The notes under the pieces were generated by a model. The model made no database searches and was not told the DNA's origin. It was given only the letters and a program-made list of their open reading frames with translations. The position numbers were made by a program, and so were the translations under genes. A stretch of 64,000 nucleotides of DNA from contig JASVEC010000025.1 of assembly GCA_030770535.1 (NCBI GenBank), positions 186,001 through 250,000 of the forward strand, given 5' to 3'. The stretch comes from Batkoa obscura (Eukaryota). Shown here in pieces: positions 1 to 64,000 of the stretch (positions are counted from its first letter, which is position 1; the number at the start of each line of letters is the position of its first letter).

Positions 1-948
1 TATAGCACTACTATTTATAATAAAGAAACTGACCAAAAGATATAAAAGACAAAGTCAAATTCATAAGTTTATTAATTTATTAGAACATTAATGATTTCAA
101 AATTATTTGAAATTGTGTTAAAATATAGTGGTTAAAGATTTGTTGATAAATGTGGCGGAAAACACTGTGTTTTAAAAAATAGTTTTTATTGTAAATTTTG
201 TTAAAACTTTAAAGTTTCAAATATACACAAAATCAAAATATGTTTTAGTTATGATTGTAAACCAATGAGGTTTGCTTTTTAAATATAATTAAAATAGCTC
301 TAACATAACTTAAAAGCCCACTTTGATTTATAACAATTGTACTGCTTATTAAACAAAAAAATAAGTGGCTAAGGTAGGGAGGTTTTAAACTTAAATAATA
401 TTATATATCGATACTGGTTGAAAATAGGACAATTGATGTATACTATAAGATTTTATTTTTGGTAAGATGGATTTTTCTCCCAACACAAGAATAAAGTTAA
501 AAATTTTATTTAGCTTAATTCTAATATTTTATAACAACATTTGGTTGATTTCAAATAACTCACACTTAAAGGAACAAATGAAAGGGTGAATTCACAAAAT
601 TAAGGAGTTTCGGATAAACTTATAATGGAATTAGAAAAGAAATTAAGTGACAACGAAATACAAAATATTTATAATAATGCGCTATGGAACAACACATTAG
701 GATGGGCAACTATAGTTCATTATTAGTAATAAAAGGAATTCTTAATTATATGATTCCTTTAATTAGTAAAGGTTTAAACCGATACACAAATGGTATATAT
801 CAGAATTATGCTTAGAATATTAATTTAGCATGGGCAATTAATGATCATTAATTAGAATTTATAATGTTTCACTGATTTACTTTAATTGGTAGGCACAGTC
901 ATATAAAATTATAAATACGAAGCCTTAAATTATTTTTATATTTTAAAA

Positions 949-2391
949 ATGTTAAAAAATAATAATAGCAATAATAATAATAGCAATAATAATAATAGCA
1001 ATAATAATAATAGCATAGTTGAAGAAAAGCAGTTTAAAATATTAGAAGAAGAATATGAAACCAATTTATTGAAAGCGTTTAATAAAGAAGGGAAATGTTA
1101 CTTGGATGATAAAAATTATTTAAGTTATCGAATCTATGGCAATGGTAAAAATAAACTTTTATTTATAATGGGTTTAAACGCTACTGGCTCTCATTGGGGT
1201 TATCAAGCCAAGTATTTTGGTAATTTGGAAGATTATCAAGTATGTACTTTTGATAATAGAGGTATTGGTACAAGTTCATGTCCACCTGGCCCATATACGT
1301 AATAATACTTGTTTATTTTTTATTTTTTTACTTATTTGTTTATTTATTTTAGTACTTCTCTTTTAGCCCATGATGCATTGGCATTGTTAAACCATCTGGA
1401 ATGGAATGACAATGTTAATTTAATAGGAGTATCTATGGGAGGTATGATTGCACAACTTATGGCATTAAAACAAATTCAACGTTTTAATTCAGTAACATTT
1501 ACAAGCACTTATAACTCAGCAGCCTTAGTAGTACCAACTACTGAAGATATTCAAATATTTTTTAAAATGTTAAGTAGAACTCGTAGAAAAATGATGCGTC
1601 CATTAATTAAAGTATGTTTTCCTAAACCATGGTTGAAAGAAGAGATATTACCTGGTTTAAGTAATTTTCAATTTTTATTGTCAACATTAAAAAAATTCGA
1701 TTTTGATAGTTCAGAGCGTTATTCAATGGGAGAGTATTGGCAAGCTATCGCAGCATTATTACATAATATACCACCTTATCGTTTAAAGCAGATTAAAAAG
1801 AGCGGAATAAAAACATTAGTATTGCATGGTACTAAAGATAAAATAATAAGACCAACTTATGGTACCTTATTGTCATCAATATTATCATGCCCATTAATCC
1901 AGTTTAAAAATTCAGGCCATATGTTGATGATTGAAAGAGGAATAGAGTATAATTTAATTTTGAGAGCACATATTGAAGGAAAAGAGTTAAATCATTACCT
2001 TCAACTTGAGAATATGGAGATTGACAATAAGAATTTAATATTGGTAAATGGAGTCGAAAATAAAAAGTTAGAAGAAGAAAGTAATAAATTATGCAACGAA
2101 CATAAACCTGAAAAATCATGGTTAAACAAATTATTTAATTTTAAAAAGAATAACGATTCGATCGAACTATTAAATAGCAACGATCACAATGATTTCCATG
2201 AGGATACTGATGACGATAATGTACTTGAGGATAATAATAAATCTCCAAACTTAAAAATTGAAAAGAGTTTATCATCACCGATTCCTGAAAACGGCCCTTT
2301 CACAGTGTTGAATAGAAGATCAAAATCCTTTTTTTCAGCTAATAATTTTAACGAGTTTTTACAAAATTGTTTAAGTACAAAGCAACATTAA
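949..2391 (+). CDS. Alpha/beta-fold hydrolase (2 exons, intron ~1299-1352)
   Basis: ORFs 949-1302 and 1309-2391 are joined by a GT..AG intron. Motifs: FDNRGIG, GVSMGG nucleophile elbow, HGTKD, GH. N-terminal Asn-rich 15-nt tandem repeat. Confidence 0.85.
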
Positions 2392-2426
2392 TCAACAAAT
2401 AAATTAAAATATCTTTTTATTATACT

Positions 2427-4167
2427 TTAAATTAAAAATGGTGAATCAATTACTGAATGTCCTACTGCTACTCCACCTTCATTACTAGAGTCCAATTTAG
2501 TACGCAACAAATAGCCACCAGATTTATTAATTAAACTTTGATCATCATCGGATGGTAAATAAATTCCATAAATTCCTAATTCACTCACAAAGTTCCCCTT
2601 TAAGGCTGGTATTCCAAACCTTAAACCTAAATTATTATTATGGAATTTAGGTGGTAAAATCTTATCCATCAATATATAAGCTTTCTTTTCTTCTTCAGTT
2701 AATTTGTTTAATTGTATTAAAATATCTTCACCATAATAATTATTGCCCCCGCCTTCTCTTGATGGCTTCATTACATAATTTTTGACTTTTTTAGTTATTG
2801 AATTTAAGCTATTTTTATCTACTGGATATAGCCCTGTAAAACATTGTTGAACGTTGTTAAAATCATCTTCATTTTTAATAAACCTAAAATATGATAAAGG
2901 TAAATATTTATAATACGATATCAATAATAAGTTACTTTTTTAATATATCTTTATCAGCTAATACTTGTTGTATCTTCTTAGAGCCAACTAGTTGATATGC
3001 TAAGTTTGGGCATTTATAAGCATAACTTGATTCTAATAATTTTCTTGCTAACCATTCATTATTACTTGGATAGTCATTTGGACTGTATCCTGAGCGGAAA
3101 TAAATTACACTAATCTCATTATCATCAATTATTAATTTATTGTTATCAACTTCATTAATTTTAGCTTGTTTATAAACATCACTTAATGTTTTTCTTACAA
3201 CTTTAATTGAATATCTATAAAATAAATTAAAAAATAAATAAAAAGTATAAAGATTAGAATGATATTACTTTTCGAATAGTTCCAATTCAATATGTCTTTG
3301 ATCAAAAATATTACGCTCATTAGGTTGAACAACAAATAAAATGGCTGAACTAAGATCAAATTAATAAATACAACTATATAAGGATTAAATTACTATTACT
3401 TCTTATTGTTGTATAATTTGTGTGTTTTTGCTAATCCATCAACGATTGAAGTTAATGCTGAATTATCTGGTATTTCGCCTTGTTCTTTAGGGAATAAGTT
3501 GAAATAATTATCTGTTCTTTCTGAGAGAAATCTATATAAAGAATATAAATAAATAATACAAATAAATAAAATAGACTTACTTATGTAGTTTTGTAGTTTT
3601 CGAACTTAAAGCAGCAAATGAGGAAGCGATAGTGTTTAATTCTACTTGATATAACTTAAATTTCTCTTTTTCAGTTTTAAAAAATTGAATAATATCTTGA
3701 GTATTATTGATTTCCTTATTTAAAGTATCCTCGTAATGTAATAAATAATCGGAACGATGAATACCTAGTCTTTTATTAATATTTTGATTATTATATAATT
3801 CTTTATAAATGACTATTAAATTTTTTAAAAAGTCATCGACTTCTATTAACGGCTCCAGAGTATTCAATAAAAATTCTTTATCCAAAGATATCTTATCTAC
3901 CATCTCATTGAATATAGTTTGTATTTTGATAGAATGCTCAAATAACTCTTTTGGAAATGGTGTTGGATAAAGGGTTGTCGGAGCTGGAGTTGATAATGAA
4001 ACTAATCCGATTTCTTTTTGAACAACGTTGGATACGATGTTGGTAATATCTTTATTGTTTTGATTGTTTTCAGTTAATGGGTAAGGAGGTAATATAGTCA
4101 ATCCGTTACTAAAGCAATAGAGCTGATTTAATTCGATTAATTGGTTTTCTTGTTGCTGACTTAACAT
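2427..4167 (-). CDS. GSH2: Glutathione synthetase (multi-exon)
   Basis: Motifs RSDYLLH, QVELNTIASSF, KPSREGGGNN, SELGIYG, GYLLRTK and EGGVAVG. Several short GT-AG introns at 2890-3580. Confidence 0.93.
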
Positions 4168-4567
4168 ATTTTGTAGTTTGTAATAGCAAAAAATAAATTT
4201 AAAGGTGTATAATTTATACTTGTTGTTATTATGCTATTAGTAAAACAAATTTCGAAATCAATTAACCCTAATTTTTAACCAATTAAATTTAGCAATATAC
4301 ACCTGTATTATTAATCCACTATAATTAGAATTTTATATAGCATTTCACTAAACAATTATAATTGCTTTATAAAGAACTATTTTAAAAACATTTTATAATT
4401 AAAATTTCATATTAATAATATGAAGCTTAATTTCTAAGCTTCCATAGTTATTTATTGGTATTGTTTATTCTTTCCAATTGACTATCCCTTACCAATATCG
4501 CCGAATATCTTGATCCTCAATATAAATCTGTTTTCAAGTCACTTAATATTTTAAATATTTGTTTAAT

Positions 4568-4686
4568 ATATAGGGATGTGTTTTTTTGTTCAAGAATTTT
4601 ACTAACAATTTTTCCATCTTTTAAGCGCTATTTAAGTGGAAAAATTGTTAGTAAGATCCTTAAACAGAAAAAATACATCCCCATAT
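4568..4686. mobile_element. MITE family copy (variant with two right-type halves, near-palindromic)
   Basis: ATATAGGGATGTG...AAATACATCCCCATAT with internal TTTTAAGCGCTATTT core. Confidence 0.75.
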
Positions 4687-5063
4687 ATATAATTACCACC
4701 AGCGGATCTAATGAACAAGGAAGCTAATGTATACTCACTTTTTGTTTTATAGTTTTCAATGATACATTCTATTGGTTTTATAACCTCTTCAAGCTTTACT
4801 TTCGTGTCTTTGTCTAAATAAAAACTTAATGAACAATGATATTTAAATAGCAAGTTAACATATAATTGATCACTTTTATTACACTTTAGTACATGTCTAA
4901 AGTTATCAGTTTCTCAGCATCAGTTTCTTAATTTGTAATATCAATGAAAAATCAATTCCCTCTGTATTGAAATCTATAAAATAAATATATACTAACTTTA
5001 AATAAGAACTATATGATTTAGTTTTAAATTTTCATTTTTAATAAGTTATTTAAAATTATTTAC

Positions 5064-5170
5064 ATACGGGGGTGTTTTTTTTGGTTTTATCACTTTTTCC
5101 ATCTTTTAAGCGCTATTTGAGCGGAAAAATTGTTAGTAGAATTCTTAAACACAAAAATACATCCCCATAT
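5064..5170 (+). mobile_element. MITE family copy (~105 bp, TIR GGGGGTGTTTTT...AAAATACATCCCC)
   Basis: Matches the family consensus seen about 13 times in the window. Confidence 0.8.
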
Positions 5171-5651
5171 ATTATTTAAAAAAATTAAATGTTTTTAAAA
5201 AAAAAATACAATATTTTGAAAAAATGACTATAAAAAATATAAAAACTATGCATGTATTGATTTATAAAAAATTGAGTGATAGTATCAAACTTAAGCTATA
5301 AATAAACAACAGTAATTGTTATAAAAAATGATCAAAAATTAACTATTATTTTAAATAATTTTATAATAAAATCTTTAGCTAGATAAACAGTGAATAATTT
5401 TTTAATTAAAATGTCATCTATTAGAAATTTAATCTCAATTTAATTATAAACAAAAAGTATATATATTTAAAATTATACTATTATGTTATTATTTTACTTT
5501 TAATACTTTGTTTTATTTAGTTGTTTTTAAATATATAAAAAGTAGGGTTATTTACTATTTTATGTAAACTATAAGATGCTGTATAAGTACTAATAGTTCA
5601 AAAGTAGTGTTAGATCACTATTTTTGCTAAACAGCTTAATTATCAACTTTT

Positions 5652-5756
5652 ATATGGGATATATTTTTTTGTTTAAGAATTCTACTAACAATTTTTCCGC
5701 TCAAATAGCGCTTAAAAGATTGAAAAAGTAATGAAACCAAAAAAACACCCTCATAT
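5652..5756 (-). mobile_element. MITE family copy
   Basis: Reverse-orientation copy containing CGCTCAAATAGCGCTTAAAAG. Confidence 0.8.
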
Positions 5757-6325
5757 ACTGAATTAATAATTATGAATTAAATAAAAAAACTTATTAATAT
5801 AAATAATAAAAATAAGATAAAAATTGCTATTATTTATATAAAATTAAACTTTATTAGTACAGTATATAAAATAAAATAGATTGTATTACATTATTATAAC
5901 ATTAAAAACTATTAATACAAAAATTGGATAAAAAATTGAATTACTACATTTGAAATTAATTTTAAATGTATCTACTAAATATAATCAACTTAATCAATTA
6001 ATTAATTAATTCATTAAACTAATAATTTAGTCCAAGTTAATTAGAACACTTGACGTTATTTAGTTTATAAATGTAACATATACTATCATCTCATCTTGAA
6101 TTTATTCATATTAACACCAAACTCAAATTTATAATTGATATTCAACTGAATAATAAAAGAAAACTTGATTCCAGCTATCAAATCAATTTAGTTTCTAAAA
6201 GATTAATTAATCCAAGTAGCTATTAAACTATAAATTCAGTTTTAATTTAAATAAAAATAATTCAATATCGTCTAGTTTATAAGTGTACTGTAATATCATA
6301 TTACTTTGAATCTATTTATTTTAAT

Positions 6326-6432
6326 ATATGAGGATGTTTTTTTTGGTTTCATTACTTTTTCAATCTTTTAAGCGCTATTTGAGCGGAAAAATTGTTAGTA
6401 AAATTCTTAAATAAAAAAATATATTCTCATAT
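6326..6432 (+). mobile_element. MITE family copy
   Basis: ATATGAGGATGTTTT...AAGCGCTATTTGAGCGG...CTCATAT. Confidence 0.8.
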
Positions 6433-6985
6433 TTAAACTTCTAAAAGGAAGATAAATCCCAATTGATAATTAAGGGAGGGTTGACTTCAATTTAATATTA
6501 TGAACATGAGTTTGAATAAAAGCTCAAGTGTGATAAAAAAGCGAGTAGAAAAACAAATCCAAGACAAGTGAGATTCTAGGAAAAAGTTAAAGTATCAATT
6601 TCATCAACGTATTTATTGCATTATCGTCTTATCTCATTCTATTTCATTTAATATTAAAATCCCTCTTTTTGAATCGATTTTGAATCGAATTCAACATCTA
6701 GTTTTAAACTAAGGGATAGAATTTAATATCTTAAATTTAGATTAAAATAAACCTTAACTAATAAAAAAAACAAGAATTTTCAAAACTTCACGTATCAAGT
6801 TCATCAACGTTATTACAATATTATCATTTCAGTGTTAATATAAGAAAATTCAAGTAAAAATTTTATCAAATGTAGTAATTGTAGTCTCCTCCCAAATTTC
6901 AATATTTTCTATCAAAATTGAAAATAGCCTATATAGCACTATCCTAACCGCGAAAATCATGACAGATAATCCACCTTTTTTTAGA

Positions 6986-7089
6986 ATATAGGGATGTATT
7001 TTTGTTTAAGAACTTTACTAACAATCTTTTCGCTCAAATAGCGCTTAAAAGATTGAAAAAGTGATGAAGCCAAAAAAAACATCTCATAT
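6986..7089 (-). mobile_element. MITE family copy
   Basis: ATATAGGGATGTATT...CAAATAGCGCTTAAAAG...ATCTCATAT. Confidence 0.8.
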
Positions 7090-7549
7090 ATCAATTTAAG
7101 CTTAATATCTTGGTAAATTAAATTCAATCTATTTCAAAATTTCGCTTTATTTTTATTACTCTTGATTCAATTTTAACATTATATGGGCATTTTAATTTTG
7201 TATTTTCAAACTTGATTCATGATGCTTTTTTCTATTTTTCTATTCAATAAATACAAAGTTCAAAATGCTCATATGATGTTAAAATTGAATCAATAATATT
7301 TATTTTTCCAAAATCATTTATAAATTTTTCCATGGCTTAAAAGTGATCAAATAAAGGAATCACTTTGTAGCTTAATTAAGGGAAATTCTAGAACTTGAAG
7401 AATAAAATAAGTCATTAATAAAATTCAAATCTTCTTGAAATAAATGAAATAAAAGGGTTTATAAGGAGATTAAATTCCACTTTCTATTTATTTGAATCTT
7501 AACTCAAGTTACTCGAACTGTCAAGACAAAATTAAATTCCCATCAAACA

Positions 7550-8966
7550 ATGAAGTTCGGTAAAAAAATTCAAGAGGAAGTAGAAACCATGGGTCCTAAA
7601 TGGCAAGCGCATGCCATTCCATATAAAAAATTAAAGAAAGCAATTAAACATGATAGTCCATCCAGCACCAACTATGCTCAACTTTCACCTTTATTTACAA
7701 ATCTTTGGATAGATCATTTAGATCAAGCGAATACAATTACAGAAGAATTTATAAAAGAGGAGGGAGAAGGAAGGATGGAGGATAAAGATTTTTATCATTT
7801 ATTATTAAAATCTTTAACTCAATTAAAATTATTTCTTAATGAAGCATTTGAAGATACAAAATTAAGAATACTTCATTTAAAAGAGGAATTATTTGAAGCT
7901 ACTAACCCATTTCAAAAAGATGTCGTTGTTTGGTAAATTTTTTAGTTCAGTTTTAAAGTGATGAAGTTTTAATAATCTAACTTCTTTTTAAAATTATTTA
8001 GGAGAGAAATCTTTGAATTATATAAACAATCCCCAATATGGCAAATTAATTCAATACAAGATTTACATGGTATACGGTATTTAGATATGAAATGTCAATA
8101 TGATTTATTTTTAAAACAATTATTGAAGTTAGAAAAAGTAAGTATTTATTATTTAATTATATTATATAATTTTTATTTTCATTCTCATTTTTATTAGACA
8201 AAAAAATTTGATAAAAATCATTCCAAAGAAGCATTATTAAAATTTTTAGAAGTAAATTTCATATTATCTTATCAAGTGTTAAATGTTAATTAAATGTTAA
8301 TTAAATATAATTAGACCAATCAACAGATCTTGTCATTAATAAAGTTTTGTGAATTAAATCAAACAGCTGCTATTAAAATATTAAAAAAATTCAATAAAGC
8401 CACTACATTAAAGTAAGTTAATTCTTCTCCTCATCTCTTTAACCAATCAAAATATTTAATCTTTTTTATTCTTCTAGTTTAACGAATACATTAATAAAAA
8501 AAGATAGCTCATTATTATTATATTGTCCGAAAGAATTAACTATTCAATGGTATGAATTAATTGAAAGTATACTACCTAATATTGAGGATTTTTCATGTCC
8601 AATTTGTTTAGGTAAGTTAATTCATTCTAATCTTACATTATCATAATATAATATACCTTTTAATTTTAATTAGAAATCATATGGAAACCAACCAGATTAT
8701 CTTGTGGACACACTTTTTGTCATTGGTGTTGTATTCAATCTCAAGTACAACGAAAAAGAGATTGTCCCTTATGTCGATGTAGTGGTGCAATGTTAAAAGT
8801 AGATGAAAGAGGGACGGATAAAGCATTAGAAAATTATTTAAAATTATATTTTCCAAGGGAAGTTAAAGTGAAGAGAAAACAACAAGAAAAAGAAATGATG
8901 TTATGTGAAGTTAGTAATATTCGTGGGGGTGAGTTTATGATTAATAATGGATGTTGTTTGATGTAA
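7550..8966 (+). CDS. SPX-domain RING-type E3 ligase (Pqr1/NLA-like), multi-exon, C-terminal CaaX (CCLM)
   Basis: Starts MKFGK (SPX). Later exons give NQTAAIKILKKFNK and the RING CPICL..CGHTFC..C..CPLCR. Ends GGA TGT TGT TTG ATG TAA at 8966. Confidence 0.85.
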
Positions 8967-9363
8967 GAGCGAAAATCAAAAAGGATCATACATTTTTATT
9001 GCATTTTTAAAAGTCATAACATGTTAATTAAAATAAGTAAACATAATTAATTATAAATGAAATGATTGAAGTTTAAAAATAAAATTTTGTTATATTATTT
9101 ATTTATTTAGTATTATTTGAATATTATTTTTTAAAAATTTTTATTTACTAAATTTAAGCCACCTTCATTTTTAATAATTTTTCGAAATTAAAACAATCTT
9201 TATTAACCAATCAAATCTATTTTATACCTTTAAATTAACCAATAAAATAAGATTACATCTCGAATTGTAAGAATTTTAAATCTTAAAAGAATAGAAATAA
9301 GCTTGACTAATTTGAATTCATTAAAATATAAAAATCGTTTTATTTTAACTAAAAACAATAGTG

Positions 9364-11184
9364 ATGGCAATACGAGCACGTAATAAAAAAAAAAGTAATT
9401 TAGGAGACAATGTACATGACAGTACCAATGATTCTATTGAAGTGAGTGAGCTTGATATAAGTAAAAAAGTGATTGTAGGTTGTCCAGGGGATGCTTTTTC
9501 TTTTATTGAATTATTATGTTTTACAATGATTTTACCTTTATTCACTACTTACATTGGTTCTTCGATCTATCTTTATTCACCAAAATTAATTGAACCCTAT
9601 CATGGCAATTTCTTTCCTTACTATTTTTATAATTTAAGTGTTGGTATAATAATATTATTAGGTATATTATTAGGTATAATTTATGAAGCTAAATTTTTAT
9701 TTCATTTACCTGCTAATATTGGAAGAATTGGTTTAGCATTAGTTTTATCACCCATCTATACGGACTTAATAGCTAGACAATCTATGATTTTAGGGCCTTA
9801 TTTAAGTGTCCAATTATCTTACTTATTACCAGTATATATACCCTTATTATGTTGTTCATGGATTAATAGTAGTTTATTTTTAAAAAATTGTACCTTTTTT
9901 AAAAACGCAGATACTTTAAATCATTCTATTACTTTGTTTGTAATTCATATGGCTACTTTAATTATGGGATTAAGTTTATTAACCACATTTCCATTGATTT
10001 ATTCATTTACTAATTTAACATGTTATGGTTTATTAATTAATGGTCTTATTTCAGCTTTGATTTTGTATCTTCTCAATCTCACTTTACTTCAGAATTTAAG
10101 ACCTACAACTTATGATAAAGTATTAGTACCAACAGTTATAATTTGTATTTTATTAGCTACAATATCAAGACATGCTCAATGTTCTAGTGGATTATCCGAA
10201 AAACATTTAGATACAAATAAACCAATGGTAAATGGATTTACACCTTTAGCACGTACCGAATCAATTACTGGATGGATTACAGTAGATGAAGAAAAAGCAA
10301 GAGAAATACGCGTATTACGTAGTGGTCATTCGATTATTGGCGGTATTTATCCTAATTATCAAGAAAGTATATTCGGTACCTTTTATTATATGGAAACAAT
10401 CAAATTTTTATTACCCTATAAAACTACAAAAGAAAGAGGTAATGTGTTACAAATCGGATTAGGTATTGGTGTATCAGCAAAGGATTTAATTGAAGAGGAT
10501 TATAAAGTAGATATAATTGAAATTGATCCCATAGTTTATAATTATTCAAGAACTTATTTTGAATTACCAGAACCTAATAAAGTATATTTAGAAGATGGTA
10601 GAACAGTATTAGAAAATAAAATCAAAAGCTCCAGTTATGATTTTATATTACATGATGTATTTACAGGTGGTACAGTGCCCTCTACTTTATTTTCAGTTGA
10701 AGCATTAGAATTATGTAAATACGCTATGAAGCCAGATGGTGTATTAGTACTCAATTTTGTTGGTGGTATTCTCGGTCCTTATAATGTGGCTTTTGAAATG
10801 GTAGCTACTACATTAAGAGCTGTATTTCCTTATATGAGATTATTTACGGAAGATTTTAAAGATAATGAAGAAGAAGTAGTTTCTAATTTGATTAATCTAG
10901 TCTTCTTTGTTTCTGATAAACCAATAGAATTTGATTTACCACCTATTAGTCCAACCTATAGATCTATTAAAGAACATGCCATTACTCATATGGAAAAGTA
11001 TGAAGTTAAATTGGAAAAATATTTACCTCAGTTAACTAAAGATTTAGAGTTAATTGATAAATATCATAGTATGGTAGTCACTGATAAAGATAATAAATTA
11101 AATCAAGTTCAACATCATTCGGCTTATGAACATTGGTATAAAATGAAAGAGTTATTTCCATTAGAATATTGGGTGAAATATTAG
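9364..11184 (+). CDS. Membrane-anchored spermidine-synthase-like SAM-dependent transferase
   Basis: Hydrophobic N-terminal half, then LQIGLGIG, IEIDP, DGR and YDFILHDVF motifs. Intronless. Confidence 0.8.
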   Translation: MAIRARNKKKSNLGDNVHDSTNDSIEVSELDISKKVIVGCPGDAFSFIELLCFTMILPLFTTYIGSSIYLYSPKLIEPYHGNFFPYYFYNLSVGIIILLGILLGIIYEAKFLFHLPANIGRIGLALVLSPIYTDLIARQSMILGPYLSVQLSYLLPVYIPLLCCSWINSSLFLKNCTFFKNADTLNHSITLFVIHMATLIMGLSLLTTFPLIYSFTNLTCYGLLINGLISALILYLLNLTLLQNLRPTTYDKVLVPTVIICILLATISRHAQCSSGLSEKHLDTNKPMVNGFTPLARTESITGWITVDEEKAREIRVLRSGHSIIGGIYPNYQESIFGTFYYMETIKFLLPYKTTKERGNVLQIGLGIGVSAKDLIEEDYKVDIIEIDPIVYNYSRTYFELPEPNKVYLEDGRTVLENKIKSSSYDFILHDVFTGGTVPSTLFSVEALELCKYAMKPDGVLVLNFVGGILGPYNVAFEMVATTLRAVFPYMRLFTEDFKDNEEEVVSNLINLVFFVSDKPIEFDLPPISPTYRSIKEHAITHMEKYEVKLEKYLPQLTKDLELIDKYHSMVVTDKDNKLNQVQHHSAYEHWYKMKELFPLEYWVKY

Positions 11185-11366
11185 GTCTATTTCAAATATA
11201 TAAAAATATTCAAATCATATAATAACAGAAAGTTTTAAGAAAATTTCAAAAATCAATTGCTCATTTTCTTGTTACTTTTTAATAAAAATAAACTTTATTT
11301 TTTAATTATTTTTTTAGTTGATTCTTTTAATTTTATTTGACTTTTGTATTTTTTATGAGTTTAAAA

Positions 11367-12981
11367 ATGAACTATCAAGATAGTAGTACTTCCTCTGATG
11401 ATGATAATAATTTCAAGATCAAACAATTAGAAAAAAGAGAATTGAAATTAATAAGTAGGATTAATGAAATAGAAGACCGAATATTAAAAATTGAAGCTCA
11501 GAATGAAAAAAAGAGTGAAACTGGGGATTTAGAATTAGATACTTCAGTATCTTTAAACTATGGTAATTATTTTATATTAAAATTGAACTTAAATAAAAGA
11601 AAAAAGAAAATAAAAAAGAAAAGAAAAAGAAAATAAAAAGAAAAGAGAGAAAAGAAAAAGCAGTAAATAAATAATAACAATTAATTTTTATAGATGATAT
11701 TGATTGGAAACAATATGAAGCACCTCAATGGTGTGTACCAATTAAAGCTAATGTATTAGAATTTGAATGGAAAGTAAGCAAATACTTTACTAGAAATTTT
11801 CAATTCATTTTATTAATTCATTTTTATCAATTATTTTCATTCATTGAATTCTTAATTAGTCACTTTCCAATTACTGTAAATTTGATGTTATATTAATGGA
11901 TCCACCTTGGCAATTAGCTACCCATGCACCTACTCGAGGGGTAAGAATTTAATTAATTATTTCCTTCCATTATAAAAAAGAAGAAGGCAAAAAAGATACA
12001 ATTAAGATCCTTTTAATTAATTAACTAATTTACAAGTATCTTAATTATTCATCACTTAATTTGATTTCAAATTGAAAATATTAACTTATTTACTTTTTTT
12101 TGAAGGTAGCTATAGGGTATCAACAATTACCAGATACATTAATAGAATCTTTACCAATTAATGATTTACAAGATAATGGGTTTATATTTATCTGGGTTAT
12201 TAATAATAAATATGTTAAAGCATTTGAGTTAATGAAACAATGGGGTTATGAGTAAGTTTATAATAATATAGAAGTAATATATAATAATAATAATATAAAT
12301 AAAAATACATTAATAGTAAGTGACTAATAGTTTATTATTATTATTATTTTATTTCAATCCAAGTTATTTAATTCAAGTTATTTAATTCTTTTCTATTATG
12401 TTATTTGAATTTTAATATGATTTTTATTAGATATGTTGATGATATTACTTGGGTAAAACAAACAGTAAATCGTAGGATGGCTAAAGGTCATGGCTTTTAT
12501 TTACAACATGCAAAAGAAACTTGTTTAGTTGGAAAAAAGGTAAATAAAATAAGGATTATGAATATAGAATATGATCTTAATATCAAGTTAATATACAATA
12601 ACAATTTAAGATCAAGTTGTATAGAATCTATTCTATGTGATAATGTGATAATGTGATGTGCGATATCGGATAATAATAATAATAATATTGATTCTATTTT
12701 AGGGAAAAGATCCGCCACAATGTAAACGATTAGTCAGTAGTGATGTGATTTATTCCGAAAGAAGAGGTCAAAGCCAAAAACCTATTCAATTATATGAAAT
12801 GATTGAAGAATTGGTACCTAATGGTAAGTAATAATAATAATAATACATTGTTAATATAATTTGATACGTATTGTTTTTATAATAATGTTGGATTAATTTG
12901 ATTTTAGGTAAATATTTAGAAATCTTTGGAAGAAAAAATAATTTAAGAGATTATTGGGTTACTATTGGTAATGAACTTTAA
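11367..12981 (+). CDS. AMT1: MT-A70 family N6-adenine methyltransferase, AMT1/MTA1 (DNA 6mA) clade; 7 exons
   Basis: Manually spliced exons give FDVILMDPPWQLATHAPTRGVAIGY, WVKQTVNRRMAKGHGFYLQHAKETCL, SERRGQSQKP and YLEIFGRKNNLRDYWVTIGNEL*. These match ciliate and early-diverging-fungal MTA1 signatures as I recall them. Confidence 0.88.
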
Positions 12982-13002
12982 TAATAATAATAATAAAATA
13001 AT

Positions 13003-13110
13003 ATATGGGGGTGTTTTTTTTGGCTTCATCACTTTTTTCTATCTTTTAAGTGCTATTTAAGTGGAAAAATTGTTAGTAAAATTCTTAAACACAAAAATAC
13101 ATCCTCATAT
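13003..13110 (+). mobile_element. MITE family copy between convergent AMT1 and acyl-CoA oxidase 3' ends
   Basis: ATATGGGGGTGTTTT...AATACATCCTCATAT. Confidence 0.8.
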
Positions 13111-13200
13111 ATACATATATATATAACACATAAATAAACAATAAACATTTTAAAACATAGATAAATAAAATTAACATTTATTTATTTATTTAATTCCAAT

Positions 13201-15339
13201 TTATAATTTAGCTTTAGTATTTTGAATACTAAATTCCCCTTTAAAATCTTTTTCATTATAAGTTTCCCAATCTTGTGCAATTGGTGAAAGAATTAATCCA
13301 TCGGGAATACCAAAACCTTCAACATAAGTCAACACTTGTTTAGATACAAGTTCCACTTGTTGATTTAAGAGACTAGATAATTGTCTAGCTTGATTTGGAT
13401 GAATAAACTCATGACTCATTAAATAAGTTAAATCCGATTCTAAAGTAGATAAGATGTAAACTTTACATAATTCTTTTAAGGCAAGTCTAAACAAATTAAA
13501 TTAATATTGATAACAATATAACATTAAAACATTTCAATTTTACCTAGTTTCTTTAGATACATTTTGATCTTCAATAGTACGAATAAATTCTAATAAACTA
13601 AAGTATTCCCCATAGGCTTTAGATAAATTTTGAATTAAATCTGATTCCTCTTTCATCCAAATTTGGAAGATATCTTTACCCTCTTTTCTCTTTTGTACAG
13701 TGATTTCACCAAGCTAATTAAAAAAATACATTAGTATTACTTTCATAACCCTTTTCTTATACTCAAATAACTTACTTGTTTAGCTCTATTAGCAAATCTT
13801 AAATTCATAAAATCGATCAAATCTTCCAATTTATCTACTTTCCAATTTTGTGGATTGGACTTATTATTAAACGGAGTAAATTGGAATTTCTTTTGTTTAA
13901 TATCTTCAATCAATTCCTTAGCCGTCTTTTGCATTAAAACCGCATTATCGCCTTCCGCAGTGATACCAGCATGAGAAAATCCAATAACGGATGCAAATGT
14001 AGAATGTTGTAAATAACCTTGACCACCACATCTTTCTCTACAAATAGAACCACAACGTTCTGCATTCCAAGTCACTAAAGGTTTAATAGCACAACATAGT
14101 CGTATGATTTCGGAATAAGGACGTCCTTCTGGTTTAACCCATACTTTTTTAGCATGATTTAAACCAAATTGTAATGCATATGTACGAGCTAATAATGGAA
14201 TTAAGGCTTTTTGCTGAAGTTGAAATTCAAGGATCGGGGTATCTGATTTTCCTGAACGACCAGCAGCCAAACGAGTAGCAGCATAACGTAATGCAATGGT
14301 TAAAGCTAATTTAGCACCCGAAGAATTCATAGAAGCAATACATAAACGACCAGTTAAAAGTTGATCGGCCACTTTAATAAATCGATTTCTACGACCAGCA
14401 ATTTCCGAAGTATAAGTACCATCAGCAGAAACATCGGAATATTTATTTAATAAATTAATTCTTGGTATACGAACGTGATCAAATTTTAATAAAGCATTAT
14501 CCACTCCATCTAAATCTAATTTATTACCCATTTCACGAATAGTTACTCCAGGACAAACTTCATTATTGGGACCATCTCTAATTTTGACAATAAAACAATG
14601 AATCCCTTCTTGCTTTCCTTTAACTTCAAGTTGAGCAAATACAATGGCATATTTGGCATGTTTAGCTCCATTAGTAATCCAGAATTTTTGACTTTTAGTG
14701 GAGGGACTATGAATTATAAATTCTTGTGTTTTTTCATCATAAACTGAGGTGGTTTCCATTTCAATAGCATTATTACCATATCCTAATTCAGTTAATGCAA
14801 AACATCCAGTCGCATCCATATTGTTTACTTCTTTTAATATATCAGCATGACGTTCAGTACCTAATTTTACTAAGGTACCACCAAACTAAAAAAAAAAGTT
14901 TGAATATTATAAAAGATAAAATAAAGTATAAAACTTACAAGATTATAATGAACGGTAAGTTTAGTAGTTGAAGAACCGTTAACTAAACCAGCGGTTTCAT
15001 GAACTAAAATCAAAAATCGATTAATTAAATCAATCATTTATCACAATTAGTTAACTTACTAGCTAATACATTCAATGGATTTTCAATAAAATCAGTCACT
15101 TTGATAAATTTATTTTTACCAATTGCTTTTAATTGTTCAAAAGCTTGTTCTTGTTTTTCATGTTGTAAGCAATTGAATTTAGGAGCAAATAAATGAATAT
15201 TTTCTTGCATAAAAGCTTTTAATCGTAATCGATTTTCACGGTTATCAAAATCTAAAATTTCATTGATTTCTTGAGCATTGAAGCCAGCAGCATCAAATCG
15301 TGGTCGATTGTTGATAAAAGCAGATGAGGATGGAGACAT
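13201..15339 (-). CDS. Peroxisomal acyl-CoA oxidase (multi-exon, PTS1 AKL)
   Basis: Motifs [35 protein letters not shown] and AEGDNAVL. Ends in AKL. Confidence 0.9.
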
Positions 15340-16837
15340 TTTTTTTGTAAATTTAAAAATTTAGATGTTTGGCTTTTAGAACCCCTTTTATACTTTTAAA
15401 TAGCTCTTTTTTTCACACCAACTTTTAAAACGTGACTGGAATTTATAGGTGGTTTTATTTGCCATAATATTTAATTGACGTGTTCTAAAAGGGTCAATTA
15501 ATCATATATTTTGAATTTTGAATTAAAATATATGAAGGTTTATTACTATATAATATAATAAAATTGATAATAAAAAATAATATTGTACTATTTATTATCA
15601 ATAATTGATAGTATAGTTTAACCTCAACTGTCTCATTAGCTTAAATTTTGTTTTTTGTATAAATAAAACTTCTTTTCAACCCCACTTTTTTGCCCAAAAT
15701 TTAGTTGAATTATGCTTTTGGAATTAAAATTCACATGAATTTCCATTCTTTTTTTTTTAAAAAAATCGAAATTCAAATAAACTTTAATTCTTGAATTCTT
15801 GAATATGTCAAGTAAAGACAATGATCTCTGACAGTAACAATTGGGCCATTTTAATAATTATAGTGCTATTTAGATCTCGTTTGATATTTAATCTTTACTC
15901 AAAAGATTAGCTAATGGTTTAGATCCTTATTAGAAACTTTTCAAATGTTTTTTGGTTTGAATTTTTTTGATTGATTTACTATTTTTTTTTTGAGAATTCA
16001 AACTTATCCGCTTATTTTTTAAAGAACTAATTTCAATGTTAATTACAGTCACACACTAAATCAATTGAGCTTTAATATCAAATAAATCAATAACATTCGA
16101 TATAAAGTTAGTTTTTATTAGTAAAATAATTTATTTGTTAAATAATATTAAATTCAACGATTTTTTTACGTAAACAAGTTATTTCACTACTTTGCTTTAA
16201 CATTTGAGTTACTTTTATTTTTTTAATCTGGTAAATCTCATTCAATTTTTATTGTCTAAACACTACAATGAGTAGCCAAATTTCTCTATTACTTAATTAC
16301 AATACAGATTTTTTAAAAATAAAGTTTTATAACATTGTTTTTTTATAAACCTTACTATCTTTTACATTGAAAAGAGAATTCTTAGCTACTTTTGAGTCAA
16401 TATACAGCTAAGTATGGAGGACACTTCAACTTTATATTGTAAACAATAGTTGCTGAAGCTTACTTAAAAACATAGCTATATAATTATTTTATTTTATCAA
16501 TGAATTTAATTTAATTTATCCTTATAAAAGTAAAGTTTAAACTTTGGTTAAAAGTCCTCTTCTTCTTGAACTTTTTAGACAACTCCTGTTATTTTTATTT
16601 ATTTATTTATTTTAATAAAAACTAAGCATCCTCAACATTGAATTGTTAAAAGTAATATTAAAATTTTAATTAAATTGAACCTATTTTTAGTCTAACTGAA
16701 AAATAAATGAAATCTTTATTTTAAAATTTGAAAACACTAAATGAAATAAAATAACATTATAAAATTTACAATATCTAAAAAATTGAATTCTTTTTTGATG
16801 AATCCTCAATTGTATTAAGTATTAAGTTTATTTTACT

Positions 16838-16943
16838 ATATGGGGATGTATTTTTTGTTTAAGAATTTTACTAACAATCTTTCCACTCAAATAGTGCTTA
16901 AAAAACAGAAAAAATAATGAAACCAAGAAAAACACCCTCATAT
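16838..16943 (-). mobile_element. MITE family copy
   Basis: ATATGGGGATGTATT...AAACACCCTCATAT. Confidence 0.8.
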
Positions 16944-17360
16944 ATTAAAAATAATTATGAAATAAACGCTAGTCAAACCCAAATAGCTTTTTATTTAAAA
17001 ATAATGATATTAAAACAATGATATAATAAACTGCTATTGACTGTGATATAATTCAAATATTAAAATTAATTACGAAAAAGTAAGTAAAGTAATTGAGACT
17101 AAAAAACTATAATTTATCTAATAAAAAAACTTCCCTTTAAAAACAGTAACGATAAATTAAAATATCAAAATTTTACGTTACAGTTTAAAATGGCGCTTTT
17201 ACTAAAAAAAAGTTTAAAAAAGTAGTCAATTTCGATCTACATCTAACTGTTAAATTTCCGAAATTTTAAAAAAAAACTCAAAGTAAACCAATTCATAGAC
17301 CTATCCTTTATCTTTCTTGTAAATAATCTTTATTTCTTATTTATTCATACTTTAATTAAT

Positions 17361-18640
17361 ATGTTAAAATACTATTTCTTAATTCCAATATTCCTATTAG
17401 CCACTTCCGCTCATATGGAAATGCGTTTGCCCCCGCCTAGAAGATCCAAATACAACAGTGATTATCAAGCATTAGGAGATATTGATAATGATATGCCTGC
17501 ACCTTTGGGCGATGATGTAAATTTAATTATTATTTATGTCTACAAAGTTAATAACCTTTCATTTAGTTCCCATTCCCATGTCGAGCCACAAAGCCCGGTC
17601 CAGTATATAAAAAATACAAAGCAGGTGAAATGATGGACATCACTTTAGGAGGTAATGCCCCTCACAATGGAGGACATTGTCAATTTGCTCTAAGTTATGA
17701 TGGAGGAGAAAAATGGGTAGTTATACATACTATAGTAAGGAATTGTATGCCCTCAAAAACAGGGCCAATAGAATTTAAGTATCAAGTTCAATTACCACCT
17801 GAAGCACCACCCAGTGATAGCGTAGTATTTTCTTGGAATTGGATCAATGCTAGTGGTGAAAGAGAATTTTATCAAAATTGTATTGATATAGCGATTGAAG
17901 GGGATCCCAGTAGTAAAGGAGTAAAAGGCAAAGAACTATTAGTGGTTAATTTACCTGGCTTTCCTACCATTGAAGAATTTGGTCGTCCTGGTTCTTATGA
18001 TGGCCATAAATTGCTGGATTCTAGAAAAAATATTACAATGGCTAAAGATGGTACTATTGCCCCTACTATAGAAGATAGTAAGCCCCCTCCACCTCCACCA
18101 GCTGCTGCCTCCACTACTCAAGCTCCCCCATCTCCTCCTACAACTGCTGCTTCTTCAAAACCTCCTGCTGTGTCCGTTTCAATTATTACAGTTACTACTA
18201 CTATTGTTGTTACTGTTAATGCTAAAGCCACACCAACGGCAGGTTATGGAATGGATATGTTTAATCAACAAGATGAAAGTCTAAGTAAACCAGTGCAGCA
18301 AATTATTAGAAATGAAGTGAGTGAAGAATCGATCCCAATTTTTAATCAAAAGCAAGAGGGAATCAATAATAATATGGACATTATGAGCCATAACAATAAT
18401 GTGAATGATAATATGAATATGAATAATAGCATAAATGAGAATAACAGTAATAAAATGAATAGTAATAGCAATAGTAAAAATAATGGAATATTAATAATGA
18501 GTCCAGAAACCGAATTAAAAAAACAAGTAGAAAAAGAACTAAGTAAAAAGGAAGGAAGTGGGCTAGTTCGATTAAATAATAGTGTACTAAAAGGTAGTAT
18601 CAAGAATTCGACTTGGTATGATAATTTTACGCAAATTTAA
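17361..18640 (+). CDS. Secreted AA11-like lytic polysaccharide monooxygenase / chitin-active protein (2 exons)
   Basis: Signal peptide followed by His1 (ATSA|HMEM). APHNGGHCQFALSYD, WNWIN..G.REFYQNCIDI, then a Pro/Thr-rich linker. Intron at ~17517-17567. Confidence 0.75.
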
Positions 18641-18761
18641 ATAACTTTCATTAATAGCAACTTTTATTCATCAAATTAAATCAACTTTTTTTTATAAAAA
18701 TTAATTTCTTAAATTTAAATTTTTTAACTTTTTTAAATTTTATTATTTTTTAATATAAGTA

Positions 18762-19623
18762 ATGTTTCTCCTCTCCCGTCTAAAAGATACCATACAAATA
18801 GAACCTGTCAATTTAAATATTGATTTTAGTCTAGCTTTGATCAATGAAATTAATAAAAAATACTGCAACCGAGTAAATTTAATCTATGATCACATAATCT
18901 CAGTCAACTAAATAAACTTCAAATTCAAGGTGATCCACAACGTCGGTCTTTGTATCACAGTTTTTGATGTTATAGAACAACAGGATGCTTATTTATATCA
19001 TAGTGATGGTTGCTCTTATGTTAAAGGTAAGTGAATAGATTCTACTTTTTAATATAATGAATTAATTAAACAAAAGAAAATTAAAGTTGAATTCCGAATG
19101 ATAGTATTCCGTCCTTTTATTGGGGAAGTAATCACTGGTAAAGTGAAGTCTATGTCAGATAAGGGTATAAAAAGTAGCAAATTTATTATTTTTATTTTAT
19201 ATTTAGTTTAATTGAATTTAATAGTAAGTCTTGGTTTCTTTGATGATATAGAAATTTTACCAAACTTATTACATGAAGGAACGAAATTGTAAGATTTTTA
19301 AATAGAATAAGCCTTAAATCAATCAGCCTAACTTTACCATTTTATAGCCACACAGATACCCAAGTGTATATATGGTGTAATGAACATGGAAATTATGAGT
19401 GGGAGAAAGGGGAAGAAGTCAAGGTTAAAGTGGAAAAAGAAATCTTTTTTGACGCTAAAAGTACGCCCAATCAACAGGAAAGTTTGGATGAATTTGTTAA
19501 ATCTTCACCGTATCAGTTGGTGGTAAGTTGTTTATTTTTTCAAAAATGTTCTAGGTTTAAATTGAATCCTTTTTTTAGTGCTCCGCTTTTGAAAGCGGCT
19601 ATGGGCTCACTAGTTGGTGGTAA
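18762..19623 (+). CDS. RPC25: RNA polymerase III subunit RPC25/RPC8 (multi-exon)
   Basis: MFLLSRLKDTIQIEP, INKKYCNRVIHNVGLCI, VFRPFIGEVITGK, SLGFFDDI; ends GYGLTSWW*. Confidence 0.88.
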
Positions 19624-21165
19624 ATTGATATTCAATATAGAATGATGTTGTTACTATAGAAGCTTATTCTTTTGACGCTGTAAAGACTTTTAATGAGCAT
19701 TTTTTTAGCTTTTATTCCAGGATTGAGTTTTATTCAAATAAAAATGTATTATTCTGCTATAAAGTTATTGTTTTTAAACTATGTTTATTAAATAAAGACA
19801 AATAATATTTGCTAATAATAATGAATATGACTGTTATAAGGTCTCGAAAAGATAAATATGTAAATCCTTTTCCTTTTATGTTTTGATCCTAATTTAACAT
19901 AATTGGCTTTTATAAATATACTAGCTTTTATAACTTTATAACTCTATAATAGTTAACTTTACAAATAAACATTTGTTTTTATTAGATGAATATGAATTCA
20001 TAAATTTTTTGCAATAATTTTTAATAAAACTAAAGTTGTTTTTAAGCTAGATTTTTGATACTTTAAGCTCAAAATTAGGCAATTTTGTCAATAGGTATTA
20101 ATAAATTGATACTATCAGAAATTAAAATAAACAGCTAAAAAATAAATTTGACACTTATTTAATAACAAAGAAAAATTGAGAAGGCTTAATTATTTTAATA
20201 AAACATACCTTCTGACAAACCTAATTTTATTTCAAATAAACTTAATTTTGTATATTATCATCTTATTATATATATTTTTGATATTAACATTATTATCATA
20301 AAACAAGTTAGTATAATAAAGTACATTTCAAATGGTATAGCTCTTTAAGTGGATCAATTAGAATCTAATATCTTCTATAGCAATACTAGTAACATCAATG
20401 AAAGTTGCTTTTACTTTTAATCAAACAATCCAATTAATTTATTTGCTTAGAACGTTCTTTAAAAAACCCATAACTATTAAAATTATAAAATATTTTGTTA
20501 ATTAAAAAAAACTAAAAACTAAATTTTTAGTTAGAGATGGCAAGGTCAGAGTAGTGAAAGGAGTAGTCAAGGTGTTATCCCATGTTGAGTCGTACCCTTA
20601 AGGGTATTAAAGTGGCGCTTTTGTTATGAAACTGAAGTGAAATAGTAAATCTCAAGTCTGATCGTATAGTAGCTTTTGCTAAAAAAATAAAAAGTATTTT
20701 AATCATTTAATTACTGTAGGTAAATTATACTTGATTAATTTTGTAGAGGGAAGTATAAATTAATGAATATGTGTTATTAAATTTGAACTGAGTAACTAAA
20801 AATGATGCTTTAATAATCCATTTTGGATTGAAAATTCCAATTCATTTGAATAGGAATTATGTCGAAATGTTTGGTACTCAAAAGATTAATAGGATTTAGA
20901 TATTCAATTTGTCCAATTTTAAGTTAAATAGTTAGATGGAATAGAGTTAGATTAGTTAAATTGAAGAGTTAAATGAAATACAATACAAATTATAAGTTTG
21001 GCTTAAGATGAAAGTTTAATATAATATGTTGAGGATTTCTTATTATTGTGATTGTTGGAGCGAAATTCAATATTTAATGAAGATGCCCAAGTATTCATTA
21101 TTTAATAGTAAGATTTGGAAAAAGTCATAATAAATTATCATAATTAATCAAATAATTATCTTATA

Positions 21166-21199
21166 ATATGGTGATGTATTTTTGTGTTTAAGAGTTTTA
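21166..21199 (-). mobile_element. Truncated MITE family end
   Basis: ATATGGTGATGTATTTTTGTGTTTAAGAG matches one terminus only. Confidence 0.5.
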
Positions 21200-21322
21200 A
21201 TGAATTCAAAGTTTGTATTTATTAAAATTTGATATCCTACCCCTAGTATTAATTAAAAATTAAAAATTACTATTTAATATAAAAAATATTTAAAAAGCTC
21301 TAGTTTATTAATTTAGCAAATT

Positions 21323-24300
21323 TTAACTAAGCATATCTTCTCTATCAACCACGTTATTATTCATATTACTTCCATCTTCCAATTGTGAAAAGTTCAAGTA
21401 ATGGGCAGGTCTATGACGTTCGTCATAAAATGGTAAAGGTACTTCTAAACTAAGATGGTATTCCTTATCAGGCTGATGAGAAGCACCTTGGAAATTATAA
21501 TTCCAAATTGAATCAACAGGTGAAAGGAAAAATCCGAAAAACTTGTCTGAAAGTAACATTTGAATACGTTCATAATGGGTTGGTAAGTATCCTGCTGGGT
21601 TAGTACCACTTAAATCTTTGTTGGATGCTCCCCACTCATTACCTGATGGTGTTACTTTGTAACAAGTGAGTGAACAAGAACCTGGTGTAAATGCACAGGT
21701 AATAATTACTGCGGTATCGATATCCCAACCTGGATAAGAACCAAGTAATTTAGCATGTGTAGTAACGTCTTGTGGCGAAAGATGGGGTAACTCATTTGGT
21801 AGAGTATGAATCCAACCTAAAGGTTCAAGGTCATTCAACTGTTCATGTTCTGGTGGATTATTTGGAAGATGCACCATTTGATGGGTGCCCCATTGAGGTA
21901 CCATAACAATGGAACGGATCTCTTTAACTTGTGGATTATCTTTCGGCGAAACACCATACAAAAACCCTGAAATTTGAGTTCGAAGATCAGAAATTATAAT
22001 AAAACGCTTGAGTAAATTTTTAGGCAACACATAAGTATACCCTGAATCCTTTAGATCATCACTAGCAACAAAGATGTGTTGGGTTCTTAATTGGAGATTG
22101 GTGGATGAAATAGCTCTTACTCTCCAATCTGTTTTAGAAGAAAAGGTTTGAGTTTCATACCCAGTTGTGGTGGTAGTAATAATTTCATCTCCATGAATAT
22201 TGTGGGTTTTAGTGGTTACTGCCGTCAGTTGACTTTGCTCTTTAGCTTGTTTTTCGATTTCAGCGATTTGTTGACGTTGAAGCGAAGGGGCTGAAATTTC
22301 CATACCAAGGATAATATCACGGATTTCAGGTTGAGTCAAAGAAGCAACGTTAACATTATTCTTTTTACCATAATCTGCAAGGATAAGATCCTTTAATGCA
22401 ACTTCCACCTTAATCCATTCATCATCTGGTAAAGTAGGCCAGATATGATGTGGTTCAGTGATTGTATTCTTATCGGGACGAAGGATCATTTTAGTCTTAT
22501 CGTTATTCACATGAAGTGCTCTTAAAATCAAAATCAAGCGGAAGAAAGCAGTATATGAAGAAATTGTCTTTAGGAAATCATCATAAAGATTAAACAGGCA
22601 CATCATTGGCTCATTCGCTTTAAGAATAAGATCGCCAAACTTCTCTACTTTGAGACAAGCTTGGAAAGGTAATTGTAACTCAGAACCTTTGATCACAATA
22701 TTAGGGAAATCTAAAAGATGGACCTCAAGTGGGTCTAACATACCCTTACGAGTAACAATGATCTGTCTTGGTTGTTCTTCCACTGGAAGTGAACGAATAA
22801 GAGCAGCTACTTCTTCAGCAGTCTTCCACTTGGCTAACTGACCAAGACGTTTTTGTCCAGCCCATACCGAAGTGTGAATAATCTTAAGGAAGAGTTGACC
22901 AGTACGTGGATTGAAGATAAAGATAGCACCATTGATAGGTTTTGTGGTTAAATTACCTTCAAATGTCTTGTGGATGGTAACACGATAAACATTAGTATCA
23001 TCCACAAACCAAATGATTTGGTTTGAGAACAATTCACCGTAATTTGTTGAGTTAAGGTATGGTTCGGTTGGTTCAGATGAATACAATTGCACACCTTTAC
23101 GAATACGTTCACGGAGCACATAGAGAGCAGGATTAGCTTTAATAATCTTACCCATGGCTTGTTGTGTAAGTGGCTTAAGACCAGGGAACCAATTACCATA
23201 AGCAGAATAAAGATTGTAAGCAAGATCAACACCAATCATCATACCAGTAGGTGAAGGATAGATACTCATATTATCTGTAGTATAATCTAAGAACTTAGCA
23301 CGAGTGTAACGTTCAACATCATGAGAGTCAAAGTCACCCCAACGCAACTGAATATCAATCCAGAATTTTTGAATGGTACCATTATCCATTGAATCCTTAT
23401 TATCATTCAAAAGGGAAGGTCTGGATACACCCCATTTATAACTAGCAAACAAGAGGATATCCGCACATGAACTGTTCATTTTATAACTTTTACGTGGATG
23501 GATCGTTTCTTTTTGTACTGACTCAATTTGCAAGGCTTCGGATTCTTGATCAAACACTTGTACCATATCCATCACTAATGCTTCATGAATTTTTTGCCAT
23601 AAATGTGCACGGAAAATTTGGATCAAGGAAATTTTAAGTGTTGGGATTTTACCATGCATAAAGATACCTGTTAAATCAAGTTGTACTTGGAAACCAACGT
23701 ATACATTTGAGTTATGGACAACGGCATTATTACCAAGTAAAAAGAGTTTGTCGGAATTCTCGTCTAAAGTTATACCACAATATTGGCCTGGACTTCCAGC
23801 CGTTTTAATAACATTAAATTTATATCCAACTGGTAAATATTGAACAACGACTGGGGCCTCTCTGCGTTTGCGATCAATTGACGAGAGACTGAGTACTTTG
23901 GTTAAAGCACTGCAAGGCACAAACGTTACACAGGACTCGAAGCCATTGTCAATTTCACGATTTGACACAGAATATTTGATACCAAGGGAGCGAGCTAGAG
24001 CCAAGGCACCAGTAACAATATTTTGGTGTGCTGAAGTAAATACTACTTTTTGGTATTTTTCTTTGGCTTCTTTGAAATCGTTGTATCGAGTCAACTCCAT
24101 CTTATTTTCAAGCTCTTTATCTTCTGGATTTGCATCAACAACTTCACCATTTGAATCAATTAAACCAGCCAAGAGATTCTCACGGACAGATATAGATTCA
24201 GTAAAAAACCATGTTGGTACAACCTTGGGTTGAGCTCTTTCCATGTTGAGTTGGCACATTAAATTCCATATTTTATTCGTTTTAATTCCTTTGTTAACAT

Positions 24301-27300
24301 TTACTTCTTCAGATACTAATTCTTCAACATTTGATGCTTCAACTCCGATATTATGATATATTACTCTAACACGTTTCATTTGGCTTATATGGTCCTTGTT
24401 ATCAGCATTCTTTTTTGCTGCTCTATCGCCGGTAATCCACAAACCAACAAGCCAGGCAGCATTGTTTACTTCGCTAGCAGGCAAACCTTCTTTTCTACAC
24501 ATTTCTTCAAATTTATTATTTCCGACCAATACTGGTGCTACAAGTTGGTAAGTTAATTGACGGATATTTTCATCCACAAATGAGTATAATTGTGTCTCAA
24601 GTTCCCAAGTAATGGTTGATTTACTCGAGTTGATTAAATTGTCTCTAAATCCTTTTGCAGCTTCAAATGCGTTTGCTTCAGAGTTCTCATAATCTGATAC
24701 ATGAAACGATTTTTTGGTCCAAGTAACCATCTGAATTTCCTCACTGTTAAATTCTTCTGTTCTAAGTGAAGTATAGTTAATATAGAAGGATTCACCAGTT
24801 TGTTCATCTTTAGTTACTTCACCAACAGTCATATGGGTAGTTAAATGTAATAAATGTCTAGAATTACTGGTATACTTAATAAGATCTAATCCCTCTTGAT
24901 TACTTGACTTTTCTTGGCCATGATGTACTTCGCAAACCTCATACATGGTATCTTCGCCTGAGTGAACCCCAGTTACCTTTCTTGGCTTTGAATCCATACC
25001 TAGCACACTGTCTCCAATTTTAATGTCTTTAATAGCACGAATAGAGCCATCAGCCATGTATACAGGAGTAGAAGGAGCAAAACATCTATTAATCGTAGGT
25101 GACCACCAAAGGGTGAAGCGACGATTGGGAATTTGATTCAAACCAGATCTCTGTGCATTTGTAAGCTTCTTGTATTTCATACTTTCTTCGAATCCAGAGT
25201 TATGCACTACCATACTATCTGATCTTAAGAATCTTTGGTTACCGTCAACTAAGAAACCATAGTATTCTTGAGGTTCAGTCATTTTAATTGAAACAATTGG
25301 AACAAAGAATTCTTTGATGGCTACTGCATTGGTATCTGAATTGATACTGTTTTTAAGATTCTCATCAATATATAAAGCTGGATCAGCTTCAACCTTTTTA
25401 AAGTCTGTCTCATTAATATAAACAAACTTTTCGCTTTGATTAACAGCAACTTTATAAAGAGACCAAATAGGTTGAACATGTTGAGGCAACGAAAGTAAAT
25501 CCCTTACAGTTGCTTCAATCTGGTAAGTTTTAACTGTAGCAGAAGTTGTTTCTAAATGTTTCAAGAAATTGGCACCTGCATCACCTGCTTCTTTTTTAGT
25601 TTGAAGTTCTTTTTCTCCAACCTTGAAGCTCATAGAGCAGTATCCACTATTGTACCAATAGACAGTATAAGAAGATGAATCTTCGCTCCAGGACATAACC
25701 GCCTTATTTGAAGAGACTAAACATAAAATATGGTTACCAGTAACAGTTAAAGCTTCACCAACATGAGGTAAAATCTCATACAATGGTGCAACACCTTGAA
25801 CAACTTCCTTAATATTACGCGGTAATTGATCATCGCCCATTAGTTTATCATTCACACTAACATCTTTAGCTAATTTTATAGATCCATCTTGGAGCATAAG
25901 TGGGGTAGCACCAGAGAAACAAGCTTTTTCCCAAAACAGACCTTCCCAAGTAGGGAAGTAAGTACCTTTAAACAATGTGTGTTCTAAAATACCTTCAACA
26001 CCGCCCAAGGCTTGAATCATATCGGTACGATAATTATTTAAGTTCCAAAGTTTACCATCGTGGCGTTGATGGGTCCACCAGAATGGATTATTTTTAAGTA
26101 TCTGATACTGTTTGAAATCAGTACGAACACGCCATCCTTTATCATAGGCAAGAGTATGTCGATCCTTTTGGAATAAGGTATTGATTCTAGGGATACCTCG
26201 ATCCCAACTATCTTCCAAATCTTCAAGAGTAAGTCGACGATTTTGTGCTGTAGCTTCTTGACGTTTCAAAGCATATTCTGCCCATACACGTTGCGAATCA
26301 ATAAACTCAGATTCCCAAGGTTGGAGATAACGGAATAAATTAGGAATCAAGGTATCTTCATCATGGGACATACCAGATCTAAAATGAGTGATACCAGTTT
26401 CAGTTTGACGTGACCATCTAAGGTCGGATTGTGGGATAAGTACATGGCCCATAGACAACATCCCCAAACCACCCAATTCCTTTGGACAATTGTGACCAAT
26501 TAAAAAGTCACCATGGCAGAATAATTGTGATTGTCCTTTTTCTACTTGAAAACCGTAATAGTCATCAACTGCTTCAGCTTGGCTGGAGATGTCAAAGATA
26601 TGACAATTGACTTTTGAAGTGGTCGACTTCATATTTGCAAATTTAACAAATTTACAAGACAACGCATCCAAATCGCCATTTAAATATACTTTTCCTACAT
26701 ACTCGGTAGAATCCTTGCCTTTGGTCTTTGTAGCAATAGTAGATAAACCAAGGGATCGACCCAATTCATAGACTAATTTTAATATGGGCTCATTTAAATC
26801 AAGGTTTTTAATGAAAACATACCCATCATCTTGAACTTGACCACTTGAATCAATTAAACCTGCAAGTAAAGCACGACGAACATAGCCAGGCTCTTGGACA
26901 AAACGTTCAATTTCACTGTAATCATTAATTGTACTGTGGTCTATACACATCTTCGTTAATAAAGCCTTAAATATTTCGACATCGATGTTCTTATTGGTTG
27001 AAATGGTTGATTTTGTAAATCTAGGGCTACCAAGGTGTGCTCCGATTGCCCAAGCATAATCTTCAGCAGAATCCTTATTAAGCTTGTTTTTAAAGCTATG
27101 GCAAGAATGTAATAAACTTGGTATGCTTCTATTTTTGCTTCCAATCGGCCATTCTTCGATTGAAGTACTATATCTCATCATACATGGTAAAACTTTGATT
27201 CCTGCTTTTATCATTTGTGATCTATATTTATTGTATTCATTTACGCTTACAATCCATTCATTAGAATCTGACAAACCTTCAACGGCATTCATAATCACTT

Positions 27301-30300
27301 CATCAATATTATTTTCATGCTTCATATATGTTGCATAATCAAATTCTACCAACTTTTCGATTTCAAATGGACGGGCCAATTTAAGCATGGAATCAAACTT
27401 AAGTTTCCAATAATATACTTTATAAACTACGTTGGATTGGTTAGCCTTAACTTCCTCAATATCATAAAAGCATTGTACAACTCTTGAAACCTTTGGAATC
27501 TGTAAAACTAACAAATGGTTTTCATTACATAAAAATCCAGGCTCAAACAATAGCTCTTCATTATAAGCACAATTTAAAGCCTTTGAAAGTTTAACTCTAT
27601 ATAATGGTGCAGTGCCTGAAACTAAATGTTCTACTCTACGAATTTTACCATCATCACCAAGCACTTGATTTCCAACTTTGATTTCTTCAATTAACTTTGT
27701 GGTACCATTAGCTAAACGTATAGGCATCCCCTTACCATAACAATAGAATACAACAGGTGGGAAACGGCTAGGCATTTTAGAGTTAAGACCGATTTTTACA
27801 CGGGTTTGAATCTTTGATTCGCTCTTAACCAAAAGATCTAAGATTTCACGAGTATGTACCACTGCTTCACGATAATAAGTCATTAATCCAATCAAAGCTG
27901 TATTCCATTTGTTGACAATCTTTGAAAAGGTGGTGGATCCAGAGGACATTAATATTTGACGGATACGATTATTGAAACGTTGGATAGACTCATCATCCAC
28001 CCTTAAAAAGGCTTGTGCAGTACGTTCTTTAGTTTGTTCATTAATTAAATTCCATACACCATCTTTAAGTGAAAATGTTTCTTCCTTTGCACGAATCTTT
28101 GGTAAAATTCGAACTTCAAATCCACACATGGAGAATAGAAGATTAGGATTATCTCTTGAGTAAACACTCACAAATGTTTCTTCCCAATCAAGGGTTGTAA
28201 CTGATCTTGGTAAACGATTTTTCATATCCCAAAAAGTAGCACGGCCTAAATTGACATCATGCTTCATCAAACGCATTCTACAATCACGTGGCCAGCACTT
28301 TTTATTATTGTAACCAACGATGTTTTCATTATTAGGATCCGGGTGCTCTGTTAAATATCGTTGAATCAAATCTCTTGATTCATCAGCACTGAATCTGAAA
28401 AGTATATAAATACGATCTATATAACGAGAATAAAGCCTTATTGGATGTTTGGTTTCAGTAGGAACATCTCTAAATTGCAAAAAATCATTTGGTAGTTGAG
28501 GTGGTCCAGCCATTTCAGATGCTCTTTGTAAACCAAGAAGCAATAAATCCAAGACTAAGCCCCAGAATTGATAAATAAACGAAGCAAATTGTAAACCACG
28601 AATTAAACCATAAGAATTTAAATGATTCATATCCTTATAATTAAGGACAACATTATTCTTTGCTGACATATAATCGGCTAAATTATGATCTAAGATTAAA
28701 CGTAAAAGTCTATTCAAAACTGTAATATCCACTTTCTCATATACTTTGTTGAGCTTTGTTTCTACCATTACATTACATTCACCTTCAGATGTTTCCCAAA
28801 TATCAGTAAGATTGTTAATTCCTTGACACCATTTGTAAGTAAGTAATGGAGGAGGTTCATTATCTGATGGTTTGATCCATGCTGGGAAGAGATGACGCTT
28901 ATCAGCTTCATACCAAAGATATTGATCAAGGTAGGCATCAGTAATCTTTTCCATTGGTTCCACGTCATAAACTGGAATAAGATGAGAATATAAATCCATG
29001 AACTCAATTCCTACTTCTTTAAATGCCCTTTGGGTCAAAAGTAAACGTTTAATTCTAGAAAGAGCTTCATGAGGATTATCATAAGCTTGTTCAATTAAAC
29101 CGAGTTCTTCACGTTGAGATTGATTCAAACGTCCTTTTACAGAGTATGCTTCTCTTAAACGTTCAAGAGCAAGGATCAACAACTTGGTATCATGTTTATA
29201 TGAAAGTGGTGGGAAAGGAATTGGAGTGAATTTTCTTGATTCAAGCCAGTGCACTGTTGAAGTGAAGATTGCAACAGCTTCCTCAGGAGAAACATAAGGA
29301 CCATCTTTAAGATAATTATGTTGTCTTTCTTGCTCAGCCTTGAGCCACAGTCTGGTTAAACGTCCTAAATTCTTTTTACATACTGTTTTATCAACTGTTG
29401 CTCCTCTACGGATACGTTCACGATTATAATGGGCTACACTGGTCCACCAATCAGCTTTAGATTTGACATAACGGAGGATCATATTTTCTATAGGTGTAGG
29501 CAAACCTGGTACTTTCCATGGAATATTGGCTTTCCAACAATTGTGGGCAACAATGAAATTTCCAAGTAAAAAGAGGGGGTCTCTACCGTCTAACTCGAAA
29601 CCAAAGTATTCACCCTTATTTGAAACTTCAGTGATATCAAATTGGTTATTGTTGTTGTCTTCTATAGCTACACCTTCTCCTTTCAATTTGTTTACAAAAG
29701 GAAGGGTTGAAAATTCCCTACCAAAAATATTAATCTGTTCTTCTCCATTTGATACAAATAAACCAAGAGATCTTGCAACTTGTACTACTAATTGTTTTAA
29801 AATAGGACTGACTTCATTGACTTTAATCTTAAACTTTAAATCAAGTTGATCGATACTAGATGGCAATGATTCTAATATACCGGCTAACATATTCGAACGG
29901 AATAGCTTTGATTGATTCATAACACATGAAGCTAATAAATCAGGAGAAGCAAACTCTCTCAATTTGTTTATACAATCCCATGCCATACTTCTAACACTTG
30001 TACTACTATTGGATTCTTCTATTCTAGTAGACGAAGCAAATTGCTGACCAATAGCATAAGCTACTGAGTTAATTGGTGCTGGAGTTTGATCTAATTCATC
30101 AGATGCTTTGAAATGTAAATTATGAATAGCTTGTTCTAAATCTAATTCTGAGGAATACGGGAATTCGTTGACAGGTTGACGAATCATAGTGAAAGTAAAA
30201 GAGGAGTGAAGAAGAGTTTTGGAAAACTTAACATAATTAACTGAAGAAACTTCCCATCCAGTATTCAGAATGGTTGAATGGTCTTTTTGGAGAGCTTTAA

Positions 30301-32926
30301 TTGCGCTTGGCTTGTCTTCAAACCTATATATTATAACTGGATGATTTTGTTTTAACTTAACGCTAGAACTGTCACCCCACGTGTATACTGATCCAACAAC
30401 AGATGGTGCCTCAAACCCAAGTTCCTCGTTATATTTGATTTGAGGATGATAAAAGGCAGCATATTTCTTGTTAGAATCTTTAGGCATAATTATATTACCT
30501 GAAGTAGAGCAATTAAGGACTAAAGTATGTTCATCATTACATGTAAATAATTCTTCCTGAGTCTCTTTATCACTGAACTTATATAAAGTTGAATGGCCAT
30601 ACATTGTATCCTTCACTCTTTTTGGTTTCTGATCTTTACCCAAAACTCTATCTCCAATTTCAATGTTTTCTACACATTTTAAGTTACCATCAGCCATCAT
30701 AACTTTAGTTCCACGAGCAAAACAACGCCATGCTTCACTGAGATGCTGTAAAATGGTTTTAGATTTATTAGCAGAAATACCTTCAGGCATCATATCTGTA
30801 ATATCATGCATTACTGCAGCACGGAGTTCAAGATCATAGTGGGATTCCACTCTCTGCTTAGTGACCGTTTTAGCAATACCTTTAGAATGACGACCTTCAA
30901 ATTGACGAGCAAGTAAATTACCAAGCCAGCGTTCAAGAAGTGGGACAATACCACGTAAGAAAAATAACCATACTCTCCATCCTGGAGCCCAGAAACCACA
31001 ACCAGGACCTTTACCAACTGGCCCAGTATTAAATCTATAGTAGATCAAATGTTTTAAATCCTTGGTGAGACGGACTTGTCTCATTAATTTATATTTGTAA
31101 CGATACATACCAGTAAGTTGACCAACATGGGCAAAGATATATTGAAGACCATCAGCCAATTGGAAAGCGTCAACATTGCCCAAACGATACTGTACATGTG
31201 AATCAACCACAAGCTTAGTAAGCCTTAAAATTTCACGACAAAGATGAAAAGCATTTCCGAAACGAGATTTCTTACGCTCTTTAGTTGTTAAAGTTTTAAT
31301 AGGCTTTAAATTGAAATTATAATCAAGATGGAGATAATTCAAATTTTTACGATGGATTAATAAATTTAACATATTGTAACCTTGACGACACACTTGTAAC
31401 CCTGCTTCTACCCAATCAAGATCGGTGATTTGGAAAAACTTGGTTGCTTTCAATTGACGGAATAAGTATTTTTTGTTTAATGCTTTAGGTTTACGATGCT
31501 TCAAGACATTCAAAACATAACATTTCAGTAACTTTTGGTAAGAAACACGGACTTTTACGGGTTGATCTGGTGGACAATGCTCTAAGTACCAATTTTTGAC
31601 AAGTGGGATATCTTGAGCACGTCTAGTATTACCTGAACGCTTATCGAAAGGGTGAGGGGCCCAGTAAAGAGCGATAGCATTTGAAGTATTATCAGTGTAA
31701 AGTGGAGCATCTTCAAAGAAAGGAGTTACATTTTCTGATAAAGAGAATTCGAGATCTTCATCTTCGTCACCAAATATACTTTGTTCATGTAATCCAGAGA
31801 TGCTTTTATCTTCGAAATCACGTGTAGAAATTGGGTTAATAATAGGATCAAAATAAAATGTAGGTAATTGAGGGTCATCATTACGAATGTAAACAACAGT
31901 TGGATAATGATACCATGAAACATGAACTGCTCTTGGTAAGGAATTATATAAGAATGGGAAAGCAATCTTATACTCAGTACGAATTTGTTGACGAATGATA
32001 ATCTTATTAATATCATTAAACTCATTCCAATCTTCATCAGCTGGGTCTAAATCTCTATATAAAGGCTCAAACTTGGGACCACCTGGAATAGCTAAATTGA
32101 GTGATTTAGCAGTTATAAAAGAATTGACATCAAAAAGATAAAAGTAATTTTTATCATTGAGATCAGATAAAAGTTGATGTGCTAAACGGTACAACGCTGA
32201 CATGATTGGAAGATCAAGACTCCATTTACGGTAAGTATCACCATTGATGAATTTTGTGCCAAGGAGTGGTTTATGGTCATAAAACCATTCATAAACTGCG
32301 CTATCTTCTTCCGGATCTAATTCCATTTGAATAGGCTCAAGAGGATCGACATCTAATATATTGTCACCATAATCTAGTGGAGGTTCTTCATCATCAAAAG
32401 GAGGGAAACGCATACGTTTAAAATGACGACGATCTCTCTTTTCTCTACGCATCATAATCCACATGGTACCCCATTGAGCAAGGTAGATTGGCTCAACCAC
32501 ACGAGGTACCTCATTAACGAAAGTGATAGCACCAGTGATATGATACAAAACTGGGACTTCCCTTTCTTGTTCCCAGGGCATAGGCATGTTTTCTAACAAC
32601 TTTAAAACGGCATGAGGGATATATTTAAGGGCACCCAAATAGATACGCTTATCATGGCGAAATTTTTTCGAAGACATATCACCATGGTCTTTAATGATTT
32701 TTCTAACGTGCTCCGGCGGCATCTTTTGCTTTTCTTGTTCAGCGAACCCGAATTTTCTTTTGTCGCCATAACGTTTTGAGTTCATTTGTTGCCATCTCTT
32801 GGCCTTTTCTTTGATTTTTTCAAGAAATCTAGCATTTTGAGTATCTAAAAGGTTATCCTCAGAAGCAGCAACTTGATAAGGATAATAATTTGAATTATTA
32901 GGAGTAGAATCTCCTTGTTCAGTCAT
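21323..32926 (-). CDS. PRP8: Pre-mRNA splicing factor Prp8 precursor with four inteins (3867 aa precursor, ~2355 aa mature)
   Basis: Highly conserved Prp8 sequence ([12 protein letters not shown]/linker, RNaseH-like, Jab1/MPN), interrupted by four Hint-domain insertions. First ATG at 32926; the ORF track starts at an upstream TTG. Confidence 0.98.
23711..25084 (-). mobile_element. PRP8 intein 4 (458 aa, VMA1/PI-SceI-like; [10 protein letters not shown]...VVHN|SNVY)
   Basis: Cys1, [16 protein letters not shown] and [23 protein letters not shown]...[11 protein letters not shown], +1 Ser. Confidence 0.95.
25199..25921 (-). mobile_element. PRP8 intein 3 (241 aa mini-intein at the canonical fungal site; FWEKA|CFSG...[10 protein letters not shown])
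   Basis: Cys1, block B VTGNHIL, terminal HN, +1 Ser. No LAGLIDADG motif. Confidence 0.96.
26489..27742 (-). mobile_element. PRP8 intein 2 (418 aa; [10 protein letters not shown]...LIGHN|CPKE), LAGLIDADG remnant
   Basis: Cys1, [18 protein letters not shown], terminal HN, +1 Cys. Removal restores PPVVFYCPKELGG. Confidence 0.95.
29540..30724 (-). mobile_element. PRP8 intein 1 (395 aa; [10 protein letters not shown]...IVAHN|CWKA), degenerate LAGLIDADG
   Basis: Cys1, block B TCNDEH, terminal HN, +1 Cys. Removal restores [15 protein letters not shown]. Confidence 0.95.
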
Positions 32927-33965
32927 CTTTAAATTGAACAAATCGGAGATTGATAAAAAAAGTGAGTTGAATTTCTTAGATTATTTAAAATATAACTTTT
33001 AAATAAAAAGTTAGTTCAATTCAATCCAAGTTAAAGTTGGTTTAAACATCCACGAAATCTGAAATACTTATGAGACAAATCCTAATTTCCAGCTACTTGA
33101 TTGGATGCTGATTGCATATTCCAATCCAAAAAGAACAAAATTCTACTGTACAGATAAAAAGTTTAGAGTAACAAATGCTCTCTACATTTTGCAGTTTTGA
33201 GCAAAAAGTGTACTTGCTTTTGACTAATCAATTTCTATTTTGCAATTAGCATTAGGACCAAATATTCTTTCAAAAGTAGCAACTCAAACTGCGGGCGTTG
33301 TTTTTTGGTTGAAATAATGAAATAATGAAATAATTGAATTAGAAGTTCAACTTAATAACAATAAATATTATATTCTTAATAAATTAAACAATAATCATTA
33401 TTTTAAAGTTATAACCCTTGATTTAATGCTTGTTTGTCTTTTTATGTAATATTTAATAGGTTATTTTTTTACATTATAATGTGTTACTAGATAAACCAAA
33501 TTGAGTTATTAATTGAGACTAATACATAACATAAAATAACTGATCAATCACAATATTAAGAAATTTTGAACACAAACTTAGTTTATTTAATAAACTTAAA
33601 AATTACCAATCTAGCTACAATCTGAATTCTTCATTTAAAAATAAGTAATCACTAAGACATTATTTACAATAACACCGTCATCTTAATGCTACAATCATAT
33701 GTGATTAATAGTAAATAACGATGTTAGTTTTATTCTTTAGTAATTTAAAAACTTTTAATTCAAGCAAGTAATTTTTATATTAAAATTTTTATTAGAGGAA
33801 ACATAAAAAATCAAAAACTTGAGCAGGTCAATTGAATTCTAAATTCAATTTCAATAACATAATAATACTTTAAACTTCATAAGGAAGCTAAGAGCAAAGA
33901 GCTGTTCATCATAGAATCATTGCCTGGTTAATTGCCTTTGTGCCAACAGCTTAATAATTCTTGCT

Positions 33966-35150
33966 TTATGGGTTATGTAAATAGCTATGATGTTCATGTT
34001 GAGATCCATAAACGACAGAATCATGTTTAGGATAAGTTAAATAATCGTTAATAGGGGGGAGATAATGTTTGGAGCTTCCATTCTGTATACTATTACTCAC
34101 CATCTGTGGTGGTGTTTTTGGGTCTTTGGATCCAACAGCCTGCCTTGAAGTTCCACAACAATTACTTAGGTGAACTGTTGGTGGATGACAGCTCGTATTT
34201 TCTGGTGACTGAGTAGAAGTTAAAAATGATTTTGAGCTATCAAATGAGTGAGGGTTACTAGTATATTTTCCATGATAGTCACGCTTGGTAGGGTAGTAAG
34301 GAAGTCCTTGCTCGATTGGCTGAGTGCTATTTAAGTTGGTCAGCTCAGGTCTTAAAGATGGGGCAGAATAAGAGTTCTCTCTACTTCTAGTGGCCCCATG
34401 CCTTATCCTGTACTCTGGTGGGTTTCTAGAATGACTATAAATAGGCTCAAAGGATGCAGTATTATTTATAAGATCTTGAGTGTCGTATAGAAGTTCATTA
34501 GCTAATTTTCTTCTACGACTTGCTCTGTCATCATAATCATTTAAAGTATCTTGCAACATGTATTGAAAAGAAGATATCAGTTTCATTGCATTTTTTTGAA
34601 ACTTTACATTTTGTTCAAATTGTTGTTGCAATTTAATAATAGTTTCATTCTGCGAAAATACCATTCTTTCTAAATCTTCTATTTTACGGGTTAACTGTTC
34701 GGAGGTCCCAGTTGAAGGTCTAGTTTCGGGCATATAACTTTGGGATAGATCTTCGCCGATTGGGGTGCTATCCTTATTTTTTTCTTCTTTGGATGGTGGA
34801 CGATAAGCCTTTCTTCTTATTTTAACAAAGAGTTCAGGGGTGTCGCGTTGAAAATCTGGATGCTTGAAATCCCATGAACAGGTAGTAGATGACAAATGGA
34901 AAGCGTCAGAGAGTTTGGTAAAACCATACATATTAAGTTGACGAACGAAACTTTGCCAGTTCCCATGCTTGAAGTAGTTAGGTAACACCTTACTGCAAAA
35001 TTGACTCAAATCTTTAACACCAAATGACTTGCCATCATCGCTCCAGCATATTAAGCTATGATTGCTACTATTTTGTAAGATGGTGTATAGTTTTTCAACA
35101 AAGGTAGGGACGGTATAATTATCTTGGGAATTGGATTGCTTTTCTTTCAT
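33966..35150 (-). CDS. HSF-type DNA-binding transcription factor
   Basis: PTFVEKLY..LICWSDDGKSF..LPNYFKHGNWQSFVRQLNMYGF, followed by a coiled coil. Confidence 0.92.
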   Translation of the reverse strand: MKEKQSNSQDNYTVPTFVEKLYTILQNSSNHSLICWSDDGKSFGVKDLSQFCSKVLPNYFKHGNWQSFVRQLNMYGFTKLSDAFHLSSTTCSWDFKHPDFQRDTPELFVKIRRKAYRPPSKEEKNKDSTPIGEDLSQSYMPETRPSTGTSEQLTRKIEDLERMVFSQNETIIKLQQQFEQNVKFQKNAMKLISSFQYMLQDTLNDYDDRASRRRKLANELLYDTQDLINNTASFEPIYSHSRNPPEYRIRHGATRSRENSYSAPSLRPELTNLNSTQPIEQGLPYYPTKRDYHGKYTSNPHSFDSSKSFLTSTQSPENTSCHPPTVHLSNCCGTSRQAVGSKDPKTPPQMVSNSIQNGSSKHYLPPINDYLTYPKHDSVVYGSQHEHHSYLHNP

Positions 35151-36511
35151 TTTAAAATTTAAAAAATAACTAAAAACTTAAAAAGCTTCAAAATAAAAAT
35201 GAGTTATTTTTTAAAGTTTCTAGAAGAGTCAATCATTCTGAACCAATGTTTAGCTAATTGGTTGACACGGAACCTTCCCTCCTTTATTAGTAATCTTTGT
35301 TTCTAATTTGCTCAATTTTTTCCAATAACATGCAATAGCAATATTCCCTCAATTATAGAATAACAATGATTTTCTAGAAGGAATCATTTAAGGAATCATG
35401 ATTTAATAGCCTTATTTCTCTAACTTATTCTTTTAATATTTCCTCAGAATAGAATTTATTAGGCCAATTAGATATGTTATAACTATCTTTATATTTTTTA
35501 ATTGGTAGATTAATAATGACTTTAACTTTTAATTAATAACCACAGTTATTAATTTATATAAATATTAAGAAAAGAATAAATAAAATGGAAGTAATGGTCG
35601 AAGGCATTGTCCGCTTTTATGTTCTTTATTTTTAAATAAAACATAATAGATAAGATAGCATAGAAGTCATTTATTTAAATAAAAGTAAACAAAGGAGATG
35701 TAGTAACAAAAAGATTCGAAAATGAGATGATAATGCTATTGGGTGAAGTGATGTTGAAGATCAACTGATGACTTAACAACAGAACATTTTATGGTATTTA
35801 TTCTATTTTTAGATTATCTGAGTAGAAAGAAAGAATTAATCATTTAATAGAAAATTTCAAAATCAACAATAAAAAATAATGCTTAAGATTATTATAAAGA
35901 TTCAATACATCAAAATGATTTGAACGATATTTTTGGAAGAAAGTTTTAATAAACCTGTTTGTTTAATTTATCTATTAGATTTAAATTAAAGATTGCTTAA
36001 TGTATAATTTTAGATGAAAATATTATTTGTAAGAGACTGTTTTAATCAAAACTTTTGTTTGCCTTTTAACCTTGGCAGACTTGGGATCTTAATTAGATAA
36101 AGTGATTTTACAAGCTTTAAATTTGAGGAAAATAAAACATCTTTGGAATAAGTTTATCTAACTGGAGTGTCTAGTCATGCAGGTAAATTATCTAACTTAA
36201 GGAATTGGCTATTTTAATATTATCAGTTTTATTTGTAGAATAAATCGAATTTCACATAATTTTCAGTAAAAATATTGTACAACATTTAAATTTTTATTTG
36301 GACTTGTATTAATAACCTAGCTTTTCAATATTATTTTTCCACTTGTTCGAATTTATGCTAATTTACTATATTGAATTATAATATAAAACATCCAAAAACG
36401 ATATCTCGTTTTATCTAAATACTGGTTATGATATTATTAAGTATAGAAACTATTTTCTAAGTTACATTAACTAGGAATATTTAAATATCACTAAGCATCA
36501 AATGCTAAAGA

Positions 36512-36570
36512 AATTTTATTATCAATTTTATTATCAATTTTATTATCAATTTTATTATCAATTTTATTAT
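36512..36570. repeat. 12-bp tandem repeat (AATTTTATTATC) x~5
   Basis: Directly visible perfect units. Confidence 0.85.
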
Positions 36571-37410
36571 GAAAAATCATAAAAAGTATTACTCATACTT
36601 AATTCCTCTGCTAGTAATTAATCAATGTAAGATACCCAGTTTAAAAACCAGTTTTTAATATTTGTTACAAAAAGTGATATTACTAATCTGCCAAACAGCT
36701 CCACTTTCAGTCTGTCTCTAACTAGTTGAGTGCTTGTGAAGAACTCACTTTAATGCCAAAGGCATGTACTGAGTTATGTTCTAATTATTTTTTAAAAATC
36801 TAACTTTCATTATGAGTTCATTTTTGATTAGTATGAAGTATCAATATTTTAATATAAACAGTAAAAAAATAGTATTTTTCTCGTGAAAGTTTGGTAATAT
36901 AAACGAGGGTAATGGTCAATTTAGTTGATAAGTATAAGAAACCTTTAAATTACACCTGTAAGGGAGTTATTATAAAAATGGTTGAATATTACCAATCGAT
37001 TAACAGAGAATATAGTGTTTTTCTAATTCACTATCTGCATTGTTTTTTTCATGATGATAACATTATCTTTGATATCAGTTACAGTACACTCGTAAAGAAA
37101 TGTCCGAATTTTAAGCTTAAAAAGAGAGCTAAAAAAAGCTATTTTATTTAAAATGGAATAAATTCACTAGCATTATGATATATTAAGTGGAAATAATAAC
37201 TAAGACGTTATAAAAATCTTTTTTCTTTTCAAATAGTTAGAATAATTAAATCATTTTAGTTGTTTGATTAATTTGTATTAATAGTATTAAATTAAATTAA
37301 ACTTGAATGAACTATAAAAATAAAAATAAAATAAAAAATAAAAAATAAAAAATAAATTGTATAACCAAAAATTAAATAAATAATGTATTTTTTTATTGAC
37401 ATCAAATTAA

Positions 37411-38325
37411 TTAAAACGAAAGTCTATGTCTGATTTTGCGGAATAATAATCTTAATTCCTTATTAATAGCAGTATGCATCGTTAATACCAATAATGAATT
37501 AAGTAAGATACCTGTAGTAGCTAATAAAGTAGCAGCTGAACTAATACCAATAATAGTTGAATCATTAAACGGGGTAAATAAACTTAAGCTACTTTCAGTC
37601 AAATAAAAGACCATAGCACTAAACATACACATAGCATACAATAGAATTAACAATATAATTCTATAAAATGCTAACTTTAAATTTAATCTTTTTTTATTAG
37701 AATTATTGGTATTTAATTGAGTTGTATTGCCTTCAATCGGTATAAATTTATCTAATTTATAGGTATAGATCGCTAGCTTCGAATAACAATAAATGATAGT
37801 TATGGCACTTACTAAAGTGATGGTGATAAAATAATAAAAAGTGATCGTTGAAACAGTAGACTTAAATGGGAATATAAAGCATATAATACCACTTGCATTG
37901 GGTATAAATTCCATTGAGAATGCTAAATAGCTTGATAATCCAATATAAAGTAAAGATAATATAATTACAATAAGGATCAAATAGTTATTATAATGAAATT
38001 TCATGATATTGGAGTAACGTTCAATAGCTAATAAAGCATTAAAAATAATTTGTAGAAATAAAACAAGTACTGAAAAGAAGCCTAAATATTGACATAAATT
38101 GGGAGTTAAAATAGCATCATTATCATTTATCGTTGTTATAACAACATCCGTGACCCCTACAAATGGAGCTATTAATTCAATGATCGCTATTACTTGAATA
38201 TACTTAATATCACGCGTTATTGGTCGTACTTTGACTGATAGATGTAATAATAAGATATCTAAAATCGCCGATATTACAGTTATACCTACAGCTACAAATC
38301 CAGCTGGATTTAAGTTCGGCATCAT
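37411..38325 (-). CDS. 7TM rhodopsin-like GPCR paralogue A
   Basis: Seven hydrophobic segments, CQYLGFF at TM3 start, LAIERY, extracellular loop 2 Cys. Confidence 0.75.
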   Translation of the reverse strand: MMPNLNPAGFVAVGITVISAILDILLLHLSVKVRPITRDIKYIQVIAIIELIAPFVGVTDVVITTINDNDAILTPNLCQYLGFFSVLVLFLQIIFNALLAIERYSNIMKFHYNNYLILIVIILSLLYIGLSSYLAFSMEFIPNASGIICFIFPFKSTVSTITFYYFITITLVSAITIIYCYSKLAIYTYKLDKFIPIEGNTTQLNTNNSNKKRLNLKLAFYRIILLILLYAMCMFSAMVFYLTESSLSLFTPFNDSTIIGISSAATLLATTGILLNSLLVLTMHTAINKELRLLFRKIRHRLSF

Positions 38326-39465
38326 ACTCTTTTATTATTAATATATTATTATTGAATAAAATAAAATCAATTTTAAATTGATAAAGAAATATCATTCTTT
38401 TTATTCTTAAGTTTACTTGGTTGCCATTAAGTTTATTTATACCACCTTGCTTTGTTTCAAACTATTCTTTATTTATTTATGGTAATCATAAATTTTCATT
38501 TTGTTTATATCGATTATCATAATTATCATATATTTTTGAGTGGCTGAGGTTTTGAGAATAATAAATATTAGAAACAAATAGTATTAAAAGTCTAGCTTTT
38601 GCTTTTTTTTATATCCACTTCTTTTTTTATTGGGGTTTTTTATGCCCAAGACCAAACATATTATACTATTTATTGAATTTAGTCTAAATCTATTATTTTA
38701 ATAAATTAGCAATAAAATAATATATTGACTGTAACCAAGTTTAAACCTTATTTATTTATTTGTATATATTATAAATGTTTCAAAGCATTCAAAGACAAAT
38801 ATCAGCTTCAATAAATATTTACATTTATCATTTATAGTAATTTGCTAATTATTTTAAATATAGAAAATTATTATTCTTGAAATAAATACACCATATTTCG
38901 GTGTGCTTTTATCAAAAAAATCGGGTTTTATTGGGTTGATTTTTATGTGGTAGTGCTTTTTCATGCATATATTAAATAGTATATTGTTGGCTGCAATAGT
39001 AGATGTCTTTAACGTCTAAAAACAATACTGAATTTAGTGTTAATTTCTTCGACTGTTGTAATAGCTATTTGATTCTTTTTGATCACCTTTTTACTTGCAT
39101 GAAGATTCCCAAAACATAAAAACCAAGCTAATATTAAAAAACATGAAATCATGTTCAATCAAAAGATTCCAACTATTGAGCTACTTAAGGCAAATGAGGA
39201 AAACAGTGAATGTCTCACAAAACTTTTATCAGTTTTATTTTTGACAATAACATTGTTATCCTTTAATATAAACGTATTATAAAAGGATGTATAAGTTAAT
39301 ACCATAGTTAAAACAAGTTGTAAATTGTAGAGTGTAATTGATTATGTTGGATGACAAGCCTCTTTTTAAGTTTTTCTAGCTTTCCATGATTTGCTCTAAA
39401 ATTTCAAAAATAATGGAGTTTTAAATTCATTTCGTTAAAATTTTTTCAATCAATCCAAACTCAAG

Positions 39466-39572
39466 ATATGGGGGTGTTTTTTTTGGCTTCATCATTTTTT
39501 CCATCTTTTAAGCGCTATTTGAGCGGAAAAACTGTTAGTAAAATTCTTAAACACAAAAATATATCCCCATAT
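39466..39572 (+). mobile_element. MITE family copy
   Basis: ATATGGGGGTGTTTT...ATATATCCCCATAT. Confidence 0.82.
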
Positions 39573-40189
39573 AGCACGTTTCACTGGTTTTAAATTATTA
39601 TAAAAGACAAATTAAGCATAATACTACAAAATAAAAGTGTCTATTCTTCTGCTAAAAACATCAAATAATTTAAAATTAGAAAATAAAAAATAATGAAATA
39701 ATAACAAAGTCTCTCCCCTAATTTTTTTAAATTTTTCACTGTTTTATATAAGGTAGTTTATAAAATAATTGAATTTTGGACTAAAATTAATCTGAAAATA
39801 AGAAGATTTTTCGGCAAAAAAGATACTATAACAATTCTATACCCTTGTGTAAACAGGTTTGCCCAAAAAATTAATTTACTTCAAATTATCTTACAAATCT
39901 TGAAAGATTAAACCTAAAAAAAGTGGGAAATATTTTTTTTAAATTCTAACTTGGCTTTTAAACTCAACCATATTTAAGTAGTCAGGTTTTATAGATAAAA
40001 TGCTATAGATTTGTAATAATTTATTATTTCTATTTATATCAAATAGCATTTATTTGTATAATGTTATTTCAAATGATAACTATCTTGAATTACACACCTT
40101 TCGATAATTTATATTATAGAATTTAAGCTTAAGTTGTTAGACTCATCATCAAGTTAATTTAATCAATCATACTAGTGATATATAAAAAT

Positions 40190-40297
40190 ATATGAGGATA
40201 TCCCTTTTTGTTCAAGAATCTTACCAACAACTTTTCTACTCAAATAGCGCTTATAAAATAGAGAAACTAATGAAACTAAAGAAAAACATTTTCATAT
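40190..40297 (-). mobile_element. MITE family copy (degenerate)
   Basis: ATATGAGGATATCC...CAAATAGCGCTTA...TTCATAT. Confidence 0.65.
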
Positions 40298-41686
40298 GTT
40301 AAATCTAGCGTTTATTATTACTAATATTTCTATAATAGAAATTGGTATGTAAATAAAGAAGGAAATCATAATATTATCATTAAAAGATTTAAATATCAAG
40401 TTACAAATAATATACATAGCTATGAAATTTATTCACTTTATCACCGTTATTGCTACTTATATTGCTACTTGAGGTTATAGCTATCCTTAAAAATGTAAAT
40501 ATGTTACTTATGTAACTAGTACTACTACTGTCTACACTACGACTACTCTTCATTTACTATGCCCTACTTTCCCACATTTTTAACTTATTAATAAAGTACT
40601 AGAACAAAAGCAAAGAAGTCATATCTTAAATTTAAAAACTTTATCTCATTACCTTATTAGTTAGATACTTAATGATAATCAATCAGCTTTATATATGATA
40701 TTGATTATAGATAGGGTTTTCTTTAAAAGTAAATTAGGGAATATTATAAAATATTAAAATATTAAAAAATAATGAAATTTTTAGATCACCAAAAGTAGTA
40801 ACAATAGAATTCAATATTATAATTAAGATAGTGTAAAAGATAGTGTAATTTTAACATATTTTATTTAATAATATTCTTTTTTAAAGTAATTGACCTTTTT
40901 AACTGTTTTTGTTGAAATAATAGTATTAATTTTTATTAAAATAAAGGTAATATTGTTTAAGATAGATGTAACATAGCGATCACTATGTTTCATCCCTTTA
41001 GTTAAGGTATAAATGTATTCTTTGTAATACATGTGAGAGAACAATAGCTTTTCAATATTCCGGGAAAAATAACTTGGAAATATTAGATCAGACTAATTTA
41101 GTTATTTATTATGATTAATATAAAGACAACTATTTTTGTTTGATGACCTGATATGTAATCAATAGAATCTTGTAAGTTTCTAAAATATACAACTAAAATA
41201 GTTATGTATTTTTATTGAATTAAAAAAGATAAAAATTAGGCTGATATTATGAGGTATAAAATTAGCTTTATATTATAAGATCTATATATTTAGTGTAAAA
41301 ACAAAATCACTATCTTTAATTTAAAATTCTTCTTATTCAGTTAATATAAATAATAATAAATAGATTTCAATTTTATATAATTGAATCAACCTTCATCTTA
41401 TTTATATTAGATATTAATAAATAATAAATTATCAAAATGAAAATAAGCCTAATAATATAACAAATTATATATATGGTAGAACGATTTAGCCTAGAACTTG
41501 GTGAAATTTCAATTTATAAATAAACAAAAAAAACATTATTAACCTTTAGTAGCTCAAAAATGGGCATTTTATTCTTATTTATTTATTATTAAAACAAGCA
41601 TCAACTATATTATCAATCACCCTTCTCAATCTATTCTTTAATCCAATTATTAAGTATTAACTAGATTGAGATAGATGATATTATGA

Positions 41687-42592
41687 TTATCTCCTCCTTC
41701 TAAACATTCTTTTAAACAGCTCTTTAAGTTGATTATTAATAATCGAATGTGTAGATATAACTAATAGTGAATTGAACAAAAACCCAAATGCAATAAAGAT
41801 GACGCCAGCAGTACCAAAGATATAATTTAATTTCAGATCTTTTTTTTCATAAAAAAAACAAGCATCAAGTAATATAAAACAAGCCCCTAAAAATACTGAA
41901 ATAGAATAAGAGATTAATATACCATGAATTTTTAATTGAACTAGTTTTTGACTCCAAGGTCGTTGGATTTTATCTTTTGGTAAGCTAAAGTCTGAGTTGT
42001 TTTCCATCTCTATAAATTGAGTCAATTGACTTGTATAAAGGGCTAATTTGATATAACAAGTGGTAATTATAATTAAGCTCACTAATGTTGAGATAATGAA
42101 ATGATAAAAAGTGATTGCAGATAATATCGATTGATTAGGATAAATCATACAAATAACTTTTGCTGGCTGAATGATAAAATGATGTTGATAAGCCAATATT
42201 ATAGTTAAAGTTAAGTGGATTAATATTGATAATATTCCAGCTAGAAAATAATACTTTCGATAATCTAATTTACACACTTTAGCTAATCTTTCTAAAGCTA
42301 AAAAGGTGGATACAATTAGTTGAGATAAAGCTAATAACATAGTAAAAAACCCTAAATATTGGCAGATTGCTGGGTCATTGAAAGCATCATCATCTTTTAT
42401 TATGCTTAAAATAGGATCAGAGATAGCCACCAAAGGTAACATCAATTCTATACTTGCTATCGATAATATCAATTTTATATCGGTTGAGTAATTCTTGACT
42501 TTCACAGATAAGTAAATAAGTAATATGTTAACAATAGCTGAGATTAATCCAATAATATTGGCCACATAGCCAAATGGGTTTTCGTTGATCAT
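41687..42592 (-). CDS. 7TM rhodopsin-like GPCR paralogue B
   Basis: Aligns with paralogue A (NP.G.VA, SVKV, CQYLGFF, LALER, NSLLV..H..IN). Confidence 0.75.
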   Translation of the reverse strand: MINENPFGYVANIIGLISAIVNILLIYLSVKVKNYSTDIKLILSIASIELMLPLVAISDPILSIIKDDDAFNDPAICQYLGFFTMLLALSQLIVSTFLALERLAKVCKLDYRKYYFLAGILSILIHLTLTIILAYQHHFIIQPAKVICMIYPNQSILSAITFYHFIISTLVSLIIITTCYIKLALYTSQLTQFIEMENNSDFSLPKDKIQRPWSQKLVQLKIHGILISYSISVFLGACFILLDACFFYEKKDLKLNYIFGTAGVIFIAFGFLFNSLLVISTHSIINNQLKELFKRMFRRRR

Positions 42593-43067
42593 TAAGTAAT
42601 TAGATTAAAAATGAAAATGTAAGTTGTAAGAAATAAAAAATAAAAAATAAAAAATAAAATAGTTTACTTTATGTTATTAGTAGTAACATTTACTAAATAG
42701 TTCTTTAATTGAAATTCAATTAAATCTTTTCCATATTTAGTAAATACATTTTGATTTTATTTCTTGATTTTAGAAGTTTATTTGTTAGTTTACAATTTAA
42801 GTTTTGCATTTTTTTTGAAATTGTTTTACTAATTCAAGTGTTATTAAATATTAAATAATTAAATATTAAATAATTAAATCAACTAATTTATTAGTTGATT
42901 AATTAGAAATTAATTTTTTCTAAAAGTAGCATTTCCATTTCTAATTTGCCAATTTGAAAATTAATATTCATTTAATAAAATATCAATCATTAAACAAGTT
43001 GATAGAAAATTCCATTAAAAAAAATTAATTACAACTTAACATTAATAGTATTATAGTATTTTACTCT

Positions 43068-46000
43068 CTAAATTATAAAAAAATTAGTCAAATTGAGTGT
43101 TGCTTTACACCACAAAATAACTCTTAATTTCACAAACTCTCTAATTTCTACCCCATCTTCACCTTCCTTCTTTTTTAATTTCCTCATACTTTTAACTGCT
43201 TTCATCAATGTATCATCATTATAAATCAACTCTTTATTACCATTCATTTCATGTTTAAAAATAATTTTGTATTCTAAACCCAATTTAGGTATACTAATAT
43301 TATAATCTAAATGATCTATTAATTGTTGAATTGTAGCTGGATATCGAAATAAAATTAAAAACTACAATTTTGAATTTCAATTCGGAGATAAAACTTCTCA
43401 TTTTTATCAAGTGATGGCATTATTATATATTGTTCAAGTTCATACTTTTGAGGATTGGTAGGAGGGATAGATGTGATTTGATTAATATTAGGTTGTTCTT
43501 CTAAACCTAAGGATAATGTATATCCAACTGGACTTAGTACTGCATTTCCTATAAAAATTAAAATTTAATTTAATTTAATTTATAATTACCTATCGATTTA
43601 TATTCATCGAGTAAATTACCATAAAATTGATCTGAATCTAAAAATCCTATATAAAATGTTATTAATATCACAGTTATTAATCATATATCAAGAATTCTAT
43701 TAATTACCTTGCATACGTCCACATTCTCTAACAGTTAATAATCGAGGTTCTGCATAATGAACAGATGCAAACTATAAAAATATTCGTAAATTTAAATTTT
43801 AAAAAATAGGTATTAAAATCACCGTATTTGTAATTGTCATTACTGTATTAATTCTACTTACTTGACCATCAGGATCAATTCTTTAATATGTTTTTGGTAT
43901 ATCTTTCATTAAATGACCATTATCAAATCATGAGGGTGTGGTTTCCTAATTAAATAAAAACGATATTATTTTTATTCTTATAACTCTTACTTTTATAATA
44001 AACTTACACAATTTTTAGTAATATTAGCTTTTGAAAATATAAATCCTAAATAAGCTAATTCTGGATCTAATGGTAAAAAATCCACATGGTTTTTATGTAT
44101 GGAATCAATTGATATACAATGATGGACAGTTATTACACTTGGCTAAAATAAAAATAAAATATAAATTTTCAATTTGTTATTTTCTATCATTCAAATAATT
44201 TCTTACTTTAACTCGATCATTTAAAATAGGTGGTAAATCACCAATCATTTGTCTTACTGTAAGGGGTAGTAATTGTGCTTTTTGTGGATCTTGATGAATT
44301 TCATTTCTAATTAATAATAACAATACTATTAATTAATATTTTTGATAAAATAGTTTAACTCAATTTACCTTTCATTTCCTGGTGCTGGTATAGTAAATGA
44401 ATTTTGTTTTAATCCTAAATGCGAAGCAGGTGGCAGAGATGGTAATGTTTGATCATAAGCTAATAAAACTAAGTATTAAAAAGTAAATGAATTAATTTTT
44501 AAACTAAAAATTTTAACTTACCAGCACACCAAATAAACACCTTATTCCTATTTTGACAAGGAGTACCAGCAACAATAAAATCTACATCTTCGTTCTAAAA
44601 AAAAGAAAATTAAAAATCAAAAAAGTCGATTTTAATAAATAATAAACAAAAGGACTTACTTTTTTTGGATAAAAATTGTTTTCACGAATTATGTTTTTAA
44701 AGAAGATACTAATAGATTCAGTAAAAAAGGTCACTTTTTTATCTTTACAATTTGATTTATAAGCTTCCGTGGGATTCTTTTCAAAATCAACTACCCTAAA
44801 TAAATATAAACATATAAATATAAATATTAATTATTTTTACTCTTAAATTTATCATTTAGTTTCTGCTAAACCAGAATCTGAGATCCCCAAGAAGCCAGAA
44901 CCAGAAAATAAATCAAAAGCCTTTAATTTTTGATAATTTGTTTTATTTTTTATCACTTGTTTTTTACATAGAAATAAGATTCAATAAAATTTAAAATTAT
45001 TTGGACATTGTAATTCAGAATTTTCAGAATCCATTATAAATCTAAAAAAGAACTAATAAAATATTAATTATATAAATTAAATTAGTATTAAATTAATATT
45101 GTTTTTATAAATTATTTCAAACTCACTTGATTCCCTGCTCCTCTATATTGTAAATGATTAGGTAATTCCTCTCATTTTCTTTTTACTGGTATAAATTGAA
45201 CACGACAAATACCCACAATCTGTTCAATAGTAACTTCGATTTCCTTATTAGTTAATATTGATTCATTAACTTGAAATTCAAAGGTATCTAATTCAGTTTC
45301 ATCTTCTGATTCAAATACATCACTCACTTCTTTAGCTCTTAAAAATATTCGAAATTTCCATAGTTGTTGATTTGTATTAATATTAATTAGTTGTCCTATC
45401 TTTAATATGCTTTCATTATCTTTTGTATTAATTTCTTGATTTTTATTGTTATAATCTAATAGAAAAGTATGTCCTAATTGATTGGAATCATTTAGTATCG
45501 TTCTTTTTATATTTTTTGTTATTTCATTATTGCATTCACAAATAGATTTATTTTTTTCATTCATTAGTTTATAATCTGATAACTTAATAAAGGACAAATC
45601 TATTTGATCATAAAAATAACGACAAAAATAATTGCCTTTAATCTCTAATTTTATATAAAAGATATTATTATTATTACCATTAATTATTAATTACTAATTA
45701 CTTATTATTAATATATTAATATATATATATATTTACCTTTACAATGATTTTTTTCTAAATTAATATTTACTTTATATTTAATAACATCAATAGGATAATC
45801 AATATTATTACGTTCACAATGAAAAGTATAAAATAACTAAAATAAAAATTAATTAATATTATTCTATTAAAATAGTTTATATAAAAATTTACTTCAAAAG
45901 GTGAATATTCTGACAAATCTTTAATAACCGTTTGATGAATTTTGTACATCGAAATTGATTGAAATTGAATATTTCCATTTTTATCTTCATTAAATCTAGT

Positions 46001-49000
46001 AATTCTTGCAATCCATTCAGGATTTTTATCATTCCAACTAGTATTACTATCTTGTTCAATTTCAACAAAGTCGCCTATTTTTATTATTTCATTTTGACTT
46101 GATATTTTTATAATTTTATTATCAATTCTTTCAATGACTTGAGCATTTTCATAATCAAATTCTATCAATAATAGATTCTCTTCAATTTTAATTTCTGATT
46201 TAATAGAATCTAATTAAATAATGTAGATATTAAGTTATTATTATATCATTCTATTATAATAAGATTAATATTAATATTATTAAAATTTACCTTTAATAAA
46301 ATTAGGATCATCAACAGTCATTTGATCTTGAAATAAAGTTTTAAACCAATTATAAACTTTAGGAGTAACAATTGTTAATTCCCCATCATATCTTAAAGCA
46401 GTTGTTTATAAATGTTGACTAGTAAAAAATGGAATATTAATTAATTTAGGATCAATAAATTTAATTTGAGAATATAATAAATGTTGTGTATTTGGTAAAT
46501 AATATTGATAATCTCCTATTTAATATTTTAATATTTATTATTTAATTACCATCTGTACTAACTTCTTTTTTGCATTTTAAATAAATTTCTAATTAATATA
46601 ACTAATGTCTTTATTTAAATAATCTTTCTTACCATGTTTTTGATATCTTTTATTCAACTATCTTTGAAACTTTCCTTTGACAATACAATACAATTCAGTT
46701 ATATAAAAATAAATAATTGAATTTCTTACTTCTTGAATCATCATAAATAGCTATAGAATTTTCAATTAACCAGTAACTTTTAAATAGATTTAAAAAAGTT
46801 TATCAATAAAAATATAATAAATAATAATAGTGATGGAAATAACTTACATAATACTATTAACTAATTTAGCATACTAATAAAATGATTTTAAAAACTTCCA
46901 TTAATTTATAATATATATTTTTAAAACTTTATGGTTAAATATAAATTTCAATTTCCATTGAATTGGGTTCGGGTGAATGAATAATTGCAATTTCTGCTTT
47001 TATCTAAATTAACAAATGAGTTTATTAAAAAAATACTATAATTTATAACCTACATCATTAACAAAACAACTACTATATTAACTATAAAGTTTCCCTTTAA
47101 ACATCATATTTTTACCTCCTGTTTTTAATAAATTAGTTACTTCTTTTTCTTCATCAAAAAAATGAAAATTTAGTTAAATTGAATCCCATCCATTTTCGAT
47201 CTTTAAAAATAGCATTCTAGAATTATATTAAATATTAAAATAATCATTTATTATTACTCTTACTTTCATTTTCATAATAGCTTGATCTTCCATTAATTTT
47301 AACATAATACCTTCTTCAATTTCATATGTTTCTTCTTTGGTATCCTAATCAACAATATTAAGCTATTAAACTTAGAATTTTAATTAAAAAATTTACTATT
47401 TCTGCTTTGAAACTTTCAATTGAACTATCCACTTCATGTTCATTATAAAATGTATATTCATCTTCATCTTGAACTTTAGGTACAATAACATGAAACTAAA
47501 TAATTTTTAATTTTATTGTTTTCATAATTACGTATTCTACTACTTTATTATTATTATTATTATCTTCTATAAAAATTAAATTAAATTGAATTAAACTAAT
47601 TATAATTCATAACATAATAAATAACTAAATAGTTACCAATCTTAATATCTTAATATCTTCTTCGATTTTTGCATCTCTTATTATTTCACTTTTATGCTAA
47701 ATCATTTAATTGATTTTATTAACATAATACCTTACTAACATAACATTGTAGTTAAAGAAGAGAGTGAACCCAGCTCAATTCTTTTATTTATAGAAAGTTG
47801 AGAACCTTCAGAATCCAAAATCTCTCTCATACTTTCTTTATAATCCATCTTTTTAACTTCAACTTCTTTTTTATTAATAGTTTTATCACATGCTAATTTA
47901 AATAAGTCCCTATTTAATGTTCTACTTTTTGTTTAAATTACATTAATAAATCTTGCTTTCATCTCACTTAGAGTGGGAACTGATACTGGTATTATTATTA
48001 TTAGTTATAACATCTATACCATTTGTAGTAACTGAGTTTATAACTCCATTTGATTGAATTTGTTCTGAACTTAGTTCAACTTCAGTTATCGAATTTTTAT
48101 TTTCTACACCTTCAGTAATACTATTTATTAGTGAATTTAATTCCTTGTTCTCAATTGATTGAATAATTTCAGAATTTGGCTTGACATTTAACAACCCAAT
48201 CTTTATTATTTTTATTTTTCATAATACTTTTCATAAAAGCTTTAATAATTTTAGGTTTATTTTCTTGACTTTCTTCAGTATTAAGATCCATTTCAATCAA
48301 TAATTTTCTATCAATCGTATTATTCATAACATTATTTGAAACAGAATAGTTGACTCCATTGGATAAAGTTTCTTTTGAACTCGAATTCATTTCCAATAAT
48401 AAACTTTTATTAGCTACACTATTTGTTCCATTACTATTAAAACAAGTAAACATTTCATTTCCAGTTGATTAAACCTCTTTATTTAGAAATGGAGTTTCCA
48501 TTATATTATTATTAATTTGAATCGGACCTAAATTTCGATCCATTTGACTATTCCAATCCAATTTTACTTGAATGTTCATTACACTTTTACTCACCGAATG
48601 AAATTCGACTTCATTTCTATCGTATTTTAATCCATATCATTTAATAGATTTCAATTATCTAGCCCATTCATACTGTTAATTTAATTTGAACTCTTTGTTC
48701 CAGTAAACTGTTTCCTTTCTAAATTGAATGCCATCCTTCCATTAAATTTTGATGATTTAAACCATAGATAACATTATCGGTTATCTGATTCAAATTACTA
48801 GTTTTATGAGATGGGGTTCCATATGACCTGGTATCTACGCCATATTGTAAACTTGTATTGAATATCCCATTGCCACCATTATTTGTGATCTCATTTGAAC
48901 TTCCATTATCGTTACTATTAATTTCCTCTGAGCTTGAATCTAGCTCCTTTATTGAGGATCTTGAAAATTTTGGAATTGAATTCTCTTCTCCTAAGGATCT

Positions 49001-49166
49001 CAATAAATTAATTAATTTTTCATTCTCCTCTTCTGAATCTATATGGGGGTGTTTTTTTTGGTTTCATCACTTTTTCCATTTTTTAAGCGCTATTTGAGTG
49101 GAAAGACTATTAATAAAATTCTTAAACATAAAAATACATCCCCATATTGGATAAGTTATCACTCAT
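43068..49166 (-). pseudogene. DNMT1/DIM-2-like C5-cytosine DNA methyltransferase pseudogene (BAH domains plus catalytic domain); boundaries approximate
   Basis: Exon fragments: BAH-like (45172-46168), motif I AFDLFSGSG (~44895-44925), motif IV VDFIVAGTPCQ (~44553-44585), TVRQMIGDLP, motif IX RLLTVRECGRMQGF, motif X GNAV. In-frame stops, a mutated splice donor, an internal deletion and a MITE insertion. Confidence 0.82.
49041..49147 (+). mobile_element. MITE family copy inserted in the likely first exon of the DNMT pseudogene
   Basis: Full TIRs. Removing 103 bp restores the reading frame MSDNLSNIDSEEENEKLINLLRSLG. Confidence 0.85.
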
Positions 49167-49928
49167 TATTAAAGATCAAAAAAAGAGTTCAAAAATTGGA
49201 TTAAGCTTTTTGTATATTCCTTAAACTTTTTTTGCAGTTTTTGAGGAAAAATAAGAAAATCTCTACAAAGTTTTAGACAATCAAATAGCAGATGATAATA
49301 ATGGCTTAATTTTAAGATAATAAGAGTTAATTGTTATAATGTTGGATTTAATTAATAAGTTGGAAGGATAATGCATCATTGATTTGATTTGAAGTTCCTT
49401 TCAAAAAGTTTATTTTGCATTTTTCAAATTCTGTTTAGTCACAGCTAAACTTCAATTGATTCAACTTTTATTAGATTTTGTAATAATGAATGAAAATTTA
49501 ATCCCTGAAATTTTTAATAAGAAAATAGTACTAAATTACAAGACTAATAAAATTTAATAGATAATTAAAATTAATGTCTATTTTTATTATCAAACTAAAA
49601 AAAATGGACATTTATTTTACAGTCCTTACTATAATTCTTACTCTCCCACCAGATCTGCATTAATAGCTTAGCTAATGTTCACTTCAAGATTCAGAAAAAA
49701 AATAGTGTTTTTTAAAAACTCTATTAGCTTTGATTTCATCCTTCTTTTTTTGGGTAATATTTCCTTCACTTTCATCCAAAGTAGAACTTTTTGCAATCTC
49801 TTATTCGTTTATAGTAAATTACATCAATTTGGTTATGCAATAATGAGTAAAAAAATTGAAGCATTGATTTATTTAAAAAGTTACTTTTTAAGAGATTAAG
49901 TGAATAAAAGAGTTATATAATTTTTATA

Positions 49929-52158
49929 ATGGATGATTTTAACTGGGAAGTTAGTGATGATGAATGGGAAGAGATGGGTAAGTAAATTGATTTTATAAAA
50001 TAAAAGATGAGGGTATTAATATTAGTTATAGTGGAGTCTCAAGTAATGAAAAAAATAAAAGTAGATAACTTAGAAGTGGTAAGGTTTTTATGTTAAATGT
50101 AAACAAATGTTATATTTAATTATAAAAGACAGGAGAGAGTGTAAAAAAAGAAGAATTGATAGTTCAAAGTAAGATTCAAATTAAATTTATTGAAAAGGTT
50201 TTGAGTTATTTTTATAATTAGATAATGAAATTTTAAAGGAAGAAGAAGAAGAAGAAGAAGTTTGGGAAGAGATCGAAGATTTACCAAATCCAAACAAAAT
50301 AGTAGATAATAGTGAAGTTACAAATAAGTTAGAAAATAAAATTGAACAAGGTAATTTAAAATTATTTAATTTTAATTTTAATTTTAATTTTAATTAAGTA
50401 GAATCTAATCAACCATTAACAATAACGATAAACCTACCACAAATAAATATCAACAATATAAAAAAAAGAGCAAATTATCAACTTAATAAACAACAAAAAG
50501 AGAAATTGATATTAATTCATCGAACTTATTTAACTACATATATTAATTTTGGATTATATTTAAATTCGTTTCATTATAATAGTTATTTAAAAGCAATTCT
50601 TTTGTCTCATTTGGATCCTAATTTATTAATTAAATTTCCTATCACGAATAAAGATACATTGGAATATACATTGAGTTGTATTAAATTAATTGGTAGTTGG
50701 TGGGATTATAAATTTAAAATTATTAACGGATGTAGTTTATGTGATGAGAAAGAGGTAAATTTAAATAATAATTAAAATTAATAATATAATATATATATTA
50801 ATATATATTAATATAGAAAAGTAATATCAAATCAGATTTATATCAAAGTTCAATGACATTAAAAGGGTGTGAATGTAATAAAAATATACTATTAATAATA
50901 ATATTTAAATTGATTGGGTTTCAAACAAGAATTATAATGGAAATGATGATACCGATAATTTATTTTCCATTTGCAATAGAAGGTGAAAATACAATTAATA
51001 AACAAATTGAATTAATAAAATTTAATAAATATCAACTTTGGGGAGAATTATTATTACCTTTTAATCAAAGTTGGATTCCATTTAAAGATTTTCAATATTT
51101 TAATATTAAAGGGGAAAATAAGAATTATACAAATTATAATAAATTGAAAAATGATAAAAAATATTATTTAAATTATATAGTTGGATTTTCAGGTAAGTAA
51201 TAATATAATAATATAATAATGTAGTTTATATATATTAATTTTTAATTAGATACTACAATTGATTTGACTAATAAATATGTGAATGATTTTTTATCGAAAC
51301 ATATTAAATTAAGACAACGCTTTTTATCTACTGATAATCATCGTAATTGGTTAAAAGATTATTTAAATACTTTAATTAGTAGTGGGTTTGAAGAAGTAAT
51401 TTTATTATTAATTAATTAATATTAAAATAAAATATTAATACTAATAATATTATAAATAGGAATGGGAAACATTGAATAAAAAACAAGAAGTTAAAAAATT
51501 AATTAATGAAAAAATGCCTACAAATTTAAAAGGGTTTAAAAATCATCCATTAGTTGTATTACAACGATATATACCTAAGAATCAAATTATTAAACCTAAT
51601 AGTAAACATATAGGCTTGTTTAAAGGAGAAAAAATTTATAATAAAAAAGATTTAAGTTTAATTAAAAATCAAATGGGATGGAAATTATTAGGTAAAGAGA
51701 TTATAGAAAAATATAAAAAAGAAAATGATCATGGGAATATATTATATCCAGAATATCAAACGAAATTGATTCAATTAAAAGATATAAAAGATCAAGATAT
51801 TTGTATTTTAAAAAATTCATTTGGTAATTTTGAATTATTTCAACCTAATATGTTACCTAAAGATATGAGCTATTTAAATCAAAAATATATTGATAAAGTA
51901 GCACAACAAAATAACATTCAATATTTAAAAGCAGTAACTGAATTTAAATTTACAAATAATAAAATGAATCCAGTAATTAATGGTATTATTATAAAAAATA
52001 AAGATTTAGAAGAATTATTATTAAAATATCAATTATATATGAATAAAGTAAAACAAATGGAATTTAACTTAAGGTTTAAGAAAGGAGTTAATAACTGGAA
52101 GAAGATATTTAAGTTTTTAAATTTGAAATATAGGTTATTAAATGAATATACGAAATAA
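49929..52158 (+). CDS. RAD4: Rad4/XPC-family DNA damage recognition protein (multi-exon, divergent)
   Basis: Last exon has MPTNLKGFKNHPLVVLQR, FKGEKIY, LYPEYQT, KNSFGNFELF..MLP, AVTEF...PVINGI (BHD1-3). Start and internal exons are approximate. Confidence 0.8.
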
Positions 52159-52213
52159 ATTATTATTATTATTATATGTTATCTTCCTTTTTACTTTTAC
52201 TTTTTCATTTTAT

Positions 52214-54050
52214 TTAAAGTTTAGTTATAGTAGGAGAAGATAAAGGTTCATAAACGTTATTAGACCAATAGGAAAGAGTGGAATTGGTATGATTTGTAAT
52301 TGAATTAGAAATCAAATGATTTTTAGTAATATCTTTTAAAGTAGGAGTACCCATTAATCTCATAGTCATTTCTAATTCTTCTCTTAAAATATCGATTGCT
52401 TTTTCAATACCTTCTTGGCCATAAGTAGACATAGCATATAAAAATGGTCGACCAATACCTACTGCAGTGGCGCCTAAATTGAATGAATTAGTTGAACTCG
52501 TTAAATTATTTTGAATTTCAATCTTGTTATTAATATCTTACCTAATGCTAAGGCTTTAAAAATATCGGAACCGCGACGAATACCCCCATCAATATAAACT
52601 TCCATTCTTTTTTGAGTTGGATTTTGTTGATAATATTGATCCAACATCTCCATTACCTCTGGTAAAATTTCAATGCCTGATCGTGCCGTATCAATTTGTC
52701 TACCTCCATGATTTGAAAGTACAATACCTTGGACACCATATTGAGCTGCTAACACTGCATCTTCGCCTGCCTGAATACCTTTCAATACAATTGACATATT
52801 GGTCACCTTTTTAAACCATTTCAAATCCTCCCAACATAAAGAAGGATCAATAAAAGAAGAAATAGCTCGTGCCGCACCTTGATTTCGATTTTGTTTTTCT
52901 TTTTCATGTTGATAAGCATTTTGAATAGCACTTTGTTGTTCAAATTTCATTCTCATATCTTTTTCTCTTTTACCTAATTGAGGCGCATCTACCGTAATAA
53001 ATAAACCTTTACATCCTGCAGCTTCAGCGTTTTTTATTACTCTTTCTGTGATACTACGTTGACTATTGACATATAATTGTAAAAATTGAACTTGTTCTTT
53101 TTGTTTAGCTGTTACTATATCATCCAATGAACAAGAAGAAAGAGTAGGTATCATTTGAATAATACCCTTTGAATAAGCTGCTTTGGTAAGATTGACTTCC
53201 CCTTTAGGATGACCCAATTTACCAAGCGCAGTAGCTGTAATATAAATAGGTAATTGACTTGGATTACTTAATATTTTTGTATTAGTAGTCACTTTTTTAA
53301 CATTAATCATCACTCTCGGTTTCAAATAAATACGTTGGAAAGCAGTGATGTTTTCTCGTAAAGTGAGTTCGTCATCCGCTCCACTAGAATAGTATGCCCA
53401 TGCTTCTCGTTTCATTAAATGTTTAGCAACTACTTCGAAATCATAAAGGTTCAGCATCGTACTAATGTTAGGTCGTTTTTTAACAACAACAGTATCATAG
53501 TGATGGGGTTCTTCATGTTTGTCACTGGGTTGAGTGGTCGAAGTGATATTCGAACCATAAATACCTATACATTGGTTGATATTAATATGGAATAATAAAA
53601 TATAAAATTCACTAGAATTTTTAACTTACCCATTTCTACTTCAGGTGGTAATAATCTTTGAATAATATCTATTAAATAGTATTAATATCAATTACTCATT
53701 TCTTTTATTTGTTTTTAAAAAAAATAAATCGATTGAAATAAAAATAATTACCTTTTGGGTGTATTGGATCAAAAGCTTTAGTGGCATCTTTACCAGCATA
53801 TTTTAAAATTATATTCTTTCCACCTGGATGTTCATCAAGGAATTGAGTCAAGTCATAGACTTTATCATAGATTATACACCAGCAATCAGTGGTATTGTTG
53901 TGTTTGGAGCTAAGTGAATTAGTTATTTGATTTGATTTGATTTGATTTGATTTAATTTGATTTGATTTAATGAAGATAATGTTGAATTTTTTTTAGTAAG
54001 GGAATGAGGATTACTTACATTTCCTCTAAAGATAATTGCTTTAAGGTCAT
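52214..54050 (-). CDS. CYB2: Flavocytochrome b2 / L-lactate dehydrogenase (cytochrome b5 plus FMN domain)
   Basis: HPGG heme motif, YYSSGADDE, TVDAPQLG, SNHGGRQ, DGGIRRGSD. Three introns at 53576-54018 and one at ~52475-52541. Confidence 0.92.
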
Positions 54051-54432
54051 AATAGTTAAATGATCCTTAAACTTTATAACAAAATATGAAAAAGTAAAAA
54101 ATATTTCAATTTTTTTAAAAGTGTCTTTATTTATTTATCATGATGTAACAGATGACTTAGATTGATAATCAATTTAAGCCATTGATAAAAAAACTCATCA
54201 AAAATAAAATCAACTATTCTTGAACGTATTTATCTATCTTTTAACTTTTACTTTAATTTAAAATAATTTGTTTATAGTAAATTTACTGTAGGATAAGCTT
54301 GAATAACAATTACGTTATAAGGGTTATTCATTAAAATAAAAAATAAAACGATTTAAATAGAAAAATAAAGAATCAAATATTAAATAATACATTGTAAGTA
54401 TTGAGTAGTCAAGTAATAAAAATTTTTATTGA

Positions 54433-56014
54433 TTAATGACCTGGGCCTCTACCTTCAATTGGCCATACATGTTCTACTTTACCACCTTTTACGACAACTA
54501 CATAATCATGCTAAAAAAGAGATAATAAATAAATTTCATAACAAATAAAAAGGATTCAACTTACCATATTAAAAGTAGGATCGCAATGACCCGGAATCAA
54601 TTTAACAATTTGACCAAATTTATAAGCTTTTGGATTTTGAAATTTAGTTGTGTTTTCATCTGGTACAATTTGACCATGTTCGTCACCTTGCGATATATAT
54701 CTTAATGCTTGTTCTCCTTTTTCAACTACTACTTTGGGGAGTCCAGAATCTAATGATAATGATTTAAGACCTGCATCTATAATGAGGCGTGGTGATACAG
54801 TAGTATCTGCTCTTTGTGATTGGATCTTAGAATAAATAAATAAACTATGTTCAAAAGAGTTCACTTTTTCTCCGTAAGTAACATCATAATTATCGGCATA
54901 ATCTAATCAATAATAATAAATATAATATATGAAATCAAATTGAAATATTAAATATTTACCAACATCCATAAACAAATAAGATCCCTAGAAAAAATAGTTC
55001 ATTAATAAAATAAAAATAAATGATAAAAATAAATTCTATTACCACTTGAACTTCATGATAAATTCCAGTTTGAATTTCAAATTGAAAAGAACCTGTACCA
55101 CCACCAGTAATAGTATCAACATTAATATTGTTTTCCTTTAATAATTCAATACACTTTTCTAATTTTCCTTTCACTAAAGGACCTAAAACCGTATTTCTTC
55201 TTTCATCATAAGAACGTACATGTTGGTTACTTCCATTATAAGCGTGTATTCCTTTGAAATGTAAATAAGGGGTTTCATTAGCCAATTTAACAATTTCTAA
55301 TACTTCTTCTGGTTCATCAACACCACCACGATCTTGACCGACATTAACTTCTACATAATAATTTAATTCTAATTCCGTATTCTCATAATGTTCTTTTAGT
55401 AATTTTATATGTTCTACGTCATCTACGCAAACAGCTAATAATGGATTCTCTTTCTTTTCCTTCATAACTTGACTCAACTTAACCAATCTTTGCACTTTTT
55501 TATCAGATACAATGGAATTCGTGATTAATAAATCCCAACTCTCATCTTTCTTTGAGCCATAAATTAAGCTCTCAGCTTCGGTTATTTTAGCACAACAGAT
55601 ACCACTGGCACCACCCAATTTTTTTTGAATAGAAGCAATACTGGGACATTTATGGGTCTTGAAATGAGGACGTATACGGATTGAGTGATTGATTTTTTGA
55701 CTTTCTTCCTCAACTAATGATACCATTTTTTTTAAATTGTTTTCAAATGCTTGAAGTTCAACTACTAATGCTGGTGTTTCAATATCCTCAATGAGATCAC
55801 CTACCTATTGTTTTCTATCATTAGTTTTTGTAAAAGTGTTTGATTGAAATGAACTTGCCTTAGCTGGTGGACCTTGTTTAAATGGTTGAGTTAAAGTCAT
55901 GATGTTGCTATTGTTGGTATTAATATTGGTATGAAATAGTTTACTAGAAAAAATTAGGTTTATATACTGAAATTTGGGTGCTTTTAAATGAGTTAAAAAT
56001 TTGAATTGGAACAT
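54433..56014 (-). CDS. PLP fold-type III D-threonine aldolase / DSD1-family enzyme with putative mitochondrial presequence
   Basis: IETPAL, RPHFKTHK, GGGTG, DAGLKS, DEHG, PGHCDPT. Includes a GC-AG intron at 55805-55858. Confidence 0.85.
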
Positions 56015-56786
56015 TTGGTATTAATTTTAAAAAATTTCAACTGATGATGTATTGAAAATAGATTTGATTCATTGTTATTTGTTAAAATTCGAATTTAATA
56101 TTAAACTCAAGACTTTGAATTTACTTTTTCAAATTCTTCCTACTATTTTTAACTCAAATATAAAAAAATTAAATCGAAACTCTAAATATAGTCCAAATTA
56201 AATCAATGACTAGTATCATTTGATATGAATTTAAATTTCTCAATGTTCATGCTTTTTTGCCCTATGATAGCAAGGTTCTGTCCTTGAGCATATTTGTATA
56301 CTTACTCTAATATCTACTGCATTGTTATCTATGACTCATATATAAACTCTTATCTATAAAAAATAGTATTATATAATTGTATTTAGTATGTCTACTTTGA
56401 CTATCAATAGCTTCAATTTTAATAAAAATGCACTTATAATCTTTTAAACTACTATGAAATTTCATTTTTAAACTCATCCTAGAAACTAACTTTAATAGTC
56501 TAGTATTTATATTAAATATTATTAGTTCACTTATAATCCAAATTCTTATAACTTATTATGAATCTATTTCAATTAAACTCAATTTCATTTGAAATAATAA
56601 TAGATAAATCCTAATAACCACTTCTTAATTTGAAGCTTAAAAATTGGCACATATTATAAAAGATTTACTAATTATCATAGTAAAAACGGTATTGTCATGA
56701 AAGAACACAACACAGCTAATCAATTTCATAAAAAAGTGCAAAGATTTTTTTAAATGATTCATTGCACTGACAAACTGTCATAGTAA

Positions 56787-56950
56787 TATTAAGTTATATC
56801 ATTCATACTAGTAATTGTTCATTAAATTTGATAGATTAATAAATTAAATGTTACCTTATAATTACAATTCATTGATTCTATAGTAACATTTAATTTATTA
56901 ATCTATTAAATTTAATGAATGATTATTAGTATGAATGGTACAGCTTAATA
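56787..56950. repeat. Long inverted repeat (68-bp arms, 28-nt loop)
   Basis: 56787-56854 versus the reverse complement of 56883-56950: 61/68 identical. Confidence 0.9.
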
Positions 56951-56979
56951 GATTAATGGTGATAAAATCTAATAATCTC

Positions 56980-57092
56980 TTAACCCTTTGAGTACCTATG
57001 TCACGAAAAAATTATGTTTAATTGGACTATGATTCCTAATCGATTTTATGCCAGCTGGATCAATTTTTTTGAAGCAATGCCCAAAGGGTTAG
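56980..57092. mobile_element. Possible piggyBac-like mini element
   Basis: TTAA-CCCTTTGAGTA...TGCCCAAAGGG-TTAG; single copy. Confidence 0.4.
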
Positions 57093-57555
57093 TTTAATTA
57101 GAACTGTGCAATACTCGTCATAATTTAATTTAATTTAATTTAATCTACAAAAATTTGAAGAGTCTAGTTCACCTACGTTATTCAAGTGGTTAATGAGTCG
57201 ATATTGGTAGGAGAAGGCTGGAAAATATAGTTTAGCAAGTTGTCACACCTTTTGTAAAAAATTAGTAGAAAAATGAAGTATTTTGAATTGATTTGAAATG
57301 ACTGATTGGTTGGAGGGAAATTAAGCAGAATGGAGTTTTATTTTTTAAAATGAATAAAGGGGATTTTAACTTCATTATTGATAATTTATAAAAGACCTCC
57401 TTTTAATAATATTTGATAGTAATTTTTAATTTAAGCTACACACCTTTGAACGAAAGAAGAAAGTCTAGACAAACTACGTCATTGGATTATGGGATTTGGG
57501 TACTTTTATTTATAACTACCTTAAGTGGTAGCATTTTAAACAAGTCAATAAACGT

Positions 57556-57662
57556 ATATTAGGGGTGTTTTTTTTGGTTTCATCACTTTTTCCATTTTTA
57601 AAGCGCTATTTAAGTGGAAAAATTGCTAGTAAATTTTTAAACAAAAAAATACATCCCCATAT
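57556..57662 (+). mobile_element. MITE family copy
   Basis: AGGGGTGTTTT...AAGCGCTATTTAAGTGG...ACATCCCCATAT. Confidence 0.8.
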
Positions 57663-58623
57663 ATTAAGCTTAAGTAAAAGAACCATCTTTTAAAAGTTAA
57701 CTAGAAATAAATATAATAAGTTTAGATAATACAGCTATAATCATTTTATCGATTTTATCGATTTTATCAAAGACAGCATCTATTTTGATAAAACAAAATT
57801 AAATATCATATTTTTTAATAATATTAAATTTACTACTTATCAATAAAGAATAAACAATAATACATAAAGCTTAGTTTATAAACGGTTTTATTATCCTATT
57901 TTAATAGTAACAGTAAGGAATATGTATAGCATTTAGATTCTAGTTTAGATTATTTCTCACTACATTAACCTAACTACCCTTTACTACTAATTGATTGAAC
58001 CATCATTTTTTCTATTACTAGTCCAATTTAAACATGAATTGGGCATCTCAACTTTGTATTTTCTAGGTACAAAAACAGAAAAAATCATCATAATGAAATC
58101 TAGCAAATGCAAAATATAAAATACTCAATTTACGTTTAAACTGGAGAGCAGTAGTACTAAAGCAGAGTTTAATTTTATTTGTATGTGTCCAATTTATAAA
58201 ATAGTGGCATTTTCTAAGGTTAAAATTTTCTAATAATTGTTGTCAACACCCTCTAAGTTCCCAAATTGAAAGTTTAAACTGGGCACTGTTAGTGTCATCT
58301 TTAATATTAAAGATAATTTTTTATTTCTTATAAATTCATGTAATCTTTAAAACTATTCTTTACCTAATAAATGCTATTATATTAAACCTCTTTTATTCTT
58401 AACTAATAATAATGTTATAGTCAACTATAAATTTATTTAAATGTTATTAAACATGGATTAATTAAATGTATTAGATAGGAGAGAGGGAAAGAATTAAACT
58501 GAATTCACATATCGGTAATAGTAAGAATAATAATAACAGAGTATTATTATATGAACAATGTAGATTTAAATCTCAAACCAAATAAAAATAGGTGAGTTTG
58601 AATTATTTAAAAGAAATTTACAT

Positions 58624-59289
58624 TTAAAATGAGTCCATTTTGACTTTCTCTGGGGTAAGAGTAACACGAATAGTATCTAATCGAGTACCACAAGAACCGA
58701 CATAGCCTTCTTTTAAAATATCATCGAAATCGGAGGTACTAATCATTGTTTTAAGTTTTTGACGGTTGACTTTATCATCATAAAAGCATTCTACTTTTTG
58801 ACTTCCATCCTTTCCAGTATTAACTTGTAAACCTACGTCCCATGAACTACGAGTAGATTTTAATAACTCAACCCATGACATGGGTTCTTCTTCAATGATA
58901 ATGTCTTTCTTATTTCTTGAACCAATGGTTAATTCATCAGTAGCTGAAATAGATACCCTCCTACCTCGAGTATTTACTTTACTTTGAGTAGCATGATTTG
59001 TAAATAAAACACGAGAAGAGCTATGGTTATTTTGGTGTAAACCTAAACCTACATTTTTGACTCCTTTACCCCAATTTGCTACTTTTTTCCATACCGAAGA
59101 TTTTGGATGATCATAGGAGCGGGAATTAATATTGTCGGTATCCTTCGTAATCAAGTTAATGATGGAGGTTGAATAGCTTACATGAGATGGAGCAGGAGAG
59201 TTTGGTACAGAAACAGTATTACGGTGTTCATTTGGAATGAAACCAAGACGCGAGTGATCCGTTGAAATCCTTGATGGAGTTTTACGCAT
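58624..59289 (-). CDS. Hypothetical protein
   Basis: 221-aa intronless ORF with higher GC than its flanks. Ser-rich N-terminus, C-terminal FDDILKEG..RVTLTP. Confidence 0.7.
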   Translation of the reverse strand: MRKTPSRISTDHSRLGFIPNEHRNTVSVPNSPAPSHVSYSTSIINLITKDTDNINSRSYDHPKSSVWKKVANWGKGVKNVGLGLHQNNHSSSRVLFTNHATQSKVNTRGRRVSISATDELTIGSRNKKDIIIEEEPMSWVELLKSTRSSWDVGLQVNTGKDGSQKVECFYDDKVNRQKLKTMISTSDFDDILKEGYVGSCGTRLDTIRVTLTPEKVKMDSF

Positions 59290-60894
59290 GAAAAATAATT
59301 ATTTAAAAGAAAAGAAAATACAAAAAGAAATAATTCAAAAAATGAAAGTCATTTTCTTATATCAAGTGTAAAAAAGAGGGTTATTTAAAGTTGGAATCAA
59401 TGAATTACTTGATATAGTTATTCCTACATTGGACATGTGGGTGCCATTATATTTCTGGTTAGCTAAAAATAGCAATACAAATAATTAAAAATAAAAACTG
59501 CTATTTAACCAATTGAATTTCAGCGAAATTATGTTCATGGAATTTTATTTCTATTATAACTTATTTATTATTATTGAAGTTACTATTTATTATTAATGTA
59601 TTGTCAATTCATTATTAAAATAAATAAGTGTTAAATTTAATGACACTTATTCTTTAGTATATTTAAGGTAGTATTTTTAATTTGCTACAATCAACAAAAG
59701 AATAAACTAAGCTTATAATTTAACATTTATAAAGAGAACATAATAACTCATAACATCTTACTAATATTGTAAAACATAGAATACAAATATAAAATCATAG
59801 TAATTTTATAAAGTTGTGATTGTTATTTGTCATCTTAAAGTCGAATTTTTCTGAAACAAAACAAAACAAAACAAAAGGTAGTAACAATTAGACAGGTTAA
59901 AAATTTGACCTTAGATTTATTATACGCATCACTTTGTATTAATCATATAAACTAAAAATTCAATTCAATAGATCTATATAAAATATAATACATACTATTC
60001 TTATAACTTAAACCCAAGAAGTAATAGTCAATTTAATAATAGTTCGATGTTTGATATATAAATGTAGTAAAGTAATATTATATAATATACAAATAGTTTT
60101 TGATCTAAAATAGTAAAATAGATCTAATTAACTTATTACTTAAAAATGACAATACTACGTATGTAGTTGAGGATATCTTTATAATGCAAATATTTATTAT
60201 CAATACTTTATATCGGATAAAAGGATGCTTTGATAAATAAATAGAGTATAAAGAAACAAATCTATCCATTTAAATAAAGGAGTTTTCAATATATTTTCAA
60301 GATCATTTTTATGAAATAGTTGATAAAAATAAATTAGTAAATTAATGAACTATATTTAGATGTTCATTATTTTAAAAATTATTATACTTGTTAAATTTAT
60401 ATAAAATTCGAGATTTATTTATGAATCTAGTATATCATATGGGCATGTCATTGTGGTATAAGTGAATTAATACTCTTTCAATTTAATATGATTAAATCGA
60501 AAGAAAACAATACAGCATTTGTGTTTTAAAATAAAACAACTTCAAAACTACACAGTACCTGTATTATATTACAATAAATTGAGTTTTTTTTACTAAGAAT
60601 TTGGAATGTTCTAGTTAGATGTTTACATACTTTAAATGTTTTTTGTTTTTAAAATAATTCATTTAAATATTATTTTCATTTATCTACAATTATTTACATA
60701 GTTGTTGAATTCACAACGCTACTTTAAACCACAATATCAAAAAATCATAATAACATATATTATTGATAAAGTATTATTACTGATTTTCAATATTATTAAA
60801 TACTATATAAATAAATTATTTGAATTTCAACTAGTTTAAAAAAATTCATTAAAATATAAATTAAATTAATACAACTCGCCTCAAAAAAAACTAT

Positions 60895-60966
60895 CAATTT
60901 TTTAAGCGCTATTTGAGCGGAAAGATTGTTAGTAAAATTCTTAAACAAAAAAATACATCCCCATAT
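60895..60966 (+). mobile_element. 5'-truncated MITE family copy
   Basis: TTTAAGCGCTATTTGAGCGG...ACATCCCCATAT. Confidence 0.75.
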
Positions 60967-61821
60967 GATAACTCAAAAAACTTCATTTAATTTGGTCTAT
61001 TATAGTATGTGAAAATTTATTAACTTTATTAAAGATTATTTTTAAAACAAATCCAACTTTTTGATAAAGATCCAGTCATTAATTTACTTTGAAGTTACAG
61101 GTAGGGCTGCCACCTTTGATTCAATCTCGTTCATGTAATCCAAAAAATTTTCCATAAAGTTAAATCCTCTTTTGTTTCATTACCTTCTTAACATTCACAT
61201 CTAGTTTTATTTTTTCTGTTCTCACAAGAACACATGAGACCTAGTTCCTTGTAAGATTTTCGGTTTTTTTATGGCAAATCCTTTTAAATAGGCATTATTT
61301 AAGGTGGTAAATGTAAGATTTTTATTTTAGTGATAGGCTTCTAAATATTGAGCTTTGTTAATGATTATTTGCTTCCATCTATTATAGTGATTGCTATACT
61401 TTTTATAAAACTAAAGCTGCTAATCCTTATTATGATCAGGTATGTAATGATTTTTATGTGCTATAAACTTAAAATTAGCTTTAATAGATTATTCCTTTGA
61501 ATTGAATTTTACAATCTTAAACTATTTTTCTTCAGGAGACAGTTTAGCTTTAGTATTTTTTTGCATTTTAAAATTAAATGCTATTTTCGATTTCAATCAA
61601 AAATATCATTCTTCCAAGTAAAATTAAACTCATCAAATTTGACAAAATATTTTGCTTGGTAGCAATTCAACCAATAATTCCTTCGTTTGATGATTAAGTA
61701 AAAAATAACTGGGCAAAAGAGTGTTATTACGTAACCGTTTTTTCTCATTTTATCAGACCAAGTTTAGATAAAAAAATAATCATTTTAAACTAGAACTCAT
61801 TTCCAGTTATAAAGCCAAACA

Positions 61822-62364
61822 ATGTTATTAATAAGAAGACAATTAGCAACGTTGATTAAGAAGAATATCCGAGGTTATTATCAAAAGATAGAGGATAAGA
61901 ACTATAAAGGATTATTTTATTATAAGCCAAATAAAGAGGATCCATTTTATGAATTAAGTTTTAAAGATTCAAAACAAGATAAGCTAACGGAAGCCGAAGT
62001 AATAGCTCATTATGTAAAAGAAATCGAACAATTTGATCATTTATCGTTAAACCCAACTAATTTTATAACGAACAAATCATTTTTGTCTCGCTTACATAAA
62101 GTTATTCAGAAGAATGTATTACTGGATGAGAGTTTAAAAAACTATGCTAGTTTTCAAAAAGAAGGCTGGATTCATATTAACGATGAAAGAAATCCAGCTC
62201 CTTTTGGTAGAATTGCTGACACTGAAGATATCATTGGCAGTGTTTTGATTAAAGATTGTACGATTTTGCCAGATACTTATCAACCTATGCCAAGTTACCG
62301 CTTATTTACTAAATCTCATGGGTTAATTCAATTGGCAGATTGCTATAAAAAGGAATTAATTTAG
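61822..62364 (+). CDS. Hypothetical protein, possibly mitochondrial
   Basis: 180-aa ORF with an Arg-rich N-terminus and a GWIHINDERNPAPFGRIADTEDIIGSV segment. Confidence 0.7.
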   Translation: MLLIRRQLATLIKKNIRGYYQKIEDKNYKGLFYYKPNKEDPFYELSFKDSKQDKLTEAEVIAHYVKEIEQFDHLSLNPTNFITNKSFLSRLHKVIQKNVLLDESLKNYASFQKEGWIHINDERNPAPFGRIADTEDIIGSVLIKDCTILPDTYQPMPSYRLFTKSHGLIQLADCYKKELI

Positions 62365-63912
62365 TTTATATAGAGGATATAAATAGTATACAGTATCAAT
62401 TTTATTTTTTTTATTTTTATTTTTATTTTCAGTTTGCCTATTTTAGAAGTCAATCCCATAAGCTCTATATTTTCAATTATATTCCGGGATTGCTTAAAAT
62501 TGTTAGCGGTGATTTGATGATTTCTTTATCATTCAATTTTTTTTCCTATTTAAATGAGTTAAATTACTTACTCAACTTGAATAGTTAAATTATAAAAAAA
62601 ATAGAGCAAACGTTTAAATTAGTTTGAGGTTGCTTGTCACTATATATTTTATATAGGAATGGCCTGTTACCATATATGATTTTTACATTTCTCAAAATAA
62701 ATTATAACAAATTTTACATATTGAAGTTAATTCTTTATTATTTATAAAGTTTTAATATAACATTTGATTTCTTTTTGTTTTTTGTAAGGTTTCGGTGCAT
62801 TTTTAACTAACTATGGCCTCATTATTTGCTTTCTAATAACTAATATTGTATTTGAAATTCAGCAATTTTTATAGTTTTATAAAACAACTCGTTAATCAAT
62901 ACTACTGTCTTTCAACGCTTTTAATATGTAGCTCACTTAAATTAAAATATAGCAATTAAGTTTCTTATTTTATACAAGCTAATAAAATATTTGAGTAATA
63001 TATTATATCATATTCTTGTCCATTTCCGTGAGAGAGTAGTATCTATTGAAAATATCCCGCTCTATGAAAAAACGACTTATCTTTAAACTTTCTTTTTAAT
63101 AAAAATCGAGAGACTTATATTATAAGTGTAACTATCAAAACCTTAATATATTTTTGTTTTAATGTTGGCTCTTATGGTTTTCCATCTCTTATTTTGTCCA
63201 TTTGTTTGTTTACTTTTAGAAATGATGCACCATCAGCTTGTAATTTTATATTTTAAAAAATAAAATTTTCAACTTGAAATGAGTGGCTTCGTCTTATAAT
63301 AAATCTTACCATCACGCTAAGTAATTAATAAAATAAGACAGTAAGGGAGACATAGTATTTTAATTTGGATGTTTATTGAACTTTGTTATACTAAATTGAA
63401 GGCATATACGAATGTTTATTATTTTGAACATATTAAATTTGACTTTAAAAAAATTGCTCAACTTTAAAAATAAGCACATTTAAATTGGCTCTTCACTTAA
63501 AAATCGATTTAATTCCGAATTTAATTTTTTTCACTATTTGTAATTGCTCTATCTATAAATTTAATTGTCCTTGTTAAATACTGTAAACTTTGTTCGATCA
63601 TATATATATCGTGAGTGTGTTTAAGTAATAAAATAGTAATATAAATCTTTATTAATGACTATATAATTTATAAATATCGATTTCTTCTTTTAAAACTTAA
63701 TATCGTTAATACACAGTTTGATTTAGATGATTTAAGAATAGAATAAAGTCTATTTAGTTGAGCCTATGCTCAACCAAGCGGATTTTGTTTTAAAACAATC
63801 AGCTCTATAAATCATTAGTACCATGGTGATGTTCGTGAAACAATCAATATTTAAACAAAAATTCCCATTAAACAATATTGTTTTCTTTCCTTTTACTTTA
63901 CTTTGTTTTTAA

Positions 63913-64000
63913 ATGATCAACGAGAATCCTTTTGGTAATGTGTCAGCAGCTATTGGTATAGTGTCCACAATCACCAATATCATACTTATTTATATAGCAA
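63913..64000 (+). CDS. 7TM GPCR paralogue C, 5' part (runs off the window)
   Basis: MINENPFGNVSAAIGIVSTITNIILIYIA, versus paralogue B MINENPFGYVANIIGLISAIVNILLIYLS. Confidence 0.75.
   Translation, partial: MINENPFGNVSAAIGIVSTITNIILIYIA

Follow-up and report, generated by a model that had tools for sequence, protein, structure and literature searches.

The PRP8 gene of the fungus Batkoa obscura raises the question of how a core spliceosomal protein is obtained from a polypeptide that is interrupted four times, and why the interruptions have been kept. The window analysed is a 64,000-nucleotide stretch of contig JASVEC010000025.1. The best explanation, to which a probability of about 0.86 is assigned, is that the gene encodes one 3867-residue precursor from which four inteins likely excise themselves to leave a Prp8 of 2355 residues, and that these inteins are likely old parasites dead for homing.

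The PRP8 precursor and its four insertions

The 3867-aa open reading frame is free of stops and introns throughout and divides into the following features.

PRP8 CDS: 21323..32926, minus strand; intronless, 3867-aa precursor, stop codon included
Extein 1: 30725..32926, minus strand; 734 aa, PRO8NT and PROCN, C-terminal ...EAWR
Intein 1: 29540..30724, minus strand; 395 aa, published site b EAWR/C (yeast 792, human 719)
Extein 2: 27743..29539, minus strand; 599 aa
Intein 2: 26489..27742, minus strand; 418 aa, published site e VVFY/C (yeast 1390, human 1318)
Extein 3: 25922..26488, minus strand; 189 aa
Intein 3: 25199..25921, minus strand; 241-aa mini-intein without nuclease domain, classical site a WEKA/S (yeast ~1579, human ~1507, derived by counting 38 residues back from site 4)
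Extein 4: 25085..25198, minus strand; a mere 38 aa separating inteins 3 and 4
Intein 4: 23711..25084, minus strand; 458 aa, site TINR/S (yeast 1616/1617, human 1544/1545), VMA1/PI-SceI family
Extein 5: 21326..23710, minus strand; 795 aa, U6-binding, domain IV, JAB and PROCT; its first residue is Ser, where Ala is usual
Short 3' UTR: 21292..21322, minus strand; ends at the poly(A) site from two RNA runs of a relative

The original prediction had placed four in-frame insertions at 30724-29540, 27742-26489, 25921-25199 and 25084-23711, and these coordinates are exact. The insertions were put at some 39% of the precursor and measure 395+418+241+458 = 1512 aa (39.1%), while the exteins sum to 2355 aa. 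When aligned with intein-free fungal and animal Prp8 the junctions are gapless once the insertions are removed. The +1 residue in intein-free Prp8 is usually Ala at the fourth site and, in animals, Thr at the second, so that two junctions differ in one residue from their animal counterparts. For each insert the probability that a stop-free frame arises by chance is between 1e-8 and 1e-14; 15-62 stops are found in the two remaining frames. Inteins and exteins of the gene are alike in GC and GC3.

Each insert begins with Cys and ends in His-Asn, as originally described, and is followed by Cys, Cys, Ser and Ser at sites 1-4, respectively. All four contain the block B His and block F within a Hint domain, as judged by alignment and Pfam, and each insert alone is matched by the Pfam profile Hom_end_hint (E 7.5e-25, 4.6e-22, 1.1e-18 and 3e-48 for inteins 1-4). 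A six-frame profile scan detected no Hint domain elsewhere in the 64-kb window. The features of class 1 cis-splicing inteins are thus found in 4/4 inserts: in-frame removal restores a conserved host protein and the terminal and +1 residues are the right ones. In class 1 inteins splicing starts with an N-to-S acyl shift at Cys1 that involves the block B His; the +1 residue then attacks, Asn cyclises and an S/O-to-N shift follows. By analogy each Batkoa intein would act in cis, with the acyl shift at Cys1 aided by the block B His, after which the +1 Cys or Ser would attack; the last Asn would then cyclise and the S/O-to-N shift would join the exteins. Motifs, the fold predicted for intein 4 and the RNA contigs all favour four cis-inteins that would all need to be excised, as was originally proposed.

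It could be argued that at least one insert fails to splice and is tolerated, or that it only cleaves and leaves Prp8 in pieces. Intein 1 is divergent, its top summed BLAST score to another intein being 120 bits, which would suit this reading. However, the splicing residues are intact in every insert while the nuclease parts have decayed, and the sites lie at the active centre, which makes a splicing failure very unlikely.

The insertions in RNA contigs of relatives

The RNA evidence consists of assembled contigs of relatives that are ~96-99% identical, from runs whose RNA label is conjectural and in which DNA admixture is possible. Four of 13 sequencing runs were examined (X1, X2, X5 and X7), through 15 of 38 joints and 32 of 1094 pieces. 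GT..AG skips in the gene adjoining PRP8 occur in runs X1, X2 and X7 and are absent from the DNA run X5, and a poly(T) loose end lies 31 nt beyond the PRP8 stop in X1 and X2. A single 7560-nt X7 contig, with 275 differences and 3 gaps relative to the window, bridges inteins 2, 3 and 4. X7 also has a 3-nt deletion within intein 3 that leaves the frame intact. Another X7 contig covers the 3' junction of intein 1 and 1008 of its 1185 nt, and no piece bridging the 5' junction of intein 1 was present among the 32 of 1094 viewed. The inserts remain in the relatives' RNA contigs where adjoining introns are spliced out, a check for which the original prediction had asked, and this leads to the rejection of both RNA-level removal and an assembly chimera.

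The host of the window is a Neoconidiobolus-like fungus. The NCBI gene model of Neoconidiobolus thromboides by implication treats the inserts as introns of the spliceosomal or self-splicing kind: its Prp8 protein (P0022) is 2331 aa long and the insert bodies are missing. P0022 nevertheless retains intein stubs at 4/4 junctions, which corrupt conserved Prp8 motifs, and one false GT..AG pair on the window DNA reproduces exactly two of the four stubs. Spliceosomal introns would have GT/GC..AG ends suited to exact removal and would be skipped in RNA. Exact GT..AG or GC..AG excision is possible for none of the four inserts in the window DNA, no intron ends lie at the exact insert borders and the inserts are present in RNA contigs, so that this identity was rejected. 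The intein-skipping joints viewed match the depth of a ~80%-identical contig from another organism. Introns of either kind are highly improbable, and the Neoconidiobolus model masks Prp8 inteins as introns.

An assembly chimera of differing alleles or organisms is more improbable still. More than one allele does occur in the runs of relatives, but three of the inteins are bridged by one contig from an independent study, P0022 has stubs of all four, the same four-site set is found in two Coemansia proteins and the inteins match the exteins in base composition.

Insertion sites, VMA1 kinship and loss of homing

Eight PRP8 sites have been described: a WEKA/S, b EAWR/C, c LEVH/C, d VMDL/C, e VVFY/T, f FLDY, g AFHL/C and AKWK/T. 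Their published positions were anchored on text and species records, and insertion sites were mapped on P0101. Comparison with these lists, which the original prediction had called for, placed inteins 1-3 at the published sites b, e and a, and left intein 4 at TINR/S outside all eight. TINR/S is not in the published PRP8 site lists as given in text and species records, a point that the original prediction had passed over. Sites b, e and a are also interrupted by published inteins in Batrachochytrium and Capsaspora; the insertion points at a and b are identical to those of Batrachochytrium P0016, and those at b and e to those of Capsaspora P0074 and the Green 2018 supplement. Sites a and TINR both lie in loops at the catalytic core of the spliceosome, the latter in the Tyr1620 loop that stacks on U5-bound RNA.

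Two hypotheses on empty sites were rejected. 'Immunity' substitutions were sought up to 4 residues away, where 8/130 residues in the window differ from the animal-invariant state versus 110/1363 elsewhere (p 0.65); among 11 groups Mortierellaceae alone reached p 0.008, with sequences that are related. Loss of the +1 Cys was seen at 3/6 empty sites in the window versus 2/9 other Cys (Fisher p 0.29), and across 35 lineages p was 0.14.

Intein 4 can be aligned from end to end with PI-SceI (VDE; PDB 1dfa, 1lwt), the intein of Saccharomyces VMA1 (E 6e-41), and carries full-length Hom_end_hint and Hom_end matches in a predicted PI-SceI fold, its AlphaFold2 model (pLDDT 89.9) matching PI-SceI with a TM of 0.78 (E 2.5e-31). 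PI-SceI resides in V-ATPase subunit A whereas the host of intein 4 is Prp8, hence intein 4 is a relative of the VMA1 intein and not an allele. TINR inteins recur in Coemansia and Kickxella (30-41% identical to intein 4). In intein trees of 121-130 columns they form a single clade in the first tree (14/14, support 1.0) and in the second fall among VMA1 and other non-Prp8 inteins (SH-aLRT 84-95); of all the Prp8 sites, TINR is the one whose inteins give VMA1 inteins their highest scores. The lineage thus likely represents a VMA1/PI-SceI family member that jumped into a new host gene. This invasion would have required a +1 Ser instead of the usual Ala, either pre-existing or delivered with the intein. 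In an extein alignment from which four proteins were dropped, Ser stands at +1 in 14/14 occupied sites and Ala in 93/103 other rows. At TINR sites that are empty, Ser or Cys (4/33 lineages) is unexceptional, nine of 63 other invariant Ala positions being as high, and is therefore no proof of past intein loss.

Among the remaining inteins, intein 3 groups with the site-a intein of Entomophthora, whose Prp8 is without b, e and TINR inteins, and intein 2, like intein 4, groups with same-site inteins of Kickxellomycotina. Of the two trees, one puts intein 1 beside Glomeromycota inteins from different sites (0.81), the other beside inteins of site b (67). Same-site inteins are accordingly the closest relatives for a and e, and for b the trees differ. 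This topology suggests that the four inteins arrived independently; vertical inheritance and past horizontal homing may fit alike.

Judged by sequence, none of the four inteins seems to retain a working homing nuclease. Inteins 1 and 3 have no passing Pfam Hom_end match, intein 1 containing a nuclease remnant beneath the cut-off. D218 and D326 of PI-SceI are catalytic. Intein 2 has a LAGLIDADG remnant with Ser where PI-SceI has D326, and in intein 4 both positions are changed, to Gly (D218) and Asn (D326). An active enzyme would have an acidic residue at the end of both LAGLIDADG helices; the acid of block E is found in none of the four window inteins and in none of the 14 TINR inteins. Intein 4 does have an Asp one residue past the D218 position and retains the Lys equivalent to K301, and residual nuclease activity may follow from these. 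It is quite unlikely that any of the four inteins still homes actively and spreads between strains. The whole PI-SceI fold predicted for intein 4, and the two intein 4 alleles in X1 and X5 that differ at up to 34 of ~400 nt, would suit such an element, but catalytic positions are altered in inteins 2 and 4, the domain is a remnant or absent in 1 and 3, and the 15 of 38 joints viewed contain no empty allele of Batkoa obscura.

Intein load of Prp8 and its consequences

The original prediction set the maximum at two inteins per PRP8, in a few lineages, and saw in four a possible unreported extreme. Neither view is supported, since the literature consulted describes three in Capsaspora owczarzaki and five in the metamonad Anaeramoeba ignava, and at least five are present in 17 of the 121 Prp8 proteins compared here. 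Multi-intein Prp8 being known already, the window alone is no record; four is nonetheless more than the two of Batrachochytrium, the highest number described for a fungus in the sources seen. Capsaspora carries inteins at b, e and f (PMC3749507; PMC5784728 supplement; P0074). It agrees with Batkoa at EAWR/C and VVFY/x (window sites 1 and 2) and differs in having Thr rather than Cys at +1 of site e, an intein at f (FLDY) and none at a or TINR. Anaeramoeba ignava BMAN (PMC10710043) likewise has several inteins in a single Prp8, with a, b and e among the sites, and has site d and AKWK/T where the window has TINR/S; its text swaps the letters b and d between motifs relative to Monier 2013. Fungal PRP8-a inteins (Cryptococcus 6mx6 and 6mwy; Batrachochytrium, with a and b; Entomophthora muscae P0018) occupy the site of mini-intein 3 and group with it, but the published genes consulted that carry them have one or two inteins each, in contrast to the four here.

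A higher load is found in the unpublished Prp8 models that databases hold for Kickxellomycotina (Coemansia, Kickxella, Dimargaris, Dispira, Smittium and Mycoemilia), with 2-10 inteins each: up to nine in Dimargaris and up to ten in Mycoemilia (64% of the precursor), counts that exclude six inserts failing a motif test. The models contain 13 insertion sites outside the published lists, TINR/S being one of them. Sites b, e and a are common with the window, with inteins that are homologous site for site, and TINR is occupied in Coemansia and Kickxella. In a search that covered proteins of up to 6768 aa, 14 of the 15 Prp8 matches among proteins of 4112-5000 aa were from Kickxellomycotina, and all 15 were already in the comparison. 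The annotation names of these entries leave the inteins unmentioned. No report of this load was found in the literature searched. Zoopagomycete Prp8 is thus probably the most intein-loaded protein known, with four inteins here, up to ten in Mycoemilia and at least 13 undescribed sites, and some of these sites may have come with a rewritten host residue.

The original prediction had also suggested a possible post-translational control point. A site-a intein sensitive to copper and zinc has been reported from Cryptococcus (PMC6805012), and by analogy the Batkoa inteins might splice but be retained as stress-sensitive switches, several Cys-dependent steps gating the supply of spliceosomes. Their persistence without working nucleases and the position of sites a and TINR in catalytic-core loops would agree with this. 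On the other hand occupancy is patchy, with given inteins missing from close relatives and many fungi, the site sets vary among species in a parasite-like manner, and the requirement for exact deletion would account for persistence without benefit. It is unlikely that the inteins are such switches. Equally unlikely is the bolder reading in which this most-loaded Prp8 keeps inteins that no longer home, the VMA1-type one of the Tyr1620 loop among them, to gate spliceosome supply serially and in response to stress. For the preferred reading of decayed parasites it is proposed that they persist because splicing is obligatory and exact deletion hard.

As far as the literature searched shows, the PRP8 gene of Batkoa obscura adds an insertion site beyond those described, in a loop in contact with RNA at U5 loop I and with an occupant of the VMA1 family, and points to a lineage of fungi whose predicted Prp8 reaches up to 2x the published intein maximum for any protein. 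As gene models can mask inteins as false introns, proteome surveys undercount them. A set of unrelated inteins functional within a single polypeptide would supply orthogonal splicing parts. The proteins form a natural series of 1-10 inteins in one essential protein, in which it can be asked how many serial splicing steps are tolerated, whether neighbours 13-38 residues apart interfere with one another, and whether homing-dead inteins are kept for a benefit.

The Prp8 precursor and retention of its inserts in RNA

PRP8 in the window is a single ORF in which Pfam recovers the full Prp8 domain set and, in agreement with the original prediction of four inteins, four stretches of the Hint splicing domain.

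Features of the window (positions, strand where assigned, description)
32926-21323, minus: PRP8, single ORF of 3867 aa
30724-29540, minus: intein 1, aa 735-1129, junction EAWR/C
27742-26489, minus: intein 2, aa 1729-2146, junction VVFY/C
25921-25199, minus: intein 3, aa 2336-2576, junction WEKA/S
25084-23711, minus: intein 4, aa 2615-3072, junction TINR/S
9349-11184: spermidine-synthase-like membrane protein
13743-14885: acyl-CoA oxidase
17567-18640, plus: Pro/Thr-rich ORF of 357 aa without Pfam match
18800-19630, plus: small intron-rich gene, introns spliced in RNA runs, presumably resembling RNA polymerase III subunit Rpc25
33966-35177: HSF-type factor
37411-38331 and 41687-42604, minus: two paralogous intronless seven-transmembrane ORFs with weak, sub-cut-off 7tm_1 matches
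51460-52158: Rad4
52501-53625: FMN dehydrogenase
54956-55804: alanine-racemase-fold enzyme

The inserts lie exactly where predicted, total 1512 aa and separate exteins of 734, 599, 189, 38 and 795 aa. All four begin with Cys and end in His-Asn, as had been claimed, and each contains the block B His and a block F motif. The chance of a stop-free frame as long as these inserts is 1e-8 to 1e-14. The seamless Prp8 expected after excision is borne out by alignment, in which the junctions match intein-free Prp8 without gaps.

The RNA comparison covered four runs from three studies (X1, X2 and X7, assembled RNA of close relatives, and the DNA run X5) among the 13 containing the stretch. The neighbouring gene shows GT..AG skips at 19020-19578 in X1, X2 and X7 that are absent from X5, a poly(T) loose end is found at 21292 in X1 and X2, and X7 depth between genes is 0.2-3.4 versus 40.9. 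A single X7 contig spans 21300-28861 across inteins 4, 3 and 2 (275 differences, 3 gaps), and a second spans 28864-30547, crossing the 3' junction of intein 1. The claim that the inserts stay in the mRNA accordingly holds for inteins 2-4, within one contig of a relative, and for intein 1 at its 3' junction only; no piece bridging its 5' junction is present among the 32 of 1094 pieces listed. Joints that skip an intein do occur, and each of those among the 15 of 38 listed has the depth of a contig of about 80% identity (X2 record 11, X7 record 24), which, judged by its sequence, is the intein-free Prp8 of another organism. Removal at the RNA level is rejected, since the relatives' RNA contigs keep the inserts and a check of the DNA found no intron ends for the exact removal of any of the four. 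An assembly chimera is likewise rejected by the X7 contig that runs through inteins 4, 3 and 2.

Inside intein 4, positions 24190-24610 occur as two alleles in X1 and X5. One of them departs from the window sequence at 34 of about 400 nt, a greater divergence than in the extein pieces listed. Just beyond the 3' end of PRP8, 21160-21203 is a short high-copy repeat with many loose ends and a bin depth of 9407 in X5.

Insertion sites and the TINR intein

The first extein residues after inteins 1-4 (+1) correspond in yeast numbering to 792, 1390, about 1579 and 1617. Published sites were anchored on species records, the site letters being inconsistent among papers.

Published Prp8 intein sites
a: WEKA/S, Batrachochytrium
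b: EAWR/C, Batrachochytrium
c: LEVH/C, Spizellomyces
d: VMDL/C, 87 residues beyond a
e: VVFY/T, Capsaspora
f: FLDY, Capsaspora
g: AFHL/C, Acytostelium
unlettered: AKWK/T, Anaeramoeba

Three of the four sites match these lists, inteins 1, 2 and 3 occupying b, e and a respectively. TINR/S matches neither a-g nor AKWK/T in the published lists compared, and a listing elsewhere, for example in InBase, is possible. The site is located within loop 1615-1624, which, according to bioRxiv 10.64898/2026.01.21.700889, is remodelled so that Tyr1620 then stacks on U5 loop I-bound RNA.

A complete TINR intein is found in 14 of 121 Prp8 proteins (the window, 12 Coemansia and one further protein) and is also present in Kickxella. 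All 14 form one clade with support 1.0, and in a second tree the TINR intein falls with VMA1 and other non-Prp8 inteins. Among 1.84 billion representatives, its best non-Prp8 relatives are an Ariadne-type ligase intein, VMA1 inteins and free-standing HO-like proteins. Intein 4 aligns end to end with PI-SceI, the Saccharomyces VMA1 intein (E 6e-41; for comparison, the Prp8 intein of Cryptococcus gives E 3e-4), and its predicted structure (pLDDT 89.9) matches PI-SceI with a TM of 0.78. Every one of the 14 occupied alleles has Ser at +1; of the 103 other rows, 93 have Ala, the remainder being Ser (4), Cys (3, two of them truncated inteins), Lys (1) and gaps (2). We infer that the TINR intein jumped from a VMA1-family pool, the Ser being either already there or brought along.

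The ligase intein, a member of the VMA1 family in an Ariadne/RBR ubiquitin ligase (P0126, ENA, aa 238-808), precedes a Cys of the second RING and has an intact block E motif; this ligase is possibly an undescribed intein host. The HO-like proteins P0125 (Radiomyces), P0131 and P0291 (Mortierella) consist of Hom_end or Hint plus Hom_end, some are labelled V-ATPase A by NCBI, and they may be domesticated or orphan inteins.

At sites WYEA, c, NTLF, WWTH, NPHE and KWNT empty fungal alleles, unlike those of animals, often have Cys, Ser or Thr at +1 (for WYEA 5/33 versus 0/89 other Asp positions equally high, a post hoc count over non-independent lineages), which may either be left from an earlier intein or have been needed before one could invade. 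In the window Prp8, three empty sites have lost the +1 Cys, with Thr in its place at QIRx, Ser at LLVK and Val at d, a loss not significant against other Cys; Val at site d is incompatible with splicing.

Mobility and proposed splicing

In intein 4 the positions of PI-SceI D218 and D326, which are catalytic aspartates, are occupied by Gly and Asn, and in intein 2 the D326 position is occupied by Ser. In Pfam comparisons intein 1 retains a sub-threshold nuclease remnant and no nuclease domain was found in intein 3; the block E acid is kept in 0/14 TINR inteins. All four window inteins are likely immobile. In trees, intein 3 pairs with the site-a intein of Entomophthora as its sister (support 0.79), intein 2 falls within a site-e clade of 23 members (0.95) and the placement of intein 1 is unstable.

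It is proposed that the precursor is translated whole, and that each Hint domain likely folds and then splices in cis via the class 1 intein pathway, four events per chain yielding the 2355-aa Prp8 and four free inteins. Because Prp8 is essential and intein sites lie at its active centre (PMC6805012), selection would retain the splicing residues while the nucleases decay. The same source describes the Cryptococcus Prp8 intein as metal-sensitive, and by analogy a regulatory role for the window inteins is possible.

Intein load across Prp8 proteins

The four-intein Prp8 is real, and the count of four is not novel in itself. The original prediction held that PRP8 carries at most two inteins per gene and that four may be an unreported extreme; this fails, as PMC10710043 gives five for Anaeramoeba ignava Prp8, one more than the window's four and than the earlier maximum of four for any protein, and PMC3749507 gives three for Capsaspora and two for Batrachochytrium. 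In a set of 121 proteins biased towards intein-rich ones (the best 120 of 2826 matches and the window), predicted gene models contain at least four canonical inteins in 28 cases, at least five in 17 and at least six in 10. Among these predicted models, those of Kickxellomycotina include the following: Mycoemilia scoparia P0084 has 10 (6458 aa, 64% intein, two inteins being only 13 residues apart), two Dimargaris (P0002, P0003) have 9 each at nine common sites, a third Dimargaris (P0026) has 8 and Dispira (P0020) 7. The top four models are each 2342 aa once the inserts are removed, and the window's four-site set is contained in two predicted Coemansia proteins. The 121 proteins hold 19 sites, 13 of them absent from the published lists compared.

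In the literature listings and passages covered, no report was found of inteins in any of Dimargaris, Coemansia, Smittium, Mycoemilia and Neoconidiobolus, nor any pairing intein with Dimargaris; for these taxa only PMC8778642 joins the terms, and it concerns other Hint proteins. The same listings and passages credit no single natural protein with over five inteins; two PMC10710043 supplements contain none of the terms sought, and Coemansia, Conidiobolus and Smittium are absent from the parts of the PMC5784728 supplement searched. What are new, within that literature, are the unlisted VMA1-type site and a lineage-wide load of up to ten inteins in predicted gene models.

By extein sequence the host is an entomophthoralean fungus near Neoconidiobolus thromboides, because its exteins are 99% identical across long stretches to the NCBI Prp8 of that species (P0022) versus 87.5% to Entomophthora muscae. 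P0022 is just 2331 aa long, yet intein stubs remain at 4/4 junctions, and two of the four are each reproduced by a single false GT..AG intron on the window DNA; the P0022 model therefore likely conceals the same inteins, removed as false introns. Proteome surveys would miss inteins hidden in this way.

Follow-up and report, generated by a model that had tools for sequence, protein, structure and literature searches.

A Prp8 intein at a probably unpublished site, TINR|S, in Batkoa obscura, and the serine that accompanies it

The window analysed here is a 64,000-nucleotide stretch of the Batkoa obscura genome (contig JASVEC010000025.1, positions 186,001 to 250,000). A single open reading frame on its minus strand (21323-32980, 3885 aa from stop to stop) is Prp8 with four inteins. 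From the first methionine the prp8 gene (21323..32926, minus strand) is an unbroken reading frame, comprising an extein of approximately 2350 aa and the four inteins. Three of these, also on the minus strand, occupy catalogued sites: intein 1 (395 aa, 29540..30724) is at site b, EAWR|C, intein 2 (418 aa, 26489..27742) at site e, PVVFY|C, and intein 3 (241 aa, 25199..25921) at site a, WEKA|S. A Pfam search found no endonuclease domain in intein 3, and none of the three is close to intein 4. Inteins 3 and 4 are separated by 38 codons of extein (114 bp, 25085..25198, minus strand), which correspond to residues 1507-1544 of human and 1579-1616 of yeast Prp8 and contain the alpha-finger/1585-loop region. 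At site d the Batkoa protein has Val for Cys; as Entomophthora has the same Val, we rejected the idea that this is a defence peculiar to the Batkoa genome.

Intein 4 (458 aa, i.e. 458 codons; 23711..25084, minus strand) lies at the site TINR|S. It begins with Cys-Phe and ends with His-Asn, and is directly abutted by the TCA Ser codon of the +1 residue (23708..23710, minus strand), which is one base away from an Ala codon and aligns with human Ala1545. The -1 residue is an Arg, its codon read from the sequence as AGA (25085..25087, minus strand), so that the span 23708-25087 given by the first-pass annotation is the intein proper plus these two flanking codons. The intein is of the VMA1/PI-SceI-like type, with Cys1, an N-x-x-H block B that retains the conserved His (24836..24877, minus strand), the terminal His-Asn and a central LAGLIDADG-type domain. 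It matches Pfam Hom_end_hint (E=3e-48) and Hom_end (E=5e-14), and its best match in the structural database is PI-SceI (E=6e-41), values that indicate that the resemblance is not due to chance. The intein called at this position in the first pass is therefore real. In its domain order and the Asn variant of block B it is like the Saccharomyces VMA1 intein (PI-SceI), while its similarity to structures of Prp8-a inteins is weak (E=3e-4), as it is to inteins of other sites.

Intein 4 has the attributes of a class 1 intein: the in-frame TINR insert is missing from 97 of 120 homologues, the N-terminal Cys/Ser, block B His and terminal His-Asn are all present, and Ser is found at +1 in Batkoa and at every one of the 21 allelic junctions that can be seen. 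The splicing motifs are kept in all 23 allelic TINR inteins. Standard class 1 protein splicing requires a hydroxyl or thiol at +1. Since the motifs are intact and Prp8 is essential, we predict that intein 4, a canonical-looking intein, is self-splicing with the host Ser as its +1 nucleophile. Its GC and GC3 agree with those of the exteins. The endonuclease is in a different state. Block C (24425..24460, minus strand) is degenerate: its G-D-G motif is without the acidic residue, which is missing in all 23 allelic inteins. In block E (24146..24184, minus strand) this allele carries Asn in place of the acidic residue, where contigs of three of four public sequencing runs have Asp. By its motifs the endonuclease of intein 4 is decayed, and not an active LAGLIDADG homing endonuclease; the TINR intein family is likely to be no longer mobile.

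Human Prp8 reads TINRANVY at the insertion point, with Ala at 1545. By offset, position 1617 of yeast Prp8 is the same column, and its residue we take to be Ala; the yeast suppressor N1618D, presumably at the +2 residue, is not used as evidence here. The TINR|S position lies between site a, 38 residues before it, and site d, 49 residues after it. It corresponds to none of the eight published Prp8 sites compared (a-g and AKWK|T), a comparison made against those published lists that could be read. The catalogued flanks compared were WEKA|S (a), EAWR|C (b), EVH|C (c), VMDL|C (d), PVVFY|T (e), KFLDY (f) and AKWK|T. Among the sources, each of which was available to us in part, Green 2019 (PMC6805012) lists sites a-g and places g at the N-terminal end of Prp8, a location given in its text that is an ill fit with residue 1545. 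Monier 2013 (PMC3749507) locates site d 87 residues past site a, a count that leads to VMDL|C. The supplement of Green 2018 (PMC5784728) gives site c as CLDFP, as well as the Capsaspora inteins of sites e and f, whose positions correspond to PVVFY|T and KFLDY; in the subset of 76 occurrences examined there, TINR lies within the extein and is followed by Ala. The Anaeramoeba paper (PMC10710043) adds the site AKWK|T, and both Anaeramoeba Prp8 proteins retrieved have no intein at TINR. In the accessible parts of these four papers, the inteins of sites a-g and AKWK|T resemble intein 4 in having Cys1, the block B His, a terminal Asn and Ser, Cys or Thr at +1. No publication on the Prp8 TINR|S site appeared among the literature matches listed for Prp8 inteins, the motif, Zoopagomycota and new sites, nor is prp8 mentioned in the portions seen of Reynolds 2023 (PMC9866270) or PMC8778642. 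The suggestion in the first-pass annotation that this is a new insertion site thus agrees with the lists compared, and the site is in all likelihood unpublished. TINR|S adds a Prp8 insertion site just past the alpha-finger, 114 bp from site a; the alpha-finger, placed relative to TINR|S from excerpts of PMC12707134 and PMC6805012, is described in the former as helping to select 3' splice sites.

The distribution of the intein and of the +1 residue was examined in the best 120 of 2796 matches to the region (7985 scored), a list that favours intein-bearing proteins. The TINR intein is found in 23 of the 120 (Coemansia/Kickxella, Sorochytrium and Neoconidiobolus). The C-terminal junction is visible in 21 of these and followed by Ser in every case, the other two proteins being truncated. 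The 97 empty proteins among the best 120 have Ala (92) or Ser (5). Empty columns with Ala include those of Entomophthora, Massospora and Conidiobolus, and those of four Coemansia, Mycoemilia, Spiromyces, Smittium and Dimargaritales, so that the nearest empty relatives of all three occupied lineages described below have Ala; Allomyces reads TINRANV. In a C-terminal-region sample selected independently of the TINR column (n=120), there were 111 proteins with Ala, 2 with Ser, 2 occupied and 5 with the motif missing, making Ser 2 of 113, or 1.8%, of empty sites. A search with a Ser-bearing 40-mer, which is biased towards Ser, matched 3127 proteins, with Ser in at least 16 (all within the 120 listed), so that its share is no lower than 0.5%. 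Of the 17 metagenome loci where the codon is of Ser or Thr type (8 AGT, 6 TCN and 3 ACC), every one was empty and none held an occupied TINR allele. The first pass had proposed to test whether Ser goes with the intein, and had named a common Ser in intein-free relatives as what would speak against its reading; these counts support the former and do not show the latter.

Proteins with Ser and no intein come from scattered eukaryotes, namely Umbelopsis isabellina, Actinomortierella, Benjaminiella, Caulochytrium, Gregarina, a pedinophyte, Chilomastix, Anaeramoeba flamelloides and ciliate-like records. As the mean Ser share over 45 conserved Ala columns of Prp8 is 1.5%, Ser in intein-free Prp8 at this column is a rare, real and tolerated variant at background rate. 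The first-pass annotation had placed the junction in one of the most invariant parts of Prp8, which is correct for the flanks, near-invariant in our samples, and not for the Ala itself, which varies at background rate. An Ala-to-Ser change here is ordinary and tolerated, making it less surprising than was first implied, and a route in which Ser came first stays open.

The extein tree divides the occupied proteins among three separate lineages, Batkoa, Kickxellaceae and Sorochytrium, which suggests approximately three independent events rather than 22. With sparse sampling, all three map among Ala relatives. Batkoa sits among Entomophthora and Conidiobolus, both empty with Ala, and groups with Entomophthora at an extein distance of approximately 0.07 substitutions per site on each side. 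The occupied Kickxellaceae stand beside the empty Ala Coemansia, Mycoemilia, Spiromyces, Smittium and Dimargaritales; an AU test (p=0.36, 19 rows) does not distinguish a sister from a nested placement of the Ala Coemansia clade relative to the occupied proteins.

The 23 allelic TINR inteins have 28-41% identity to Batkoa intein 4 and score above those inserted elsewhere in Prp8; of the 23 best BLAST scores, 22 are allelic. The allelic inteins form one clade against three outgroups in a quick tree (SH-aLRT 100), support that drops to 0.75 with more outgroups (FastTree). Intein 4 is about equally near the Sorochytrium (39%) and Kickxella (40%) inteins, which points to horizontal spread. Within Kickxellaceae the intein tree tracks the host tree, and this agreement, along with a base composition like that of the exteins, suggests that the element has long been present in that family. 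Nearest among the non-allelic relatives are free-standing Mucoromycota endonucleases and the VMA1, RBR-ligase and Nar1-like inteins. The latter three are sister groups of the TINR inteins in the intein tree, but differ from intein 4 in host gene and flanks and in having Cys at +1 where the junction is seen; the PI-SceI, RBR and Nar1-like inteins also keep the acidic endonuclease motifs that the TINR inteins lack.

Co-conversion of a +1 residue has already been published for the haloarchaeal MCM-d intein (Turgeman-Grott et al. 2023, PMC10643990). In the parts of that paper available, the endonuclease recognises Pro sites and the Pro is co-converted to Ser, there is in vivo support that Pro blocks splicing and not recognition, and the authors state that the +1 codon must be co-converted. 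The pattern at TINR is the same as that described there, with occupied alleles always having Ser at +1 and empty alleles mostly a non-nucleophile. The systems differ in that MCM-d, as reported, involves an archaeal helicase, a Pro and an endonuclease active in vivo, whereas the TINR intein is in a eukaryotic spliceosome protein, the residue replaced is Ala, the change is conservative, and the endonucleases are decayed in all inteins sampled.

We suggest, with a probability of roughly 0.6, that the intein first inserted into a natural Ser allele and then homed with co-conversion of the +1 residue. A VMA1/PI-SceI-type intein would have entered a rare natural Ser allele, since the likely donor group has Cys at +1 and unlike flanks. 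With its endonuclease then active, it would have spread by homing to the Ala alleles of further early-diverging fungi, where a spliceable Prp8 would result only when the neighbouring base was copied in the same repair, changing GCN to TCN. Vertical inheritance, decay of the endonuclease and a host locked on Ser would have followed. The +1 Ser is thus likely to travel with the TINR intein as part of the mobile unit. Weighing against co-conversion, there are just three independent occupied lineages known and their empty relatives are distant, none of the 23 allelic inteins has an intact endonuclease, no second marker points to a conversion tract, and, because empty Ser occurs without the intein, each invasion may have met a host that already had Ser.

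This last point can be taken further: each host lineage may have mutated Ala to Ser on its own, the intein settling only where this had happened and with no co-conversion at all. Such an order of events almost certainly holds for the first insertion, given the Cys that follows the nearest non-allelic inteins, and it accords with the presence of empty Ser in scattered fungi and protists (Umbelopsis isabellina and Gregarina, for example), with a Ser share at the TINR column close to the mean of conserved Ala columns (1.8% versus 1.5%), and with the few co-conversion events reported for MCM-d in the part seen of PMC10643990. However, no empty Ser protein adjoins any of the three occupied lineages in the extein tree, and the intein would have to meet a 1-2% host class three times. 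The position of all three lineages amid Ala relatives favours co-conversion over three such meetings, which we consider rather unlikely. The first-pass annotation had offered both routes, change before invasion or co-conversion, and the data do not decisively separate the two.

A single ancient gain followed by many precise losses is improbable, since it requires many losses each with reversion of Ser to Ala, the fungal empty Ser proteins being scars and the other lineages having mostly reverted. It would account for the agreement of intein and host trees within Kickxellaceae, the extein-like GC and GC3 and the free-standing endonuclease relatives in Mucoromycota. Empty Ser is also found in 4 of 32 proteins with at least two other inteins versus 1 of 63 with one, but the multi-intein Ser proteins are long-branch protists or unnamed records, so that this enrichment is confounded; moreover, empty Ser is at background rate, and the AU test above does not distinguish a loss in the Ala Coemansia clade from its never having been invaded. 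We give almost no credence to the proposal that the insert is an intron spliced out of the RNA, or a product of misassembly. This is what the public gene model of the closest named protein, P0053 of Neoconidiobolus thromboides (96% in the best local alignment, among the best 120 of 2796 matches), implies: the inteins have been taken out as apparent introns, leaving a protein without most of all four inserts and with short remnants. Against this, the 458 codons are open with intact splicing motifs, the P0053 model retains 19 residues foreign to Prp8 within an invariant region, and other occupied homologues are annotated with the insert in frame. Contigs of the four public runs (two guessed to be RNA) also span the insert without a joint, those of two containing the whole stretch in one piece, and no empty TINR allele was found in these runs of close isolates.

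Taken together, the data describe a real and probably unpublished Prp8 intein site with a tight link to Ser that is best explained by a known mechanism. With co-conversion as the preferred reading, TINR|S would extend the MCM-d pattern to eukaryotes, with an intein that depends on a host residue and probably brings it in; the requirement for Cys or Ser at +1 of a usable intein site, as worded in the part seen of PMC1635734, would then be too narrow in its premise of a pre-existing Cys, Ser or Thr. The 7-8 sites, and the maximum of five inteins per protein, that published Prp8 catalogues give are undercounts, partly because gene models such as P0053 remove inteins as false introns. It is possible, although we hold this tentatively, that zoopagomycete Prp8 is saturated and that inteins repeatedly open sites by rewriting conserved residues to Ser or Cys. 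In that case selfish elements would drive the sequence of the spliceosome core in one direction, and stray empty Ser would be the scars that they leave.

A viral donor was considered and rejected, as a first scan of viral contigs gave no relative and a second only one distant helicase intein. Site c is like TINR in having Cys where many empty Prp8 proteins have Leu (88 Leu, 30 Cys). Across these fungi we noted approximately 20 Prp8 intein sites and several radical +1 changes, and one protein carries nine inteins or more. Several other of the sites normally lack a nucleophile, with Asp at WYEA, Gln at INTLF and WT[HN], and Pro at DEE.

A link between occupancy and the residue that follows the intein is also seen at other Prp8 sites. 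Among the homologues, Ser or Cys is present in occupied alleles and mostly other residues in empty ones at the sites WYEA, INTLF, WT[HN], DEE and KWNT. In counts that ignore kinship, the occupied alleles of WYEA|S carry Ser (6/6) and the empty ones Asp (108/109); the occupied alleles of INTLF|S or C carry Ser or Cys (12/12) and the empty ones mostly Gln (87/90), the occupied alleles of WT[HN]|S carry Ser (2/2) and the empty ones mostly Gln (83/96), and the single occupied DEE|S allele carries Ser, with Pro in all 78 empty ones. At the TINR site, Ser is coded by AGT in eight empty metagenome loci (L002, L006, L010-L013, L016 and L017), which suggests that it has long been fixed in an AT-rich group, probably ciliate-like by inferred kinship. 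The +2 residue is Asp, not Asn, in two of these loci (L010 and L012), and likewise in one occupied Coemansia clade (P0009, P0010, P0013, P0015-P0018 and P0020).

In the intein tree, TINR inteins are adjoined by Mucoromycota endonuclease proteins from Radiomyces and Mortierella (P0240, P0246 and P0247), which are apparently free-standing endonucleases. Related inteins with intact-looking endonuclease motifs are found in the eukaryotic proteins P0478/P0243 and P0241; judging by their motifs, the host proteins appear to be an Fe-S protein of the Nar1 type and an RBR ligase. Within the window, intein 4 (23711-25084, minus strand) is separated from intein 3, in which a domain search detected no endonuclease domain, by only 114 bp (25085-25198), and interference or co-homing between these neighbours is possible. 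Among the 40 listed of 331 differences between other isolates and the window, 11 of the 26 in the intein (within 23711-24391) change an amino acid, compared with none of the 14 in the extein, the pattern that relaxed selection on the core of the intein is expected to give.

Approximately 20 distinct intein sites were distinguished in the 121 Prp8 proteins surveyed, eight of which are catalogued. Among matches to the window’s Prp8, the proteins of Mycoemilia and Dimargaris (P0023, P0025-P0030 and P0002) each contain at least nine parsed inteins; the highest published number per Prp8, according to PMC10710043, is five. Where gene models resemble the public Neoconidiobolus thromboides model P0053, inteins escape protein searches: compared with window 21323-32926, all four inteins have been removed from that model as apparent introns, with short intein remnants still present.
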